Below, in pieces: positions 1 to 64,000 of a DNA stretch of 64,000 bases. Both the position numbers and the translations under genes were made by a program. The DNA comes from Mobula birostris (lineage: Eukaryota): assembly GCF_030028105.1 (NCBI RefSeq), contig NC_092371.1:165037358-165101357 (forward strand), written 5' to 3'. The first letter of the stretch is position 1. Every line of letters starts with the position of its first letter. The notes under the pieces are model-generated. The model saw only the letters and a program-made list of their open reading frames with translations. It searched no databases and was not told where the DNA came from.

Positions 1-290
1 CATTCATTTAAACTCCAGCGAGGCCCGGATCCATCAAACACTCCTCAGACATTATAACGCTCCTTGTATTCTGAGGCTGTGCCCTTTGATCCTCGACTGT
101 TTCACTACCGAAAATGTTCTCTCTACACCTACGCTACGTAGGCTTTTCAATATTTGATAGGTTTCGATGAGATCCTCTCTCATTCTTCTAAGCTCCAACA
201 AATACAGGTGCAGCGCCACCAAACGCTCTTCACATGTTAACCCTTTCATTCCTGGGATGAATGTACTCAATGCTCTAACCAGCATCATCT
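1..290 (-). mobile_element. CR1-type LINE 3' fragment
   Basis: ORF 52-300(-) 'GMKGLTCEERL..LELRRMREDLIETYQIL' is the typical CR1 ORF2 C-terminus; degenerate. Confidence 0.8.
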
Positions 291-499
291 TTATTTTCAT
301 TAATACTTAATTATAAGCATGTCAGTCACATTCACAAACAGGTAACCTTGGGCACCACAGATATAATCAGCAATAACACTCATCCTTTTCCTGTATAAGA
401 TAATTTCCAAACTAAAAGACTCTTACCTCTAATACAATTCTATAAAAGAAAGTAAATAGAAAAGAGCTAACGATCATAAGAAGCTGTATGAAGCCATAC

Positions 500-578
500 C
501 TTCCAAGCCCCTTTGGACAGGGGTTCCTGTGACACACCAACGATTAATGGCAGTCAATCGTAGACACATTTCGGCAGC
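500..578 (-). CDS. SHPRH: SHPRH coding exon 10 (SNF2 motif III region); gene continues beyond left edge
   Basis: tttgtcatacag|GCTGCC...TTGGAAG|gtatgg; AAEMCLRLTAINRWCVTGTPVQRGLE matches SHPRH; 79 nt, phase 0 to 1. Confidence 0.93.
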
Positions 579-759
579 CTGTATGACAAAGAAACAAAGG
601 CAAATAGGAGTAATTCTGAGTGTGAAAATTCTTCTTTATCATCAAGAAAAATACTATGCATGGTTTGTTCATTTCAAAAATTAACCCTGAAAAGATGATT
701 TATATTCAAGAGAAAGAGAATTCATAACATAAAAAATGGAATCAGCAATATGCCATTTT

Positions 760-923
760 GTCCATAAGACATAGGAGCAGAACTAGACCATTCAGTTCAT
801 CAAGTCTGCTCCACTATTCCAACATGGCTGATTTATTATCCCTCGCAACCTCATTCTCCTGCCTTCTTCCATAATCTTTGACGCCACTACTAATCAAGAA
901 TCTATCAATCTCTGCTTCAAAAT
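760..923 (-). mobile_element. CR1 3' tail fragment interrupted by Tc1 element (continues ~3383-3480)
   Basis: Similar to the CR1 tail at 52890-53090; collinear across the Tc1 insertion (cttcaaaat|...|tatacccaatgac). Confidence 0.65.
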
Positions 924-3382
924 CAGTGTCTTGAAAAAGTATTCAGCTCCAACCACTGGTTCACATAAATGAGTTACAACCAGGGATTTTATCAATTTAA
1001 CTGAGGATTGTTATTTGTGAATCACATGCTCCTTTTTTCACAGTAGAGCCCCCCCCGCAAAAAAGGGGGAAATTATATAGCATGAAAAACTAAAAATTCT
1101 AAAACTGAGATGTCAGCAATTCAAAAGTATTCATCACCCTTTGCTCAGTTCTTAGTTGAACTAACTCTTGCAGCTATTACAACCAGTAGTCTTTTTTGGA
1201 TAAGTCTCTGTTAGTTTTGCACAATGTGATGGAGCAAGCTCCTCCCATTCCTCCTTGCAAAATTGCTCAAGCTGTGTCAGGTTAGTTGGGGTGCAGCAAT
1301 GGACAGCATTCTTGAGGTGTTGACAGAACTGTTTGATTGGGTTAAGGTCAGGATTTTGACTGGGCCACTCAAGTACAACAATTTTCTTCATTTGAAGCCA
1401 CTCCATGGTTGTTCTGGCAGTGTGCTTTGGGTCACTGTCCTGTTGAAAGATGTACTTCCTCCCCTATTTAAGCTTTCAGGCAGAGGCTACCAGGTTTTTA
1501 TCCAGGATCTCCCTGTATTTAACCGCATTCATCTCCCCATCAATCCTCACCATATTTCCAGTCCTTGCTGCTGAAAAGCATCCCCATAGCCTTTACAGTA
1601 GGGCTGGTGTTAACTCATTCCACCCCCCCCCCCACTCTCTGCTTTCCAAAGGCATTCCCTTGTCCATTCATTCTTCCCCACTAAACTCCCTCCCAGCACT
1701 TATCCCTGCAAGCAGCCAAATTGCTACACCTGTCTATTCATCTCCTCCCTCACCTGCTTTCAGGGCCCCAGACAGTTTTTCCAGGTGAGGCAACATTTCA
1801 CCTGCAAACCTGCTGGGTCACCTATTGTATCTGATGCTCTGACGTGGCCTCCTCTACATTGGTAAGACCTGTTATAAATTGGGGGACCGCTACATCGACC
1901 CCACTGCTCCATCTACCTGAAGCAGAACTTCCCAGTGACCAACATTTTAATTCCCGTTCCGACATCTTGGTCCACAGTCTCCTCTTGTGCCACGATAAGG
2001 CCACCCTCAGGGTAGAGGAGCAACACTTTGTGTTCTGTCTGGGTAGCCTCCAACCTGATGGCATGAATATCAAGTTCTCTTTCCAGTAAAAAAAAATTCC
2101 CTACCTTTCCTCTCTCTTCTATTCCCCACTCTGGCCTTTTACCCCTTCTTACGTGCATAGCACCTCCCCCTGGTGCCCAGTCCTCCTTTACTTTCTCCTA
2201 TGGTCCACTCTCCTCTCCTATCAGATTCTTTCCTCTCCGGCCCTTTATCTTTCCCACCCACCTAGCCTTATCTATCACCTTCTAGCTATCCTTCTTCCCT
2301 TCCTCCCAGTTCTTTTATTCTGGCATCCTTTTCAGTCCTGAAGGGTCTCGGCCTGAAATGTTGCCTGATTGTTCATTTCCATGGATGCTGCCTGCCCTGC
2401 AGAGTTCCTCCAGCAATTTGTGTGTGCTTCCTTGGATTTCCAGATTCTGCAGAATTTCTTGTGTTTGTGGTGTGACCTAACTGAAATGCAATATTAGATT
2501 TATGCCACAGAAACCACTTAGTGTTGAGGCCAAAATATTGCACTTTCGTCTCATCCGACCACAAGACCGTCTTGCACATTTTTACATTACCTTCTAAGTG
2601 GCACTTTCTAAAGTTTTTACGGGCAAGGACATGCTCTTTTAGCCAGGACTCCTTCCTTGTCACTCTTGTATAAATACCCTTTTTGTGCAAGTCCTTAGAG
2701 ATTGTGGAGCCATGAATTTCATCTCCAAGAGCCGCCAACTTCTGCAGCTCACTTAAGAGCGACTGTTAGCATCACAGTAGCCTCTCTTACAAGTGCTATT
2801 CTGCTCAGGCAGTTAAAGTTAAAGGGAAAGCCTGACCTAGGCAATGTGGCAGTGTTTTCATATTTTTTCCACTTTTTCACGATGGACTGCACTGAGCTCT
2901 GACATATGTTCAGAGCCTTTGAGATGGTCTTGTACCCTTCCCCAGATTTGTGCTTCTCTATTATCATTTCCCAGACATGCCTTGGAAGCTCTTTTGTCTT
3001 CATTTTGTTCTGGTCTTTTGAAAATTTACCATACTGGTAGATCTTACAGAGAGAGAGGGTATTATTCTTATGAACTCATTGACAACAGGCGATCCTCCAA
3101 ATTTTTACACCAACAAATTGGATGAGTTGGTAAGGTAGTATACAGTATTGCAGCTGAAGAGAGTTAGCATAGTAACTACAAAGGGGATGAATAGTTTTTC
3201 AGCCTCACAATTTTGTTTTTTAATTTTAGTAAATTGTTGACAGGTTTTAGAATTTTTCTTTTGATTTGACATTATGCACAATGTTGTGTAGATTAGCTCA
3301 AAAACCCCATTTCAATGTATTTTAAATTTAGAATATGAAAATATGAAAAGTTGTGGGGGTGGAATACTTTTTCAAAGCACTG
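924..3382 (-). mobile_element. Tc1/mariner (IR/DR, Sleeping Beauty-like) DNA transposon with decayed transposase
   Basis: TIRs cagtgtcttgaaaaagtattc (924) and gaatactttttcaaagcactg (ends 3382, followed by TA); inner DRs ~1121-1140 and ~3181-3203; transposase pieces MKTKEL..HKSGEGYKTISK (2749-3003), VLWSDETK (2373-2738), LEWPSQNPDLNPI (1161-1406). Confidence 0.92.
1614..2466 (+). mobile_element. Penelope-like (Neptune) 3' fragment: GIY-YIG C-terminus plus pLTR, nested inside Tc1
   Basis: Translation 'HFNS..LRVEEQHFVFCLGSLQPDGMNI' as in the 21497-22453 ORF; pLTR tail gatgctgcctgccctgcagagttcctccagc; degenerate hammerhead ~2333-2370. Confidence 0.85.
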
Positions 3383-3518
3383 TATACCCAATGACTTAGC
3401 CTTCACAGCTTTCTTTGGCAATGCATTCTACAGACATCTCAGGTTAAGACCCCTTATCTGGTCATCCTATACTCTAGATGCAATTCCCGCCTACAAAGTT
3501 TGCTTTCTATAGCCTCAC

Positions 3519-3770
3519 CTTGGCAGTGGCACATTCAACCATTTGAGCCTCATCCAGACAGATCCTCCACCACTCCACTGCAACTAGAGGACTTGGAATG
3601 GCCATGTAGCGCTTCTCTTTGCGTAATCGACGCCCATCATCACTGTTACTATGAGGTATGTCGACATAATTCAGCTCTGTTCGAAGTACATCATATGTCG
3701 TGATGACTATCTCATGCTCTGCTAGTGCATGAGGTTGTATAAAACCATGTTTCTTCACTCCTTGGTACAC
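3519..3770 (-). CDS. SHPRH: SHPRH coding exon 9 (SNF2 motif Ia-II, LDEAQ Walker B)
   Basis: ctacag|GTGTAC...GCCAAG|gtgagg; VYQGVKKHGF...WWRICLDEAQMVECATAK; 252 nt, phase 0. Confidence 0.95.
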
Positions 3771-4539
3771 CTGTAGAGGACAAACAGTGGAAGCTGGATT
3801 TGCTGATGAACGTGCTATCCTGAATAATTAAACTAAATTGTCAAAACTAATCAAAATAGTGGGTAAATAATATATAAAACTTAAATAAAAATAATTAATT
3901 ATAAAGCTAAATTAAGCAGTTATGGATAAATGTTGAATGAGACTTTAAACCATCATAGTGAAATAGTCCATTAGGTGTGATAACGATCCACAAGCAATCA
4001 TTAGAAGCTGATGTTGAGCAATGGTAACAATCAGGATCAGAATCAGGTTTATTATCACCACCTTCTATATTGTAAACTTTGTTGTTTTATTGAAGTACAA
4101 TGCAAAGACATAAAATTACCATAAATTACAAAATAAATAAATGGTGCAAAAAAAGGAATAATGTGGTATAAGAGCAATAGTAATTCCCACACTAATCTAA
4201 TTCTCTCTTTTAAAAATACCTTTGGTGGCTTCCTGTGGGCCTTTTAAGAACATCTGGATGGGCCCTGTTTAGCTGAAATGGAGCTCATGGCAATTACTTT
4301 CTGCAGGGGGTACGTCAAACTGGCATTGGGACAACTTATTTGCCTTTTGCAAAGCTCATGGACAGTATGAGCCATATGTTTTGGATACCTTTTTTTCCCT
4401 AACCCAATATGGCAACTGGTTCTACAGCAAGCACTTGCTGGTCACCATATCGATGGCTTAGAGCTCAGAATACTAGGACTCAGGATAGGCTCCTATCAGA
4501 ATCAAATGGAGCTTATTAAAAATTGGGTAAATAGTGTGC

Positions 4540-4865
4540 TACTAATGGGAAGACAATTTTTTTCCACTGAGGTTGGGTGAGAGTAGAACTAAGGGTCACA
4601 AGGTAAGTGTGAAAAGTGAAATATTTAAGGGGGGACCTGAGGAGGAATTTCTCCGCTCAGAGTGTGAAACAAGTTGCCAACAGAAGTGGTGGATAACGAG
4701 TTTGACTGCAATACTTAAGGGACATTTGGATAAGAGTATGGATGGGAGGGGTATGGAAGGCTCAGGTCCAGGTGCAGACGGATGGGTCTAGGCAGAACAA
4801 CAGTTCAACATTGATTAGATGGGCTGAAAGGCCTGCTTCTGTGCTGTAGTGCTCTATGATTCTAC
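4540..4865 (+). mobile_element. CR1 3' end fragment
   Basis: GESRTKGH motif and tail ggcctgcttctgtgctgtagtgctctatgattcta. Confidence 0.75.
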
Positions 4866-5072
4866 AAACCTTAGTGATGAGGATATATCATTCTAAAATC
4901 AGAAGTCAGTAAGGTTCTTAAAGTAAAATTCCTTACAACTTCCTTGCAATAAATAATTCTAATATACTTGGAGAACAATTGAGCGAAAAAGAATAAAGTG
5001 ATATATGTTATGGAAACAATGCTTTAAAAATTCATACAATCTGGACTTATTTCTCTCTGTAGCAATGCTTAC

Positions 5073-5777
5073 CAGGATGGAAATTGAAGATGATCTCACA
5101 TGCCTGTTAATTTCATCCACCCACTGGTGGCAGATGGAACTGGGGGAGATAATGAGGGTTGCAGATGTGGACACAGGCTTCATCTTGACCAGGCAATGGG
5201 GGCAGTAGAATGGCCTGATACTAAGGTCGTCTTCCTTGTAATTCACACATGTAGCATGCTGCCACAAGTGGCAGTTCAGGCACTGAATGCGTGCTTTATA
5301 ATCAGCCAATCCACTTTCACCGCATATGCATTCAAAATGACACTTTGACCTGGTGTAGGGAGAAGTCATTTTAGATGACTGCGTTCTGTCCGTATCTTGC
5401 AAATCTCCCTGGAGGATATTTGGGGATCTTTTATCATTTATTGGCACCTCACTTGAGGTAAAACAACTTTCCCTTATTTCACCAGATTCATTATTTTCTG
5501 CAATCCCTTGTCCAGACAGCAAAAAATCTAAGCCACCATCATGAGTCTCCTCTTTCAGATCAAGTTCCTGAGATACTTCTGGTGGTTCTGCTTCATTCTT
5601 GCATGGCTCAGTTTCATTACAATTGTTCTTTTCATTTTCCAAGAGACAATCAGGGATATCATTTGCCAATGGTTTGCCAGTGCCTGTTGTATTCAAAGCA
5701 GGATCAGTTTCTTCTGTTTTCATCTCCTGCTTGTTATTCAGAAAAATGGGCAATAGGCTTTTCCCAGGGCTTAGCTT
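5073..5777 (-). CDS. SHPRH: SHPRH coding exon 8 (acidic linker + PHD finger + motif Ia start)
   Basis: tttttgcttag|AAGCTA...ATCCTG|gtaagc; FECICGE..IQCLNCHLWQHATCV..FYCPHC PHD finger, then TLIISPSSICHQWVDEI; 705 nt, phase 0. Confidence 0.92.
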
Positions 5778-6149
5778 CTAAGCAAAAACAAAATAAGAAG
5801 TCTTGTAAAATAGTTTATTATTCACAGAAGTTAGAACATTCTGCTGAACCACTGCTTTTCAAACTTAAACCTTCATGTAAATAAATCATTCTGGTTTATC
5901 TATTCTGTCCCCACATCTCTTTCTTCCCTGTTCCTTCATCTAGTTATCATACATTTATATTGTTTGTGCATCCACACGAATCCTGAGAATTGATTCCATA
6001 GTCTCATAACTTTTTGTTTTAAAAAAAAATCTCCTATCCCTGTTGTAAATCTGTGAGATTTTATCACCCTTCATTCTGGGTTTAAAACATTCATCCTGAC
6101 ACACAAGCTGGAAACCCTCCGACAGTTATTAAATAAATCCACAATAAAA

Positions 6150-6370
6150 GGCTGGTATCATTAATGGTGGTCCCGCTGGATGGTGGTTAAAGCCTACCTG
6201 GTTCAATCATATCCTTTATTTAGGGAAATCTGTTATCTTTTCCAGTCTAACCTACATGTGACTTCAGACTTGGTGATGTGATTTGACTCTTAGTTGGTCC
6301 TCAGTTTCGAGACAATTACAATGGATAATAAAGAATTAGTATTACAAACAACATGACAGGTAATGAATAA
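6150..6370 (+). repeat. Ancient SINE-like repeat; reverse-orientation relative at ~49295-49480
   Basis: ctggttca..tcctttattagggaaatctg..cctacatgtgacttcagac..gactctta..caattacaatggataataaa resembles a common elasmobranch SINE; heavily decayed. Confidence 0.4.
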
Positions 6371-7509
6371 ATATTTTTAGAAATTTCTGCACCACCTGGA
6401 CCCTTCTCTTGGGCTTCATGATCTCTATTGGTGTTTTTATTGCAGCTATGACATCAAAGATTTCAACAATCCTGTTCCACTCTCCTACTGTCATTTAAGT
6501 CCCTTGAACTTTCAGTAAAAGTAACACCAATACTGTCATCCTGACAAAGAAAGTGTTGTTATTGTTCAGCTATAAAGGCTGACTGCTCTGATCACTATCA
6601 TATATCTTCTGGCCCATGACCTCATCACCCCAAACATCAGACCATTTTTCAAGACAATGACTGATATTTTTTGCTTTGGAAATTTCACCACAGCAAGCAA
6701 CCTCATAATTCTACTTCTGCATTCTCCCAAGGATCCTATTACAGGCTATCCTTTTATTATCACCTTTTCAGCTTGTTCTTGCTCCACAGAACATGTTTTA
6801 TCCCTTCTTGATTCTTCCTTTTTCTCCTGTCCAGTCTCTTGCCATCTAAATTTGCAATACATCTAATACTCCGTTTCCCAGTTTCCTGACCTCAACTATT
6901 TAATTTGTACTTTGGACATACATTCATATAAATACTCCTTTTCCTATCATTAAGGCCTGAAAACTTTTAGATTTTTCCTTGATGAGCAGTCCAACCATTC
7001 TCCCTCTACACCCATCACCCTCAGATCATCTGCAGGGCTACTTAATATTTCCAGCATGTTGCGTTCTAGCTTCAGCTTTCAATTCTCAGCAGTATTTTGC
7101 ATTTACCCACTTAGCCGTATCAGAGTACATATCCACTCAGTCATACTTCTCTTTAGCAAAGATACATGCAAAACACTTAAGAAAACATCTTTTTTTTTTG
7201 AACATATTCTTTCTCTCTGAGGTCTATATCTCATGCTATCAATACTCAATTTCACAGATTACAATTTCCGCTCCTTTGGGTGTGTTTTTTTCTGAAATAC
7301 ATAGAAAAACCAAAATGTTAACCTGGATGTACAATCTTCTCTTTTACTGAGATTTAGAAGCTCAGACAGAGCAATTAATAACACTTAAGAGAAATTATCA
7401 TTTCATGAGTAAGATCAACTGAGACAGTCCTGACGAGTAGAATGAATTGATGTGGAAGTAAATATGGCTTGGAAGTAAAACTATTTTCTATGAGCCAGGC
7501 ACTTAATAC

Positions 7510-7766
7510 CTGTTTTTCTGTTCCTTTTCTTTTTGTTTGTTCTTTGTAATTCTTTCCAATAATGAAGGAACCAGCTAAGCCATGACCTTTGACCTGTTTA
7601 ATCACTTGCTCTGCAATTAGTTTTGCTAAGGTTTTCTTGATTAGATGGCGATTCCGTTGAATGTCATACTTGTAGGTACCATTGATGTATTTGTATATGG
7701 CATTGACAGAGGTCGACTTCCTCACATTCATTTCCTTTATAGCAGTAATGATCATTACTCGAAGAC
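7510..7766 (-). CDS. SHPRH: SHPRH coding exon 7 (H15 linker-histone domain)
   Basis: ctgtacag|GTCTTCGA...AAACAG|gtatta; LRVMIITAIKEM..YKYI..VIKQVKGHGLAGSFIIGK; 257 nt, phase 1 to 0. Confidence 0.94.
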
Positions 7767-7989
7767 CTGTACAGAAGATAAATGAATTAATATTAATCAG
7801 TAGTACAAATAATTCACTTCTCAATCTTTGATTTGTTCACAGGCTTATCTTCATTATTTTCAAATCCTTCCATGGCTTCAACTCTCTCCTCTCCTGCAGC
7901 CATATAGCCTCATCCCACTTTCTATGACTACCAGACTGGGTAACAGAGGTCTTGTCACTCTGACAATGAGCTGTTACTTGTACTGTCTA

Positions 7990-10790
7990 TAACCCGCTCA
8001 TCCATGTACCAATCCAAGTTTCTCTTAAATGTTGAATTCGAACCCTCATCCACCACTTGCACTGTCAGCTCATTCTACACTCTGACCATCATGAGTGAAG
8101 AAGTTCTCTCTCATGTTCCCCTTAAAAATTTCACCTTTCTGCATTAACTCATGACCTCTAGTTGTAGTCTCACCCAACCTCAGTGGAAAACGCCTGCTTG
8201 CATTTACTCTATCTAGATCCCTCATAATTTTGTATACCTCTATCAAATCTCCCCTCAATCTTCTAGGTTCTAGCAAATAAAATCCTAACCTATCCAATCT
8301 TTCTCTATAACTCAGGTCCTCAAGTCCTCGCAACATCCTTGTAATTTTTCTCATTATTTTTTCAAGCTTTTTTACATCCTTCCTGTAGGTAGGTGACCAA
8401 AACTGCACACAATACTCCAAATTAGGTATCACCAATGTCTATACAATTTCAACATAACATCCAAATTGCTGTACTGAATACATTGATTTACGAAGGCCAA
8501 CATACCAAAAGCTTTCTTTACTACCTATCTACCTATGGCACCATTTTCAAGGAATAATGGATTAGTGTTCCCAAATCCCTCCTTTCTACTGCACTCCTCT
8601 GTGCCCGACTGCTCATGGTGTTAAGACCTACCCAAACTGGTCCTCCCAATTTGCAACACTCCAGACTTGTCTGCATTAAATTCTATCTGCCAGTTTTCAG
8701 TCCATTTTTCCAGCTGGTCGAGATCCCACTACAAGCTCTAATAGTTTTCCTCACTGTCCACTACACCCCAATCTTGGTGTCATCTGCAAATTTGCCAATC
8801 CAGTTAACTACATAATCATCCAGATCATTGATTTAGATGGCAAACAACAACGAACCCAGCACCAATCCCTGCGGCACACTACTAGTCACAGGTCTCTAGT
8901 CAGAAAGGCAACCATCTACTACCACACTCTGGCTTCTTCCATGAAGTCAATATCTAATTCAATTTACTACCTCATTTTGAATGCTAAGCAACTGAACCTT
9001 CTTGACCATCCACCCATTAGGGACCTAGTCAAAGGCCTTGCTAAAGTCCATGTAGATAATTTCTACCGCCTTGCCTTTATCAATTTTCCTGGTAATTTGC
9101 TCGTAAAACTCTGCAAGATTGGTAAAACACAACTTAACACGCACAACGCCATGTTGACTATCCCTAATCAGTCCCTGTCTATCCAAATACTTACATATCC
9201 GGTTCATTAGAATACTTTCCAATAACTTGATATCAGGCTCACCAGCCTGTAATTTGTTGGCTTATTCTTTGAACATTTCTTAAACAACGGAACAACATTG
9301 GCTATCCTCCAATCCTCAAGCACCTCACCCATGGCTAAAAGTATTTCATATCTCTGCTGAGCACCCTGCAATTTCTGCACCAGCCTCCCAAGGGTCTGAG
9401 GGATCACCTTGTCAGTCTCTGAGGATTTATCTTCCCTAATTTGCCTCAAGACAGCTAACACCTCCTCTTCTGTAATCTATTTAGAGTCTATGACCTGGCT
9501 GATGCATTTCCTCATGTCGATAGACTCTACCACCGTCTCCTGCATAAATACAGATGCAAAAAGTCCACTTAGATCTCCACCATCTCTTTCAGCTCCATGC
9601 ATAGATTACTGCTCTGATCTTGCAAAGGACCAAATTTGTCCCCTGCTATCCTTTTGATCTTAAAAAATCTGTAGAAGCCATTAAGATTCTCCTTCATTTT
9701 GTCTGCTAGAGCTACTTCATGCCTTCTTTCAGCCCTCCTGATTTCCTTTTTATACTCAAGTGCCTAATTTCTTCCTGCCTGCCTATACTTGTAATGCACC
9801 TCCTTCTTTTTCAAAGTTCAAAGCTATTATCAAGGCACATATATGTCACTATATATAAACCTCAGATTCATTTTCTTGTGGGGGTATTTAATAAATTCAT
9901 GATAGGATAATAATCATTAAAAATAATCAATGAAACACTGCACTAACTTGGGCATTCAACCAGTGTGCAAAAGACAACAAACTGTACAAAAAGAAGAGAT
10001 TTTCTCTACACAAACTTCTGTCACCTGCCCTGTCTCATTCCCTAATAGGAGATCTAGTGCCGGACTCTCTCCAGTTGGGACTTATATGTACTGACTAAGG
10101 AAACTTTCTTGAACATACTTGACAAACTTTTTCCTGTCCAGCCCTTCTACAGTATGGAAGTCCCAGTCAATATAAAGAAAGTTAGAATCACCTACTATTA
10201 CAACCTTATGTTTCTTGCAATAGTCTGCAATCTCTCTACAAATTTGCTTTTCTAAGTCCCATGTATTGTTGGGTGATCTATAACATAATCCCATTATTGT
10301 GGTCATACCTTTCTTATTCCGCAGTTCTACCCATAAAGCCTCACTGTACGAGCTCTCCAGTCTGTCCTGACTGAGCACTGCCATAACTTTTTCCTTGACC
10401 AGTAATGCATCCCTCCCCCGTCAATCCCTCCCACTCTATCAGATCTAAAACAACAGAACCCTGGAACACTGATCCAGCTGCCAGTCCCACCCCTCCTGCA
10501 ACCCAGTCTACAATGGCTACAATGTCATAATTCCACGTGCTGATTCATGCCCTAAGTCCACCCACCTTTCCTACAATACTCCTTGCATTGAAATATATGC
10601 AGCTCAGAACGTCAGTCTCACCATGTTCAATCTTTTGATTCCTGACCTTGTATGTAAGCTTAACAACATTTTTTCCACAACCACTCCACAATCTATTATG
10701 GCGCAATGGCTCCCATTCCGCTGTAACTCTAGTTTAATACCACCCCCTCTCCCACCTCCATGCAGCACTAGAAAACCTCCCTGCTAGGAC
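7990..10790 (-). mobile_element. Long CR1 LINE remnant (APE endonuclease + RT), interrupted ~9810-10000 by a Rex/Babar-type 3' tail
   Basis: ORF pieces VIVGDSNF..IDW (EN, 10082-10384), WRIANVVPLFKK..NYRLVSL, YMDFSKAFD (RT), LEYCVQFWSP..RGDLIEVYKIM. Confidence 0.9.
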
Positions 10791-11029
10791 TGCATGGAGA
10801 GGTTTAAATTAGAGTTGCAGTGGGATGGAAACTATACCACCAGAACAGATCATGGAGTGGTTGTGGAGAAAGATGTTAAGCCTACGTACAATGATAACAT
10901 CATTAAATTTTGAAGGTAGTTGACTAAGCTTTCTCTTTCCGGAGATGATCATTGTTTGGTTCAATGGTAACTTACCATTATGCAAGTTATTTTAGAGCAG
11001 AATAACATGCAATCATCAATGAATCATAG

Positions 11030-11495
11030 AATCATTGAGTCATACAGCTCTACAGCACAGAAACTGGCCCTTTAGCACATGTAGTCTGTGCTGAACTGTT
11101 ATTCTTGGTCACATCAATGCATACCTGGTCATAGTCGTCAATACCCTTGCATCCATGTACTTATTCAAACTTCTCTTAAATATTGAATCAAACCCACATC
11201 CACCACTTCCTCTGTCAGCTTTTCCACATAAGCACCATCTTCTGAGTAAAGAAATTCCCCTTCAAGTTTCCCTTAAATATTTCACCTTTAAATTTAAACT
11301 ATAACCTATAGTTCCAGTCTCTCCCACCTTCAGTGGAAAAAACATGCTTGCATTTACCCTATCCATATCCCTCATAATTTTGTATCTGTCTATCAAATCT
11401 CCCCTCATTCTTCTACATTCCAGGAAATACAGTCTTAATTTACTCAGTCTTTCTCTATAACTCAAGTCTTAAAGAACTGGCAACATCCTTGTACA
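11030..11495 (-). mobile_element. CR1 3' end fragment
   Basis: ORF 11262-11465 SYRERL..RRMRGDLID.YKIM and the CR1 3' tail. Confidence 0.8.
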
Positions 11496-11863
11496 TAATT
11501 TTTCTTTGTTAAAGATGAGTTAAAGATCATTCAGGTAACAAGAAAAATTAGTTGATACCAGGGCACAATCTTAATAAACTTCTGTATCAAGGCCTGTGTC
11601 TGAGAATTAATTAATAGAATCCCATCTCCTTGATTCCAACTGGCCAATTGCACCCCAATTGTTGAATCCCCACATGATCAAATGCTGGACTTTCAGAAGC
11701 AATCATTTGTCTATATTTGGAGCAAGAGCTCAATAAGACTGCACTTGCTGTTGCCAGCGCTATCTATATTGCTGACAGTGAATTATGTGTGATGAAAACC
11801 AGTTTTTGTGGCAGTGGGAACTGTCAGAAAGCATTGTTTCCACAAAATCTTCGCAATATGTAA

Positions 11864-12426
11864 ACACCAGTTGTGCCTGTTATTTAGGTAGCCAATAATG
11901 TACCACGTTATTAGGTACAGTTGCTTGTTAATACAAATATCTAATTAGCCAATCATGTGGTAGCAATTCCATGCCTAAAATCATGCATAATCAAGAGGTT
12001 CAGTTGTTGTTCAGACCAAACATTAGAATAGGGAAGAAATGTGATCTAAGCGACTATGACTATGGAAAGATTGTTGGTGTCAGACAGGGTGGTTTGAGTA
12101 CCTCAGAAACCACTGATCTGCTGGGATCTTCACAGAGAATGATGCAAAAAACATAAAATATTAAGTGAGTGGCAGATCTGTGGGTGAAAATGCCTTGTTA
12201 ACGAGAGGTCAGAGGGGAATGGCCGGACTGGTTCACCCTGACAAGGAGGCCACAGTAACTTAAATAAACACGTGTTATAACAAGTGGTGTTCTGAACAGC
12301 ATCTCTGAATACATAACACATCGAACCTTGAAGTGGATGGTCTACAACAGCAGAAAACCACGAATGTGCACTCAGTAACTCCTTTATAAGGTACAGGAGA
12401 TGACTAGTGAAGTGGCCATTGAGTTT
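11864..12426 (+). mobile_element. Non-autonomous Tc1-like element (internal deletion derivative)
   Basis: Transposase N-terminal remnant GKKCDLSDYDYGKIVGVRQGGLSTSETTDLLG (11971-12156); terminal cactcagt..ttataaggtacagga / aagtggccattgagt repeats. Confidence 0.7.
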
Positions 12427-12559
12427 ATATACTAATCCAAAACTGAACTGACTTGAAACACATATTGGGTATTCATGAGCAGGTTATCAAGTAACCTTGA
12501 TATCATTGTCAGAAGCACTTTCCATTACTTCAATGATAACTGAAAGTGGGCTGATGACT

Positions 12560-12652
12560 GCCGAAGGGTCTCGCCCTGAAATGTCGACTGTACTTTTTCT
12601 CCACACATGCTGCCTGCCCTACTGAGTTCCTCCAGCACTTTGTGCGTGTTGA
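12560..12652 (+). repeat. Solo Penelope pLTR fragment with degenerate hammerhead
   Basis: ctgccgaagggtctcgccctgaaatgtcgactgt followed by atgctgcctgccctactgagttcctccagc. Confidence 0.75.
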
Positions 12653-12809
12653 TGACAGAATAACCAGATTGTACTTTTTCTACTTTTTTTTTGACAGGAC
12701 ACATTTGGCTGACTTACTATTATTTAAAATCATCAGCTTGTTGAGAGGTGCATCTGATCTAAAACAGAGGTCTTCAGCATGAAGATGTACGTGTTTGTTT
12801 GTTTATTCA

Positions 12810-13090
12810 TTTATTTAGCGATACAGCACAGAGTAGGCCCTCCTGGCCCTTACAGCCACATCGTCCCAGCAACCCTATCAACTCTAACCTAATCATGGAA
12901 CAATTTACAATGACCAATTAACCTAGCCAGTATGTCCTTGGACTGTAGGAGGAAACCAGAGCACCTAGAGGAAACCCACACATTCCACGGGGAGGACGTA
13001 CAGACTCCTTAGAGACAGCGCTGGAAATGAACTCCGAAACACATCAAGCTATAAAAGCATCGCACTAACTGCTTCACTCCCCTGGTGTCA
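12810..13090 (-). mobile_element. tRNA-derived V-SINE (HE1-like) with CR1-type tail
   Basis: Reverse complement has the V-domain gtgtgggtttcctctaggtgctctggtttcctcctacagtcc; close sister copy at 15510-15790. Confidence 0.75.
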
Positions 13091-13349
13091 GATCCACTAA
13101 CTTTTGGCATATTAAATGCCCTCCGTGGTTGCTGAGAGAGAATTGAATCGGCTCACTTCATGATTCTGGGAATAGCTGAAGGTGATAAGTGGATTTGTTA
13201 TGCTTGATCTTTTCTGTCTACACAGGTTGATCATTTTACAGACGGCCATTGGATCTCTGTAGCTGTTCTGAATTCCAATGGTTTAATCAAATATCTTGGA
13301 CTCAGCCACTACTGGACAGAACCAGCGACACAAGACTTGTGGGATCCTG

Positions 13350-15450
13350 CGATGTTCAAAATGGTCAACAGCAGGTGCCATTTTGTTGGCTCTTCACTCA
13401 GTTCTGGAACACCTGTTCACTGAAGATGCACCAGTCAAGATGCTGTTCATTGACTACAGCTCCACAATCAACACTAACATCCCATCAAAACTCATCACTA
13501 AGCTCCAAGACCTGGCCCTCGGTACCTCCTTATGCAAGTGGATCCTCGGTTTTCTCACTAGCAGACCCCAGTTAGTATGGATTGGCAACAATATCTTCTC
13601 CACTCATACCACTAACACAGTTGCACCACAGGGCTGTGTGCTAGCCCCTAGCTTTACTCACTTCATACTTGCGATTGTACATCTAACTACAGCTCCAATG
13701 CCATTTTTAAGTTTTCTGATAATACTGCTGTTGTTGACTACTCCTTTGCTTGCTTCTTCAGAAACAGCTCTATTTCTATCTTTAATATCTCTGTTTTCCC
13801 TTTCAGGGTTCTTTTGAAGACTCTGACCTGGAGTTATACGCAGACTTTAGTTCTTTGCGGGAATGGGACCCACTTTCAGGGTCTCACAACAGGCCACTAT
13901 TCGATTTGCCAAGGATGCAGCCTAGAATATTAGTGCGTCTGTGGGGTTCCGGGATTTCATAGCTCTGGAGATGGTCAGACTGGAGGTCAGTGTCGCCGCA
14001 GGAAATTGGTGTGTTGTGGGAGACTAAGATCGAAAGCAGCAAGCTGGCTGCTGGCTATGTGCCCACAGACCCGAGTTCTTTGGGCACAGAGCTCGGAAGA
14101 AGCGATGCTACAGACTTTTAACATCGTTAATCAGCGAGTTGTTTGTTAAGTCTCCACTCTCGCTGTGAAATGGGGACACCTCTTTTTCCCTTATCAGGGA
14201 GAGAGAGAGAGAGAGAGCCTGTGGTATGTTGAATACTGGGTGAACAAGTAGTCTTTGGGGTACTACAAGTCTGTGTCTTTATTGATGCTTTGCTGCCACT
14301 TGAGTGCTTGGTGGGGGGCACTGATGCTTTCTTTTGCTGGTGGGGGAAAGGGGGTTGTTGCTTTGCTGCAGCTTATGCAAGGAGGGGGGGAGATGGGTGG
14401 GGGCCTTTGGGGTTCTAACATTTAATTGTTATTCATTCTTTGGGACACTCCTGTTTCCGTGGATGTTTGCGAAGAAAAGGAATTTCAGGATGTATATTCT
14501 ATACATTTCTCTGAAATTAAATGTATCTTTGAAACCTTTGAATCAAAGGTGAAAATGAATCAGCATATAGGAGTGAGAATGATTTCAGTGGTCCCACAAC
14601 AACCACCTCTCATTCAACATCAGTGAAACCAAAGAGCTAATCGTCATCTACAAGAGGGATAAGCCAGAGGTCCATAAGCCAGTTCTCATTAGGGGAACAG
14701 AGGTGGAGAAGGTCAAGAGAATTGAATTCCTTGATCTTAATGTGTCAGAGGATCTGTCCTAGGATCAGCACATAAGTGTCATCAGAAAGAAAGTATGACA
14801 GAGCCTAGACATTCTGAGAAGATTCCATAGCCTATTACCAAAAACTTTGACAAACCTCTACAGATGCTCAGTAGAGAGTATCCAAACTGATTGCAACATG
14901 GCCTGGTATGAAAACACCAGTGCCCGAGATCATAAAAGGATACAAAATGAGGTGAATACAACCCAGTCAGTCACAGGCAAAGCCCTACCCGCCACTGAGG
15001 ACACACCCAAGGTGCACTGCCACAAGAAAGCAGCATCGAATATCAAGGACCTTCACCATCCAGGTCAAGATCTCTTTTTGCTGCTGTCATCAGGAAGGAG
15101 AAACAAGAGCCTTAGGACCCACACCACAAGGCTCTGGAACAGTATTTACCCTAGAGCCATCAGGCTCCTGTACCGGCATAGATAACCACATTTACCACTA
15201 TTCCAAACTGATTCTACGATATACAGACTCACTTTCAAGGACTCTTTAAAACTCATGTTCTCAGTATTATTTTTATTTGCAGCTTGTCTTCTTTTGCACA
15301 TCATCTGTCAGTTTTTGTCTCTTTATGCGGTTTTTGATGAAATTCTATATTTTTTCTTTTTCCCTGTAAATGCTTGCATGAAAGTGAATATCAAGGTTGT
15401 ATATGGTAACGTACACATTGTACTTCGATAATAAATTCACCCTGAACTGT
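13350..15450 (+). mobile_element. Rex1/Babar-type LINE RT remnant, split by an ~800-bp insertion
   Basis: ALHSVLEHL..MLFIDYSS..IPSKLITKL..LCKWILGFLTSRPQ..APQGCVL (13296-13817) and NLYRCSVESI..AWY (14847-15185); tail gataataaattcaccctgaact. Confidence 0.85.
13737..14542 (+). mobile_element. ~800-bp non-coding retroposon (second copy 43468-44258, minus strand)
   Basis: Collinear with the reverse complement of 43468-44258 from ctcctttgcttgc to gaatttcaggatgtatatt..attaaatgta. Confidence 0.8.
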
Positions 15451-15509
15451 GGTTTCAATTTCTAGTAACTGCAATCTGGTCAAAATGTTTCATGAACTTT
15501 AAAGCATTT

Positions 15510-15790
15510 ATTTATTTATTGAGCTGAAGCATGAAATAGGCCCTTCTAGCTGCGATGCCCAGCAACACCTGATTTAAACCTAACCAAATCATGGGACAAT
15601 TTATATTGACCAATTAACCTACTAACCGGTATATCTTTGGACTGTAGGAGGAAACTGAAGCACCTGGAGAAAATCCACATGCTCCACGGGGAGAACATAC
15701 AGAATCCTTACAGATAATGTTGGAACTCCAGACTCCAGTACACTGAGCTGTAATAGCTTTGCACTAACTGCTATGCTACTGTGGCACCCC
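15510..15790 (-). mobile_element. V-SINE (HE1-like) copy
   Basis: Same layout as 12810-13090 (caattaacct..ttggactgtaggaggaaac..gcacctggagaaaatccac). Confidence 0.75.
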
Positions 15791-16001
15791 ATTCGGAGAT
15801 CCTCACGTTGGGATGACTGTCACTTAAATACAAACCTTCCTTCCTTTGGTAAGGTAAACGCCACAAATACTGTTTCTAATCTCCTGCCCAATAAAACAGG
15901 CAACAGATAACAGACAGTGTCTGCCATTTCTATTTACAGTAGCTCATATTTATAAAGTTTTCATTGTTACTCTGCTGTAAGATAACTTAGGGTGCACTTA
16001 C

Positions 16002-16107
16002 TAGGGCAGGTCACCTTTTCCTTGGGCTTGATTTCACTTTTCTTCTCACTTGTTCTACAGGAGGTGTGAGGCAGTGAAGGTGGGATGTAGTAGTTTGTCG
16101 ATTTTCC
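16002..16107 (-). CDS. SHPRH: SHPRH coding exon 6
   Basis: ttattgctag|GGAAAA...TGCCCTA|gtaagt; GKSTNYYIPP..KPKEKVTCP resembles SHPRH GKVVNYFIP..PKEKVQCP; 106 nt, phase 0 to 1. Confidence 0.88.
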
Positions 16108-16749
16108 CTAGCAATAAAAGAACATGATCAATGAGCTCATCTAAATGATGACACCTTCGTATTTTAACTTTTAAACTTTACTCACAAAGTAGGATGGAGT
16201 TGTCCAAATTTCCCTACTGTACTCTAAAAGGGAACATTGTTAGGGAATGATATTATCCCTTACAGCAAGGCTAACTCAACAGTAAATCCACAACTGGATT
16301 TTCAGAGTGAAGCAAAACAGCCAATTCAGGAACACTTCTTCTTGCCCACCATCATAATTCTGAATGATCCAAGCACCTACAAACACTACCATTTCTTGTA
16401 CTATGTACTCACTTTGGTAATTTATAGATTTTTTAAAGTCTTGCACAGTACTGCTTTCACATTATATGTCAGTGATAATAAATCTGATTCTAATATGTGG
16501 CATAAATGAATGATTGCAAGAGATGTATAGCCAGATGTGCAGTTTAAGTTGGCATTATAGTCAGCACAGACATTATAGACTAAAGGGCTCAAAATGTCTG
16601 GGCTAGTCATGTTAATGTGCAGTTCTATTCTACATTCTAATCTCCTAAGAAAGAAGGCTATTTTAGCTCTACAAATTACAAAGTAAATGCTAATCCACTG
16701 CTTCACAACCAAACCCTTCCCATAAATGCTGGTGTATCCTGATGTAGCC

Positions 16750-17095
16750 CACTTTGGTCCCTTAGAGAGAATGGATGTGGAGAAGATGGTTCCCACAGTG
16801 GGAGAGTCTAGAACTAAAGGGAACAGCCTCAGAATAGAGGGACATCCATTTAGAATAGATGAGAGATGCGGAGAAATTTTGGTGATGAACCTGTGGAATT
16901 CATGTCACAGATGGCTGTGGAGGCCAAGTTAAAGCAGAGGCTGATAGGTCCTGGATTAGACAGGACATCAAAGGTTATGGGGAGAAAGTGGGAGAATGGG
17001 GTTGAGAGGGATAATAAATCAGACGTGATAGAATGGTGCAGCAGACTCGATAGGCCGAGTGGTCAATTCTGCTCCTATGTCTTATGGTCTTCTAA
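16750..17095 (+). mobile_element. CR1 3' end fragment
   Basis: DVEKMVPTVGESRTKGNSLRIEG..VMNLWNS; tail tctgctcctatgtcttatggtct. Confidence 0.8.
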
Positions 17096-17185
17096 GTATC
17101 TGCCTCTGGCAAATGCCCAAGCACAGCCTTAGGAAAGGAGTGCCCAGGTGGCACATTTCAAACACAAAAGCTTGCAACATCCAGA

Positions 17186-17405
17186 ACATAAGAGATTCTG
17201 CAGATGCTGAAAATCCAGGTAACACACACAAAATGCTGGCAGAACTCAGCAGGTCAGGCAGCATCTATGGAATGAAATAAGGAGTCTCCAATTTGGAGAC
17301 AAGAGTCTTCAAAAGGATCTCGGCCCGAAATGTCTACTCTTTATTCTTCTCTATAGATGCTGCCTGACCTGCTGAGTTCCTCCAGCATTTTGTGTTTGTC
17401 ACAAC
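17186..17405. repeat. Fold-back (inverted) pair of Penelope pLTR ends centred on a hammerhead motif
   Basis: 17226-17268 is the reverse complement of 17353-17395 at 41/43 nt; aggatctcggcccgaaatgtc lies in the spacer. Confidence 0.88.
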
Positions 17406-17795
17406 AGCCAGTCTATTACTATCATGGGCTTGTATCTCAGTCATAAATGAATTCTGATACAGTGAGGCTCACCATTCTGTCACTCTAATGACCAATTTAG
17501 GATGTATCAAGATTTCCACAAATTGCTGTTTCAATAAAATTCTTTTTAGTCTGTATTCCCCCAGTGCGTTACTTTTCCCTGATCCCACAGTTACTACAGA
17601 ACTTCACAAAATCACACTAACCTTTCAATGTAAATAGTAAATAGATAACTGCCTCAGCACTGCCAGCCCTGGTCAGACATTCACCTGCAGCTTGCTTGTT
17701 GTAGCATGCTGGAGTCTAATCTTTAACTACTGCAAACCCCAGCTCAATCCCAGATGATGAACACACCCAGAGTAAGTTTAAATGCTGGACTGTAC

Positions 17796-17946
17796 CTCTG
17801 GGAATGATAATGTGTCTTCCTTCAAATCTTTACGCTTGTGGGTCAGGATTAGTGCCAGCATCTCCACAGTTTTTCCTAGACCCATCTCGTCTGCAAGGAT
17901 TCCACCAGGCCAGTCAGCACTTGATAGAGGGCAGTCACGGATAATG
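17796..17946 (-). CDS. SHPRH: SHPRH coding exon 5 (SNF2 Walker A)
   Basis: gtttctag|CATTATC...CCAGAG|gtacag; [21 protein letters not shown]; 151 nt, phase 2 to 0. Confidence 0.95.
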
Positions 17947-19044
17947 CTAGAAACATTTTGAGAGTATAAGTTAGCATGTGGAAAATACAGCACTTCTGTA
18001 ATCATAGTAAAATCAAATGATGTTCAAAGGCAAGAGTCAAAGGTTAAGGTCAATACTGTCAGAAGCACTGTATCATGTAGTAAAGAACATATGATCCTAC
18101 TTCTTATAATGTTAAGTTTAACTCGGTCAGTACCTTAGGGCAACAGATTCTAATTGCAATTAATACAGAGTCAGAGCTTACTTAGAAATTAACCTGGGTG
18201 TGAATTGAAAATTGCATTTGGATTCAGTTGTGCTCTTCTGTTTTAGGCTGTCCTCATTTATGATAATTAGACTTTGTTGTCATAGAGCATTACAGCATGG
18301 AAACAGGCTCTTCAGCCCATCTACTCGGTGCCAAACTATTATTCTGCTGAGTCCCATTGAGTTGTCTTTAAAGAACATCTCTGGTTAAGTTTAATTAGCA
18401 GTATCATGCATCCCTCTGAGATTAATTAGATTCAAAAAGACAAACAAGAGTCCTGACAAAAGGATATTCACTGAGATGAGCAACACCCACCCTGCTTACA
18501 ATTAGTTCTTTCTCAATTTTGTTACCAGATTAGTACTGAGTTACAAAATAAAATACAGGAGCAGCAATAGCAATAATTGAGCAATGTCACTGAAAGTCCA
18601 GATAGATGAGAATACAAACTGTTAATAAACTAAGAAAATGATGAAGTTAAAGACAGTGAGAGAGGAAGTAAAACAGAGAAGAATGGAAAAGAGGATACAT
18701 ATTGAGCCTCTCAGATCCCCAGAGTGTTCCCAAAGTGCTTTAAAGTTTATAAAGTTCTCATCAGAAACTTATTAGTCAGCCTGGATTAGGTGCTTGGGTT
18801 TCTGGATGGAGAATACAAGAAAACCAGAGGTACCGTATAATATTGAGTAAAGCTATCACAGAAGGCATTAAGAAGTAAGACGCAGTGAAACCCCATCTAA
18901 ATCTAAACTCTAAACAGTAACAACGTTCACAGAAGAACCCTGGACACATCAAACGTCTGCAATCCTATTTGCATTCCAGAGAAACCAAATTTAGCTTCAG
19001 CACCATATCAAAAGGAAATACCAGGCAGTAAAATATATACCCAC

Positions 19045-19123
19045 CAGCCAGTGTAGGGGTTGTAATATAATTTCTTCTCATCTTTAGTGGTGATTTCTTT
19101 CCATAACAAGTGAAGGGACATTT
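19045..19123 (-). CDS. SHPRH: SHPRH coding exon 4
   Basis: caatgcag|AAATGTCC...GGCTG|gtgggt; SLHLLWKEI..KLYYNPYTG; 79 nt, phase 1 to 2. Confidence 0.92.
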
Positions 19124-19539
19124 CTGCATTGAAACAATTGAATATTTTTAATTCACATTATTATACTGGCTTTCAAGATAGAGTTGAATGGCAAAAATGA
19201 GTACGAAAATACAAAGAAGGCGTTAGAACTCATGCACTTCCACCAATGTATTTGGAAAATCACATATTTAACGTTCCTATATTAAGCCTGTAATCCTATA
19301 CAATGCATTTCCTCAGGCACGTGGAATACTGTATCTTCTGCTCACTCATTTGTTAGTGTTGAATGTACTTTTGAATGTAATACAAAAAAGATAAGGCAGT
19401 CAGTCAATAGACGTTGACAAATTTTCCAGCATTGTAGTTCCTATTTGTGTGACAACAGACATTAAGGGCTTCAGTTTAGGCTGAATTGGAGTCCCAACCA
19501 CATGCTGCAGCTTCATGAGCATACCACCATCCTTAGGTG

Positions 19540-19880
19540 GTGTCAAAACCTAGTTTTGTATCTTCTCCCCCTGCCATCGGGCAAAAGATACAAAAGCCTG
19601 AAAGCACATACCAGCAGGCTCAAGGACAGCTTCTATCCCTCTGTTAAAAGACTGATTAGTACTGAGGTTCCCTGGTACGACAAGAAGGACTCCTATCCTC
19701 ATGATTTACCTCAGTTATGACATTGCACCTTACTGTCTACACTTTCTCTGTAACTGTTACACTTTATTCTGCATTCTGTTATTGTTTTACCTTGTAAAGT
19801 TGTAATGAACTGTAAAATGTATGAACGGTATGCAAGACAAGTTTTTCGCCTCAGTACATGTGACATTAATAAACCAATTT
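19540..19880 (+). mobile_element. Rex/Babar-type LINE 3' fragment
   Basis: LPSGKRYKSLKAHTSRLKDSFYPSVKRL motif, then tail ..gtacatgtgacattaataaac. Confidence 0.75.
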
Positions 19881-19977
19881 ATTTATCAAGAAGGAACTTT
19901 GTTCTTCATAGTACCTGAAAAAAGATTTGCCTTCAGTAATAAAACTATCTTTCTAAGAGCTTCCAGTTCAAACTTAC

Positions 19978-20193
19978 GGTCAGAGGGAGGATCAACGTTA
20001 TAATGTTCTTTCTGAAGCATCCAATTGACAGCCTGACACTGGTATGGTCTGAGTGTTGGAACAAGCAGAGAGTGCTGGACCTTCTCATTGCGGAGGACTT
20101 CCTGTTGATGCGCATGGCGTACAAAGTCATATAGTTCTTCTATATTCTCCCTTTCTAACTCTTTATTTGCTTCTTCAATGATGTTTGATACAT
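19978..20193 (-). CDS. SHPRH: SHPRH coding exon 3 (Q motif)
   Basis: taatctag|ATGTATC...TCTGACC|gtaagt; IEELYDFV..VQHSLLVPTLRPYQCQAVNWMLQKE; 216 nt, phase 1 to 1. Confidence 0.93.
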
Positions 20194-20599
20194 CTAGATT
20201 AAAGGTATAGAAAAAAATATTTTTGGTTAAGCATTGTTTAAAAAATGCCTAGCACACATAAAAATAAACATAGGTTTCATGTTTTAAAAACCTACCATGA
20301 CTTTCAGGCATTTTAGGGAATATCAGTTCATATTATTTCTTCAATGGCTCTCTTAAGAAGAATTGTAAGCATACATTTGGAATTAGGCTAACTGATATTG
20401 ATATTGAACAGCAATCTAAGTTAAACATTCATGCAATGATGTAAAACTGACCTCAAGATTGCACTCTGGAAGAATGGAAGATATAAAAGCAACAAAGATG
20501 TGGAATTCTCCACAATTAAGGAAATGATGCTGAAAAAGCACCACATAGACCTTCTGTTGGGATGTCTGGATAATCATTGTTAAAGTAACCTTTCTCAGT

Positions 20600-20830
20600 A
20601 GTAGCACATTCATCTGAATTTGTGGGTTCAAATCCTGTTTGAGAGCTATGTGTGCTTATCTCTAGGCTTACACTTCTAGTGCAGCTGGCGTGTGGCATTT
20701 TGAATGAAATATTACATAATGAACTGGCTTTGCATCTAAGATACACATAAAATATTATTTGGCACTACTCAAAGAATAGCAGGAACATTAGTCTGTAAAT
20801 ACCATATTTGCCCGTCAACCAACAATAAAA
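20600..20830 (+). mobile_element. Ancient DeuSINE-like (SacSINE1/AmnSINE-related) element
   Basis: tgtgggttcaaatcc (B box), ctaggcttacacttctagtgcag, ggcactactcaaagaatagcagg, atttgcccgtcaaccaac resemble the recalled Deu-domain SINE consensus; decayed. Confidence 0.55.
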
Positions 20831-21182
20831 CATAGTAAACCAAAATAAAGTGGATGGTGAAAACGCAAAATAAAACAGAAAATGCTGGAGTTACTCAGCA
20901 CTTCAGACTGCATCATTATTGTTTCATATCACCGAGCCAAGTTAGAGATAAAATATGTTCCTAATTGCAGAATGATGGGGAAAGAGCTAAAGGCAAGTTC
21001 AGTGATAAGGTGAAAAGAAGGTGAGTTTAATAACTAGGGAAAATTTGCAAGAAAAATGTGTTGTTAATGGTATAAATAAACACGGGCAAGTGTAGAAGAA
21101 AACATGAATAGGTGTAATCAATATCGGGAACTATCGAACCAAATGTTAAGTCTAGAGGGCAGTAATGTGTCAAGCCCATAGA

Positions 21183-22446
21183 CAGCAACACACATAAAAG
21201 TTGCTGGTGAACGCAGCAGGCCAGGCAGCATCTCTAGGAAGAGGTACGGTCGACGTTTCAGGCCGAGACCCTTCGTCAGGACTAACTGAAGGAAGAGTGA
21301 GTAAGAGATTTGAAGTGGGAGGGGGAGCGGGAGATCCAAAATGATAGGGGAGGTCCGGGAAGAAAGACAAGGGGGGGGGACCCAGAGGATGGGCAAGGGG
21401 TATATTCAGAGGGACAGAGGGAGAAAAAGGAGAGTGAAAGAAAGAATGTGTGTATAAAAATAAGTAACAGATGGGGTACGAGGGGGAGGTGGGGCATTAG
21501 CGCAAGTTAGAGAAGTCGATGTTCATGCCATCAGGTTGGAGGCTACCCAGACGGAATATAAGGTGTTGTTCCTCCAACCTGAGTGTGGCTTCATCTTTAC
21601 AGTAGAGGAGGTTGTGGATAGACATGTCAGAATGGGAATGGGATGTGGAATTAAAATGTGTGGCCACTGGGAGATCCTGCTTTCTCTGGCAGACAGAGCG
21701 TAGATGCTCAGCAAAGCAGTCTCCCAGTCTGCGTCGGGTCTCGCCAATATATAAAAGGCCACATCGGGAGCACCGGATGCAGTATATCACCCCAGCCGAC
21801 TCACAGGTGAAGTGTTGCCTCACCTGGAAGGACTGTTTGGGGCCCTGTATGGTGGTAGGGGAGGAAGTGTAAGGGCATATGTAGCACTTGTTCTGCTTAC
21901 ACGGATAAGTGCCAGGAGGGAGATCAGTGGGGAGGGATGGGGGAGACGAATTGACAAGGGAGTTGCGTAGGGAGTGATCCCTGCAGAATGCAGAGAGAGG
22001 CGGGGAGGGAAAGATGTGCTTAGTGGTGGGATCCCGTTGGAGGTGGCGGAAGTTACGGAGAATAATATGTTGGACCCGGAGGCTGGTGGGGTGGTAGGTG
22101 AGGACCTGGGGAACCCTATCCCTAGCGGGGTGGCGGGAGGATGGAGTGAGAGCAGATGTACGTGAAATGGGGGAGATGCGTTTAAGAGCAGAGTTGATAG
22201 TGGAGGAAGGGAAGCCCCTTTCTTTAAAAAAGGAAGACATCTCCCTCGTCCTAGAATGAAAAGCCTCATCCTGAGAGCAGATGCGGCGGAGACGGAGGAA
22301 TTGCGAGAAGGGGATGGCGTTTTTGCAAGAGACAGGGTGAGAAGAGGAATAGTCCAGATAGCTGTGAGAGCCAATAGGCTTATAGTAGACATCAGTGGAT
22401 AAGCTGTCTCCAGAGACAGAGACAGAAAGATCTCGAAAGGGGAGGG
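21183..22446 (-). mobile_element. Young 5'-truncated Neptune-type Penelope-like retroelement (RT thumb, CxxxxCxxC linker, GIY-YIG endonuclease, pLTR)
   Basis: Uninterrupted ORF 21497-22453 with TDVYYKP..SYLDYSSSHP, PCKQNKCYIC, VIYCIRCSRCGLLYIGET; perfect 10-bp TSD agcccataga at 21173-21182 and 22447-22456. Confidence 0.93.
21247..21284 (-). ncRNA. Minimal type-I hammerhead ribozyme motif in the Penelope pLTR
   Basis: Minus strand: tagtc CTGACGA agggtctcggcct GAAA cgTC gaccg; intact CUGANGA/GAAA core, stem II, GUC triplet, stem I gtc/gac; activity untested. Confidence 0.75.
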
Positions 22447-23244
22447 AGCCCATAGAGAAGCATCTTAGGAGTGAGACAAAGAATTATACTCATAGGAACC
22501 CAATAATAGACTTACAGATTGAACAAATGTGTTCCCCAAAAGTAGTCACCCAATGTGCATTTTGTCTGTTTGAGAAATACAGAAAGATAGTTCCAAGTTT
22601 CAATTAACTTGCAAGTCAGCAGTGCTTGTTGCTGACAGTAAAACTGTAAGCGCATAAGACTGTTAGGTGACTCAGGGACAAAAAGTGTCCCGTCTTTAAG
22701 CTTGGCATCAGCCAAGGATTCAAAGCTTTTTTTGGTATGTGTCTGGATCAGGAAAATTATATAGAAACTTGCATTCTGAAGGGCAGCCTATTTTGTAATT
22801 AAATAGAAAGATAGTATTTAACATGGAATCACTGATAAACTTACTCCTTTCAACCTACTTCCCATTCCCCTACTCTTTTGCTTCTATCTGTTTCTCACCC
22901 CAACCCCCACCACCATGCTCTCCCTCCTATCTTCAGTGGTTCTCAGCAGTTTAATGCTGGCAAGTGACAGGTGACTAGGCCCCTCGCAACACAGCCAGTT
23001 ATTAAAGACAACCACTGCGAGTGGTAATACATTCTTTAAGACATGAGAGCAACAACAAACAAGCTTCCCTAGCTGTTCCACCAGGCCTGGTGGAAAATTT
23101 ACTGCATGTATATTTTTATTCATTTTGTGTTTGTGGGAGCCAGCAGGAAGTATTTTTTTTTCCCCAAATGGGATTGAACTTTGACTAGGTTGGGTAAAAT
23201 CATCAGATAAATAAAGTGTAACCAGAAGAGATTCTGCAAATGTC

Positions 23245-23376
23245 AGAATTTTTGAGCAACACCCAAAAATGCTAGAGGAACTCTGCAAGTCTTGGCCCAA
23301 AACTTTGAATGTTTATTGCACTCCATAGATGCTGCCAAACTTTCTGAGTTCCTCCAGTATCTTTTGTGTGTTGCTA
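23245..23376. repeat. Degenerate fold-back of Penelope pLTR ends
   Basis: gcaacacccaaaaatgctagaggaactc ... gagttcctccagtatcttttgtgtgttgc in inverted orientation. Confidence 0.65.
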
Positions 23377-23779
23377 GAGAAGTAAGTAAAGTGATCTTTT
23401 TCAATGTCATATAGCACAGTCTACTTCCCACTTTAATAATGGAAATCCATACGGATAAGGGAGATCAGAGTTTTGTGAATGGTTTTATGTTAATCCAAGC
23501 TTTCTTTTTTCATCGTTCTATGCACATCATGTTAATGGCTCCATAATGAAATCAGCAATGAAGAAATTAGTATTGGAAAAAAGTAAATGATGGAAGTTAT
23601 ATACAAACTAATCTGAGATTAACAGCTCTGATAAAGGTAATTGACTTTAAACATTAACTCTTGTTCCTCTCTCTGGGGATGCTACCTGACCTACTGAGTA
23701 TTCACAGCATCTATACATTGCTTTATAATGGTTCTCAAGCTGCCCTGTTTCCATTTTCCTTTTACAATGAACATTATAC

Positions 23780-23909
23780 CTGGAGCAGCTATGTCATAAA
23801 AGTATTCCATGAGTTTCTGAATCAATGTATTTGCCTTTTTCATTCTCCAACTTCCTTCACTCAGGTATTCTGGCTTTCCCAAACCAGACTCAAGTAGATA
23901 TATAGCAAC
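23780..23909 (-). CDS. SHPRH: SHPRH coding exon 2
   Basis: ctctgtag|GTTGCT...GCTCCAG|gtataa; VAIYLLESGLGKPEYLSEGSWRMKKANTLIQKLMEYF; 130 nt, phase 0 to 1. Confidence 0.92.
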
Positions 23910-25201
23910 CTACAGAGGAATAAAACAAACAGTTTGAAATTAAAGTTAAGTCGACAACTAGACCGTTTGGCAATAGAAAATAAAAATAAAAGCACATCTT
24001 GTACTCAATTTTCAAAGGACTATCCTTAGGATGATGACCTTGAAGAGAATGCAGTGCAAATTTACTAGAGTGCTAAAGAGATCAAGGCCTTCCATTTCAA
24101 ACAGCAACTAAGAAATTAGGTTTGATTGTCTTAGAGAAGGATGAATAGGTAAAGATTTGATGGAGATATTCAAAATTATGAGACAAAGCACTCTGTGTGG
24201 TCTTTTTTACCTGAAGTTTCTCTATTGCTCTGACCTATTTTCTTGAGTGGATGAAAACTGTGACTTAGTAATAAAAGCTATCAATTCTAAGTCACTTCCA
24301 AATCATTTGCCATTCCTTTATGTCACTTGGTCAATGGACAGAAATATATTGCAACCATTAAGGCAGTGCCAGGAAATGAAGAGATTCAAGGAGTAGATCT
24401 TTTAGAAAATGGAGGAGTGACATAACCCCAACAGGAGATAATATTATCAACACACTGGTGCAATGAAAGCACAGCACTATAAACATAGAAGGAGTAGCTC
24501 GCTCAGGCTACTGAGGAAGAATTGTAAAGGTAGAATAACTACTTCAGCTTCATCAACCAAGGGACATGAAGCAGGATTTTCTCTTGAAATTAAGTGGAGG
24601 AGAGAGGGAAAGTAATTTCCATGTAAATTATTTGCATATACAGAAGCCAATGGACAAAACCAGCAGAATCAGAAAAAGCAAGAAACAGAAATAACTACAA
24701 AATAGAAAGACTGAAAGAAGGAACATAAAACAAAAAGAAAGGATACCAAGAGCGGGTGGAAGAGTGAGTAAAAGGGAGAAGGAAAATTAATGTTTTGAAA
24801 ATCTAAGCACATCTTAAATGCCAGTATATTGAGTAGAGTCCCATGAAGATGCAGGGAATCATAACAAAACTAAAGAATGTTCATTAAAATTAAAACTAAG
24901 TAGATGAAGCTGCAGTGGTAGGAAATTGGCATTGATCAGCAATATCGCTTTCTAGTATATCACTGAAACATTTATACCTTTATTTACAAATGATTTGGCA
25001 AAATACAGATTAGTTTGTCAGTATGATGAGGCAGAAGTTCTTAAGTTATCAGTACATAATTGGGGAGAAGACATTTGTGTAATGTGATTACAAACTAAAA
25101 AGAGCAGAAAGTAAATAGAGGAGAGGGAAAACAAAACAGCCAGTCAGGAAGAAAAACTAATAGTCAAGTCAAAGTTGACATTTCATTATAAAAATGAATA
25201 C

Positions 25202-25819
25202 CTTCAATGTTTGAGTCAAAGTTTGACAATCTTCAATATTCTTTTGGAATAATCCAAGAACTTTCTTTTTTTGAAGCCATAATATATCCTCCAATACTGT
25301 ATAACTGAGTGAACTTCTTACAGAGCCAATCACTTCTTCATGGCAATCACTCTCAGAGTCATCACATTCCTTCCTGACTGAAACTTGCAAATGATGGTCA
25401 CTAGCGGTCTTTGACAAGCAGAGGGTGAGAGACAAAATGTTATCTGGAAATACTTGGCCTTCTGGAAGTTGGAGGGTGAACTGATTTAACTCTGCTCGCC
25501 ACTCTTTACCTGGATGGCATGGTGAGATAGTGAGACTGGGAGGTGCAGAGGTACTTGACAGGAAGGCCCCCCCTTCATCCTCAATCTCAGTCACAGTGGA
25601 GATGTTTGATGATTCATTCAATTTCAAACTGCTCAACAGGAGAGACCCTGCCTCCCCCTGTTCTGGAAAATTTGTGTCTGCAGCCTCGGGATTGTTGCTG
25701 CTATCTGTTACAGCAAGTGTTTGGAGCTGCTTCAAGTCATCACACATGTTCCAACTAAGCCTTTTCTTTGCTTCCTCATCTACCCGCGTGGGGGCTGTTC
25801 GTTTCCTTCGGTTGCTCAT
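25202..25819 (-). CDS. SHPRH: SHPRH first coding exon (exon starts at 25848; E3 ubiquitin ligase / SNF2 helicase SHPRH N-terminus)
   Basis: MSNRRKRTAPTRVDEEAKKRLSWNM matches the SHPRH N-terminus; ..LEDILWLQKKKVLGLFQ; acceptor ttgtttcag| before 25848; donor TTGAAG|gtattc; 618 nt. Confidence 0.93.
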
Positions 25820-26039
25820 TGTAGAGCACGTATGGAGCCGGTTTGCAGCTGAAACAAGAATATGAACAACATTCTCAGTAAAAAGGTTGTCTGATGAATC
25901 CCATTATTACTTTCAAAACAGGAAAAACGCAGCAGACCATTTAATACCCATAATCTCCCTCTGCTATTCAATTAGATCGTGACTAATTTGTATTTTAATT
26001 TCAATTTGCTTGCATAATCCTAATATATTTCAGACCCAA

Positions 26040-26412
26040 AAACAGTTAATACCCCTCAACCATCAGGCTCTTGAACCAGAGGGGATAACTTCTCTTAACT
26101 TCATTCAAACCAACACTGAACTGTTTCCATAATCTATGGACTCACTTTCAAGGACTCTGCACCTCACATTCTTGATAGTTACATTTTACTTATTTATTGA
26201 TATTATATTTTTCTTTTTTTCTTTTTGTATTTGCAGTTTGCTGTCTTTTGTACATTGGCTGTTTGTGTATCTTGTTATGTGCAGGCTTTCACTGATCCTA
26301 TTGTTTTCTTTATATTTACTGTGATTGCCCGCAATAAAATGAATCTCAGGGTTGTATATAGTGACATACATGTACTTTGACTATAAACTTACTTCAAGCT
26401 TTTTGAACTTTG
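26040..26412 (+). mobile_element. Rex/Babar-type LINE 3' tail
   Basis: acagttaatacccctcaaccatcaggctcttgaac ... gaatctcagggttgtatatagtgacatacatgtactttga; related tails at 15130-15450 and 30780-31045. Confidence 0.75.
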
Positions 26413-27690
26413 AATATCTTTACTTCAGAAAAATCTAACTTCACCGCGACAAACATTTAACATTCATAAAAAAAAAATCATAGGTCATCTCACAGCTTGA
26501 AAAATACTTTGAAATACTGAGCAAATAACAGAATTTAAAGTACATAGAGAGGCCAGATAGTGCATCTGGTCTGTACTGCTGTACATCTTCCAGGCCAGCC
26601 ATCTTGTACAGATCTTTATTTAACCTGCACATCACTCTAGATATAAATCCATCCCAATAGCTTCCATTCTTATTCATGTTTTTCTCCAGCTTTTCCTCTG
26701 AAGCATCTATACCCTATAGCCAAAAGCCACATGTGATGTTTCAATGAAGTAAAATGACAATCTTACCTCTTTACAATTGAAAATGGGAACATATCCAGCA
26801 CTCCTAAATGGCCTGTTGTTATATTTTCTTTCTAAGATGTGCCAGAATTCAACCCAAACTACAAATGTGGTCAAATTAGAGTGTGGTATGGTCATAGTAA
26901 AATATTGCCTCCTTTTACAATTATTTAATTTTAATGGCTAACATTCTATTACTTTTTTTTATTATTTTAGATCCATCTACAACATCTTAGACAAATATAC
27001 ACAATGCCAGAAAATCCTAGTAGGTAGGAAACATCTGTGGGGAGGGAAAGTCTCAATATTTGATCTCAAAGACTTTTCATTTCACACACCTGGTCAGACT
27101 GAACTTTGAGTACAAGTAACAGAGAATGATCCTTTTTGATGCAAAGTAGACAACTTTAAATCATGCCACCACAACATTTTTTTGTTTCATGAACCATGTT
27201 ATCACTATACTTCTGTTTGTAACATTTTGCTTGTCTTTATTTACTGTGTGCCATTGCCGTTAACAAACTTGGATTCATAGCACTCTGTTGTGCTGTCCAG
27301 TTCATTAATAGTTCTATATATCGTGAGGGCTGAAGAGGACTTCGATGCAGAGGGATTTGCTGTCCTGATGATTCCCTTGCATGCAAGTCACGTAATTGTG
27401 AGAGCTGATACTGTTACCTTTCATTGCCTAGAGAATTGTATCTGGATAAAACATGGGCGAGGGTGTGGACTATGTTTCATTTGCACAGGACATTGCTGCC
27501 ATTTTCCATGTGGGTGATCTGTTAGTTTTTGTGTGAGGGAGGGGGTTGGGAGTTTAGGGGTTGCGAGTTTTTGTTTTCTTTTTCTTTTTGTGCAGGGGAG
27601 CTGATGTCTTTCCTTTTGATGACTTCCATGGTTTTTCATTATTTTGTGGCTATCTGGAGAAGACGAATCTCAGAGTTGTATCCTGCATAC

Positions 27691-29348
27691 ATAGAAACAT
27701 AGAAAACCTACAGCACAATACAGGCCCTTCAGCCTACAAAGCTGTGCCGAACATGTCCTTACCCTAGAAATTACCTAGGGTTACCCATAGCCCTCTATTT
27801 TTCTAAGCTCCATGTACCTATCCAGGAGTCTTTTAAAAAACCTTATCGTACCCGCTTCCACCACTGTCGCTGGCAGCCCATTCCACGCACTCACCACACT
27901 CTGCGTAAAGAACTTACCCCTGACATTTCCTCTGTTCCTACTTCCAAGCGCCTTAAAACTGTGCCCTCCCGAGCTAGCCATTTCAGCCCTGGGAAAAAGC
28001 CTCTGACTATCCACACGATCAATGCCTCTCATCATCTTATACACCTCTATCAGGTCACCTCTCATCCTCCATCGCTCCAAGAAGAAAAGGCCAAGTTCAC
28101 TCAACCTATTCTCATAAGGCATGCTCCCCAATCCAAGCAACATCCTTGTAAATCTCCTCTGCACCCTTTCTATGGTTTCCACATCCTTCCTGAGGTGAGG
28201 TGACCAGAACTGAGCACAGTACTCCAAGTGGGGTCTGACCAGGGTCCTATATAGCTGTAACATTACTTCTCTGCTCCAAAACTCAATCCCATGATTGATG
28301 AAGGCCAATGCACCGTATGCTTTCTTAACCACAGTCAACCTGCGTAGCAGCTTTGAGTGTCCTATCGACTCGGACCCCAAGATCCCTCTGATCCTCCACA
28401 CTGCCAACACTCTTACCATTAATACTATATTTTGCCATCATACTTGACCTACCAAAATGAACCACCTCACATTTATCTGGGTTGAACTTCATCTGCCACT
28501 TCTCAGCCCAGTTTTGCATCCTATCAATGTCCCGCTGTAAACTCTGACAGCCCTCTACACCCCCAACCTTTGTGTCATCAGCATATTTACTAACCCATCC
28601 CTCCACTTCCTCATCCAGGTCATTTATAAAAATTACAGAGCAGTCCCAAAACAGATCCCTGAGGCACACCACTGGTCACCAACCTCCATGCAGAATAATG
28701 ATGCGTCTACAACCACTCTTTGCCTTTTGTGGGCAAGCCAGTTCTGGATCAACAAAGCAATGTCCCCTTGGATCCCATGCCTCCTTACTTTCTCAATAAG
28801 CCTTGCATGAGGTACCTTGTCAAATGCCTTGCTGAAATCCATATATACTAAATCTACTGGTCTACCTTCATCAATGCGTTTAGTCACATCCTCAAAAAAT
28901 TCAATCAGGCTCGTAAGGCACACTGACTATTCCTAATTATTCTCCAAATGTTCATAAATGTTCATAAATCCTGCCTCTCAGGATCTTCTCCATTAACTTA
29001 CCAACCTCTGAAGTAAGGCTCACTGGTCTATAATTTCCTAGGCTATCTCTACTCCCTTACTTGAATAAAGGAACAACAACCGCAACCCTCCAATCCTCTA
29101 GAACCTCTCCCATCCCCATTGAACAGAGGCTCAGCAATCTCCTCCCTCACCTCCCACAGTAGCCTGGGGTACATCTTGTCTGGTCCCGGTGACTTATCAA
29201 ATTTGATGCTTTCCAAAAGCTCCAGCACATCCTCTTTCTTAATATCTGTATCTTCAACCTTTTCAGTCCACCATAAGTCATCCCTACAATCGCCAAGATC
29301 CTTTTCTGTAGTGAATACTGAAGCAAAGTATCTCTGCTATCTCCTCCT
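27691..29348 (-). mobile_element. Relatively young 5'-truncated CR1 LINE
   Basis: RT YMDFSKAFDKVPH, SKYADDTKVGG and long C-terminal ORF 27781-28419; 3' (ttctatgt)n repeat; flanking catac duplication (27686-27690 / 29349-29353) inside a Rex-type tail. Confidence 0.92.
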
Positions 29349-29609
29349 CATACTCTAATAATAAAATAAACCTTTGAATCTTTGACATTGGTGGAGAACA
29401 CCTCCAAAGAACTATGCACAGAATTTGTTTCCTTATTTAAGGAGGATGTTATTATATTCAACAAAGATAGACTTGATGAATATCTGAATTAGACAAGTTG
29501 CCCTATGATGAAAAGTTAGACAGGTTACTGGAGTTTAGAAGAGTGGGAAAAGACCTCATTCCAATATATAAGATCCTTATACTATATCACTAGAGACTAT
29601 ATAGGGTAA

Positions 29610-30125
29610 GAAGTTCAAGTTTATTGTCATTCAACAGTTTAAGTGTATACCGTCATACGAAAGTTCCTCCACACCAAGGTGCACAATATAGTACATATAA
29701 CTCAACCACAACATAATGCAATATTACCACAAATAATAAGGTGCATTTACAACACAAGTCAAAAAGTACAGAGTATATACCACCTGCACTTCATACGTGA
29801 TGAGACCTATGTGGTGACAGGGAGTTCAGTGGTTTCACAGCCTGGGGGAAGAAGCCGTTTCCATCCTAGCAATCTTGTCCTGATGCTACAGTACCTCCAG
29901 CCTGATGGTTGGGGTCAAAGAGATTGAAGGATGGGCAGTAAGGATCCCTGACAATGCTAAGAGCCCTGCATACACAGCACTCGTGACAGAAATATCTCGG
30001 ATGGGTAGAAGAGAGACCCTGATGATCCTCTCAGCAGCCCTTGCAATCCTTCGTAAAGCCTTGCAGTCAGATGCCTTGCAATTCCCATACCAGACAGTGA
30101 TGCAATTGGTAAGGACACTCACAGT
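29610..30125 (-). mobile_element. Rex/Babar-type LINE 3' fragment
   Basis: SVLTNCITVWYGNCKASDCKALRRIARAAERII (29886-30122). Confidence 0.8.
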
Positions 30126-31431
30126 GTTCCAAAATGATCGGAATGAAAATGGTTGGAATCAGTTTGTTGCCCTGAGATATCACTGAACACCTCAAAGCAG
30201 TTCATGCTTACTAATTTAAAATCAGTTTCTACTCTGAAACGAAATGCACAGTATAAAACAAAACAAAATGGGAACAAGTGCCCAAAGATACTAATCTATC
30301 AAATTTAACCTGGAGCATTTTCACATTAAATAATGCCTGTTACTTAAAAAGCTATGTCTCTCAGTCTTGTAATGTTAAACAGTTCTTAATAAGTTCAGCA
30401 ACAAATAAAAGCTTCAGTATTTTAAATTTACCTGATTAGAAGCAAATAATCCTCCTGCTTGTTTGAAAACCAGTTGGGAAAACAATGGAATTCTTTTTAC
30501 ATGATGAATACTGCCATAGATGTCCGATTGGAGTAAAACAACTTCTTTTCATGCATACTGGAAAATCACAGGTGCAATATGCATTCAGCCTGCATCATCA
30601 CCCTTCCACTATGATCATAGATAGCTGTGAAGTAAGAAATTAAAGTCATGCACAGGCTTTGCTGCAACTTTTTTTTTAACATCTGCAGGTTAAACTTTTT
30701 ATCTTAATAAAGCAGACAGGGAGCAGAAGATTTAATCAGAGGTCAATTTTTATAGTAAAATTTAACAAATTAGTTCACTTCCCTACATCCATCATCAGGG
30801 ACTCCAGCCACCCAGGACGTGGACATGATGGCTTCATCTCATGTTCTCGATATTCATTGTTTATTTATTAATTACTATTTCTCTTTTTTTGTATTTGCAT
30901 AGTTTGCCTTTTGCACACGTTGAATATCCAAGTTGGTGCAGTCTTTCATTGACTCTGTTATGTTTACTATTCTATAGATTTATTGAGTAGCGGTTGTATA
31001 TGTAACATATATGTACTTTGATAATACATTTACTTTTAATTTTGAACACCAACCGTTTATCATTAGTTTTGAAAAGAATATACCAAACGTTTTTTTATAG
31101 CAGAAAGCACAAGGGAACAAATCTGTATAATTTCGTGACAGATTGTCACAACACACTTTCAATTCCTAAGGTACAGTTGAAATGCATGAAATACATTAGC
31201 GTTGAGTTAAACTTTTGACGGGCAACTTCTCCATCCAGTGGAGAACGAAAATGCGGGGCAGTTTAACATCAGATGCGAAAGGTAGCCCCGTGGACAATGA
31301 AACGATCCCTGTGCCATACGAAAAGCCTCATGATAGTTGTTGAGCCAGACTCAAAGCAGCGCTTCTTTCCTCGTCCGCATCCCCCCCCCCCCCGTCATCT
31401 TGTTCTACTACTTGTTAAAATTGTTACTTAC

Positions 31432-31540
31432 GAAGCGTTGCGATGATTGTAAATCGACGTTCTGCCCTGTAACCATGGTGACTGCGGCCTGCAACAGTTA
31501 GACCTCGGCACCAGCCAGGGATAATCTTCCCGGAAGTCGG
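31432..31540 (-). other. SHPRH: Predicted SHPRH first exon (5' UTR; TSS approximate)
   Basis: Strong minus-strand donor CGCTTC|gtaagtaac at 31431 inside the CpG-rich promoter; the first coding exon has an acceptor and needs an upstream exon. Confidence 0.65.
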
Positions 31541-31585
31541 GTGCTTCCTCCCGGAAGTTGGCTGACCCAGCATTCTTCGCGGCCA
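31500..31585. promoter_or_regulatory. Bidirectional CpG-island promoter SHPRH/NUP43 with tandem ETS (GABP-type) sites
   Basis: CCGGAAGT at 31530-31537 and 31551-31558; TTCCCGGAA (STAT-like) at 31527-31535; CpG-rich ~31350-31960; divergent first exons on either side. Confidence 0.75.
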
Positions 31586-31695
31586 TGCATGGCCGGTTTG
31601 TGTCCCAGAAGATCAGCCGAACGCGCTGGCGGCCGGAGCCCGGCTCCAGTTTACGGCCGCCAGAATGTCTCGCCACCGGCTCCTGGGATGCGGAG
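31585..31695 (+). CDS. NUP43: NUP43 exon 1 (nucleoporin Nup43, WD40)
   Basis: gccATGCATGGC..GCGGAG|gtacgt; MHGRFVSQKISRTRWRP..LATGSWDAE matches the Nup43 N-terminus; 111 nt. Confidence 0.93.
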
Positions 31696-31989
31696 GTACG
31701 TGGGCGTTGAGGCGGGAAAGTGGGAGTGTTTGTGTGGTGGAAGGAAACCAGGAGGCGATGAGGTGAGAAGTTTGAATGAGGGATGGAGGGGAGATTCGGC
31801 GCCAGTGGAGTGGAGGGGAGGGGATGCTTTCCCGGGGGCGGAGGAGAGGTAGGTGGGTGGGTGGGCGGGAAGATGCTTTCCCAGCAGTGGAGGGGAGGTG
31901 AGTGATGCTGCCCATGGGGAGGGAGGGATCCTGGGAGAGACACTGAGTGCCTCGGCAACCTTGCAGCACCTGGTCTATAGCTTTCTGCC

Positions 31990-32440
31990 AGAGTGCAGAT
32001 GCAGATGCTACTCTAACAATAAGCCTTTATAGCAATAAAGACCTTCGTGGGTGTTTATGGTGAGAAACACTTTGGACTCTTCTTCCTTGTCCAACTGTTG
32101 GTAGACCTCAGATAAGTCTACTTTGCTGAAGTGTTTCCCTCTAGAAAGGTTTGCAAATATATCCTCTATCCTGGTAGAGGGTAATTGATCTACCTTCGGT
32201 ACTAGGTTGATGGTCATCTTGAAATTACCACAGGTCCTGACAGACCCATCCTTGTCTACTGGAGGACTGGCATTCCCCATAGGCTCCACTCAATCTTGGA
32301 AAGAATTCCTTCAGCCTCTGCGCTATCTAGCTCACCGGCTACATTATCACAAACATGCTCAATTCATTCTGTATACAGCAGCCTGTTATCTGTTGTGCAA
32401 TCGAACACGTCTTTCCTTTTTGATGTAGCCAGTCATTTCT
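31990..32440 (-). mobile_element. Gypsy/Ty3 LTR-retrotransposon RT fragment
   Basis: ORF 32008-32289 DGSVRTCGNFKMTIN..RIEDIFANLSRGKHFSKVDLSEVYQQ..LTINTHEGLY. Confidence 0.85.
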
Positions 32441-32859
32441 GCTTTTTTTCAAATTTATTTTTATTGTCACCCGATACTCACTGTTTATAAACCCACTACA
32501 GAAAAACATGTTGTGCTTCAACAGGTAGATAGTCGTCTTAAGTTCGTTTTAAAACTTCCTTATCACCATTGTTATGTTTTGTAACTCCAAAAAACTAATC
32601 CAAAAAAAAAAGTACGGGAGCTGGGAGTTGGATTACAACCAACACAACTTAATGAGGTGCTGGGTGCAGCTTGCGGGTGTTGCTGCTCATTCCAGTGCCA
32701 ACATAGCATGCCCACAATTTTCAGAAAAAAAACACAAGCAACACCTGTAACAAAATAATCCCCGTTCCTTTCTCCCACCCAAACAGACAGTCCTCCAGCT
32801 CCAGGATAGGCCACCTTCAGTCCCAAGCTAATGATGTGTTTTTTTTTCTCCCCAAGCAG

Positions 32860-32982
32860 CAGAACAAAGTGTGCCTTTGGGAGACACATGACATTGATAG
32901 CACTGAATCAGACCAGTTGCTTGTGGAGGACCCTGAACTGCTGTGTGAAATAAAGCACAATGGTGATGTCATGGATTTGCAG
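32860..32982 (+). CDS. NUP43: NUP43 exon 2
   Basis: Tandem acceptor aag/cag/cag; QNKVCLW..LLCEIKHNGDVMDLQ|gtaact; 123 nt using the middle AG. Confidence 0.9.
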
Positions 32983-33029
32983 GTAACTGGTCAAGTTTGA
33001 AAGAGATTGTGCATCTTATTTCTTTGAGG

Positions 33030-33845
33030 AAATAATAGGCAGGATAGATGAAGAAGAATCAGTGGAGTTTGTTTATTTGGATTTTCAGAAGACCTTTGAC
33101 AAGGCGCCACACATGAGGCTGCTTAACAAGGTATGAGCCCATAGTATTACAGGAAAGATACAAACAGATGGGCCAACTGGGAGGAAGCAATGAGTTGGAA
33201 TATAGGGGGCCTTTCTAGTTGGCTGCCAGTGACTAGTAGTGTGTCACTGCGACGGTGTTGGAATTGCTTCTTTTCATGTTGTATGTCAGTGATTCGGTTA
33301 AAAGAATTGATGGCTTTGTGGCCAAGTTTGCAGACGATACAAAGCTAGGTGGAGGAGCAGGTAGTGTTGAGGAAGCAGGGTGTCTGTAGAAGGACTTAGC
33401 CAGATAGGGGGAATGGGTAAAAAATTGGCAGATGGAATATAGTGTATGGCCGTGCACTTTGGTAGTAGGAGTAAAGGTGTGGACTATTTTCTAAATGGGG
33501 AAAAAATTCAAAAGTCAAAGATGTAAAGTTACTTGAGATTTCTTCTGCAGGATTCCCTGAAGGTTAACTTGCAGGTTGAGTGGGTGGTAAGGAAGGCAAA
33601 TGCACTGTTAACATTCATTTTGAGGGGACTACAAAAGCAAGGATGTAATGCTGAGGCTTTATAAGGCATTGGTCACACCGCACTTTGAGTATTGAGAGCA
33701 GTTTTAAGCACCCATCTAAGAAAAGATCTCCTGCATTGGAGAGAGTCCAGAGGAAGTTCATGAGCATTATCCCAGTAATGAAAGGGTTAACATGAGCAAA
33801 TGATGTGTTTGGGCCTGTATTGGCTGGAGTTTAGAAGAATGAGGT
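33030..33845 (+). mobile_element. CR1 RT remnant
   Basis: ttggattttcagaagacctttgacaagg (LDFQKxFDK), aagtttgcagacgatacaaag (KFADDTK); frameshifted. Confidence 0.8.
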
Positions 33846-34029
33846 GGAGAAATAAGATACAAAGCATGTGCCTTCATTATCAGTTCAATTTTACATTTTG
33901 TGCACGTGGGTTATATTTGTGTCTATACACCTGATCCCCACTGGTGCTGTAATTTTATGCCAACTCTTATCTATCATACTGTCCAACCACTGTCAATGTA
34001 TAAAGGCAATGGTTTGTCTTTTTTTGTAG

Positions 34030-34107
34030 TTTCTGGATCAGGAGAGGATCGTCACTGCTTCATCTACGGGAAGTGTGACTGTGTTCCGACATCATCCGAA
34101 CAACCAG
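34030..34107 (+). CDS. NUP43: NUP43 exon 3
   Basis: ttgtag|TTTCTG..AACCAG|gtaatg; FLDQERIVTASSTGSVTVFRHHPNNQ; 78 nt. Confidence 0.93.
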
Positions 34108-34889
34108 GTAATGTTACTAAATCATGGCATTTTTTTGTCATGAAATCCAAATAGTCTCTGAAATTAAAGCAAGTTCATTGTTATGGGCATACAGGCCAGC
34201 AGAAAGTTAGCTATCTGCAGCAGTACAGTACCTTACAACATGGCAAGCATGAATTGCATTAACTTAATGTAAATTATTCAGAACTTGCATGATTTAAAGG
34301 ATAAATATAAATGACATGAGTACAAGTTAAGGGAAGTATATTCTGGGGTAGAGTTGGGGCTTTTGTTAGATTGATTCAATAATTTGATGGCAGTGGGGAA
34401 AAGGCTGTTGCTGAACTTTGAGTTGTGTGTCTTCAGGCTCCTGTACCTCCTGCATAATGACAGCAATGAGATGCCCAGTTGTTAAGTCTCCCTATTGATG
34501 GATAACACCTTCCTGAGACATTGCCTCTTGTATTTGTTCTTGCAACTGTAACCGTGATGGAACTGGTCGAGTTCATCACTCTTGCACTCCTGTGCATTCG
34601 TTTCCATACCAGGCCACAATGCAACCAGTCAGAATGTAGAAGTATTTCAGAGGTTTTTGATGACATGCAGAATCTTGTAAACCTCTCAAAACGTAGAGGT
34701 GCTTGTATGCCGCCTTCATCCTGGCATCTGTGTGCTGGCCCATAGTAGATTCTCTGAGATCTAGGCACCCACTAAAAGAAAATCTTATCACATTACTCTT
34801 AACGTGGTTCTGTACTTTGTCTTATAAAGATCCTGTATCATTTGAAATTTAGTTTTAAAAAAACATTTAATTGCTAAAGAAAGAAAGAA

Positions 34890-35212
34890 AGAACTGGTTC
34901 CTCTCCTTCCCTCTATCCCATGGTCAATGGTTCTCTCCTGTTAGATTCTTCCCAGCCCTTCACCTGTTCTGCCTATCACCTCCCAATCTCTTGCAGTTCC
35001 TCCTCTCTCCCCCCCCCCCACACACACACACTTCGTTTCACTTATCACTTGTTAGCTTGTACTCCTACCCCTTCAGCAGCTTTTCCGGCATCTGCCCACT
35101 TCCTTTCCCGTCTTGACGCAGGGTCTTGGCTAAAACATTGACTGTTTATTTCCCTGTATGTAGATGCTGCCTGACCTGCTGAGTTTCTTCAGCACTTTTT
35201 CTGTGTTGCTAA
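34890..35212 (+). repeat. Penelope pLTR fragment with degenerate hammerhead
   Basis: Pyrimidine-rich pLTR body, cttgacgcagggtcttggctaaaacattgactg, gatgctgcctgacctgctgag. Confidence 0.7.
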
Positions 35213-35368
35213 ATAATCAGATCGTTCTGTTACAAACCAGAAATGACTGAATTTTTTTAAACTGAGTATACTATCTTCATCGTTTCTGTATTTTTTTTAT
35301 ATATTCACTAAAGCCAATATCATGCATGTTTTCAGAACACATTTTCTGATTGTTTTTTTTTCCTGTAG

Positions 35369-35531
35369 ACTCTTTCGGTCGCCCAGCATTGGGACCGGGT
35401 CCACTATCATTCCAATATCAGCACCCCCTGCACCAGCCTGGCTTGTAGTGGTCCTGAGATTATTACAGTTGGGGAAGATGGCCGAATCAACCATTTCCAA
35501 CTTGACTTAAAGGAACCAGTGCGGACTATAG
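35369..35531 (+). CDS. NUP43: NUP43 exon 4
   Basis: cctgtag|ACTCTT..ACTATAG|gtgggt; TLSVAQHW..PEIITVGEDGRINHF..EPVRTI; 163 nt, phase 0 to 1. Confidence 0.93.
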
Positions 35532-35765
35532 GTGGGTGAAGGAAAATGTGGCTGAGTTTAATAAGGAATCCTGCATAGCAGGACAAATCAAATACCAACA
35601 GGTGTGTTTAATATGCCTGGCTCCTCAGTGGGAAGGCATCAGTATGAGATGGGTTGGGAATGGGAGACTTCAGACTCAGAAGATAAGACATAGAACAGCA
35701 TAGTACCATAATGCTGTGCTGCCTTCAACGTATTCTAGAATCAGTTTAACACATCCCTCCCATAT

Positions 35766-36125
35766 GTGTCTGAAAAGAGGATGCTGTCCAAGTTGCATGC
35801 CATCTTGGACAATGTCTCCCATCCACTGCATAATGTACTGGTTGGGCACAGGAGTACATTCAGCCAGAGACTCATTTCACTGAGATGCAACACTGAGCAT
35901 CGCAGGATGTCATTCCTGCCTGTGGCCATCAAACTTTACAACTCCTCCCTTGGAGGGTCAGACACCCTGAGCCAACAGGCTGGTCCTGGACTTATTTCCA
36001 TCTGGTGTAATTTACATATTATTTAATTATTTATGGTTTTATATTGCTATATTTATACTCTATTCTTGGTTGGTGCAACTGTAACGAAACCCATTTTCCC
36101 TTGGGATCAATGAAGTATGACTATA
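35766..36125 (+). mobile_element. Young Rex/Babar-type LINE 3' end (sister copy 51840-52135)
   Basis: ILDNVSHPLH..STFSQRLI..RCNTEHRRMSFLPVAIKLYN; nearly identical block at 51840-52010. Confidence 0.8.
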
Positions 36126-36454
36126 TTGCCCTCCATTTTTCTTTCATTCATGTGACTCTCTCAGATCTTCTAAAATGTCTAATGTACCTACCTCTATCAC
36201 CACCCCTGGCAGCACATTCCTGTTACCCACTGTTCTCAGTCTAAAAACTACTGACATTCCCCCCTCATACTTTATTCCAATCACTTTAAAATTATGACCC
36301 CTCATATTAGCCAATTTATGCCCATTTGAATATCAATTTTTTGGCAGCCTCTTAACTTCTATATATACAAAACAACTTTCCTTACCAAATGCATACATTC
36401 CAATTTTTTCTTGTACTCACACCTGTCGCCACACCTTGTTCTTCTGTTCCCTTC

Positions 36455-36592
36455 TTTTCCAGTCATGATGAAGGGTCCGAGCCGAAATGTTTACTGTTAT
36501 TCCCCTCAGTAGATGCTGCCTACCTGGCTGAGTTCCTCTAGCATTTTGTGTGTGTTGTCGAAGATTTCCAGCATCTGCAGAATCTCTTGTCT
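36455..36592 (+). repeat. Solo Penelope pLTR end with hammerhead-like motif
   Basis: ccagtcatgatgaagggtccgagccgaaatgtttactg followed by gatgctgcctacctggctgagttcc. Confidence 0.75.
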
Positions 36593-37474
36593 TTGGTTCA
36601 ATTGGGATTGTTTATGCTAATTGAAGTATTTAACTGTCAATTGCATAGCTGCCATATTTGAAAAGTCAAAGGTTGTAACACCAGATTGAGAACTTAAAGC
36701 AACTATTTCCAATGTGGCCATACAAACTTTTAGCAGTCCCTTTCCCTTTAACATAATTTTTAAGATCTACTATCAGGTATAAATGAAGGTATTGACAGAA
36801 TACTCCACCCATTAATCCAACCACCATCCCCCACCACCACTACATCTACATCAGCAACTGCTCCCCACAGTCCCTCGGCGTCTTTCGTCCACCTATGCAC
36901 TGCCATTTTACACTTGCGCTCCATACTATAAGCTAATATATCTTTGTATAAGTTATTCTTGTATATGGCCACACAGTTGATTATACATTGTGCTTTATAG
37001 GATTGCTTTTACATTTGTGTTTTTTTTTATGCTGCATCAGATCTGGATATTTCGTTCTCCTTTATACTCCTGTACTGAAGGATGATGATAAATAATTCTG
37101 AATCTTGAGCAGAATATCTGAATGATTTAGCTGATTGTTTATTGTCATTCTTCAGTATGCAAGTGTAAAAATGAACAAAATGATTATTTTTCCAGGTATG
37201 ATGCAACATTAAAAAAAAACACCCAGCATATAAAACACAATAAATGTATAAACAATCCTATAAAGCACAATGTACAAGTAACTGTTTAAGTGTAGCATGG
37301 ATTATTTTTGTCAGAACCTTGGTGTAGCATCCAGGAAGACACTGCTGCACTGTCAATAGTCTCTCAGGACTCTGTTGAGAGGATTGGTGGTCGAATCCTT
37401 GGAGTAGAACACAAATGCACCAACTGTTGCTGATTAAGCCATGGCTGGCACGTGCTAAACAGATTAATAACACC

Positions 37475-37925
37475 GTAAGACATTGGAGCAGAACTAGGCC
37501 TTTGGCCTGTTGGGTTTGCATCATGGCTGACTTTTTTTTTTTATCCCTGTCAACCCCATTCTTCTGCTTTCTCCCAGTAAATTTTGATGCCCTTATTAAT
37601 CACCTCCACTTCACTTACTTACCTCCACTTTAAATATACCCAATCACTTAGCCGTATGTGACAATAAATTCCCAGTTTCATCACCCTCTGTCTAAAGAAG
37701 TTCCTCCTCATCTCTGTTCTAAAGGGATGACCTCCTTTTCTCCCCCACCATAGTAAACATTGTTCCCACATCCACCCTGTTTAGGTCTTTCAATGAGATT
37801 TCTCTCCCCACCCTACCCCATTTTTCTAAATTCCAGCAATTATAGGCCCAGAGCCATCAAACATTCCTCATACATTAATCCTTTCATTCTCAGGATCATT
37901 CTCATGAATCTTCTCTGGACGCTTG
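37475..37925 (-). mobile_element. CR1 3' end fragment
   Basis: Same family as 52890-53360 (ggagcagaactaggcc..ggcccagagccatcaaacattcctcata). Confidence 0.75.
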
Positions 37926-38075
37926 TAAAATGAGAGCAGGCTTTCACAATAATGCTCTATCTCATAAGGCATTTTTGCTGAAACAAAATTTGTATGAATA
38001 TATATGTTTGGCTCTTTTGTTTGTTTAGAAAAGTGGACCTCCACATCTCAACTTATTATTTCTTTTAATTTTCAG

Positions 38076-38211
38076 ACAATGCTGACAGTAGTTCACTCAA
38101 TGCAATTACCTTTCTGCGGACAACAGAGATCTTGACAGTCAATTCCATTGGACAGCTGAAAATCTGGGATTTCAGGCAGCCAGGAAACAAACCTTTACAA
38201 ATATATTGTTT
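38076..38211 (+). CDS. NUP43: NUP43 exon 5
   Basis: ttttcag|ACAATG..TGTTT|gtaagt; DNADSSSLNAITFLRTTEILTVNSIGQLKIWDFRQ; 136 nt, phase 1 to 2. Confidence 0.94.
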
Positions 38212-38227
38212 GTAAGTTCAACAGCAA

Positions 38228-38842
38228 TGGACTGCTTTGTCGAGCTCCTACACTCCATCCGCCAAAAGCAGAACTTCCCAGTGGCCGATCACTTTAATTC
38301 CAATCCCCATTCCCATTCCAACATTCTGGTCCATGACTTCCTTTTGTGCCACAGTGAGGACACCCTCAGGGTTGAGGAACAACACCTTGTATTCCGTATG
38401 GGTAAATGCCAACGTGATGGCATGAATATTGATTTCTCCTTCCAGTTCATAAAAAAAAACGTTTCCTCCCCTTCCCCTCCCCTTCTATTCCCCACTCTGG
38501 CCTCTTACCTCTTCTCTCCTGCACATCACCTCATCCTGGTGCCCCTCCTCCTTCTCTTCTTCCTATGGTCTGCTCCCCTATCAGATTTCTTCATCGCCAG
38601 CCCTTTACCTTTCCAAACTACCAGGCTTCATCTATCACCTTCTGGCTATCCTCCTTCCCCTCCTCCCACCTTTTTTATTCGGGTTTCCTCTCCCTTCCTT
38701 TCCAGTCCTGAAGAAGGGTCTCGGCCTGAAATGTTGACCATTTGTTTATTTCCATGGGTGCTGCCTGACCAGATGAGTTCCTCCAGCATTTTGTGTGTGT
38801 TGCTTTGGATTTTCAGCATCTGTAGAATTTCTTGTGTTTATG
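38228..38842 (+). mobile_element. Penelope (Neptune) 3' fragment with pLTR and hammerhead motif (38702-38741)
   Basis: PVADHFNSNPHSHS..LRVEEQHLVFR..DGMNIDFS; ccagtcCTGAAGAagggtctcggcctGAAAtgttgacc. Confidence 0.87.
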
Positions 38843-39529
38843 TATTTAAGTCTATACCTGTTGCAAGAGGTAATAGAAGACATTGCAACAAGATAGGGGT
38901 GTAGATAATTGTAGTTGCATAGGCTACAAATTGCTTTGTTGGCACCTTGAAATCTTTTTGTCTATAATATTTCTAACACAAACATTAAAGGAAATGCATA
39001 ACATTCTTTCAAAAATGTTTGAGTGGTATACTGATTGTACCATTGTAAGAATATGAAGTTGTGAAGTGGAGTTCAGACCAATAAATGTAACAGTAATTTT
39101 TTGAAGAGACACTTGAGTCTGCTCAAAATTGCTGTTACTCTCCTGACTTCTCTCTGATTCCTTTTTTCTTAAAAAAGGCAAAGATTCGAATCAGGTATGT
39201 ACACAATTTTGGGCATTGCCTCCATAATTGTACGCGAGGAATTGGACATAGGCTCTAAGTCTTCACTTTGAGCAGGAAAAGAAACTCTTTATGGTTTTTG
39301 AACAGAGTAGTGAAACCACCAGTAACTGATGTATCTACTGTCGGGACATTTGAATTTCATGCCAAATAGATCATAAAATGGTTAGAGCACAAACGAGGCC
39401 GGTTAGCTCATTGCATCTGATCCCCTCTCGATTAGTGCAATTTACTAGTTCTGCACCCCTGGCTATTTACTGTAACCTTAGAATTTTTTTTCCACTTTGT
39501 GCACCTCCTCCTGCTGTAACAACCAGGTG

Positions 39530-40460
39530 TTCAGAGTGGCCAGCCATTTTAATTCTGCTTCTCATTCCCACACCAACTTGTCTGTCCAAAGCCTCCACTA
39601 CTGCCAAGTTGAGGCCCGACACAGATTAGACGAATAGTACCTTGTATTCCACCCTGGTAGTCTCATGAACTTTGACCTTTTTTTCTTACTTTTGCTAACC
39701 ACTGTTGCCTGTTCCTTCTCCTGTCTCTCTTTATCCCACAGACCCCAATACCCCTTCTTTCCCCCCTCTACCTTCTTGGTCTGCCCATCGTCCACACATT
39801 CGTCTCTCCAGCCCACTGCTCACCACCTTCCCTTTATTCCATAGTTCATTGTCCTATCAGATTCCATCTTCTTCAACCCTTTGTCACTTCAACCTATCAC
39901 TTCCCAGCTTCATACATTCTTCTCATTCACTCCTACCCCCACCTGTCTATCTTCCCCTCTCTCCTGGATATACCTATCATATGCCAGTTATTGCTCCAGC
40001 CCCTATCCCCATTCTTTTATATGTTGTATCCATTCTGCAGAAGAATCTCGATGAAATTTGAGGGCAATCACTTTTCAGTGCTGGTGATTATTGAGTGGGG
40101 TTCAATTCACACCGCTATCTGTAAGGAGTTTTTAACTTTCTATCTATCTTTGTGTGGGTTTCTTCTGGGTGCTCCAGTTTCTTCCCACATTCCAAAGACT
40201 TGTGTGGTAGGATTAGTAAGTTGTCGGCATGCTTGTTGGCACCAGGAGTGTCCTGACACATGCAAGTTACCCCCAGCTTATACTCAAGACTGTGTTTGTC
40301 ACTGATGCAAACAATGCATTTCCCTATGTTTTGATATTCCAGTTGACGTGATAAATAAAGCTAATCTTAATCTATTTCCCTTTATTGGTGATGCCTGACC
40401 TGCTGAGTACCTCCAATATTTTGTGTTGCTTCAGATTTCCAGCATCTTCAGTCTCATGTA
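39530..40460 (+). mobile_element. Older Penelope fragment split by a V-SINE (~40095-40372)
   Basis: gtggccagccattttaattc.. GIY-YIG tail; pLTR end gatgcctgacctgctgag at ~40390; V-domain gtgtgggtttcttctgggtgctccagtttcttcccacattccaaagac at ~40150. Confidence 0.65.
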
Positions 40461-40731
40461 GATCCCTTTTATAATCCGCACAAGCCTCCTTCATCTCACC
40501 CAATTATACTTTTCCTTTCTTTGCACGCTTGTCCAGTTTTCCCAGAAATACACTGATGTCATTTGCCTTTTCTACTTATAATTGCAAGTTCTGCATTCTA
40601 CTACTTTTAGGATGTAATTTCTCCTACTTTTTTTTCCCTGTTGGATGGAGATGTATATAATAATTTGGTTGTCCTAGAATTAATAGAAGTGCTTGCTTAC
40701 TCTTTTTTTTAAAATTTCTGATGGCTTGTAG

Positions 40732-40883
40732 CACAGATGAACGAGTGCCTCTGCACTGTGTAGACAGGCATCCGAACCAGCAGCACATAGTGGCAACAGG
40801 TGGCCAAGATGGAACGCTCTGTATCTGGGATGTCAGACAAGGAAATATGCCCATCTCTGTGTTGGATGCTCATTCTGCAGAAA
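40732..40883 (+). CDS. NUP43: NUP43 exon 6
   Basis: cttgtag|CACAGAT..GCAGAAA|gtaagt; TDERVPLHCVDRHPNQQHIVATGGQDGTLCIWDVRQG; 152 nt, phase 2 to 1. Confidence 0.94.
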
Positions 40884-41369
40884 GTAAGTTTGATTCTTTT
40901 GATTATATCGCCCCTCTGATGGCTGAGAATGTCCACCACTAACTGAATTAGTAGTTAAATTTGTGAATTTGAAGGTTACCTCCTTAAGTTCCACTTTTTG
41001 GTAAGGGAGATATGTAATCCTGAATTGAAACTTGGACTGAAAAGTCGGAGTCCATTTACATGACACTGAATTATCCTCAGGAGGAACCTCTTTAGCCACA
41101 CTGGGTAAAATGTGGAATTCATTACCACAGGAGATAGATAAAGCAAGTAACTTGGATATGGTAGGAAAAGTAGTTAAGGGAGAAAAGGAAAGGCTATCCT
41201 GAGAAGGTGAGATGAACTAATATGAGAGAAGAGATCTGTGAAGTATGAGTAAGTATTGTCCAACACTTCTCTGCGGTAGGCTGTTACCTTACGTTTACAA
41301 ACAAGTCCTGTAGAACTGCATGGATGTCAAACATATTGTAAAACTCTAATCCTACATCCCATTGTTCAA

Positions 41370-41535
41370 CAACACATGAGATTCTGCAAATGCTGGAAAT
41401 ACAGAGTAACACACACAAAATGCTGGAGGAACTCAGCAAGTTGAGCATAATCTATGGAGAAGAATAAAGAGCCGACATTTCGAGCTGAGAGGAGTCCAAC
41501 ATTTCTGTGTGTTACTCCCATTTTTCAAATCTCAT
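41370..41535. repeat. Fold-back Penelope pLTR remnant
   Basis: gagtaacacacacaaaatgctggaggaactcagc ... tccaacatttctgtgtgttactc, inverted arms. Confidence 0.65.
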
Positions 41536-42375
41536 AGTTTAGCAAGCTAGACCTCTAGAATGTGAGCAGTGTTTATGGCTGGAGTTGGAGTCAGAAGTAC
41601 AGGTAGGTTTGTGACTGGAACCAGGATCCAAAGCAATTGAACATTTCTCACTCCCCTTAAGTTCACTGGAAAGTTTATTTTTGTAATATTTAAAAACAGT
41701 GAAATAAAAATGTATTACAGTTATTAACAGTAACATCCAAAAGTCTATTTGCTAGTTCAGCATCACTGAAGTTCAGAAGGTGTAAGTGATTATCAAAGTT
41801 TTCCTCTAATAATGACAATTGCCTTTGGCTGTGTTTACCTGATATTGGAAGTCAGTAAGGTGTGTATAATTTAACAAATAGTTTCCTATGAAGCATTTGG
41901 GAAGTTTTGGTGTTGCAAAGCACACCATAGAAATGCACCCCTAAGGAATTAATGTATTTATACTGATAAGATGCCTGTCTTCCAAATTCAGATCCTGCTC
42001 TATCATCCTATTATTGCCTTCCCCTCAAAGCTGCTTGTCATTTTGACCCTGTTGAATGCATTGTAGATCTTCACGTCTGCTTCAGCTTCTCATTAAAAGC
42101 TAGCATTTGGTAGGCACATCTCGTTTCTCATTTGGTTGTCCTTCCCACACTTGGGTTTCAGCAATGTCTGGCAAGTCATGTGGATTACATTACACCAGCT
42201 TTGTATACTAGCCGCCTCCTTGCTTCTTTCAGGTTAAAGACAAATGTTCCTTAAATGAACTAGTATAATTGTTTGTGTATTGTGCATTAGGAAGCTTATC
42301 ACTAGAGGGCTGCATCTTTTGCAATATTGCCTGATAAAGTATCAGGTTCTCAATGGTTTGCATTTTTATTAACAG

Positions 42376-42495
42376 TGTGGGAAGTTCATTTCCATCCTTC
42401 CAACCCTGACCATGTCTTTACGTGCTCCGAGGATGGATCTCTGTGGCACTGGAATGCATCTATTGTTAATTCTGAAAAGCCTTCCTTTCTTCAAG
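42376..42495 (+). CDS. NUP43: NUP43 exon 7
   Basis: taacag|TGTGGGAA..CTTCAAG|gtataa; MWEVHFHPSNPDHVFTCSEDGSLWHWN; 120 nt, phase 1 to 1. Confidence 0.94.
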
Positions 42496-43467
42496 GTATA
42501 AACTGCATTAGTTGTTAATATTGATTGTTGATCTTAGCAATTTTTTTTAATTGAATTTTGTCACCCTGGGTCAAAAATGCTATAAACAGAAATTTGATTT
42601 TCTTTTTTAAGAACTGGGTCATTTTTATAGATAAAATATCTGAAAAGGTAAATTTGATGTTTGGGTATAACTGATTTGTGTGTGTCCAGGACAAGGAAGC
42701 GGGCAAGAAAAATCATTGGGGACATTATGTACCTAGCAAACTCCCTTTTCCAAATTCTCCCTTCTGGAAAGTGCAAACTTAACGCCATCTTAAAAGTTTC
42801 TTCCCTCAGGCAGTTAATCTGATCAACCACTCCATTCCATTCCTCCCCCACGCCCCCTCAGCTATTATCTCAGTCACTGCGGTGCGTGCACTGTAAGCAC
42901 TTTAAACCACTTTTTATAATGCTGTTACATTGTAAATGCATGTTGGTATTTATGCACATCTTATTCCATATCTATACATTAACCTCTGACTTATTTTTAT
43001 ATAATTCTTTATTCTTTCTAATTATTGAATGTTAGCAACACACCACAGCAAAATTGTAATTTATGTAAATACATACACTGAATACGTCAATCCTTGAGTT
43101 CATCTTTACAATGGTGAGCTGCCTCAAAAGAACAAAAACTGTGTGCTTTATTTCTTTGGCAGTGTTGAGAACGTACTGTTAAAGCAGATCAAACTGTTAA
43201 TTGTAATGGAAGCAAAATTCAGTGGCCGAGCAGAAAACTGCATTTTCAGTTTTCAAACTGACCATCTGTAGTTTTTGCTTGGCAATTGAAGCATTGTGCA
43301 AGACTAGTGATTCTGAAAGTTGGATGTTAGTTCAGCTGAACTTGCACTGGGGCATACACATGCATTCACATTCCTGATGTCTGTTAGTTTGAGAGTCTGT
43401 GGCCAGGGACTGGAGGCATCCTGAAGAAGGGTCTCGGCCCGAAACAGTGACTGTTTAATAGTTTGAC

Positions 43468-44258
43468 TAGGTACATTTAATGTCAGAGAACTGTATACAA
43501 TATACATCCTGAAATTCTTTTCCTTCACAAACATCCACAAAAAGAGGAGTGCCCCAAAGAATGAATGACAGTTAAATGTTAGAACACCAAAGCCCCTCCC
43601 AAGCACAAGCAGCAGCAAAGCAACAACCCTCCCCCCCCGCCAGCAAAAAAAGCAATGGTACTCCCCCCCCCCCCCCACCCAAGCATCAATAAGGACACAG
43701 ACTTGTAGTACCCCAAAGACTACTTGTTCACCTGGTAATTCGACACACCACAGGCTCTCTCTCTCTCTCCCTAATAAAGGAAAAAGAGGTGTTCCCATTT
43801 CACAGTGAGAGGAGAAACATAACACAACAACTCGCTGATTTATGGTGTTAAAAATCTGTAGCGTCGCTTCTTCCGAGCTCTGTGCCCGAAGAACTCTGGT
43901 CTCTGGGCACACAGCCAGCAGCCAGCTCACTGCTTTCGATCTTCCATCTCCCACAATGCACCAGTTTTCTGCAGCGGCACTGACCTCGAGTCCGCCCGCC
44001 CCCAGGGCCACGAAGTCCTGGAACTCTGAAGGCGTGGTAGTCTTCTAGGCCACAGCCTAGGTTTATTGAATAGCAGCCAGTCGTGAGACCCGAGAGCAGG
44101 TCTCATTTCCACAAAGAACTGAAGTCAGCGTGTAACTCCAGGTCAGGGTCTTCAAAAGAACCTTGAAAGGGAAAAATAGAAATATTAAAAATAGAAATTG
44201 AGCTGTTTCTGAAGATGCAAGCAAAGGAGTCGCCATCAGGCGCCATTGTCCTCCTAAG
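43468..44258 (-). mobile_element. ~800-bp non-coding retroposon, nested in a Penelope pLTR (43419-43460 and 44270-44325)
   Basis: Reverse complement of 13737-14542; 5' end caatggcgcctgatggcgactcctttgc; flanking pLTR ctgaagaagggtctcggcccgaaac..|..tttccttagatgctctgacctgc. Confidence 0.8.
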
Positions 44259-44595
44259 CTCCACTCTCTTCATTTATTTCCTTAGATGCTCTGACCTGCA
44301 GAATTCCTCCAGCATTTTGTGTCTATGGCATATTCTGGGGTCGGTGGCCTTTGTGGGTGAGAAAGGGGCTTGTTTTAATGTTGATGCTTTGTTTTATTGT
44401 GTTATACATTGTGAATATGTTGTATTGGCACTGGAATGTGTGGCAACAACTGTGGGCTGCCTTCAGCACATCCTCTTGGTGTGTTCCTTATTAACACAAA
44501 CATAAGCATGATAAATCTGAATCTGGGGGGTGTGCCTTTAGTATAGTTCCATTGTAAAATTATGGCACTTAACCTTTTCTCTTGTGTTTTCTTAG

Positions 44596-44819
44596 GTAAA
44601 AGAAACTTCGCATTAGCTGATCCGGCTTCCCAGGTTGACATGAACCAGTCAGTGACCAGTGCATGGGTCACCAGTGATATTACAAAAGGAAAAGTAGATG
44701 CCAAAAATCTGCTGTCAGATTACATCCTGTCAGTCAATAGTTTGGATGTTGTGGGAGAGCATTTAGTCTGTGGGACAGATGCAGAAGCTATTTACATTAC
44801 CAGGGATCTGCAAGTCTGA
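44596..44819 (+). CDS. NUP43: NUP43 exon 8 (last, stop TGA)
   Basis: ttcttag|GTAAAAG..; SAWVTSD..LSVNSLDVVGEHLVCGTDAEAIYITRDLQV*; total CDS 1107 nt = 368 aa. Confidence 0.94.
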
Positions 44820-44917
44820 TTGTAAACAGATTCAAATTTCTGAACATGAACCATTGCTCTTAAAATCAAAAACTTGCCAGTGTGCAGAACAATGACAAGC
44901 ACACATGGATTACTTTA

Positions 44918-44923
44918 AATAAA
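44918..44923 (+). terminator. Candidate NUP43 polyadenylation signal
   Basis: First AATAAA after the stop, ~100 nt downstream. Confidence 0.5.
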
Positions 44924-45184
44924 GTACCCTTCAAAACTGCCATGCTCATGTCTCATTTAAAACCTTGTGTAAAAGACCACATTGAGTTGGAAGAAAGGCC
45001 ATATCTTTCAGTCACAAACTCGTATCAGCTTCAGTATGTATCAAGTAGTCCTATATTTTTAATCTGCAGCTACAATTTATTGGTTTCTACTTTGTACTGC
45101 ATGTTGAATTTGCCTTGCATGTTGAATGCTGATCTATATTGAAATAGAGATATGGGTACACAAGGATCTGTATATGGGAAGTAG

Positions 45185-45488
45185 GGTCATGGTAGTGTAG
45201 CAGCTAGTGTAATGCTATTGCAGCACCAGCCTCCAGGGTTCACTCTCTGCAAATGTATGTAAGGACTGTACGTTTTTCCCGTGACAGCGTGGGTTTCAGG
45301 CTTCCTCCCACAGTACCAAAACTTGTGGGTTAGGCAGTTGTGGGCATGCTACATTGGCACCAGAAGCATGGCAACGTTTGTGAGCTGCCCCCAGCACATC
45401 CTCACATTCTCACATTGATGGTCGGTGACACTAAATAACGCATTTCACCGTATGTTTCCATGTACATGTGACGAATAAAGCTAACCTT
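45185..45488 (+). mobile_element. V-SINE with Rex-type tail
   Basis: tRNA-like head ggtagtgtagcagctag..gggttcactc, V-domain gcgtgggtttc..cttcctcccacag, tail tgtacatgtgacgaataaagctaa. Confidence 0.7.
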
Positions 45489-45640
45489 TGGCGATTTTTT
45501 TTTTTCCTCTTCATTGGTTCTGCTTTTTCTTATTTGGTCATACAACTGAGGTAATAACCTTCAAATTATAGCAACAGATTCATGCCCAGTTCTAGAAATC
45601 AATCAGACTCAATTTGCAATAACTATATATGAACTGTGTT

Positions 45641-45943
45641 GGCATGTGGCCAAGTGGTTAAGGCGTTCGTCTAGTAATTTGAAGGTCGCTAGTTCAAGCC
45701 TTGGCTGAGTCAGCATGTGTGTCCTTGAGCAAGGCACTTAACCACACATTGCTCTGCGACGACACTGGTGCCAAGCTGTATGGGTCCTAATGCCCTTCCC
45801 TTGGACAACATTGGTGGCGTGGAGGGGGGAGACTTGCAGTATAGGTAACTGCTGGTCTTTCATACAACCTTGCCCAGGCCTGCGCCTTGGAAACCTTCCA
45901 AGGTGCAAATCCATGGTCTCATGAGACTAACGGATGCCTATTA
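45641..45943 (+). mobile_element. tRNA-derived SINE with CORE-like segment
   Basis: A box tggccaagtgg, B box agttcaagcc, then gtccttgagcaaggcacttaacc; no complete cloverleaf. Confidence 0.75.
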
Positions 45944-45971
45944 ATATATGAACTATTTGTATCTATTAGAG

Positions 45972-46448
45972 CAGGGGTCCCCAATCTTTTTTGCACTGCG
46001 AACCGGTTTAATATTGACAATATTCTTGCGGACTGGCTGACCCGGGTGGGGGGGGGGGGGTGTTCAAGTGCAACAATGTGTGACAGAATGACTCATTGTC
46101 TTGTTTATTATTTATTGTACTGCTCTGCACTGATTTGTGCACTTTATGTAGTCCTGTGTAGGTCTGTAGTCTAGTGTAGTTTTTCTGTTGTCTTGCTTAG
46201 TCTAGTGTAGCCTTGTGTTGTCTCACTTAGTCTAGTGTAGTTTTGTGTTGTCTCATGTAGCACCATGGTCCTGGAAGAATGTTGTTTCGTTTCTACTGTG
46301 TACTGTACCAGCAGCTTATGGTCAAAATGACAATAAAAAGCGACTTGATATCGTTTCATTTCGCCAAATTATATAATTTTCTCGTGGCCTGGTAGCACAT
46401 GCTTTGCGGCTCGGTACCAGTCCGCGGCCCAGTGGTTGGGGACCAGTG
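45972..46448. mobile_element. hAT (Charlie-like) MITE containing a nested LINE tail
   Basis: TIRs caggggtccccaa / ttggggaccagtg; 8-bp TSD tattagag / tattaggg. Confidence 0.82.
46167..46258 (+). repeat. ~30-bp minisatellite, 3 copies
   Basis: tagtctagtgtag..tgttgtct unit repeated three times. Confidence 0.85.
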
Positions 46449-47319
46449 TATTAGGGCATATTTAATGTGGTGTAAAGTTCCAGTGGACCTCCAAATGAGA
46501 GTAATTTTCTACACTGAAAGAAGCCTGTGGTATAAGTGATCAGAGTTAGTACATTTAGTGGGTATTCATGTTTAGGGAATTCCAGAGTTTAATGTGTGAG
46601 GCCAATGGCAGGAAGAGGGACCAATAATGCAAGGGAGGAGATTTGTGGGTTTATAGTTTGGAGGAGGTAAGAGATAGGCAAAAGAGAAAAGGGTGTAAAT
46701 TTTAAAATGGGTGTGTTTGGCCTGGAACAACATAGACACAGGGAGCCGTAATATTGTATTATTACAATGGGTTACGAATTGCACACTGGTGGTGCTACTG
46801 CGTGACCTGATGGTCGCAGTTTTGCTTAAGAGCGAGAAATGGCTAAATTAACCTGCAACGGTGCGTTTTCCAGGTTTGCTTGTGAATTAATAAAGGTGCT
46901 TTATTAATGGATATTTTTATAGATGGAATATGTGTCATGAAGAGTCTCAAAAATCAGTTAAATACAAAAAAAATCTTAGATGTGCAGAAACTGTTAAATG
47001 ATAACAAGTTGTTAATTGGCAATGTCAGATTGACGGTAAATTCGCTACTACTGTTAAGTTCCGTAGGTACCAACTTGATGAATGAATGTGGACGTGATTT
47101 AAGATCTTATCTGATGGGGTGGCACTCTCATTAATGCCTGCAAGAAAATAAATCTCAAATTAGAATATAGTGACATATACTTGTATGTATTTTGGTATTA
47201 AATTTACTCTGAACTTTGAAGCATTCAGTACCTTACCGAATGCAGATATACAAGCACACATTTAACCAGATACGTATTTCTAAATGTATACCAACTTCAG
47301 TGACAATAACTGAAGCAGG

Positions 47320-47510
47320 CGACACACAAAATGCTGAGGGAACATCAGCGATGTAGGCAACAAATATGCAGAGAAATGAAACGTGTCCCTGGAAGGATCT
47401 CGACTCGAAACGTTGACTATATTCATTCCCCTCTATAGATGCTGCCAGATCCGCTGAGTTCCTCCAGCATCTTGTGTGTGTTGTCCAAGAGTTTCAGAAT
47501 CTCCTGTGTC
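47320..47510. repeat. Fold-back Penelope pLTR remnant immediately upstream of the LATS1 CpG island
   Basis: acacacaaaatgctgagggaacatcagc ... gaaggatctcgactcGAAAcgttgact ... gctgagttcctccagcatcttgtgtgtgt. Confidence 0.75.
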
Positions 47511-47539
47511 CCAGATTTGTGTGAGCTGCTCAATATTCC

Positions 47540-48200
47540 CAGCGTGTGCACGATTTCTGCGACGTACTTGAATCAGCCCGGGTAGTAGCTCCTCCAGGCC
47601 TGATGGGGGCTCCAGCGCAGGAACAATACAGACATCGCGTGAGGAGTCTGTCGAATCGTCGTCCTGTTCCGCGGTCTCGCGAGAAGAGCGTCCGCGCAGG
47701 GAGGCACGAAGCGGCCATTGTAGGGACGCTTGGAATGAGAGTAAGTGGAAGGGGAGCCTTGGTGCTGGAGGCAGAGGAGGGGCGTGAGTAGCTGCCGCCC
47801 GCCACTCTTTATCCGGTCTAGGGTAGTGCACTGCCGCACTGACCCAGTGTAGGAGGTGTGCCGTGCGATGAGTTGGCAGGAAGAACAGAGGCCAAAATGG
47901 CCGAGGGGGCTGGGTGAGGAATCCGGGGCAGGAGAAGACTGGGCCCGGGAAGTAGAGCCTGCGGACCTGCTGTAATCTGTTGGGTCACTGGCTAGGGCAT
48001 TGGACTGGCAGTGCTCGTCAGTGAACCATGCAAAGGGCTGCGCTCGCCCGTTTGAACTGTCCAGCGGCTGCTGCTGCTGCGCACTTGAGTCATGAGTGTA
48101 TGAGGGTACAGATAGGCCACTCGGCCCGTTGTCTTTGTGCTGACCCTGAAAACTTTATGATTAGTTCCACCTCTTTTTTCGCGTAACGCACCTAGCGCTT
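47540..48200 (+). promoter_or_regulatory. LATS1: LATS1 CpG-island promoter and probable non-coding exon 1 (donor at 47741)
   Basis: CpG-dense; TCTCGCGAGA at 47675-47684; YY1-like gcggccatt (47711) and aaaatggcc (47894); donor GAGA|gtaagt at 47741. Confidence 0.7.
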
Positions 48201-50359
48201 CCTTTTCGGATATCCATCCAGCTTCCTTTTGTAGGTTACTCTTGAGATCTACTTCCGTAACCACTATATTCCAGGTCACAGTTTTGTAATTCCATTTTAC
48301 CATTGATCATTTTGCCGCTTGTCTTAAGTTGTGTTCTCTGTTTATGGAAACTGGTATCACTGAAACCTTTTCTCTAACGCAATGAAAACCTGTAGTTACG
48401 CACATCTCTCATTACATATCCCTCCAGTTTCTCAGAAGTGTGAACAATCTTAGCTGCCCTTTTGAACATGTAACTGAAATTCTTTGGTAATAAACAAATT
48501 TAATCTGACCGTCTAATGTTATGTTACCTGAAACCTTATGAATCTTGTTTCCCTAATCTTGCTACTAAAGATCTCGTGAGTAGATATTTTCTGTTTTGCA
48601 TTCTATCTGTTTAATATTGTGTAGTTTATAACTTTGATTTCTTTCTTTTGATGACCAATTAGGATTAGTAATTGGACATCAATTCACACCTCACTACGTG
48701 TTTTAAGTGGAAATCTCAAATGCCTTGTTTACTTTTTTTAAAAAATATAAAGTAAAAAATGTTGGGATGTCAGAGGTAAATATTTTACTCACTGGTCAGT
48801 GCAGGGTAAGCCCTGTTGGGTGTGGTAGAAGCAGATACATTAGAGGCATTTAAGAAACTCTTCTGCACATGGATGATAGAAAAATAGGGGGTGATGCAGG
48901 AGGGAAGGGTATTGATCTTGGAGATTTAAAAGGTTGGCACAACATTGTGGGCCGAAGGGCCTGTATTGTACTATGTTCTAATACTAGACAAGATTATGAA
49001 GATCCTCAATGAGAAAAATATAAATGACTGACTGTGAGAAGGATGTGAAATTTGCCTCGAGCAATGGGGGAAACTCATGTCAGTGTGTTTGCAAGTATCT
49101 TTCCATTGTATTCAAGGTGTTGCTTGTGTGAACTATTACATTTTGGGGGACCTGATGTAATAACTTTGTTTCCTCATTTAAGGTTTACCTTTCCCTAAGC
49201 AAGTTCGTAAACTTTTACTTTCTGTTGGTGGAGTAGGTGACCGTATGCTGCAACTGCTTTGTTAATGTGAATTCTACAATTTTAATTTTTATGCTCTGGC
49301 ATTTATTGCCTGTTCATAATTGCCCTTGAACCAAGTAACTTTCTGGACTGTCTTGGTAGGCTTATACGAATCAAACACGTTACTGTGTCTCAAGTCAAAA
49401 AAAAGTTTCATTGAGGGTCATTAGTCAGATAGATTTTATGATAGTGTGATAATTTCAGGATCATCACAGATACTAAATGAAATTTTTTAAATTTCATTAA
49501 TAAATAAGATCCAAGAAACTATTAAATCAGAACAGGAAATACTTACAATAGGGACAGAAATAGGTTATTTAAAACCTTAAGCTTGTTCCAACATTTTTGG
49601 CTGATCTTCGACCTAACTCCATTTATTCCCTTTGGCACCATCAGTTAACAAATGTTAATCTCCAAATTTCAATCAACAATTAATTTAACATCAATCGCTG
49701 TTTGCAGAAAGGCATTTCAATTCCTTTAATCTAACCTTACCTTCCAGTGCATTACTATGTTGAACTGCTGAAAATAGTGAATGAATTTTTAGCATGGTTT
49801 ATTTCACTAGTTCACTAGTTTGGTACTGAACCTTGCAGTGGAGTAATGTAGTGAGAGGTCAGTATTGAATTCGTCTTGGAGATAACCAGACTTAATATGG
49901 CCTTAGAGTTTGAGTTGCATCGGTCAGTGTTGTTGGTTTGGGTTGTGGTATAAATATCCCTGCTAGAAAATACAAGTGTGTGGAAGTAATTGCACTCACT
50001 CCTCAGTATTTAAGGTAGTGTTACCATTGGCTTGCTTCCAGAGAGGACAGTCTTTACAAGGAGAATGAATTCTCTGGTTTCTAGGAATTGTTATAAGCTT
50101 TGAACTTCCAAATTTCCCATTCTTGACTCTATAACTCAAATGTGTATGATATGGTGACTCTTGTATTGAGGTTTGTTCTCATTAGTTAATGCATGTGTTT
50201 TCTTTAGATCCAGATTATTGAACTTTGTCAAAACACAGATGAGCAGAACACTACTTGGAACTAAAGTTCTCGGACATCTACAGACATCGGCCCTCTGATC
50301 TGCTGAAATTTCGGTTTATGTAAATGAGCTAAGGCTGGTTAGTTTTACTTGACGCTTTC

Positions 50360-50716
50360 ATGAAGAGGGTGGATAAGCTTGATGGACATAGACAAATGAG
50401 ACCAAAAACATTCCCTGCCAGCAACTTTTCTGGGAGTAGCCGGCAGATGTTGCAGGAAATCCGGGAAAGTCTCAAACATTTGCCTAAACCATCGGGAGAT
50501 GCTGGAAGCACTGATCAAAGTATGATGAAATTGAGCACAGAAGATTCAAGACAACAAGGACGGAATGCTCTCAAATTTGTGACTCACCAAAAAGCCTTAC
50601 AGGAGATTCGAAATTCTTTGCTGCCATTTTCAAATGAGTACAGCTCATCAGGTCGTGGATCTGCTGACGTAAACAAGCAGATGTTACAGGACCTGGTATC
50701 TGCAGGTTTTGATGAG
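50360..50716 (+). CDS. LATS1: LATS1 first coding exon (exon starts ~50208); Hippo-pathway kinase N-terminus, start of UBA domain
   Basis: MKRVDKLDGHRQMRPKTFPASN.. has the LATS1-type N-terminal extension; ..MLQDLVSAGFDE|gtgaga; acceptor tctttag| before 50208; 357 nt. Confidence 0.95.
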
Positions 50717-51515
50717 GTGAGAGGCACTTAAATGGAATATGTGGTTCAACCTTTGCAAACTATATTCTAATTATAGATAATAAATTTTTTGTAGGCCAAA
50801 TTGAGGGAAAATAACAGCATGGTAATGTATGCATTATTAATATGCAATGCCTCCATTAAATTGAGATTAGGTTGTATGCCATCAGTTGCAAATCTTGTTA
50901 ATTTTCTATGTTTTCACCAGTTGCTTTTAAGATATCATCTTGACCTAGTGACGCTGTTGTAAAGGATTGGCTGGATTTGCAATTAATTTCTCTGGACAGT
51001 TTTAAACAGTTCAGTACACTTTCTGTATTTAGTGTAGACATTTGAAATGTCTACATTTTGCTAATGTAGTGTAGACATTTTGTTTTACTTTTCTCATTAC
51101 TAACTTTATCACTAAATCCAGTCTTCCATTTTCTTTACTTGATTTGACTTTATTTAATTTCTTCTGTCAAAGATGCAGGCTCTTACTCATCACTAAGTTC
51201 CTGATGCCCCTTTGCCTTTCATTAAGTAGTATTTTGCAGTAAGTTAAGCTGCAGAGAAATTCAAAAATTTTTAAAGGATTTCATTGAAGTAAAATGCGAT
51301 TTAATATTAATGATCGGCAAACGTAGAGCACAAGATGTTGGTAATCTGAAGAAGCATTAGCATTGGGTGAACAACATTAACCTGCAATGATATTCCTGCA
51401 AGTAACTGGAAACAGTTTAGTGCCACGTATGTTTGTTCATATTGGCATCAAATTTAAAGAAAGTTTGTTTCAGAATCCCTTTCCTATCAATTGGGCATAT
51501 GTTAGTGGTCTAGAA

Positions 51516-51594
51516 CTGGGGCTTCCAACCTAGAGTCCGCAGACCCCTCCGTTAATGCTAGGGTCCATGGCATAAAAAAGGTTGGAAACCCCTG
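51516..51594. mobile_element. 79-bp hAT-Charlie-type MITE
   Basis: Ends ctggggcttccaacct / aggttggaaacccctg; TSD gtctagaa / gtctagag (NTCTAGAN preference). Confidence 0.8.
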
Positions 51595-51839
51595 GTCTAG
51601 AGGAATTTGAGGGAACATCAAACAAAGTAAATAGAGAACACAGTGCTGTCATATGAAATAACATTTGCCCTTCTTGTCAAAGTTAAAATACTTTGTTTCT
51701 GATTTAACCTTCATGAATATTGGGTCCAGTTTTGAGCCTACACTTTGGAAAGAATTTGGAGAATATACAGAGAGACTTGTTAAAATAATTTCAGGTATGA
51801 AGACCTTTACCTACGTGTATAGTGCATAATGTGTATACT

Positions 51840-52135
51840 ACATAATGTACTGGGTGGGGACAGGAGTACATTCAGCCAGAGACTCATTCCACCGAGATGC
51901 AACACAGAGCGTCATAGGAAGTCATTCCTGCCTGTGGCCATCAAACTTTACATCTCCTCCTTTGGAGGGTCAGACACCCTGAGCCAGTAGGCTGGTCCTG
52001 GACTTATTTCATAATTTACTGGCATAATTTACATATTACTATTTAACTATTTATGGTTTTATTACTATTTATTATTTATGGTGCAACTGTAACAAAAACC
52101 AATTCCCCCCGGGATCAATAAAGTATAACTATGTA
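51840..52135 (+). mobile_element. Young Rex/Babar 3' end nested in a decayed CR1 fragment (~51720-52380)
   Basis: Near-identical to 35830-36120. Confidence 0.78.
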
Positions 52136-52889
52136 TAGACTGGAGAAGCTGTGGCTGTTCTTAGAGCTGAGTAGGTTTCAAAGAGACAAGTGAAGATGCT
52201 TAAAATCATAAAGGGTGTAGACAGATGTTGTTTTTGCTGAAAGAAGATCAAAAACCAGAGGACATAAGTGACTGGCATAAGAACCATATGACAGGTGGAC
52301 AGAACTATTTGACTCCATAGATGCTCAGGGAGATGGAATTGTAGTATTAAAGAGGGAGCTGATAATTATCTGAGTGAGAAGTGGCAGTGCTGGGGGGAGA
52401 GAGCAAAGGGCAATTATTTCATTCTCCTTTACACATGAGTACTGGAAATGATATTAAACAATTCTGAAGGAGTGCAACCACTGGACAATCAGATGGTACT
52501 GACTCAATTGGCCATATGACTTCTTTCCATGCTATTGACTTGCAGTGATGTGTCTTGTTTCCATTGGTGATTTAAGGAGTGGTTTAGTGAAATCTGAATC
52601 TTGGGAAAGTAAAATACATGTAGACTTTGCATCTCTCTCTTGCTTTTATTAGGATGTGCAATAATACTTCCGCAAATTAATTTGTTCTGCATCCAGAAAT
52701 CTGTGAAAGGCTGTTGTCTCCTATTGGTGAAATAGTTATTTACACCAGGGAGTATCATTGGGTGCCTGTTTGGAAACACTCCGTAAACATAACAAAAACT
52801 TGTTAGAATTCAAAGTGCTAGCAAGCATTCCAAAGAGGTTTTATTGAGGATTATGTTGATAAATTAATAACTTAGACAATTAGATAATT

Positions 52890-54570
52890 AGGCCATTCAG
52901 CCCATCATGTCTGCTTTGCTGTTTGATCATGGCTGACCCATTTCCCTCTCAACCCTGTTCTCCTGCCTTTTCCTCTTAACTTTACACTCCCTGGCATATT
53001 AAGAATCTTATCAACCACTGCCTTAAATACACCCAATGACCTGGCCTCCACAGCTGCTTGTGGCAACAAATTCCACAGATTCACCACTCTCTGGCTAAAA
53101 AATTCCTCCTATCCTTCATTCTAAATGGACATCCCTCTATTCTGAGGTTGTGCCCTCTGGTCCTAGACTCCTCCACTATAGGAAACCTCCTCACCACATG
53201 AATCCTATCAACATTAGACAGGTTTCAGTGAGATTCCCCTTCCCCTCCATTCTTCTAACTTCCAGCTAGTACAGGCCCAGAGCCATCAAATGCTCCTCAT
53301 ATGATGAGCTTTTCATTCCCGATACCATTTTTGTGAACTTCCTTTGAACCCTCTCCAATGCCTGCACATCCTTTATTAGATAAGGGGCGCAAAACTGCTC
53401 ACAGTACTCCAAGTGAGTCCTCACCTTGTAAAGCCTCAGCATTACGTCCTTGTTTTTATATTCTGGAACTCTCAAAATGAATGCTAACTGTGCATTTCCC
53501 TTCCTCACCATTAACCCAACCTGCAAGTTAAGCATGGAGAAATCCTGCAGGAGGACTCCCAAGTCCCTTTGCAGCTTAGATTTTTAAGTTTTCTCCCCAT
53601 TTAGAAAATAGTTTGTGCTTTTGTTCTTTCTACCGAAGTGCATGACCGTACAATTCCCGACACTATTCCACATGCCCATTCTCCTAATCTCTCTAAGTCC
53701 TGCTGCAACCTCCCTGCTTCCTCAACATATCTGCCCCTCCACCTATCTTCATATCATCTGCAAAATGAACCACAAAGCCATCAATTCCATCATCATACAA
53801 CGTAAAAAGAAACAGTTCCTATACTGACCCCTGTGAAAGACTAGTTACTGGCAGACAATCAGAAACAGCCCCCTTTATTCCCATTCTCTGCCTCTATCCA
53901 TGGTACTATCTTTCCTGTACAGTAATGCCATAGGCTCTTATCTTACTAAGCAGCCTTCTGTATGGCAAATTGTCAACCACCTCCTGAAAATCCACTGATT
54001 CTTCTTTTGTCTATTCTGCTTGTTATTTCCTCGAAGAATTCCAACCGATTTATAAGGCAATATTTTCCCTTTAGTAAACCATGCTGACTTTGACCTATTT
54101 TACCATGTGCCCTCACCTCTCTTTTTCTTTTTTATATATCTGAAAAAGCTTTTGGTATCCTATTTGATATTATAAGCTAGCTTACCTTCATATTTCATCT
54201 TTCACTCTTCATTGATTTCATTTTGTTGTCTTTGGTTTTTATAAGTTTCCCAATCCTCTAACTTCCCACTAATATTTCCTCTATTTTGTGCCCTCTCTTT
54301 TGATTTTATGTTGGCTTTGACTTCCCTTGTCAGTCATCCTCTCTTTAGGATACTTCTTCTTTGGGATGTATCTATCCTGCACCTTCTAAATTGCCCCCAA
54401 AAACTCCAGCCATTGCTGTTCTGCTGTCATCCCTACTAGTGTCCCTTTCCAATCAACTTTGGCCAGCTCCTCTCTCATGCCTCTGTAGTTCTCTTTACTC
54501 CACTGTAATACTGATACATTTGACTTGAGCTTTACCCTCTGAAATTACATGGTGAATCCTATCATGTGTT
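52890..54570 (-). mobile_element. CR1 LINE remnant
   Basis: VNLWNLLPQAAVEARSLGVFK; HLEYCEQFCAPY..LERVQRKFTKM..SYEEHLMALGLY. Confidence 0.85.
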
Positions 54571-55669
54571 GTGCTTGACCATAAGTGGTGTACAGTTATT
54601 TTCCTGTGGCACTATGAAAGCATTGTTCAATAATGTCTGGAGTACAACAGTGTACAATCTGTTTGTTCCAGTGGAACATCCTGAATGCATGTTTAACCAG
54701 GATCTACAATTATCGGTTAGTCTTTGTTGTATTTGGCAGCTTGTTCAATTGGTATGCATAAAATTGGGTAGATTATTTTATCCATTTTAATCTTGGTAAG
54801 GATTTAGGTTCAATTATGATTTCATTATTGCAACTTCTGGCATAAAGCAATCTCATTGAACCATTTATGTATTTAGTGCTTAACTATGTTTTCAAACATT
54901 GGGGATGGGGTGTGGCTAAATGGAAAACGATGTGACTGTGAGCATTCAGGTCTGGCTGACCTGCAAAGTGAAGCAGGAACAAACACCTGGAGCAGCTCAT
55001 TGGTCAGGTTGTATCTGTGAAGGCAGAGGGATGGGCGACATCTCCAGTATCTGTACTCTGTTATGTCCCCTTTGACTTGGCTGGGCAGGAAATACATCGC
55101 TGTTCTTCTCCATGGCATCAAGGTCCTTGATACCTTAACGCAAGGACTGTGGAGATTCAGGATATCTATTTCCCATCACCATTTTCTAATGGGATGAGTA
55201 CTGAATGTTGACCTTCCCAGCATTGCTCATTTCCTGTAATTAAGCCAGTTTGAGAGAACTGACTGATGTCCACCCTTGTCTTGATCCTTTACTGAAAAAA
55301 ATTAATGTAACTGTAAGACTTAGGCGAATGATAGGTACTGTAGGTCAAGATATAAATAATTGTGGGTTACAAGAAAGTGTTTTGCAAGATTATTTAGCTT
55401 CTGCTACTTTGCAAATGAAATTGCCATAAAGCAGAGTTTATTCTGTAATGTTCGATTCTGTGATGTTACAAGGAGTGGGAGGAGATAACTTATTTCATCT
55501 ATTTAATGGAATAAAACATTTGACTTCTCAGCAGTAGTGACCAAGCTCCCCTTATGTAAAATGTGGAAAATGTACCTAGTTATGTTGTTAGATTGTGGTA
55601 TCTTGTACACAAAGATGAATACTATTAATACGAGATTTGGATATCTATCTTGGGCATGAATTTTATATT

Positions 55670-55955
55670 GGGAGGCAAGGTGGAGATCCATCTCTACCCC
55701 AAAGGTGCACCTGCTTACCTCCTCCCCTCCCCCCATGATCAGGATCACATGAAGCCATGAGAGTAGGTCGTATGAGCAGCTGGTAAATATCACAAGTCCT
55801 GGTTATGCGACCTCTGATGCCAGGCAGACAATCTCTGAAGAGGATTAATAATGGCTGGGGTCATCGTTGTGTAAATACACTACCCGGAAGAAGGCATTGG
55901 CAAACCACTTCTGTACCATGAATGCCTATGTCATATGACACGGCACATGATGATT
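55670..55955 (+). mobile_element. RTE-related bipartite SINE-like element
   Basis: gaagaaggcattggcaaaccactt resembles the RTE/Bov-A 5' motif GAAGGCAATGGCAAACCAC; 3' cacggcacatgatgat resembles the RTE tail at ~63060-63080. Confidence 0.55.
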
Positions 55956-56388
55956 GTACATTATCTTGTCATAGAAGTTAGTCTAATAGGGAGCATAATT
56001 AAAATTGTTTCTTTAATACACCGGATTTGTTGTGTTACTGACCAGTGGAAGCACCTTGAAATTCAAGTCGCTTGGAATCTGTTTAGGTAGATAACCAGTA
56101 TTGCTAGATCTAAGAGGATAACTATCCTGTGCTCATAAGTTTGTTAATTCATGTTTATTATTGAATTGAGATGCAAACAGTTGATTCCTATCTGAGCTCC
56201 CTATGTGTTGATTCTGCTGGAGAGTTAATAGTGCAATTTAAGAAATATGCTTAATGATCTTTGAGCTAGACAACAATGTTAATTCAAAAATTGTACAGCT
56301 AATCCAATATCTTTTGAGTAACTGAAGACCATTTAGCTCTTCAGAACCTTTTATACATTCAGTTGGAGCATGGTAAGCTTGTATCTTA

Positions 56389-57249
56389 GGCTACGTCCGC
56401 ACTGAAACGGTGTTTTCCTCCCCTGAAAACGGAGCTTTTCTAAAACGCCCTCCAGTGTGTGTAAATTTGAAAACGCCAATTGTGCAGAGCAGTGTGGATG
56501 GGCAAATCAGAGACGTGCCGGAACAGATGGTGGTGAGAGCGCCGCATTTCATTGTTTTCTTGAATGCAACTCCCCACACAACCTAACAATTTCAGAACAG
56601 ACGGCAACGAAACTGAAGCCAGAAGAGTTATAAATGTGCTCACCAAACACTTTGACCCATAACTTACTGAATAAATAAGTATACTCACTTTGCCCTGTTT
56701 TCTGTCCTTGCTTGTATGAAGGTGGTTTACCTATTTATGCAAGTACTTCTCTGACAATAGATGTGTAACAGCCTAATGTAACATTGTATGGAAATACAAG
56801 ATAACATTGATGCAGACATGTTTTATATATTTAACAAGGTGCTTTATTAATGCAACAGAGTTGGTCAGTTTTTCAGTGTTCGTCATCAGCCAGGTCATAC
56901 TGTCCGTGAACTCCCTGTCGGTTGCCTCCATACGCTCCAGTATTTGGTTTTCTTCTAGTTTCAAGTCCTCCTGCGTGAGAGCCAACAGCTGTCCCTCGTT
57001 TGGCAATTTCCTTTTAAGTTTTTCTAGTCTGTAACTGCACAAATGCGCACTTTCACAGCGAGATTCGACACCAAACATGTTGCTTGTTTTCTGTAGATGT
57101 GTCCTGCACATGTCCAGTAGGAGGAGATTCGTCCAAATACCCGCTTTAATGTGGACGGAGGTATTTTCAAAAACGCTTGGTGTGGACGCCTATTGTTTTT
57201 ACGCGAAACCGGCGTTTTCAAAATTATGCGGTCTAGTGTGGACGTAGCC
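56389..57249. mobile_element. Non-autonomous PIF/Harbinger DNA transposon
   Basis: TIRs ggctacgtccgcact / agtgtggacgtagcc; 3-bp TSD TTA on both sides (56386-56388, 57250-57252). Confidence 0.88.
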
Positions 57250-57800
57250 TTAATTTCACTTACTTGGATTACAGTGAAAATTTAGCTTGATGTCAGCATA
57301 CATGCAGATAAGAATTGCATATTTCTGTAGAACTCACAAAGCATTTCTATGGAAATGAATGTTTCCTAATTTCACTCCCAAATGGCTTCACTCTCACCAT
57401 TCAGAATCACACCCCAAATATGCTCTTCATTTTTATCTTTTATCCGTTTTCCATCCACAACATATTTTCATCTTTGTAAAAAATTTTAAATTTCTTTTTC
57501 CCACTGTGTTCCTTTATTTGTTGAACAAATCTAAGGTATGTAATGCTACAAAAGGATAGGAAAGGCAAACTCCATTTGTATATTAATGAAAAATGAAATT
57601 ATGCAATGTGTGAAAGCCTGAATTATGTTAATCATTTTTGTGATCTCATATTTCTTTTATTTTATCCATACAACCAACTATTAAATGTTTTAAATATTAA
57701 AATAGTTGATATGAAATATTTTAATTTTATTATTTTTTGTAAGTGTGATGCTGCTTAAGATGAAGTGTGTTCTGTAATATCTGCATTTCGTTATTTGTAG

Positions 57801-57951
57801 GACATGGTGGTAAAAGCTCTCAAGAAGACCAACAGTCGCAGTATCGAGGCTGCTATTGAACACATCAGCAAGATGAGTTACCAGGATACTAAGCGAGAGC
57901 AGATGGTTGCTGCAGCTGCAAGACCAGTGAATGCAAGCATGAAGGCATCAG
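57801..57951 (+). CDS. LATS1: LATS1 coding exon 2 (UBA domain)
   Basis: tttgtag|GACATG..GCATCAG|gtatgc; DMVVKALKKTNSRSIEAAIEHISKMSYQD..AAAARPVNASMK; 151 nt, phase 0 to 1. Confidence 0.95.
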
Positions 57952-58729
57952 GTATGCGTCGCTGAAGTATTGGGTGACCCCTAAGTGCTAAGACATTGTT
58001 CATGTCTCTCTCGTGTTCACATGTGCTTGGTTGTTAGTTTTTGTTGCAGCAACTTAATCCATTTGTATGTGTCCAGTTTCTACGTCATTTTAAGCAGTTG
58101 CTCTGATGAGGACTTGTTAAAATTTGACTTTTGTTTGTTGGAATATTTAATGTATTGCCTGAAATTTTTTTTTAGTAACATTTTAGCCTTTAATCTAGCA
58201 GACTCCTGTAGGAATGTTGCCTTTGTTTGGCTAAGTACATTTGTATATATCATTGTGGCTTTGACTGTTTTGTCAGCTGATCAGTGTACATTTGGCATCA
58301 GTGCTACAAAATGCTGACGTGGTAGCTATTTGCATATTGTAGTCATTTAACATACTTGGGATGCTACTGTGCTTGAATCCTGCCCTTAAATGTGTCTGTG
58401 TGTAGCTTGCACATGTGTGTGTTGTAGTCTCCCTCACGTCCCAAACACTTGCAGTTTGCTAAACAATTGCCCCCTAATGTGTAGATGAATAGTGGAATCT
58501 GGATGGTAGTTGATGAGAATGTGGGCAGAACAACCATTTGGGATTTATGTAACTGGGCGGTTGATGGTTGCCATGGACTAGTGGCCAAAGGCCTGTTTCT
58601 GTATGACATCAAAGGCAAACGAATATAGATTCTTTCTTATCCTACACTTGGGGTCCATTAATTAGAAATATTGTTCATTGAGTTCCTTTCAAAGAATGAG
58701 AAAGGAATACAGTGATCTATGTTAATATA

Positions 58730-59590
58730 CAGGTATGAGTCGCTTAACGTCCACGATACGTTCTGTGAAATCAGACGTTTATGTGATTCGGACGTTGTGC
58801 GAACACCATATTATATACTTAGCAAACCTATATGGAATACTGTAGTGTACCTGCAATGACTAAATAGCCAAGAACTTGCACTAAAACTGTATACTGTACA
58901 CTATAATACATACATTATAATTTTTTATTTCATTTTAAACTTTTTAATTTTTCTCATTTTTTAAACTTTTATGTAAACACTTCCTTAGCCTATATTACAC
59001 ACAATTTATTGATATAGTAGTCTGGTCCTGCCTTTTCTTTAAGCATTTCGAACAAGCTCCGTGCCTTAGCAGTGATCGTCAACGTGCTGAGAGGGATTCT
59101 CTTTGTGTTTGGTCCTTAATCCATGTTATTAGCAATTTCTCCATATCCGATGTAGGTCCCTCTCGCATTTTCGTGAGCCTTGTAGTTTTCAGTGAAGCCG
59201 ATCTTTTAACAGCTTCCAGAAACTTTTCTTTGTTTTCAGGGTTATTGTGATTGTTGAGTGCAACATGCCTAAATCTGGAGCAATAGCATTCCCTGGTTTT
59301 CCACCCTCATTTTGTTTAATAACCTTTTGTTTTACTTCCAAATCAATACTTTTCCTTTGCCTCTTGCTGCTGCTATCACTAGGAGTGGTTTTACTGCGTT
59401 TGGAAGCCATGATGCACTTTATGGTAATATTTTTGAAAGAAAGTTAAACAGAGAGATAATGCTACTACACTCAAAGAGACGTGCAATACGCGAGATTGGT
59501 TATGTCCGCTACATCACGTTCTCCGATCGGGACTACGGACGTATATGCAATCGGACATTGTCCAGAGGGACGTTAAGCGGCGCACACCTG
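58730..59590 (-). mobile_element. Tigger/pogo internal-deletion element
   Basis: TIRs caggtatgagtcgcttaacgtcc / ggacgttaagcggcgcacacctg with TA on both sides; ORF 59189-59410 MASKR..KRQRKSIDLEVKQKVIK is a CENP-B/psq-type HTH. Confidence 0.88.
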
Positions 59591-60211
59591 TACCTGTTAG
59601 GTACCTATGTGAAGATGTTGGCTGAGCTCACATGAGATATTCATGGTAAATGGGTCTTTTCAAAGTAGACACATGCTCACAATACAAGCTTTGCCCATAT
59701 CCATTTCCAGTTTTGGAGTAAATACACTTTTTTTTCTGGTTTTTGTGAGGGATATATATCAGCTTCTTCCTCTCCTGGTGCTAATGGCAATATTCCATGA
59801 AATGGACCTCCTTTTTCCCACAACTCAACTTCAGACACATGTTCATCACCATCTTATCCCTGTGTTAATTTGATTGTGACTCGGGAAATATTCCAGAGTT
59901 TATGACAATGAGTCCTTCATTTTGGCACCTGAAACTCCTCAATCAGATCTTCTTTAATACCACAGCAATGGAGTCCTGCACTTCTTCCTTCCTGTATTCT
60001 ATTCTGATTTGAGGTTCTATACCCTCTTGACAATTGGAAGTAAACACTGGGAGCAATTATCCAACATAAAATAGTGCTATTTATCCTGGTTGTTGAATCC
60101 CAATATTTTCTGTCTTCTCAGTTACATTGAGTAATAATAATTGCTGTATTCAAATTACGGGGTTACTTTGCATTTCCATTATGTTATATTTTCTGTCATC
60201 TTCTTAAACAG

Positions 60212-61788
60212 GATCCAACACAGTAAATCGGAGACCAAGTTGGAAGGGTTCTAAAGAATCATTGGTTGCACAACGACATGGCCCATCATTGATGGAAGGC
60301 ATGGGATATCGTGCAGAAAGCCCTATTTCCCAGTTAGAAATAGGTCGGCCATTGTCTTCAAGTTCTGGAATGACTGCATACACACAGAGTCATCCTGGGA
60401 ATGGACAGGGGTCTTTGGGAGCAGTGAACTCTCAGAGAGCAAATGCACCCCCCCAACTTCCAGTGAGAAGTGTAACCCCACCGCCACCTCCCCCGAGAGG
60501 GCAGACCCCTCCCCCACGTGGCACCACTCCTCCCCCAGCCTCATGGGAGGGGAGCCAGCAACCAAAGCGCTTCTCTGGAAACATGGAGTACATGATCACG
60601 CGGATATCTCCTGTGCCACAAGGGACCTGGCAGGACGGGTTCCCACCGTCCAACCTTGGTGCTGCATCTATGATGAACCCACCACCCCAAGGCCAGCGTG
60701 GTATAAGTCCCATTCCACTTGGCAGACAACCTATAATTATGCAAAACACTACCAGTACTAAATACAACTACCCAGCAGGCAGAACAGCGCATCAGAATGG
60801 ATCAGCACAGGCAGATGGATCCATGGGTGGACACTTTGTGCCTCATCAAAATGTCATGGGTGGGAATCCTGTGAGCCGTCAACCACCTCCGTACCCTCAC
60901 CCTCAGGCTAGTCGGCAAAGCCCCAGTGCCTTACAAATGCAAGCAGGAGGAGCCGCTGCTTCCACCTACAGCAGCAACCTGAATGGGAATGTTTCGCAGT
61001 CTGTCATGGTGCCGAACAGAAACAGCCAGAACCTGGATCTTTATAACATCAGTGTGAGTGGGATTGCATCGTCTTGGCCACAGCCTCCTCCAACACAACC
61101 CCAGGCGGTGGCATGCACTCCAGAAGTGCCTAACTGGCACCCTCCCCAAAATTTGAATGCACCCGTAAGATCCAATTCATTCAATAATCACCTTCTATCC
61201 AGCCGGCAGCCTCATTCCAACTCGCAACCATCTGCTACCACTGTTACTGCCATCACACCTGCTCCCATTCTACAGCCTGTGAAAAGTATCCGCGTACAGA
61301 AACCCGAACTGCAGACTGCACTTGCCCCCACTCACCCTCCCTGGATGCAGCAGGCTCCTCCTGTTCCCGAGGCACCTACGTTGATCGAGGCTCCAAGTTA
61401 CCAGCCTCCACCTCCGCCGTATCCCAAGCACTTACTACAACAGAACCAGTCTGTACCACCTTATGATTCCATAGCTAAAGCCAGCAAAGATGAGCAGTCA
61501 GCTAAACCATCTTCATTATTTTCTCAAAGCACAGAAGAGGATGAGTCTGAGAAAGTCGTTGAGTCTGGGGAACGCCTTGATGTTTTGGAGAAGGAGAAGA
61601 AACAGATTACAACGTCACCTGTCCCAGTGAGGAAAAACAAAAAGGATGAGGAGCGCAGAGAGTCACGAATTCAGATTTACTCCTCGCAGGCATTTAAATT
61701 CTTCATGGAGCAGCATGTGGAGAATGTGCTCAAATCTCATCAGCAAAGGCTACATCGCAAAAAGCAACTAGAGAATGAAATGTCAAGG
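60212..61788 (+). CDS. LATS1: LATS1 large coding exon 3 (Pro-rich region, two PPxY motifs, start of MOB-binding region); kinase exons lie beyond window
   Basis: taaacag|GATCC..TCAAGG|gtaagt; SWKGSKESL, PPPY at ~60883 and ~61411, RSNSFNN, QAFKFFMEQHVENVLKSHQQRLHRKKQLENEM; 1577 nt, phase 1 to 0. Confidence 0.96.
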
Positions 61789-62069
61789 GTAAGTGATGCT
61801 CATTTTCCTCTTAAGTACTTCATCAGCATAAAACTTCCTTCACTTGCATGCCACCGATTCGCTAGAAGCCATCAAGGTGGATAATCAAGTAGCTCTGTTT
61901 ATTCCTTTTTTTTGGTCTGGTTTCTATAAGGCAGTATTGTAAACATTGGCCAGTAAAAGCCAAACAGTCCCAGGACCGAAGAACTAGTGAGATACCAGAT
62001 GTATGTAAAAATTAAAATTAGGAATTCTGAGTTTCCCCTATTATGTGGGCCAATATGTCAGCCTATACT

Positions 62070-62260
62070 TCATGGTAAAACTTCTGCCTCTTGAGTCAAA
62101 CATTTATAAATTGATGTTCCACAGCAGAAATCTGAGCACAGATTCTGCTTTTGCTTCAGTACCACTTTTTCTGATGAGTGATTAAATTGATTTGGTCTAT
62201 AAGTTCCCAGGCACTGTTTGTAGATGAAAAGAGGAGTTTTTCCTTGGTGTTGTGTTTTTT
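62070..62260 (+). mobile_element. Ancient DeuSINE-like element
   Basis: tggtaaaacttctgcctcttgagtca..ctgagcaca..cccaggcactgtttgtagatgaaaagaggagttttt.ttggtgt; similar to 20600-20830. Confidence 0.45.
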
Positions 62261-62944
62261 ATTTATTTCTCAGTAAACTTCATTCAATTACAACGTGTCA
62301 CATTCTCTGCAGTACTGTAGATTTACTTGGAGGTGGTGTTTGGTATATCTTGAAATTTCTGAAAAAGAACCAAAATAATGCTTGAAGCATTCAGCAATCA
62401 GGTAGCATCTTTGGAAAGAGAAACAGTTAGCATTTTAGGCTGAAGCCCCTTTGTAGAACTGGAAAATTGTTAAACGGGAGATTTTAGTGGCAGAGTATGT
62501 GGAGATTGGGTGTAAGAGGAAAAGAATGTCTGTGATCTCCCTCACCTTCTCTGCAACTTAGAATTAAATGTTTTGTCTCTTCTCCAGTTATGACAGAATG
62601 CCTTTGACTTTTAGCATCAGCACTTTCCCTTTCCACAAATGCTGCCTGACTTGATGATGCTTTCTAAAATTATGTGTGAAAATTACTTCAGTTATGCCTG
62701 CTTCCACAAAAGTCATTGATATGATTTGTACATTTAAAGAAAATGAACAAATTAATTGGAAGGTAATGAATACTGGAAAATTCTATTCACTGCCTGAAAG
62801 GATGGTGGAAGTAAGTTCCTTGATAACTTCACAACAATATATTTGAAAAAAGACAAACTTGTAGGGGAAGGACCGAGGAACAAAGGCCAATAGACATTCT
62901 TCTCCCCCCCCACCCCCACCCCGCATAAGCATGCAAGATTCATT

Positions 62945-63870
62945 GATAGAGAGTCATTGGCACTACAGCACAGAAACAGACCCTTCAGCCCATCTAGTCC
63001 ATGCTGAACTATTAACCAGCCTAGTTTCATCGATTTGCACCTGGACATAGCCCTCCATCATCATCATCATCAGGTGCCATGCCCAGTTTGAGCTTTGACT
63101 GCCATGGCCCACACACTCCTGTTTTGGGTCAAATGGTTCAATTCATTGGCATTCATTTCCAGCTCTCTGGCTGCTGTCTTCATCATCATTTGTCTTTGCC
63201 TTCCACTTGCTTCCTTCCCTTCAATCTTTCCCATAATTACCGTGCATTCTAACTCTTCTTTCCTCATCACATGTCCAATGAAGTTACGTTGTCTTTTCAT
63301 GATCTCATGTTATTTCTCTTTTTCTGCTTGCTCTATTCATGACATCCTCGTTAGATATTCGTTTTGTCCATGATATTCTTTGCATCCTTCTCAAAAACCA
63401 CATCTCCACTGCTTCAATTTGTTTCCTCATGTTACTAGATATTGTCCAACATTCTGAGCCATATAACATAACTGGATAAACGTAATGTTTCAGTACTCTG
63501 AGGCGGGTTGTCATGCCTAGTTTAATATTGGTCAGTATACTCTTCATTCTCGTAAAGATGTCTTTTGCCTTTCATACCACCCCCATCCATGTACTTGTTC
63601 AAACTTCACTTAAATGTTGAAATCGAACCTGCATCCACCATTTCCACTGGCAGCTCATTCCACACTTGCACCATCCTCTGAGTGAAGAAGTTCTCTCTCA
63701 TGTTCCCTTAAACATTTCACCTTTCACCTGCAACCCATGACGTTTAGTTTTAGTCTCTCACAACCTTAGTGGAAATAGCCTGCCTGCATTTACCCTATCG
63801 AAATCCTTCATAATTTTATATACTTCTGTTAAATCTCCACTCTTCTCCTACGCTCCAGGGAATAAAATCC
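62945..63870 (-). mobile_element. CR1 3' fragment split by an RTE insertion
   Basis: Collinear with the 11030-11440 CR1 tail on both sides of 63059-63571. Confidence 0.75.
63059..63571 (-). mobile_element. RTE-clade LINE 3' fragment with (GAT)n tail
   Basis: LRVLKHYVYPVMLYGSECWTI..EMWFLRRMQRISWTKRISNEDV and FIGHVMRKEELE..GKIEGK..GRQR; catcatcatcat tail. Confidence 0.88.
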
Positions 63871-64000
63871 ATTGATAACTGCATTTAGTGAAGAGCATAA
63901 TAATAGGATTGTTTGGCTCTCTGCCTGCTCCACCATTCAATAAGGCAATGATTGATCTTTTATTTTATCTTAGTGCCAATTTCTTGCACCAATATCCCTT

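Follow-up and report, generated by a model that had tools for sequence, protein, structure and literature searches.

The hammerhead motif described here belongs to the terminal repeat of an abundant Penelope-like element, and the copy found in a host intron is probably an inert passenger. Under the same reading, which we hold to be probable as a whole, the element's RNA starts at the ribozyme, its templates are copied mostly uncut, and a tract just upstream keeps the core off in any RNA that reads through it. The motif lies in a stretch of 64,000 nt from Mobula birostris (GCF_030028105.1, NC_092371.1, 165,037,358-165,101,357 of the forward strand), here called the window, and all positions are counted within it. 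The features are listed in Table 1.

On the minus strand the motif reads CUGACGA (21279-21273), GAAA (21259-21256) and a GUC triplet with C17 at 21252, followed by G at 21251. This matches exactly the spelling, the intact core and the predicted cut between 21252 and 21251 that a first, sequence-only reading had given. Its assignment to the minimal type-I hammerheads of Penelope terminal repeats (pLTRs) also agrees with the architecture. Stem III is essentially absent, as it had stated, and a palindromic ACGU stands in its place. Stem I has 5 bp in the family (3+1 in the focal copy), stem II has 4 bp, the core has the form CUGANGA...GAAA...UH, and an extra unpaired base lies between A9 and position 10.1 (A in 67/68 young copies; register probability 0.82-1.0). 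Both stems were claimed and both are present, with corrections. For stem II, the A-U register proposed earlier has a pair probability of 0.02 by folding, against 0.82 for a register with an extra A followed by G10.1-U11.1. Thus, where a G-C pair usually closes stem II, the focal copy has a wobble, and so does its lineage. This is a variant within the minimal hammerhead family and no ground for exclusion. Stem I carries a mismatch at 21248 that is private to the focal copy; the family letter there is T on the minus strand. The Rfam covariance models gave no hammerhead match at E<=10 in the window. The focal motif is confirmed as one of the minimal type-I hammerheads published for Penelope-like elements and is largely known already. 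Hammerheads of this kind have been on record from Penelope repeats since 2014, and the motif as such is ordinary.

Table 1. Positions of the hammerhead motif, its carrier element, the host intron and related repeat ends in the window.
Feature	Positions	Strand	Basis
Minimal type-I hammerhead motif	21247..21284	-	sequence, folding register, family comparison
Stem I, 5' arm	21284-21280	-	sequence
Initiator-like motif; A at 21283 (A-4) is the commonest start of short sister copies	21279..21285	-	genome-wide start counts
Extra A	21272	-	register by folding
Stem II with CUCG loop and G10.1-U11.1 wobble	21271-21260	-	register by folding
Palindromic ACGU	21256-21253	-	sequence
Stem I, 3' arm, mismatch at 21248	21251-21247	-	sequence, family comparison
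Pyrimidine tract predicted to pair with CUGACGAAGGG, blocking the core in read-through RNA	21286..21296	-	folding only
5'-truncated Penelope-like (Neptune-type) element	21184..22448	-	BLAST against sister loci; 3'-end peak
ORF remnant: end of RT, Cys-rich linker, GIY-YIG endonuclease	21497..22448	-	ORF list; domain search
Target-site duplication, 3' copy, 8 bp	21175..21182	-	junction sequence
Target-site duplication, 5' copy, 8 bp	22449..22456	-	junction sequence
Host intron (GT-AG) of SHPRH-like gene, between exons 23780-23907 and 19978-20193	20194..23779	-	spliced contigs, domains
Older-subfamily pLTR end with GUU triplet and U at 11.1; besides the focal copy, the only one in the window with an intact core	38690..38802	+	profile, core check
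Two old pLTR ends, head to head (minus 17220-17318, plus 17308-17399), with broken or missing cores	17220..17399		profile, core check
Old pLTR end, core with 3-nt deletion	2325..2428	+	profile, core check
Old pLTR end, broken core	12557..12651	+	profile, core check
Old pLTR end, broken core	35096..35208	+	profile, core check
Old pLTR end, C3 changed	36449..36557	+	profile, core check
pLTR fragment, CUGAAGA and GAAA kept, UH triplet missing	43419..43459	+	profile, core check
Old pLTR end, broken core	47392..47483	+	profile, core check

The anatomy of the carrier is that of an endonuclease-positive Penelope-like element of the Neptune/Nematis type. The focal insertion ends 67 nt past the predicted cut and is without ~75 nt at 21349/21351 that its sister copies have. 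The motif lies ~215 nt behind the stop of the ORF remnant. The GIY-YIG domain of this remnant scores E=0.024, below Pfam's cut-off; in one sister copy (L160) the GIY-YIG domain is above the cut-off (E=7.9e-05) and the RVT_1 domain below it (E=1.7e-05). Sister elements are 89-97% alike and carry a YIDD motif, and the Cys-rich linker between RT and endonuclease shows as a CxxxxCxxC stretch in the ORF. Partial tandems of the form pLTR-ORF-pLTR occur in 7/20 long copies fetched, with motifs 3.5-3.9 kb apart on both sides of the RT-GIY-YIG ORF, which places the motif in the pLTR; the ORF starts 137-138 nt past the upstream cut in 7/7 of them. A single ORF with RT and C-terminal GIY-YIG, partial tandems, frequent inverted and 5'-truncated copies, and an optional tail are what is expected of an EN+ Penelope-like element. 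The placement in Neptune over Nematis is suggested by host range and by the linker, which is common to Nematis too. In about 8 of the 20 long copies (L157, L160, L164, L170, L171, L174-L176) a ~210-nt stretch of the ORF is duplicated internally, within its low-complexity 5' part.

On its own, the core pattern matches the window no more often than chance would allow (11 matches against a mean of 6.5; 11 are reached in 8/100 shuffles). A repeat-family profile built from copies of the element found 19 copies in the window, two of them marginal, and 137 copies in 650 kb of other regions, with none in a reversed control. These 650 kb (66 regions, without N) were taken at round-number positions on large contigs and are not a true random draw. 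An intact core (CUGANGA, GAAA, UH) is present in 2/19 window copies (21256 and 38708) and in 33/137 sampled copies, 103 of the 137 spanning the motif. The sequence-only reading had named eight further positions as variants of the ribozyme. All are real family members, but with the focal copy included only two of the nine have a whole core, and to call them a family of ribozymes was an overstatement given that the cores are broken in seven. Its expectation of a very high number of motifs in this genome holds. Extrapolation from the 650 kb to the 4.01-Gb genome gives ~850,000 pLTR ends and ~200,000 intact cores, and exact counts of the young subfamily set a floor of 59,727 copies by flank anchors or 72,525 by the downstream anchor.

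Head-to-head pairs of pLTR ends 5-20 nt apart make many small palindromic insertions (G000:C1:4257672-4257744, C1:7803646-7803724, C1:24275222-24275304, and 17220-17399 in the window). Some of these pairs arise via fold-back through stem I, and the inverted arm begins one base past the cut. We did not find a hammerhead-bearing tandem array in the window; genome-wide, 93 very short repeats of the U-lineage described below were found. Short arrays of at least three ribozyme-only units of 32-40 nt exist at L275, L287 and G000:C4:178772333-178772529. They set cores side by side, and dimers in cis could form there. Other mobile elements in the window, recognized by eye, include Tc1/mariner-like transposase remnants (1161-1463 and 2373-3075, minus strand, from the ORF list), fragments of CR1-like, L2-like and RTE-like LINEs (8070-10420, 27781-29336, 13287-14528, 63070-63571), and fragments like the reverse transcriptase of LTR retrotransposons (31613-32289, minus strand).

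The host gene is read from its minus-strand exons, which encode SNF2, linker-histone and PHD domains, the domain order of SHPRH. Contigs from 4/4 runs (2 studies) join exons 25200-25852, 23780-23907, 19978-20193, 19045-19123 and 17795-17946. They skip 20194-23779, so the intron is spliced and the motif lies sense inside it. Domains and spliced contigs thus bear out the sense position claimed earlier. The hint of function drawn from the motif being transcribed went too far: the intron is spliced normally, two stems are weakened, the core is predicted to pair with upstream sequence, and the other sense copy is far away. A search of the 80 kb past the window's left end, which contain the rest of the SHPRH-like gene, found one other core-intact sense copy, ~35 kb downstream, with G at 11.1 and a mispaired stem II. 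Normal splicing in the contigs may leave room for cutting of a fraction of the pre-mRNA. The SHPRH-like gene faces away from two plus-strand genes, one at 32707-44819 with a WD40 match, presumably NUP43-like, and one at 50333-61884 without a Pfam match, which we assume to be LATS1-like. The second core-intact motif (38708, plus strand) would be sense in an intron of the WD40 gene.

The ends of the copies bear on how the element's RNA is made. In matched windows of five positions, stem I has 3,375 5' ends, the upstream window 575 and the window at the cut 596; about a third of the upstream ends listed are small indels, and the filter for the cut window is about a fifth stricter. The 5' ends at the cut are in no excess and were rejected as a cleavage footprint. 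Among 100 downstream-anchored copies none starts at the cut, and ~17/34 of the short ones have their start no more than 5 nt ahead of C3 (hand count). Since short copies begin at the first base of stem I, the ribozyme is likely where the element RNA starts, and most templates are likely copied without having been cut. The base preceding A-4 matches in 17/55, the chance level, which gives a sharp edge at A-4. Several of these copies are bracketed by target duplications of 8-13 bp. A G precedes A-4 in 19/55, but 8 are explained by fold-back homology and the remaining 11/47 are no excess (hand count), so a cap-derived extra G was rejected. The initiator consensus is YYANWYY. Judged from DNA ends, the RNA 5' end is likely A-4.

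At the other side, 3' ends lie 65-105 nt past the cut overall, with peaks at cut+65-70 and cut+100-105 (n=68). Ends at the cut itself are nearly absent. A genome-wide search for breaks within 4 nt past the cut, with a filter that lets about a fifth through, gave 48 matches, most of them 1-nt indels, and the single-base losses at cut+1 (10/48) are matched by those at cut+5 (9/48). In the mechanism that we prefer, the element RNA would begin at A-4, 138+32 nt ahead of the ORF, probably from a Pol II initiator. The tail would hold the internal start of reverse transcription, on template RNA that would almost always be uncut at both ribozymes. Cutting would be rare and would depend either on the element's protein or on a second motif, joined through the ACGU palindrome. 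The pyrimidine tract is predicted to pair with the core and turn it off wherever sequence lies upstream, as at the downstream pLTR or in a host intron.

Folding predictions fit such occlusion. Taken in isolation, the focal motif has a minimum-energy structure in which core and cut region are paired, and it folds no better than shuffles (z-scores 0.21, 0.69 and -0.18). Across 46 copies with U at 11.1, the probability of stem I is 0.011 with 56 nt of native upstream sequence and 0.26 if the RNA starts at A-4. It is 0.16 with shuffled upstream sequence (25 copies, 4 shuffles each) and 0.21 where foreign DNA lies upstream, in 10 short copies. For the focal copy the values are 0.0001 with native upstream sequence and 0.05 from A-4. 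The tract pairs with the core in 85% of native cases vs 39% even when it is shuffled, and by folding the pairing is also seen in 4/4 old copies. Under a model that includes neither hammerhead tertiary structure nor dimer terms, the upstream pyrimidines are thus predicted to block the core in read-through RNA, including that of the SHPRH-like intron. If the tract blocks the core wherever upstream sequence is present, only a motif at the RNA 5' end could be active.

The wobble of the focal copy marks a young lineage. Exact genome-wide matches have U at 11.1 in 24,666 copies and C in 6,283, and the mirror-image CpG change is found in 1,524. With the mirror change 16 times rarer, CpG decay is ruled out as the origin of U11.1, and ~23,000 copies inherited it. 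U11.1 is linked to another diagnostic base (33/56 vs 0/10, p=0.0009), and the copies that carry it are younger by non-CpG divergence (1.45% vs 3.8%, p=0.005). The upstream motifs of tandems have U at 11.1 in 7/7, at loci found by a U-lineage query. In contigs from three other organisms, C makes up 57-66% at 11.1, and old copies show symmetric decay. By these sequence comparisons C11.1 is ancestral, and the youngest lineage inherited U in place of the conserved C. Predicted stem I is lower in U- than in C-copies (0.26 vs 0.59, n=46 and 6, p=0.017). We did not find rate data for G10.1-U11.1 in the literature searched. The wobble may be tolerated in the core-intact focal copy.

Two further records bear on whether the ribozyme ever cuts. 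The first is the 93 short head-to-tail repeats of the U-lineage, in which C17 is joined straight to A-4, without any bases in common, in 16 rows (14 loci). Flanks differ among these 14 loci, and in 14/14 the upstream piece does not run past A-4 and so fits the predicted 32-nt 5' product. All homology-free joints placed at the cut come to 25 rows, ~22 loci (hand count). Fourteen exact cut-to-start loci suggest that cutting is not nil. A second joint site, 6-7 nt past the cut, has 30 rows, ~21 loci (hand count; six were fetched and have the same build), and since it is joined as often, germ-line cutting is suggested but not shown. Six joints carry G instead of C17 before the restart (e.g., G000:C4:52144334, C6:75560144, C7:42485121).

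The second record is conservation. The sequence-only reading had made its case depend in part on the core being better conserved than the flanking pLTR sequence across copies, and the outcome is divided. In 68 young copies picked by their flanks only, the core is not better kept (changes at 9/612 core vs 38/1904 other non-CpG sites, p=0.49); by their substitutions, young copies decay neutrally, as expected of dead copies. When the profiles of young (24) and old (78) copies are compared, 2/37 columns differ in the ribozyme and 31/76 in the flanks (p=5e-05), in a single comparison counted by hand, with low-complexity flanks and two subfamily profiles resolved. The ribozyme is not conserved above the 25-column block just downstream of it, which differs at 3/25 (p=0.38). 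Since the ribozyme and this block are alike between subfamilies, master elements kept the motif together with its neighbouring block. Cross-species fixed differences (one majority change in the motif, ~7 in the flanks) are too few to test.

These records allow a reading, possible if rather unlikely, in which the 5'-end ribozyme really cuts in the germ line. It would remove a 32-nt leader (A-4 to C17), decap the element mRNA and limit or redirect expression, and the weakened U11.1 lineage would have done well. The exact joints in 16/93 repeats, the conservation between subfamilies, and the youth and lower predicted stem I of the U-lineage argue for it. Against it, the second joint site is used about as often and has no ribozyme explanation, very few copies carry a joint (93 of at least 70,000), the downstream block is equally conserved, and the success of the U-lineage may have nothing to do with base 11.1. 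It is unlikely, too, that the sequence is kept for another job, as initiator plus downstream promoter or as a structure bound by the element's protein, with catalysis vestigial. In its favour, conservation starts exactly at A-4 and runs on into the downstream block, and the closing pair was let drift to G-U. An initiator is part of the internal promoter of Penelope (PMC2377424), Naiad elements are described as having spread without hammerheads (PMC8557442), and ribozyme mutants are reported not to impair insertion in vitro (PMC11167929). Against it stand the exact joints at the cut and the fact that every catalytic position, the two stems and the palindrome persist in young as in old subfamilies, and in contigs from three other organisms. 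A combined version, in which the motif is a position switch, blocked when read through and free at the RNA 5' end, where in the germ line it removes a capped leader of 32 nt, seems to us quite unlikely. The C17-to-A-4 joints would then be its fossils, and the recent lineage with the greatest success would have tuned the ribozyme down via C11.1-to-U.

In place of a transcription start, the pile-up of 5' ends could reflect the use of an AG splice acceptor directly ahead of the motif, or else microhomology at fold-backs; we consider such an origin improbable. A pyrimidine tract followed by AG does precede the motif, and among 100 listed of the 3,375 stem-I starts, G at -3 is kept in 82 and AG in 55, like exon ends. 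An intron of Drosophila Penelope is reported to end at helix I (PMC4209133), and inverted element sequence lies upstream in 16/30 of such copies. But AG at -4/-3 is the element's own sequence, A is scarce at -5 (3/55), and 14 copies have unique upstream DNA that in several is the duplicated target site and no exon. We saw no common upstream exon among the stem-I-start copies. Finally, it is very improbable that the intronic copy cuts the pre-mRNA of the SHPRH-like gene, as a monomer or with another copy, and so lowers or times its expression, for although CUGANGA, GAAA and GUC are intact and sense in a transcribed intron, and family RNA is abundant enough in contigs (summed over all copies) that trans partners could exist, two stems are weakened and occlusion is predicted, the insertion is young with no sign of selection, the nearest other core-intact sense copy found is the distant one with G at 11.1, the intron is spliced in all four runs, and in published work monomers show no activity and dimers little (PMC4209133; reviewed in PMC6765202).

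Tens of thousands of young copies in this genome form a natural record of the probable RNA start, of mostly uncut templates, of weak and strong alleles (U or C at 11.1) and of rare joints at the cut. They also suggest a reason why the genome carries ~200,000 core-intact motifs, many of them intronic, without obvious harm.

Minimal hammerheads were described in the pLTRs of metazoan Penelope-like elements by Cervera and De la Pena (2014, PMC4209133). As in the motifs presented there, the ribozyme here is of type I without stem III, with a palindromic 15.2-16.2, an extra base between A9 and 10.1 and a stem I of 4-5 bp. Copies are likewise mostly solitary and derived from truncated elements, with opposite-strand pairs and tandem motifs, ~3 kb apart there. 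Stem II is 4 bp here and 6-8 bp there, and the dominant young lineage here has G10.1-U11.1 where the published pair is a highly conserved G-C. The number of motifs is also different, with ~200,000 core-intact copies here (extrapolated, by a looser test than their descriptor) vs 4,000-9,000 in coelacanth and Xenopus. We found no description of a G-U lineage or of 5' starts at stem I in the literature searched; supplements and subscription papers may hold one. Non-LTR retrozymes of animals, reported from one cartilaginous fish (bioRxiv 10.64898/2026.07.22.740005), also have hammerheads derived from Penelope pLTRs; they form tandem arrays, whereas the copies in Mobula birostris are ends of elements and lie dispersed. 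A search for shark or ray descriptions led to this report, alongside a review and genome papers. In viral leaders, 5' self-cleavage is reported to play a part in translation (PMC13725137).

Neptune and Nematis EN+ elements (Craig et al., 2021, PMC8557442) share with the element here the RT, the Cys-rich linker and the C-terminal GIY-YIG, as well as 5' truncation, partial tandems, inverted 5' copies and a tail. Another close relative in kind is PAc, a Poseidon element of the green anole, which is reported to use uncut RNA and to need its protein to cut (Frangieh et al., 2024, PMC11167929). PAc has two internal reverse-transcription start sites and an optional tail of 30-40 nt, and two 3'-end peaks are seen here; its template is uncut, as the copy ends suggest for the element here. 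The two differ in that the PAc ORF starts inside stem II and the ORF here 138 nt past the cut, and PAc belongs to Poseidon while the linker here, rich in Cys, is that of Neptune/Nematis. For PAc, cutting with the help of the protein has been shown; in the mechanism proposed here it would be one of two routes.
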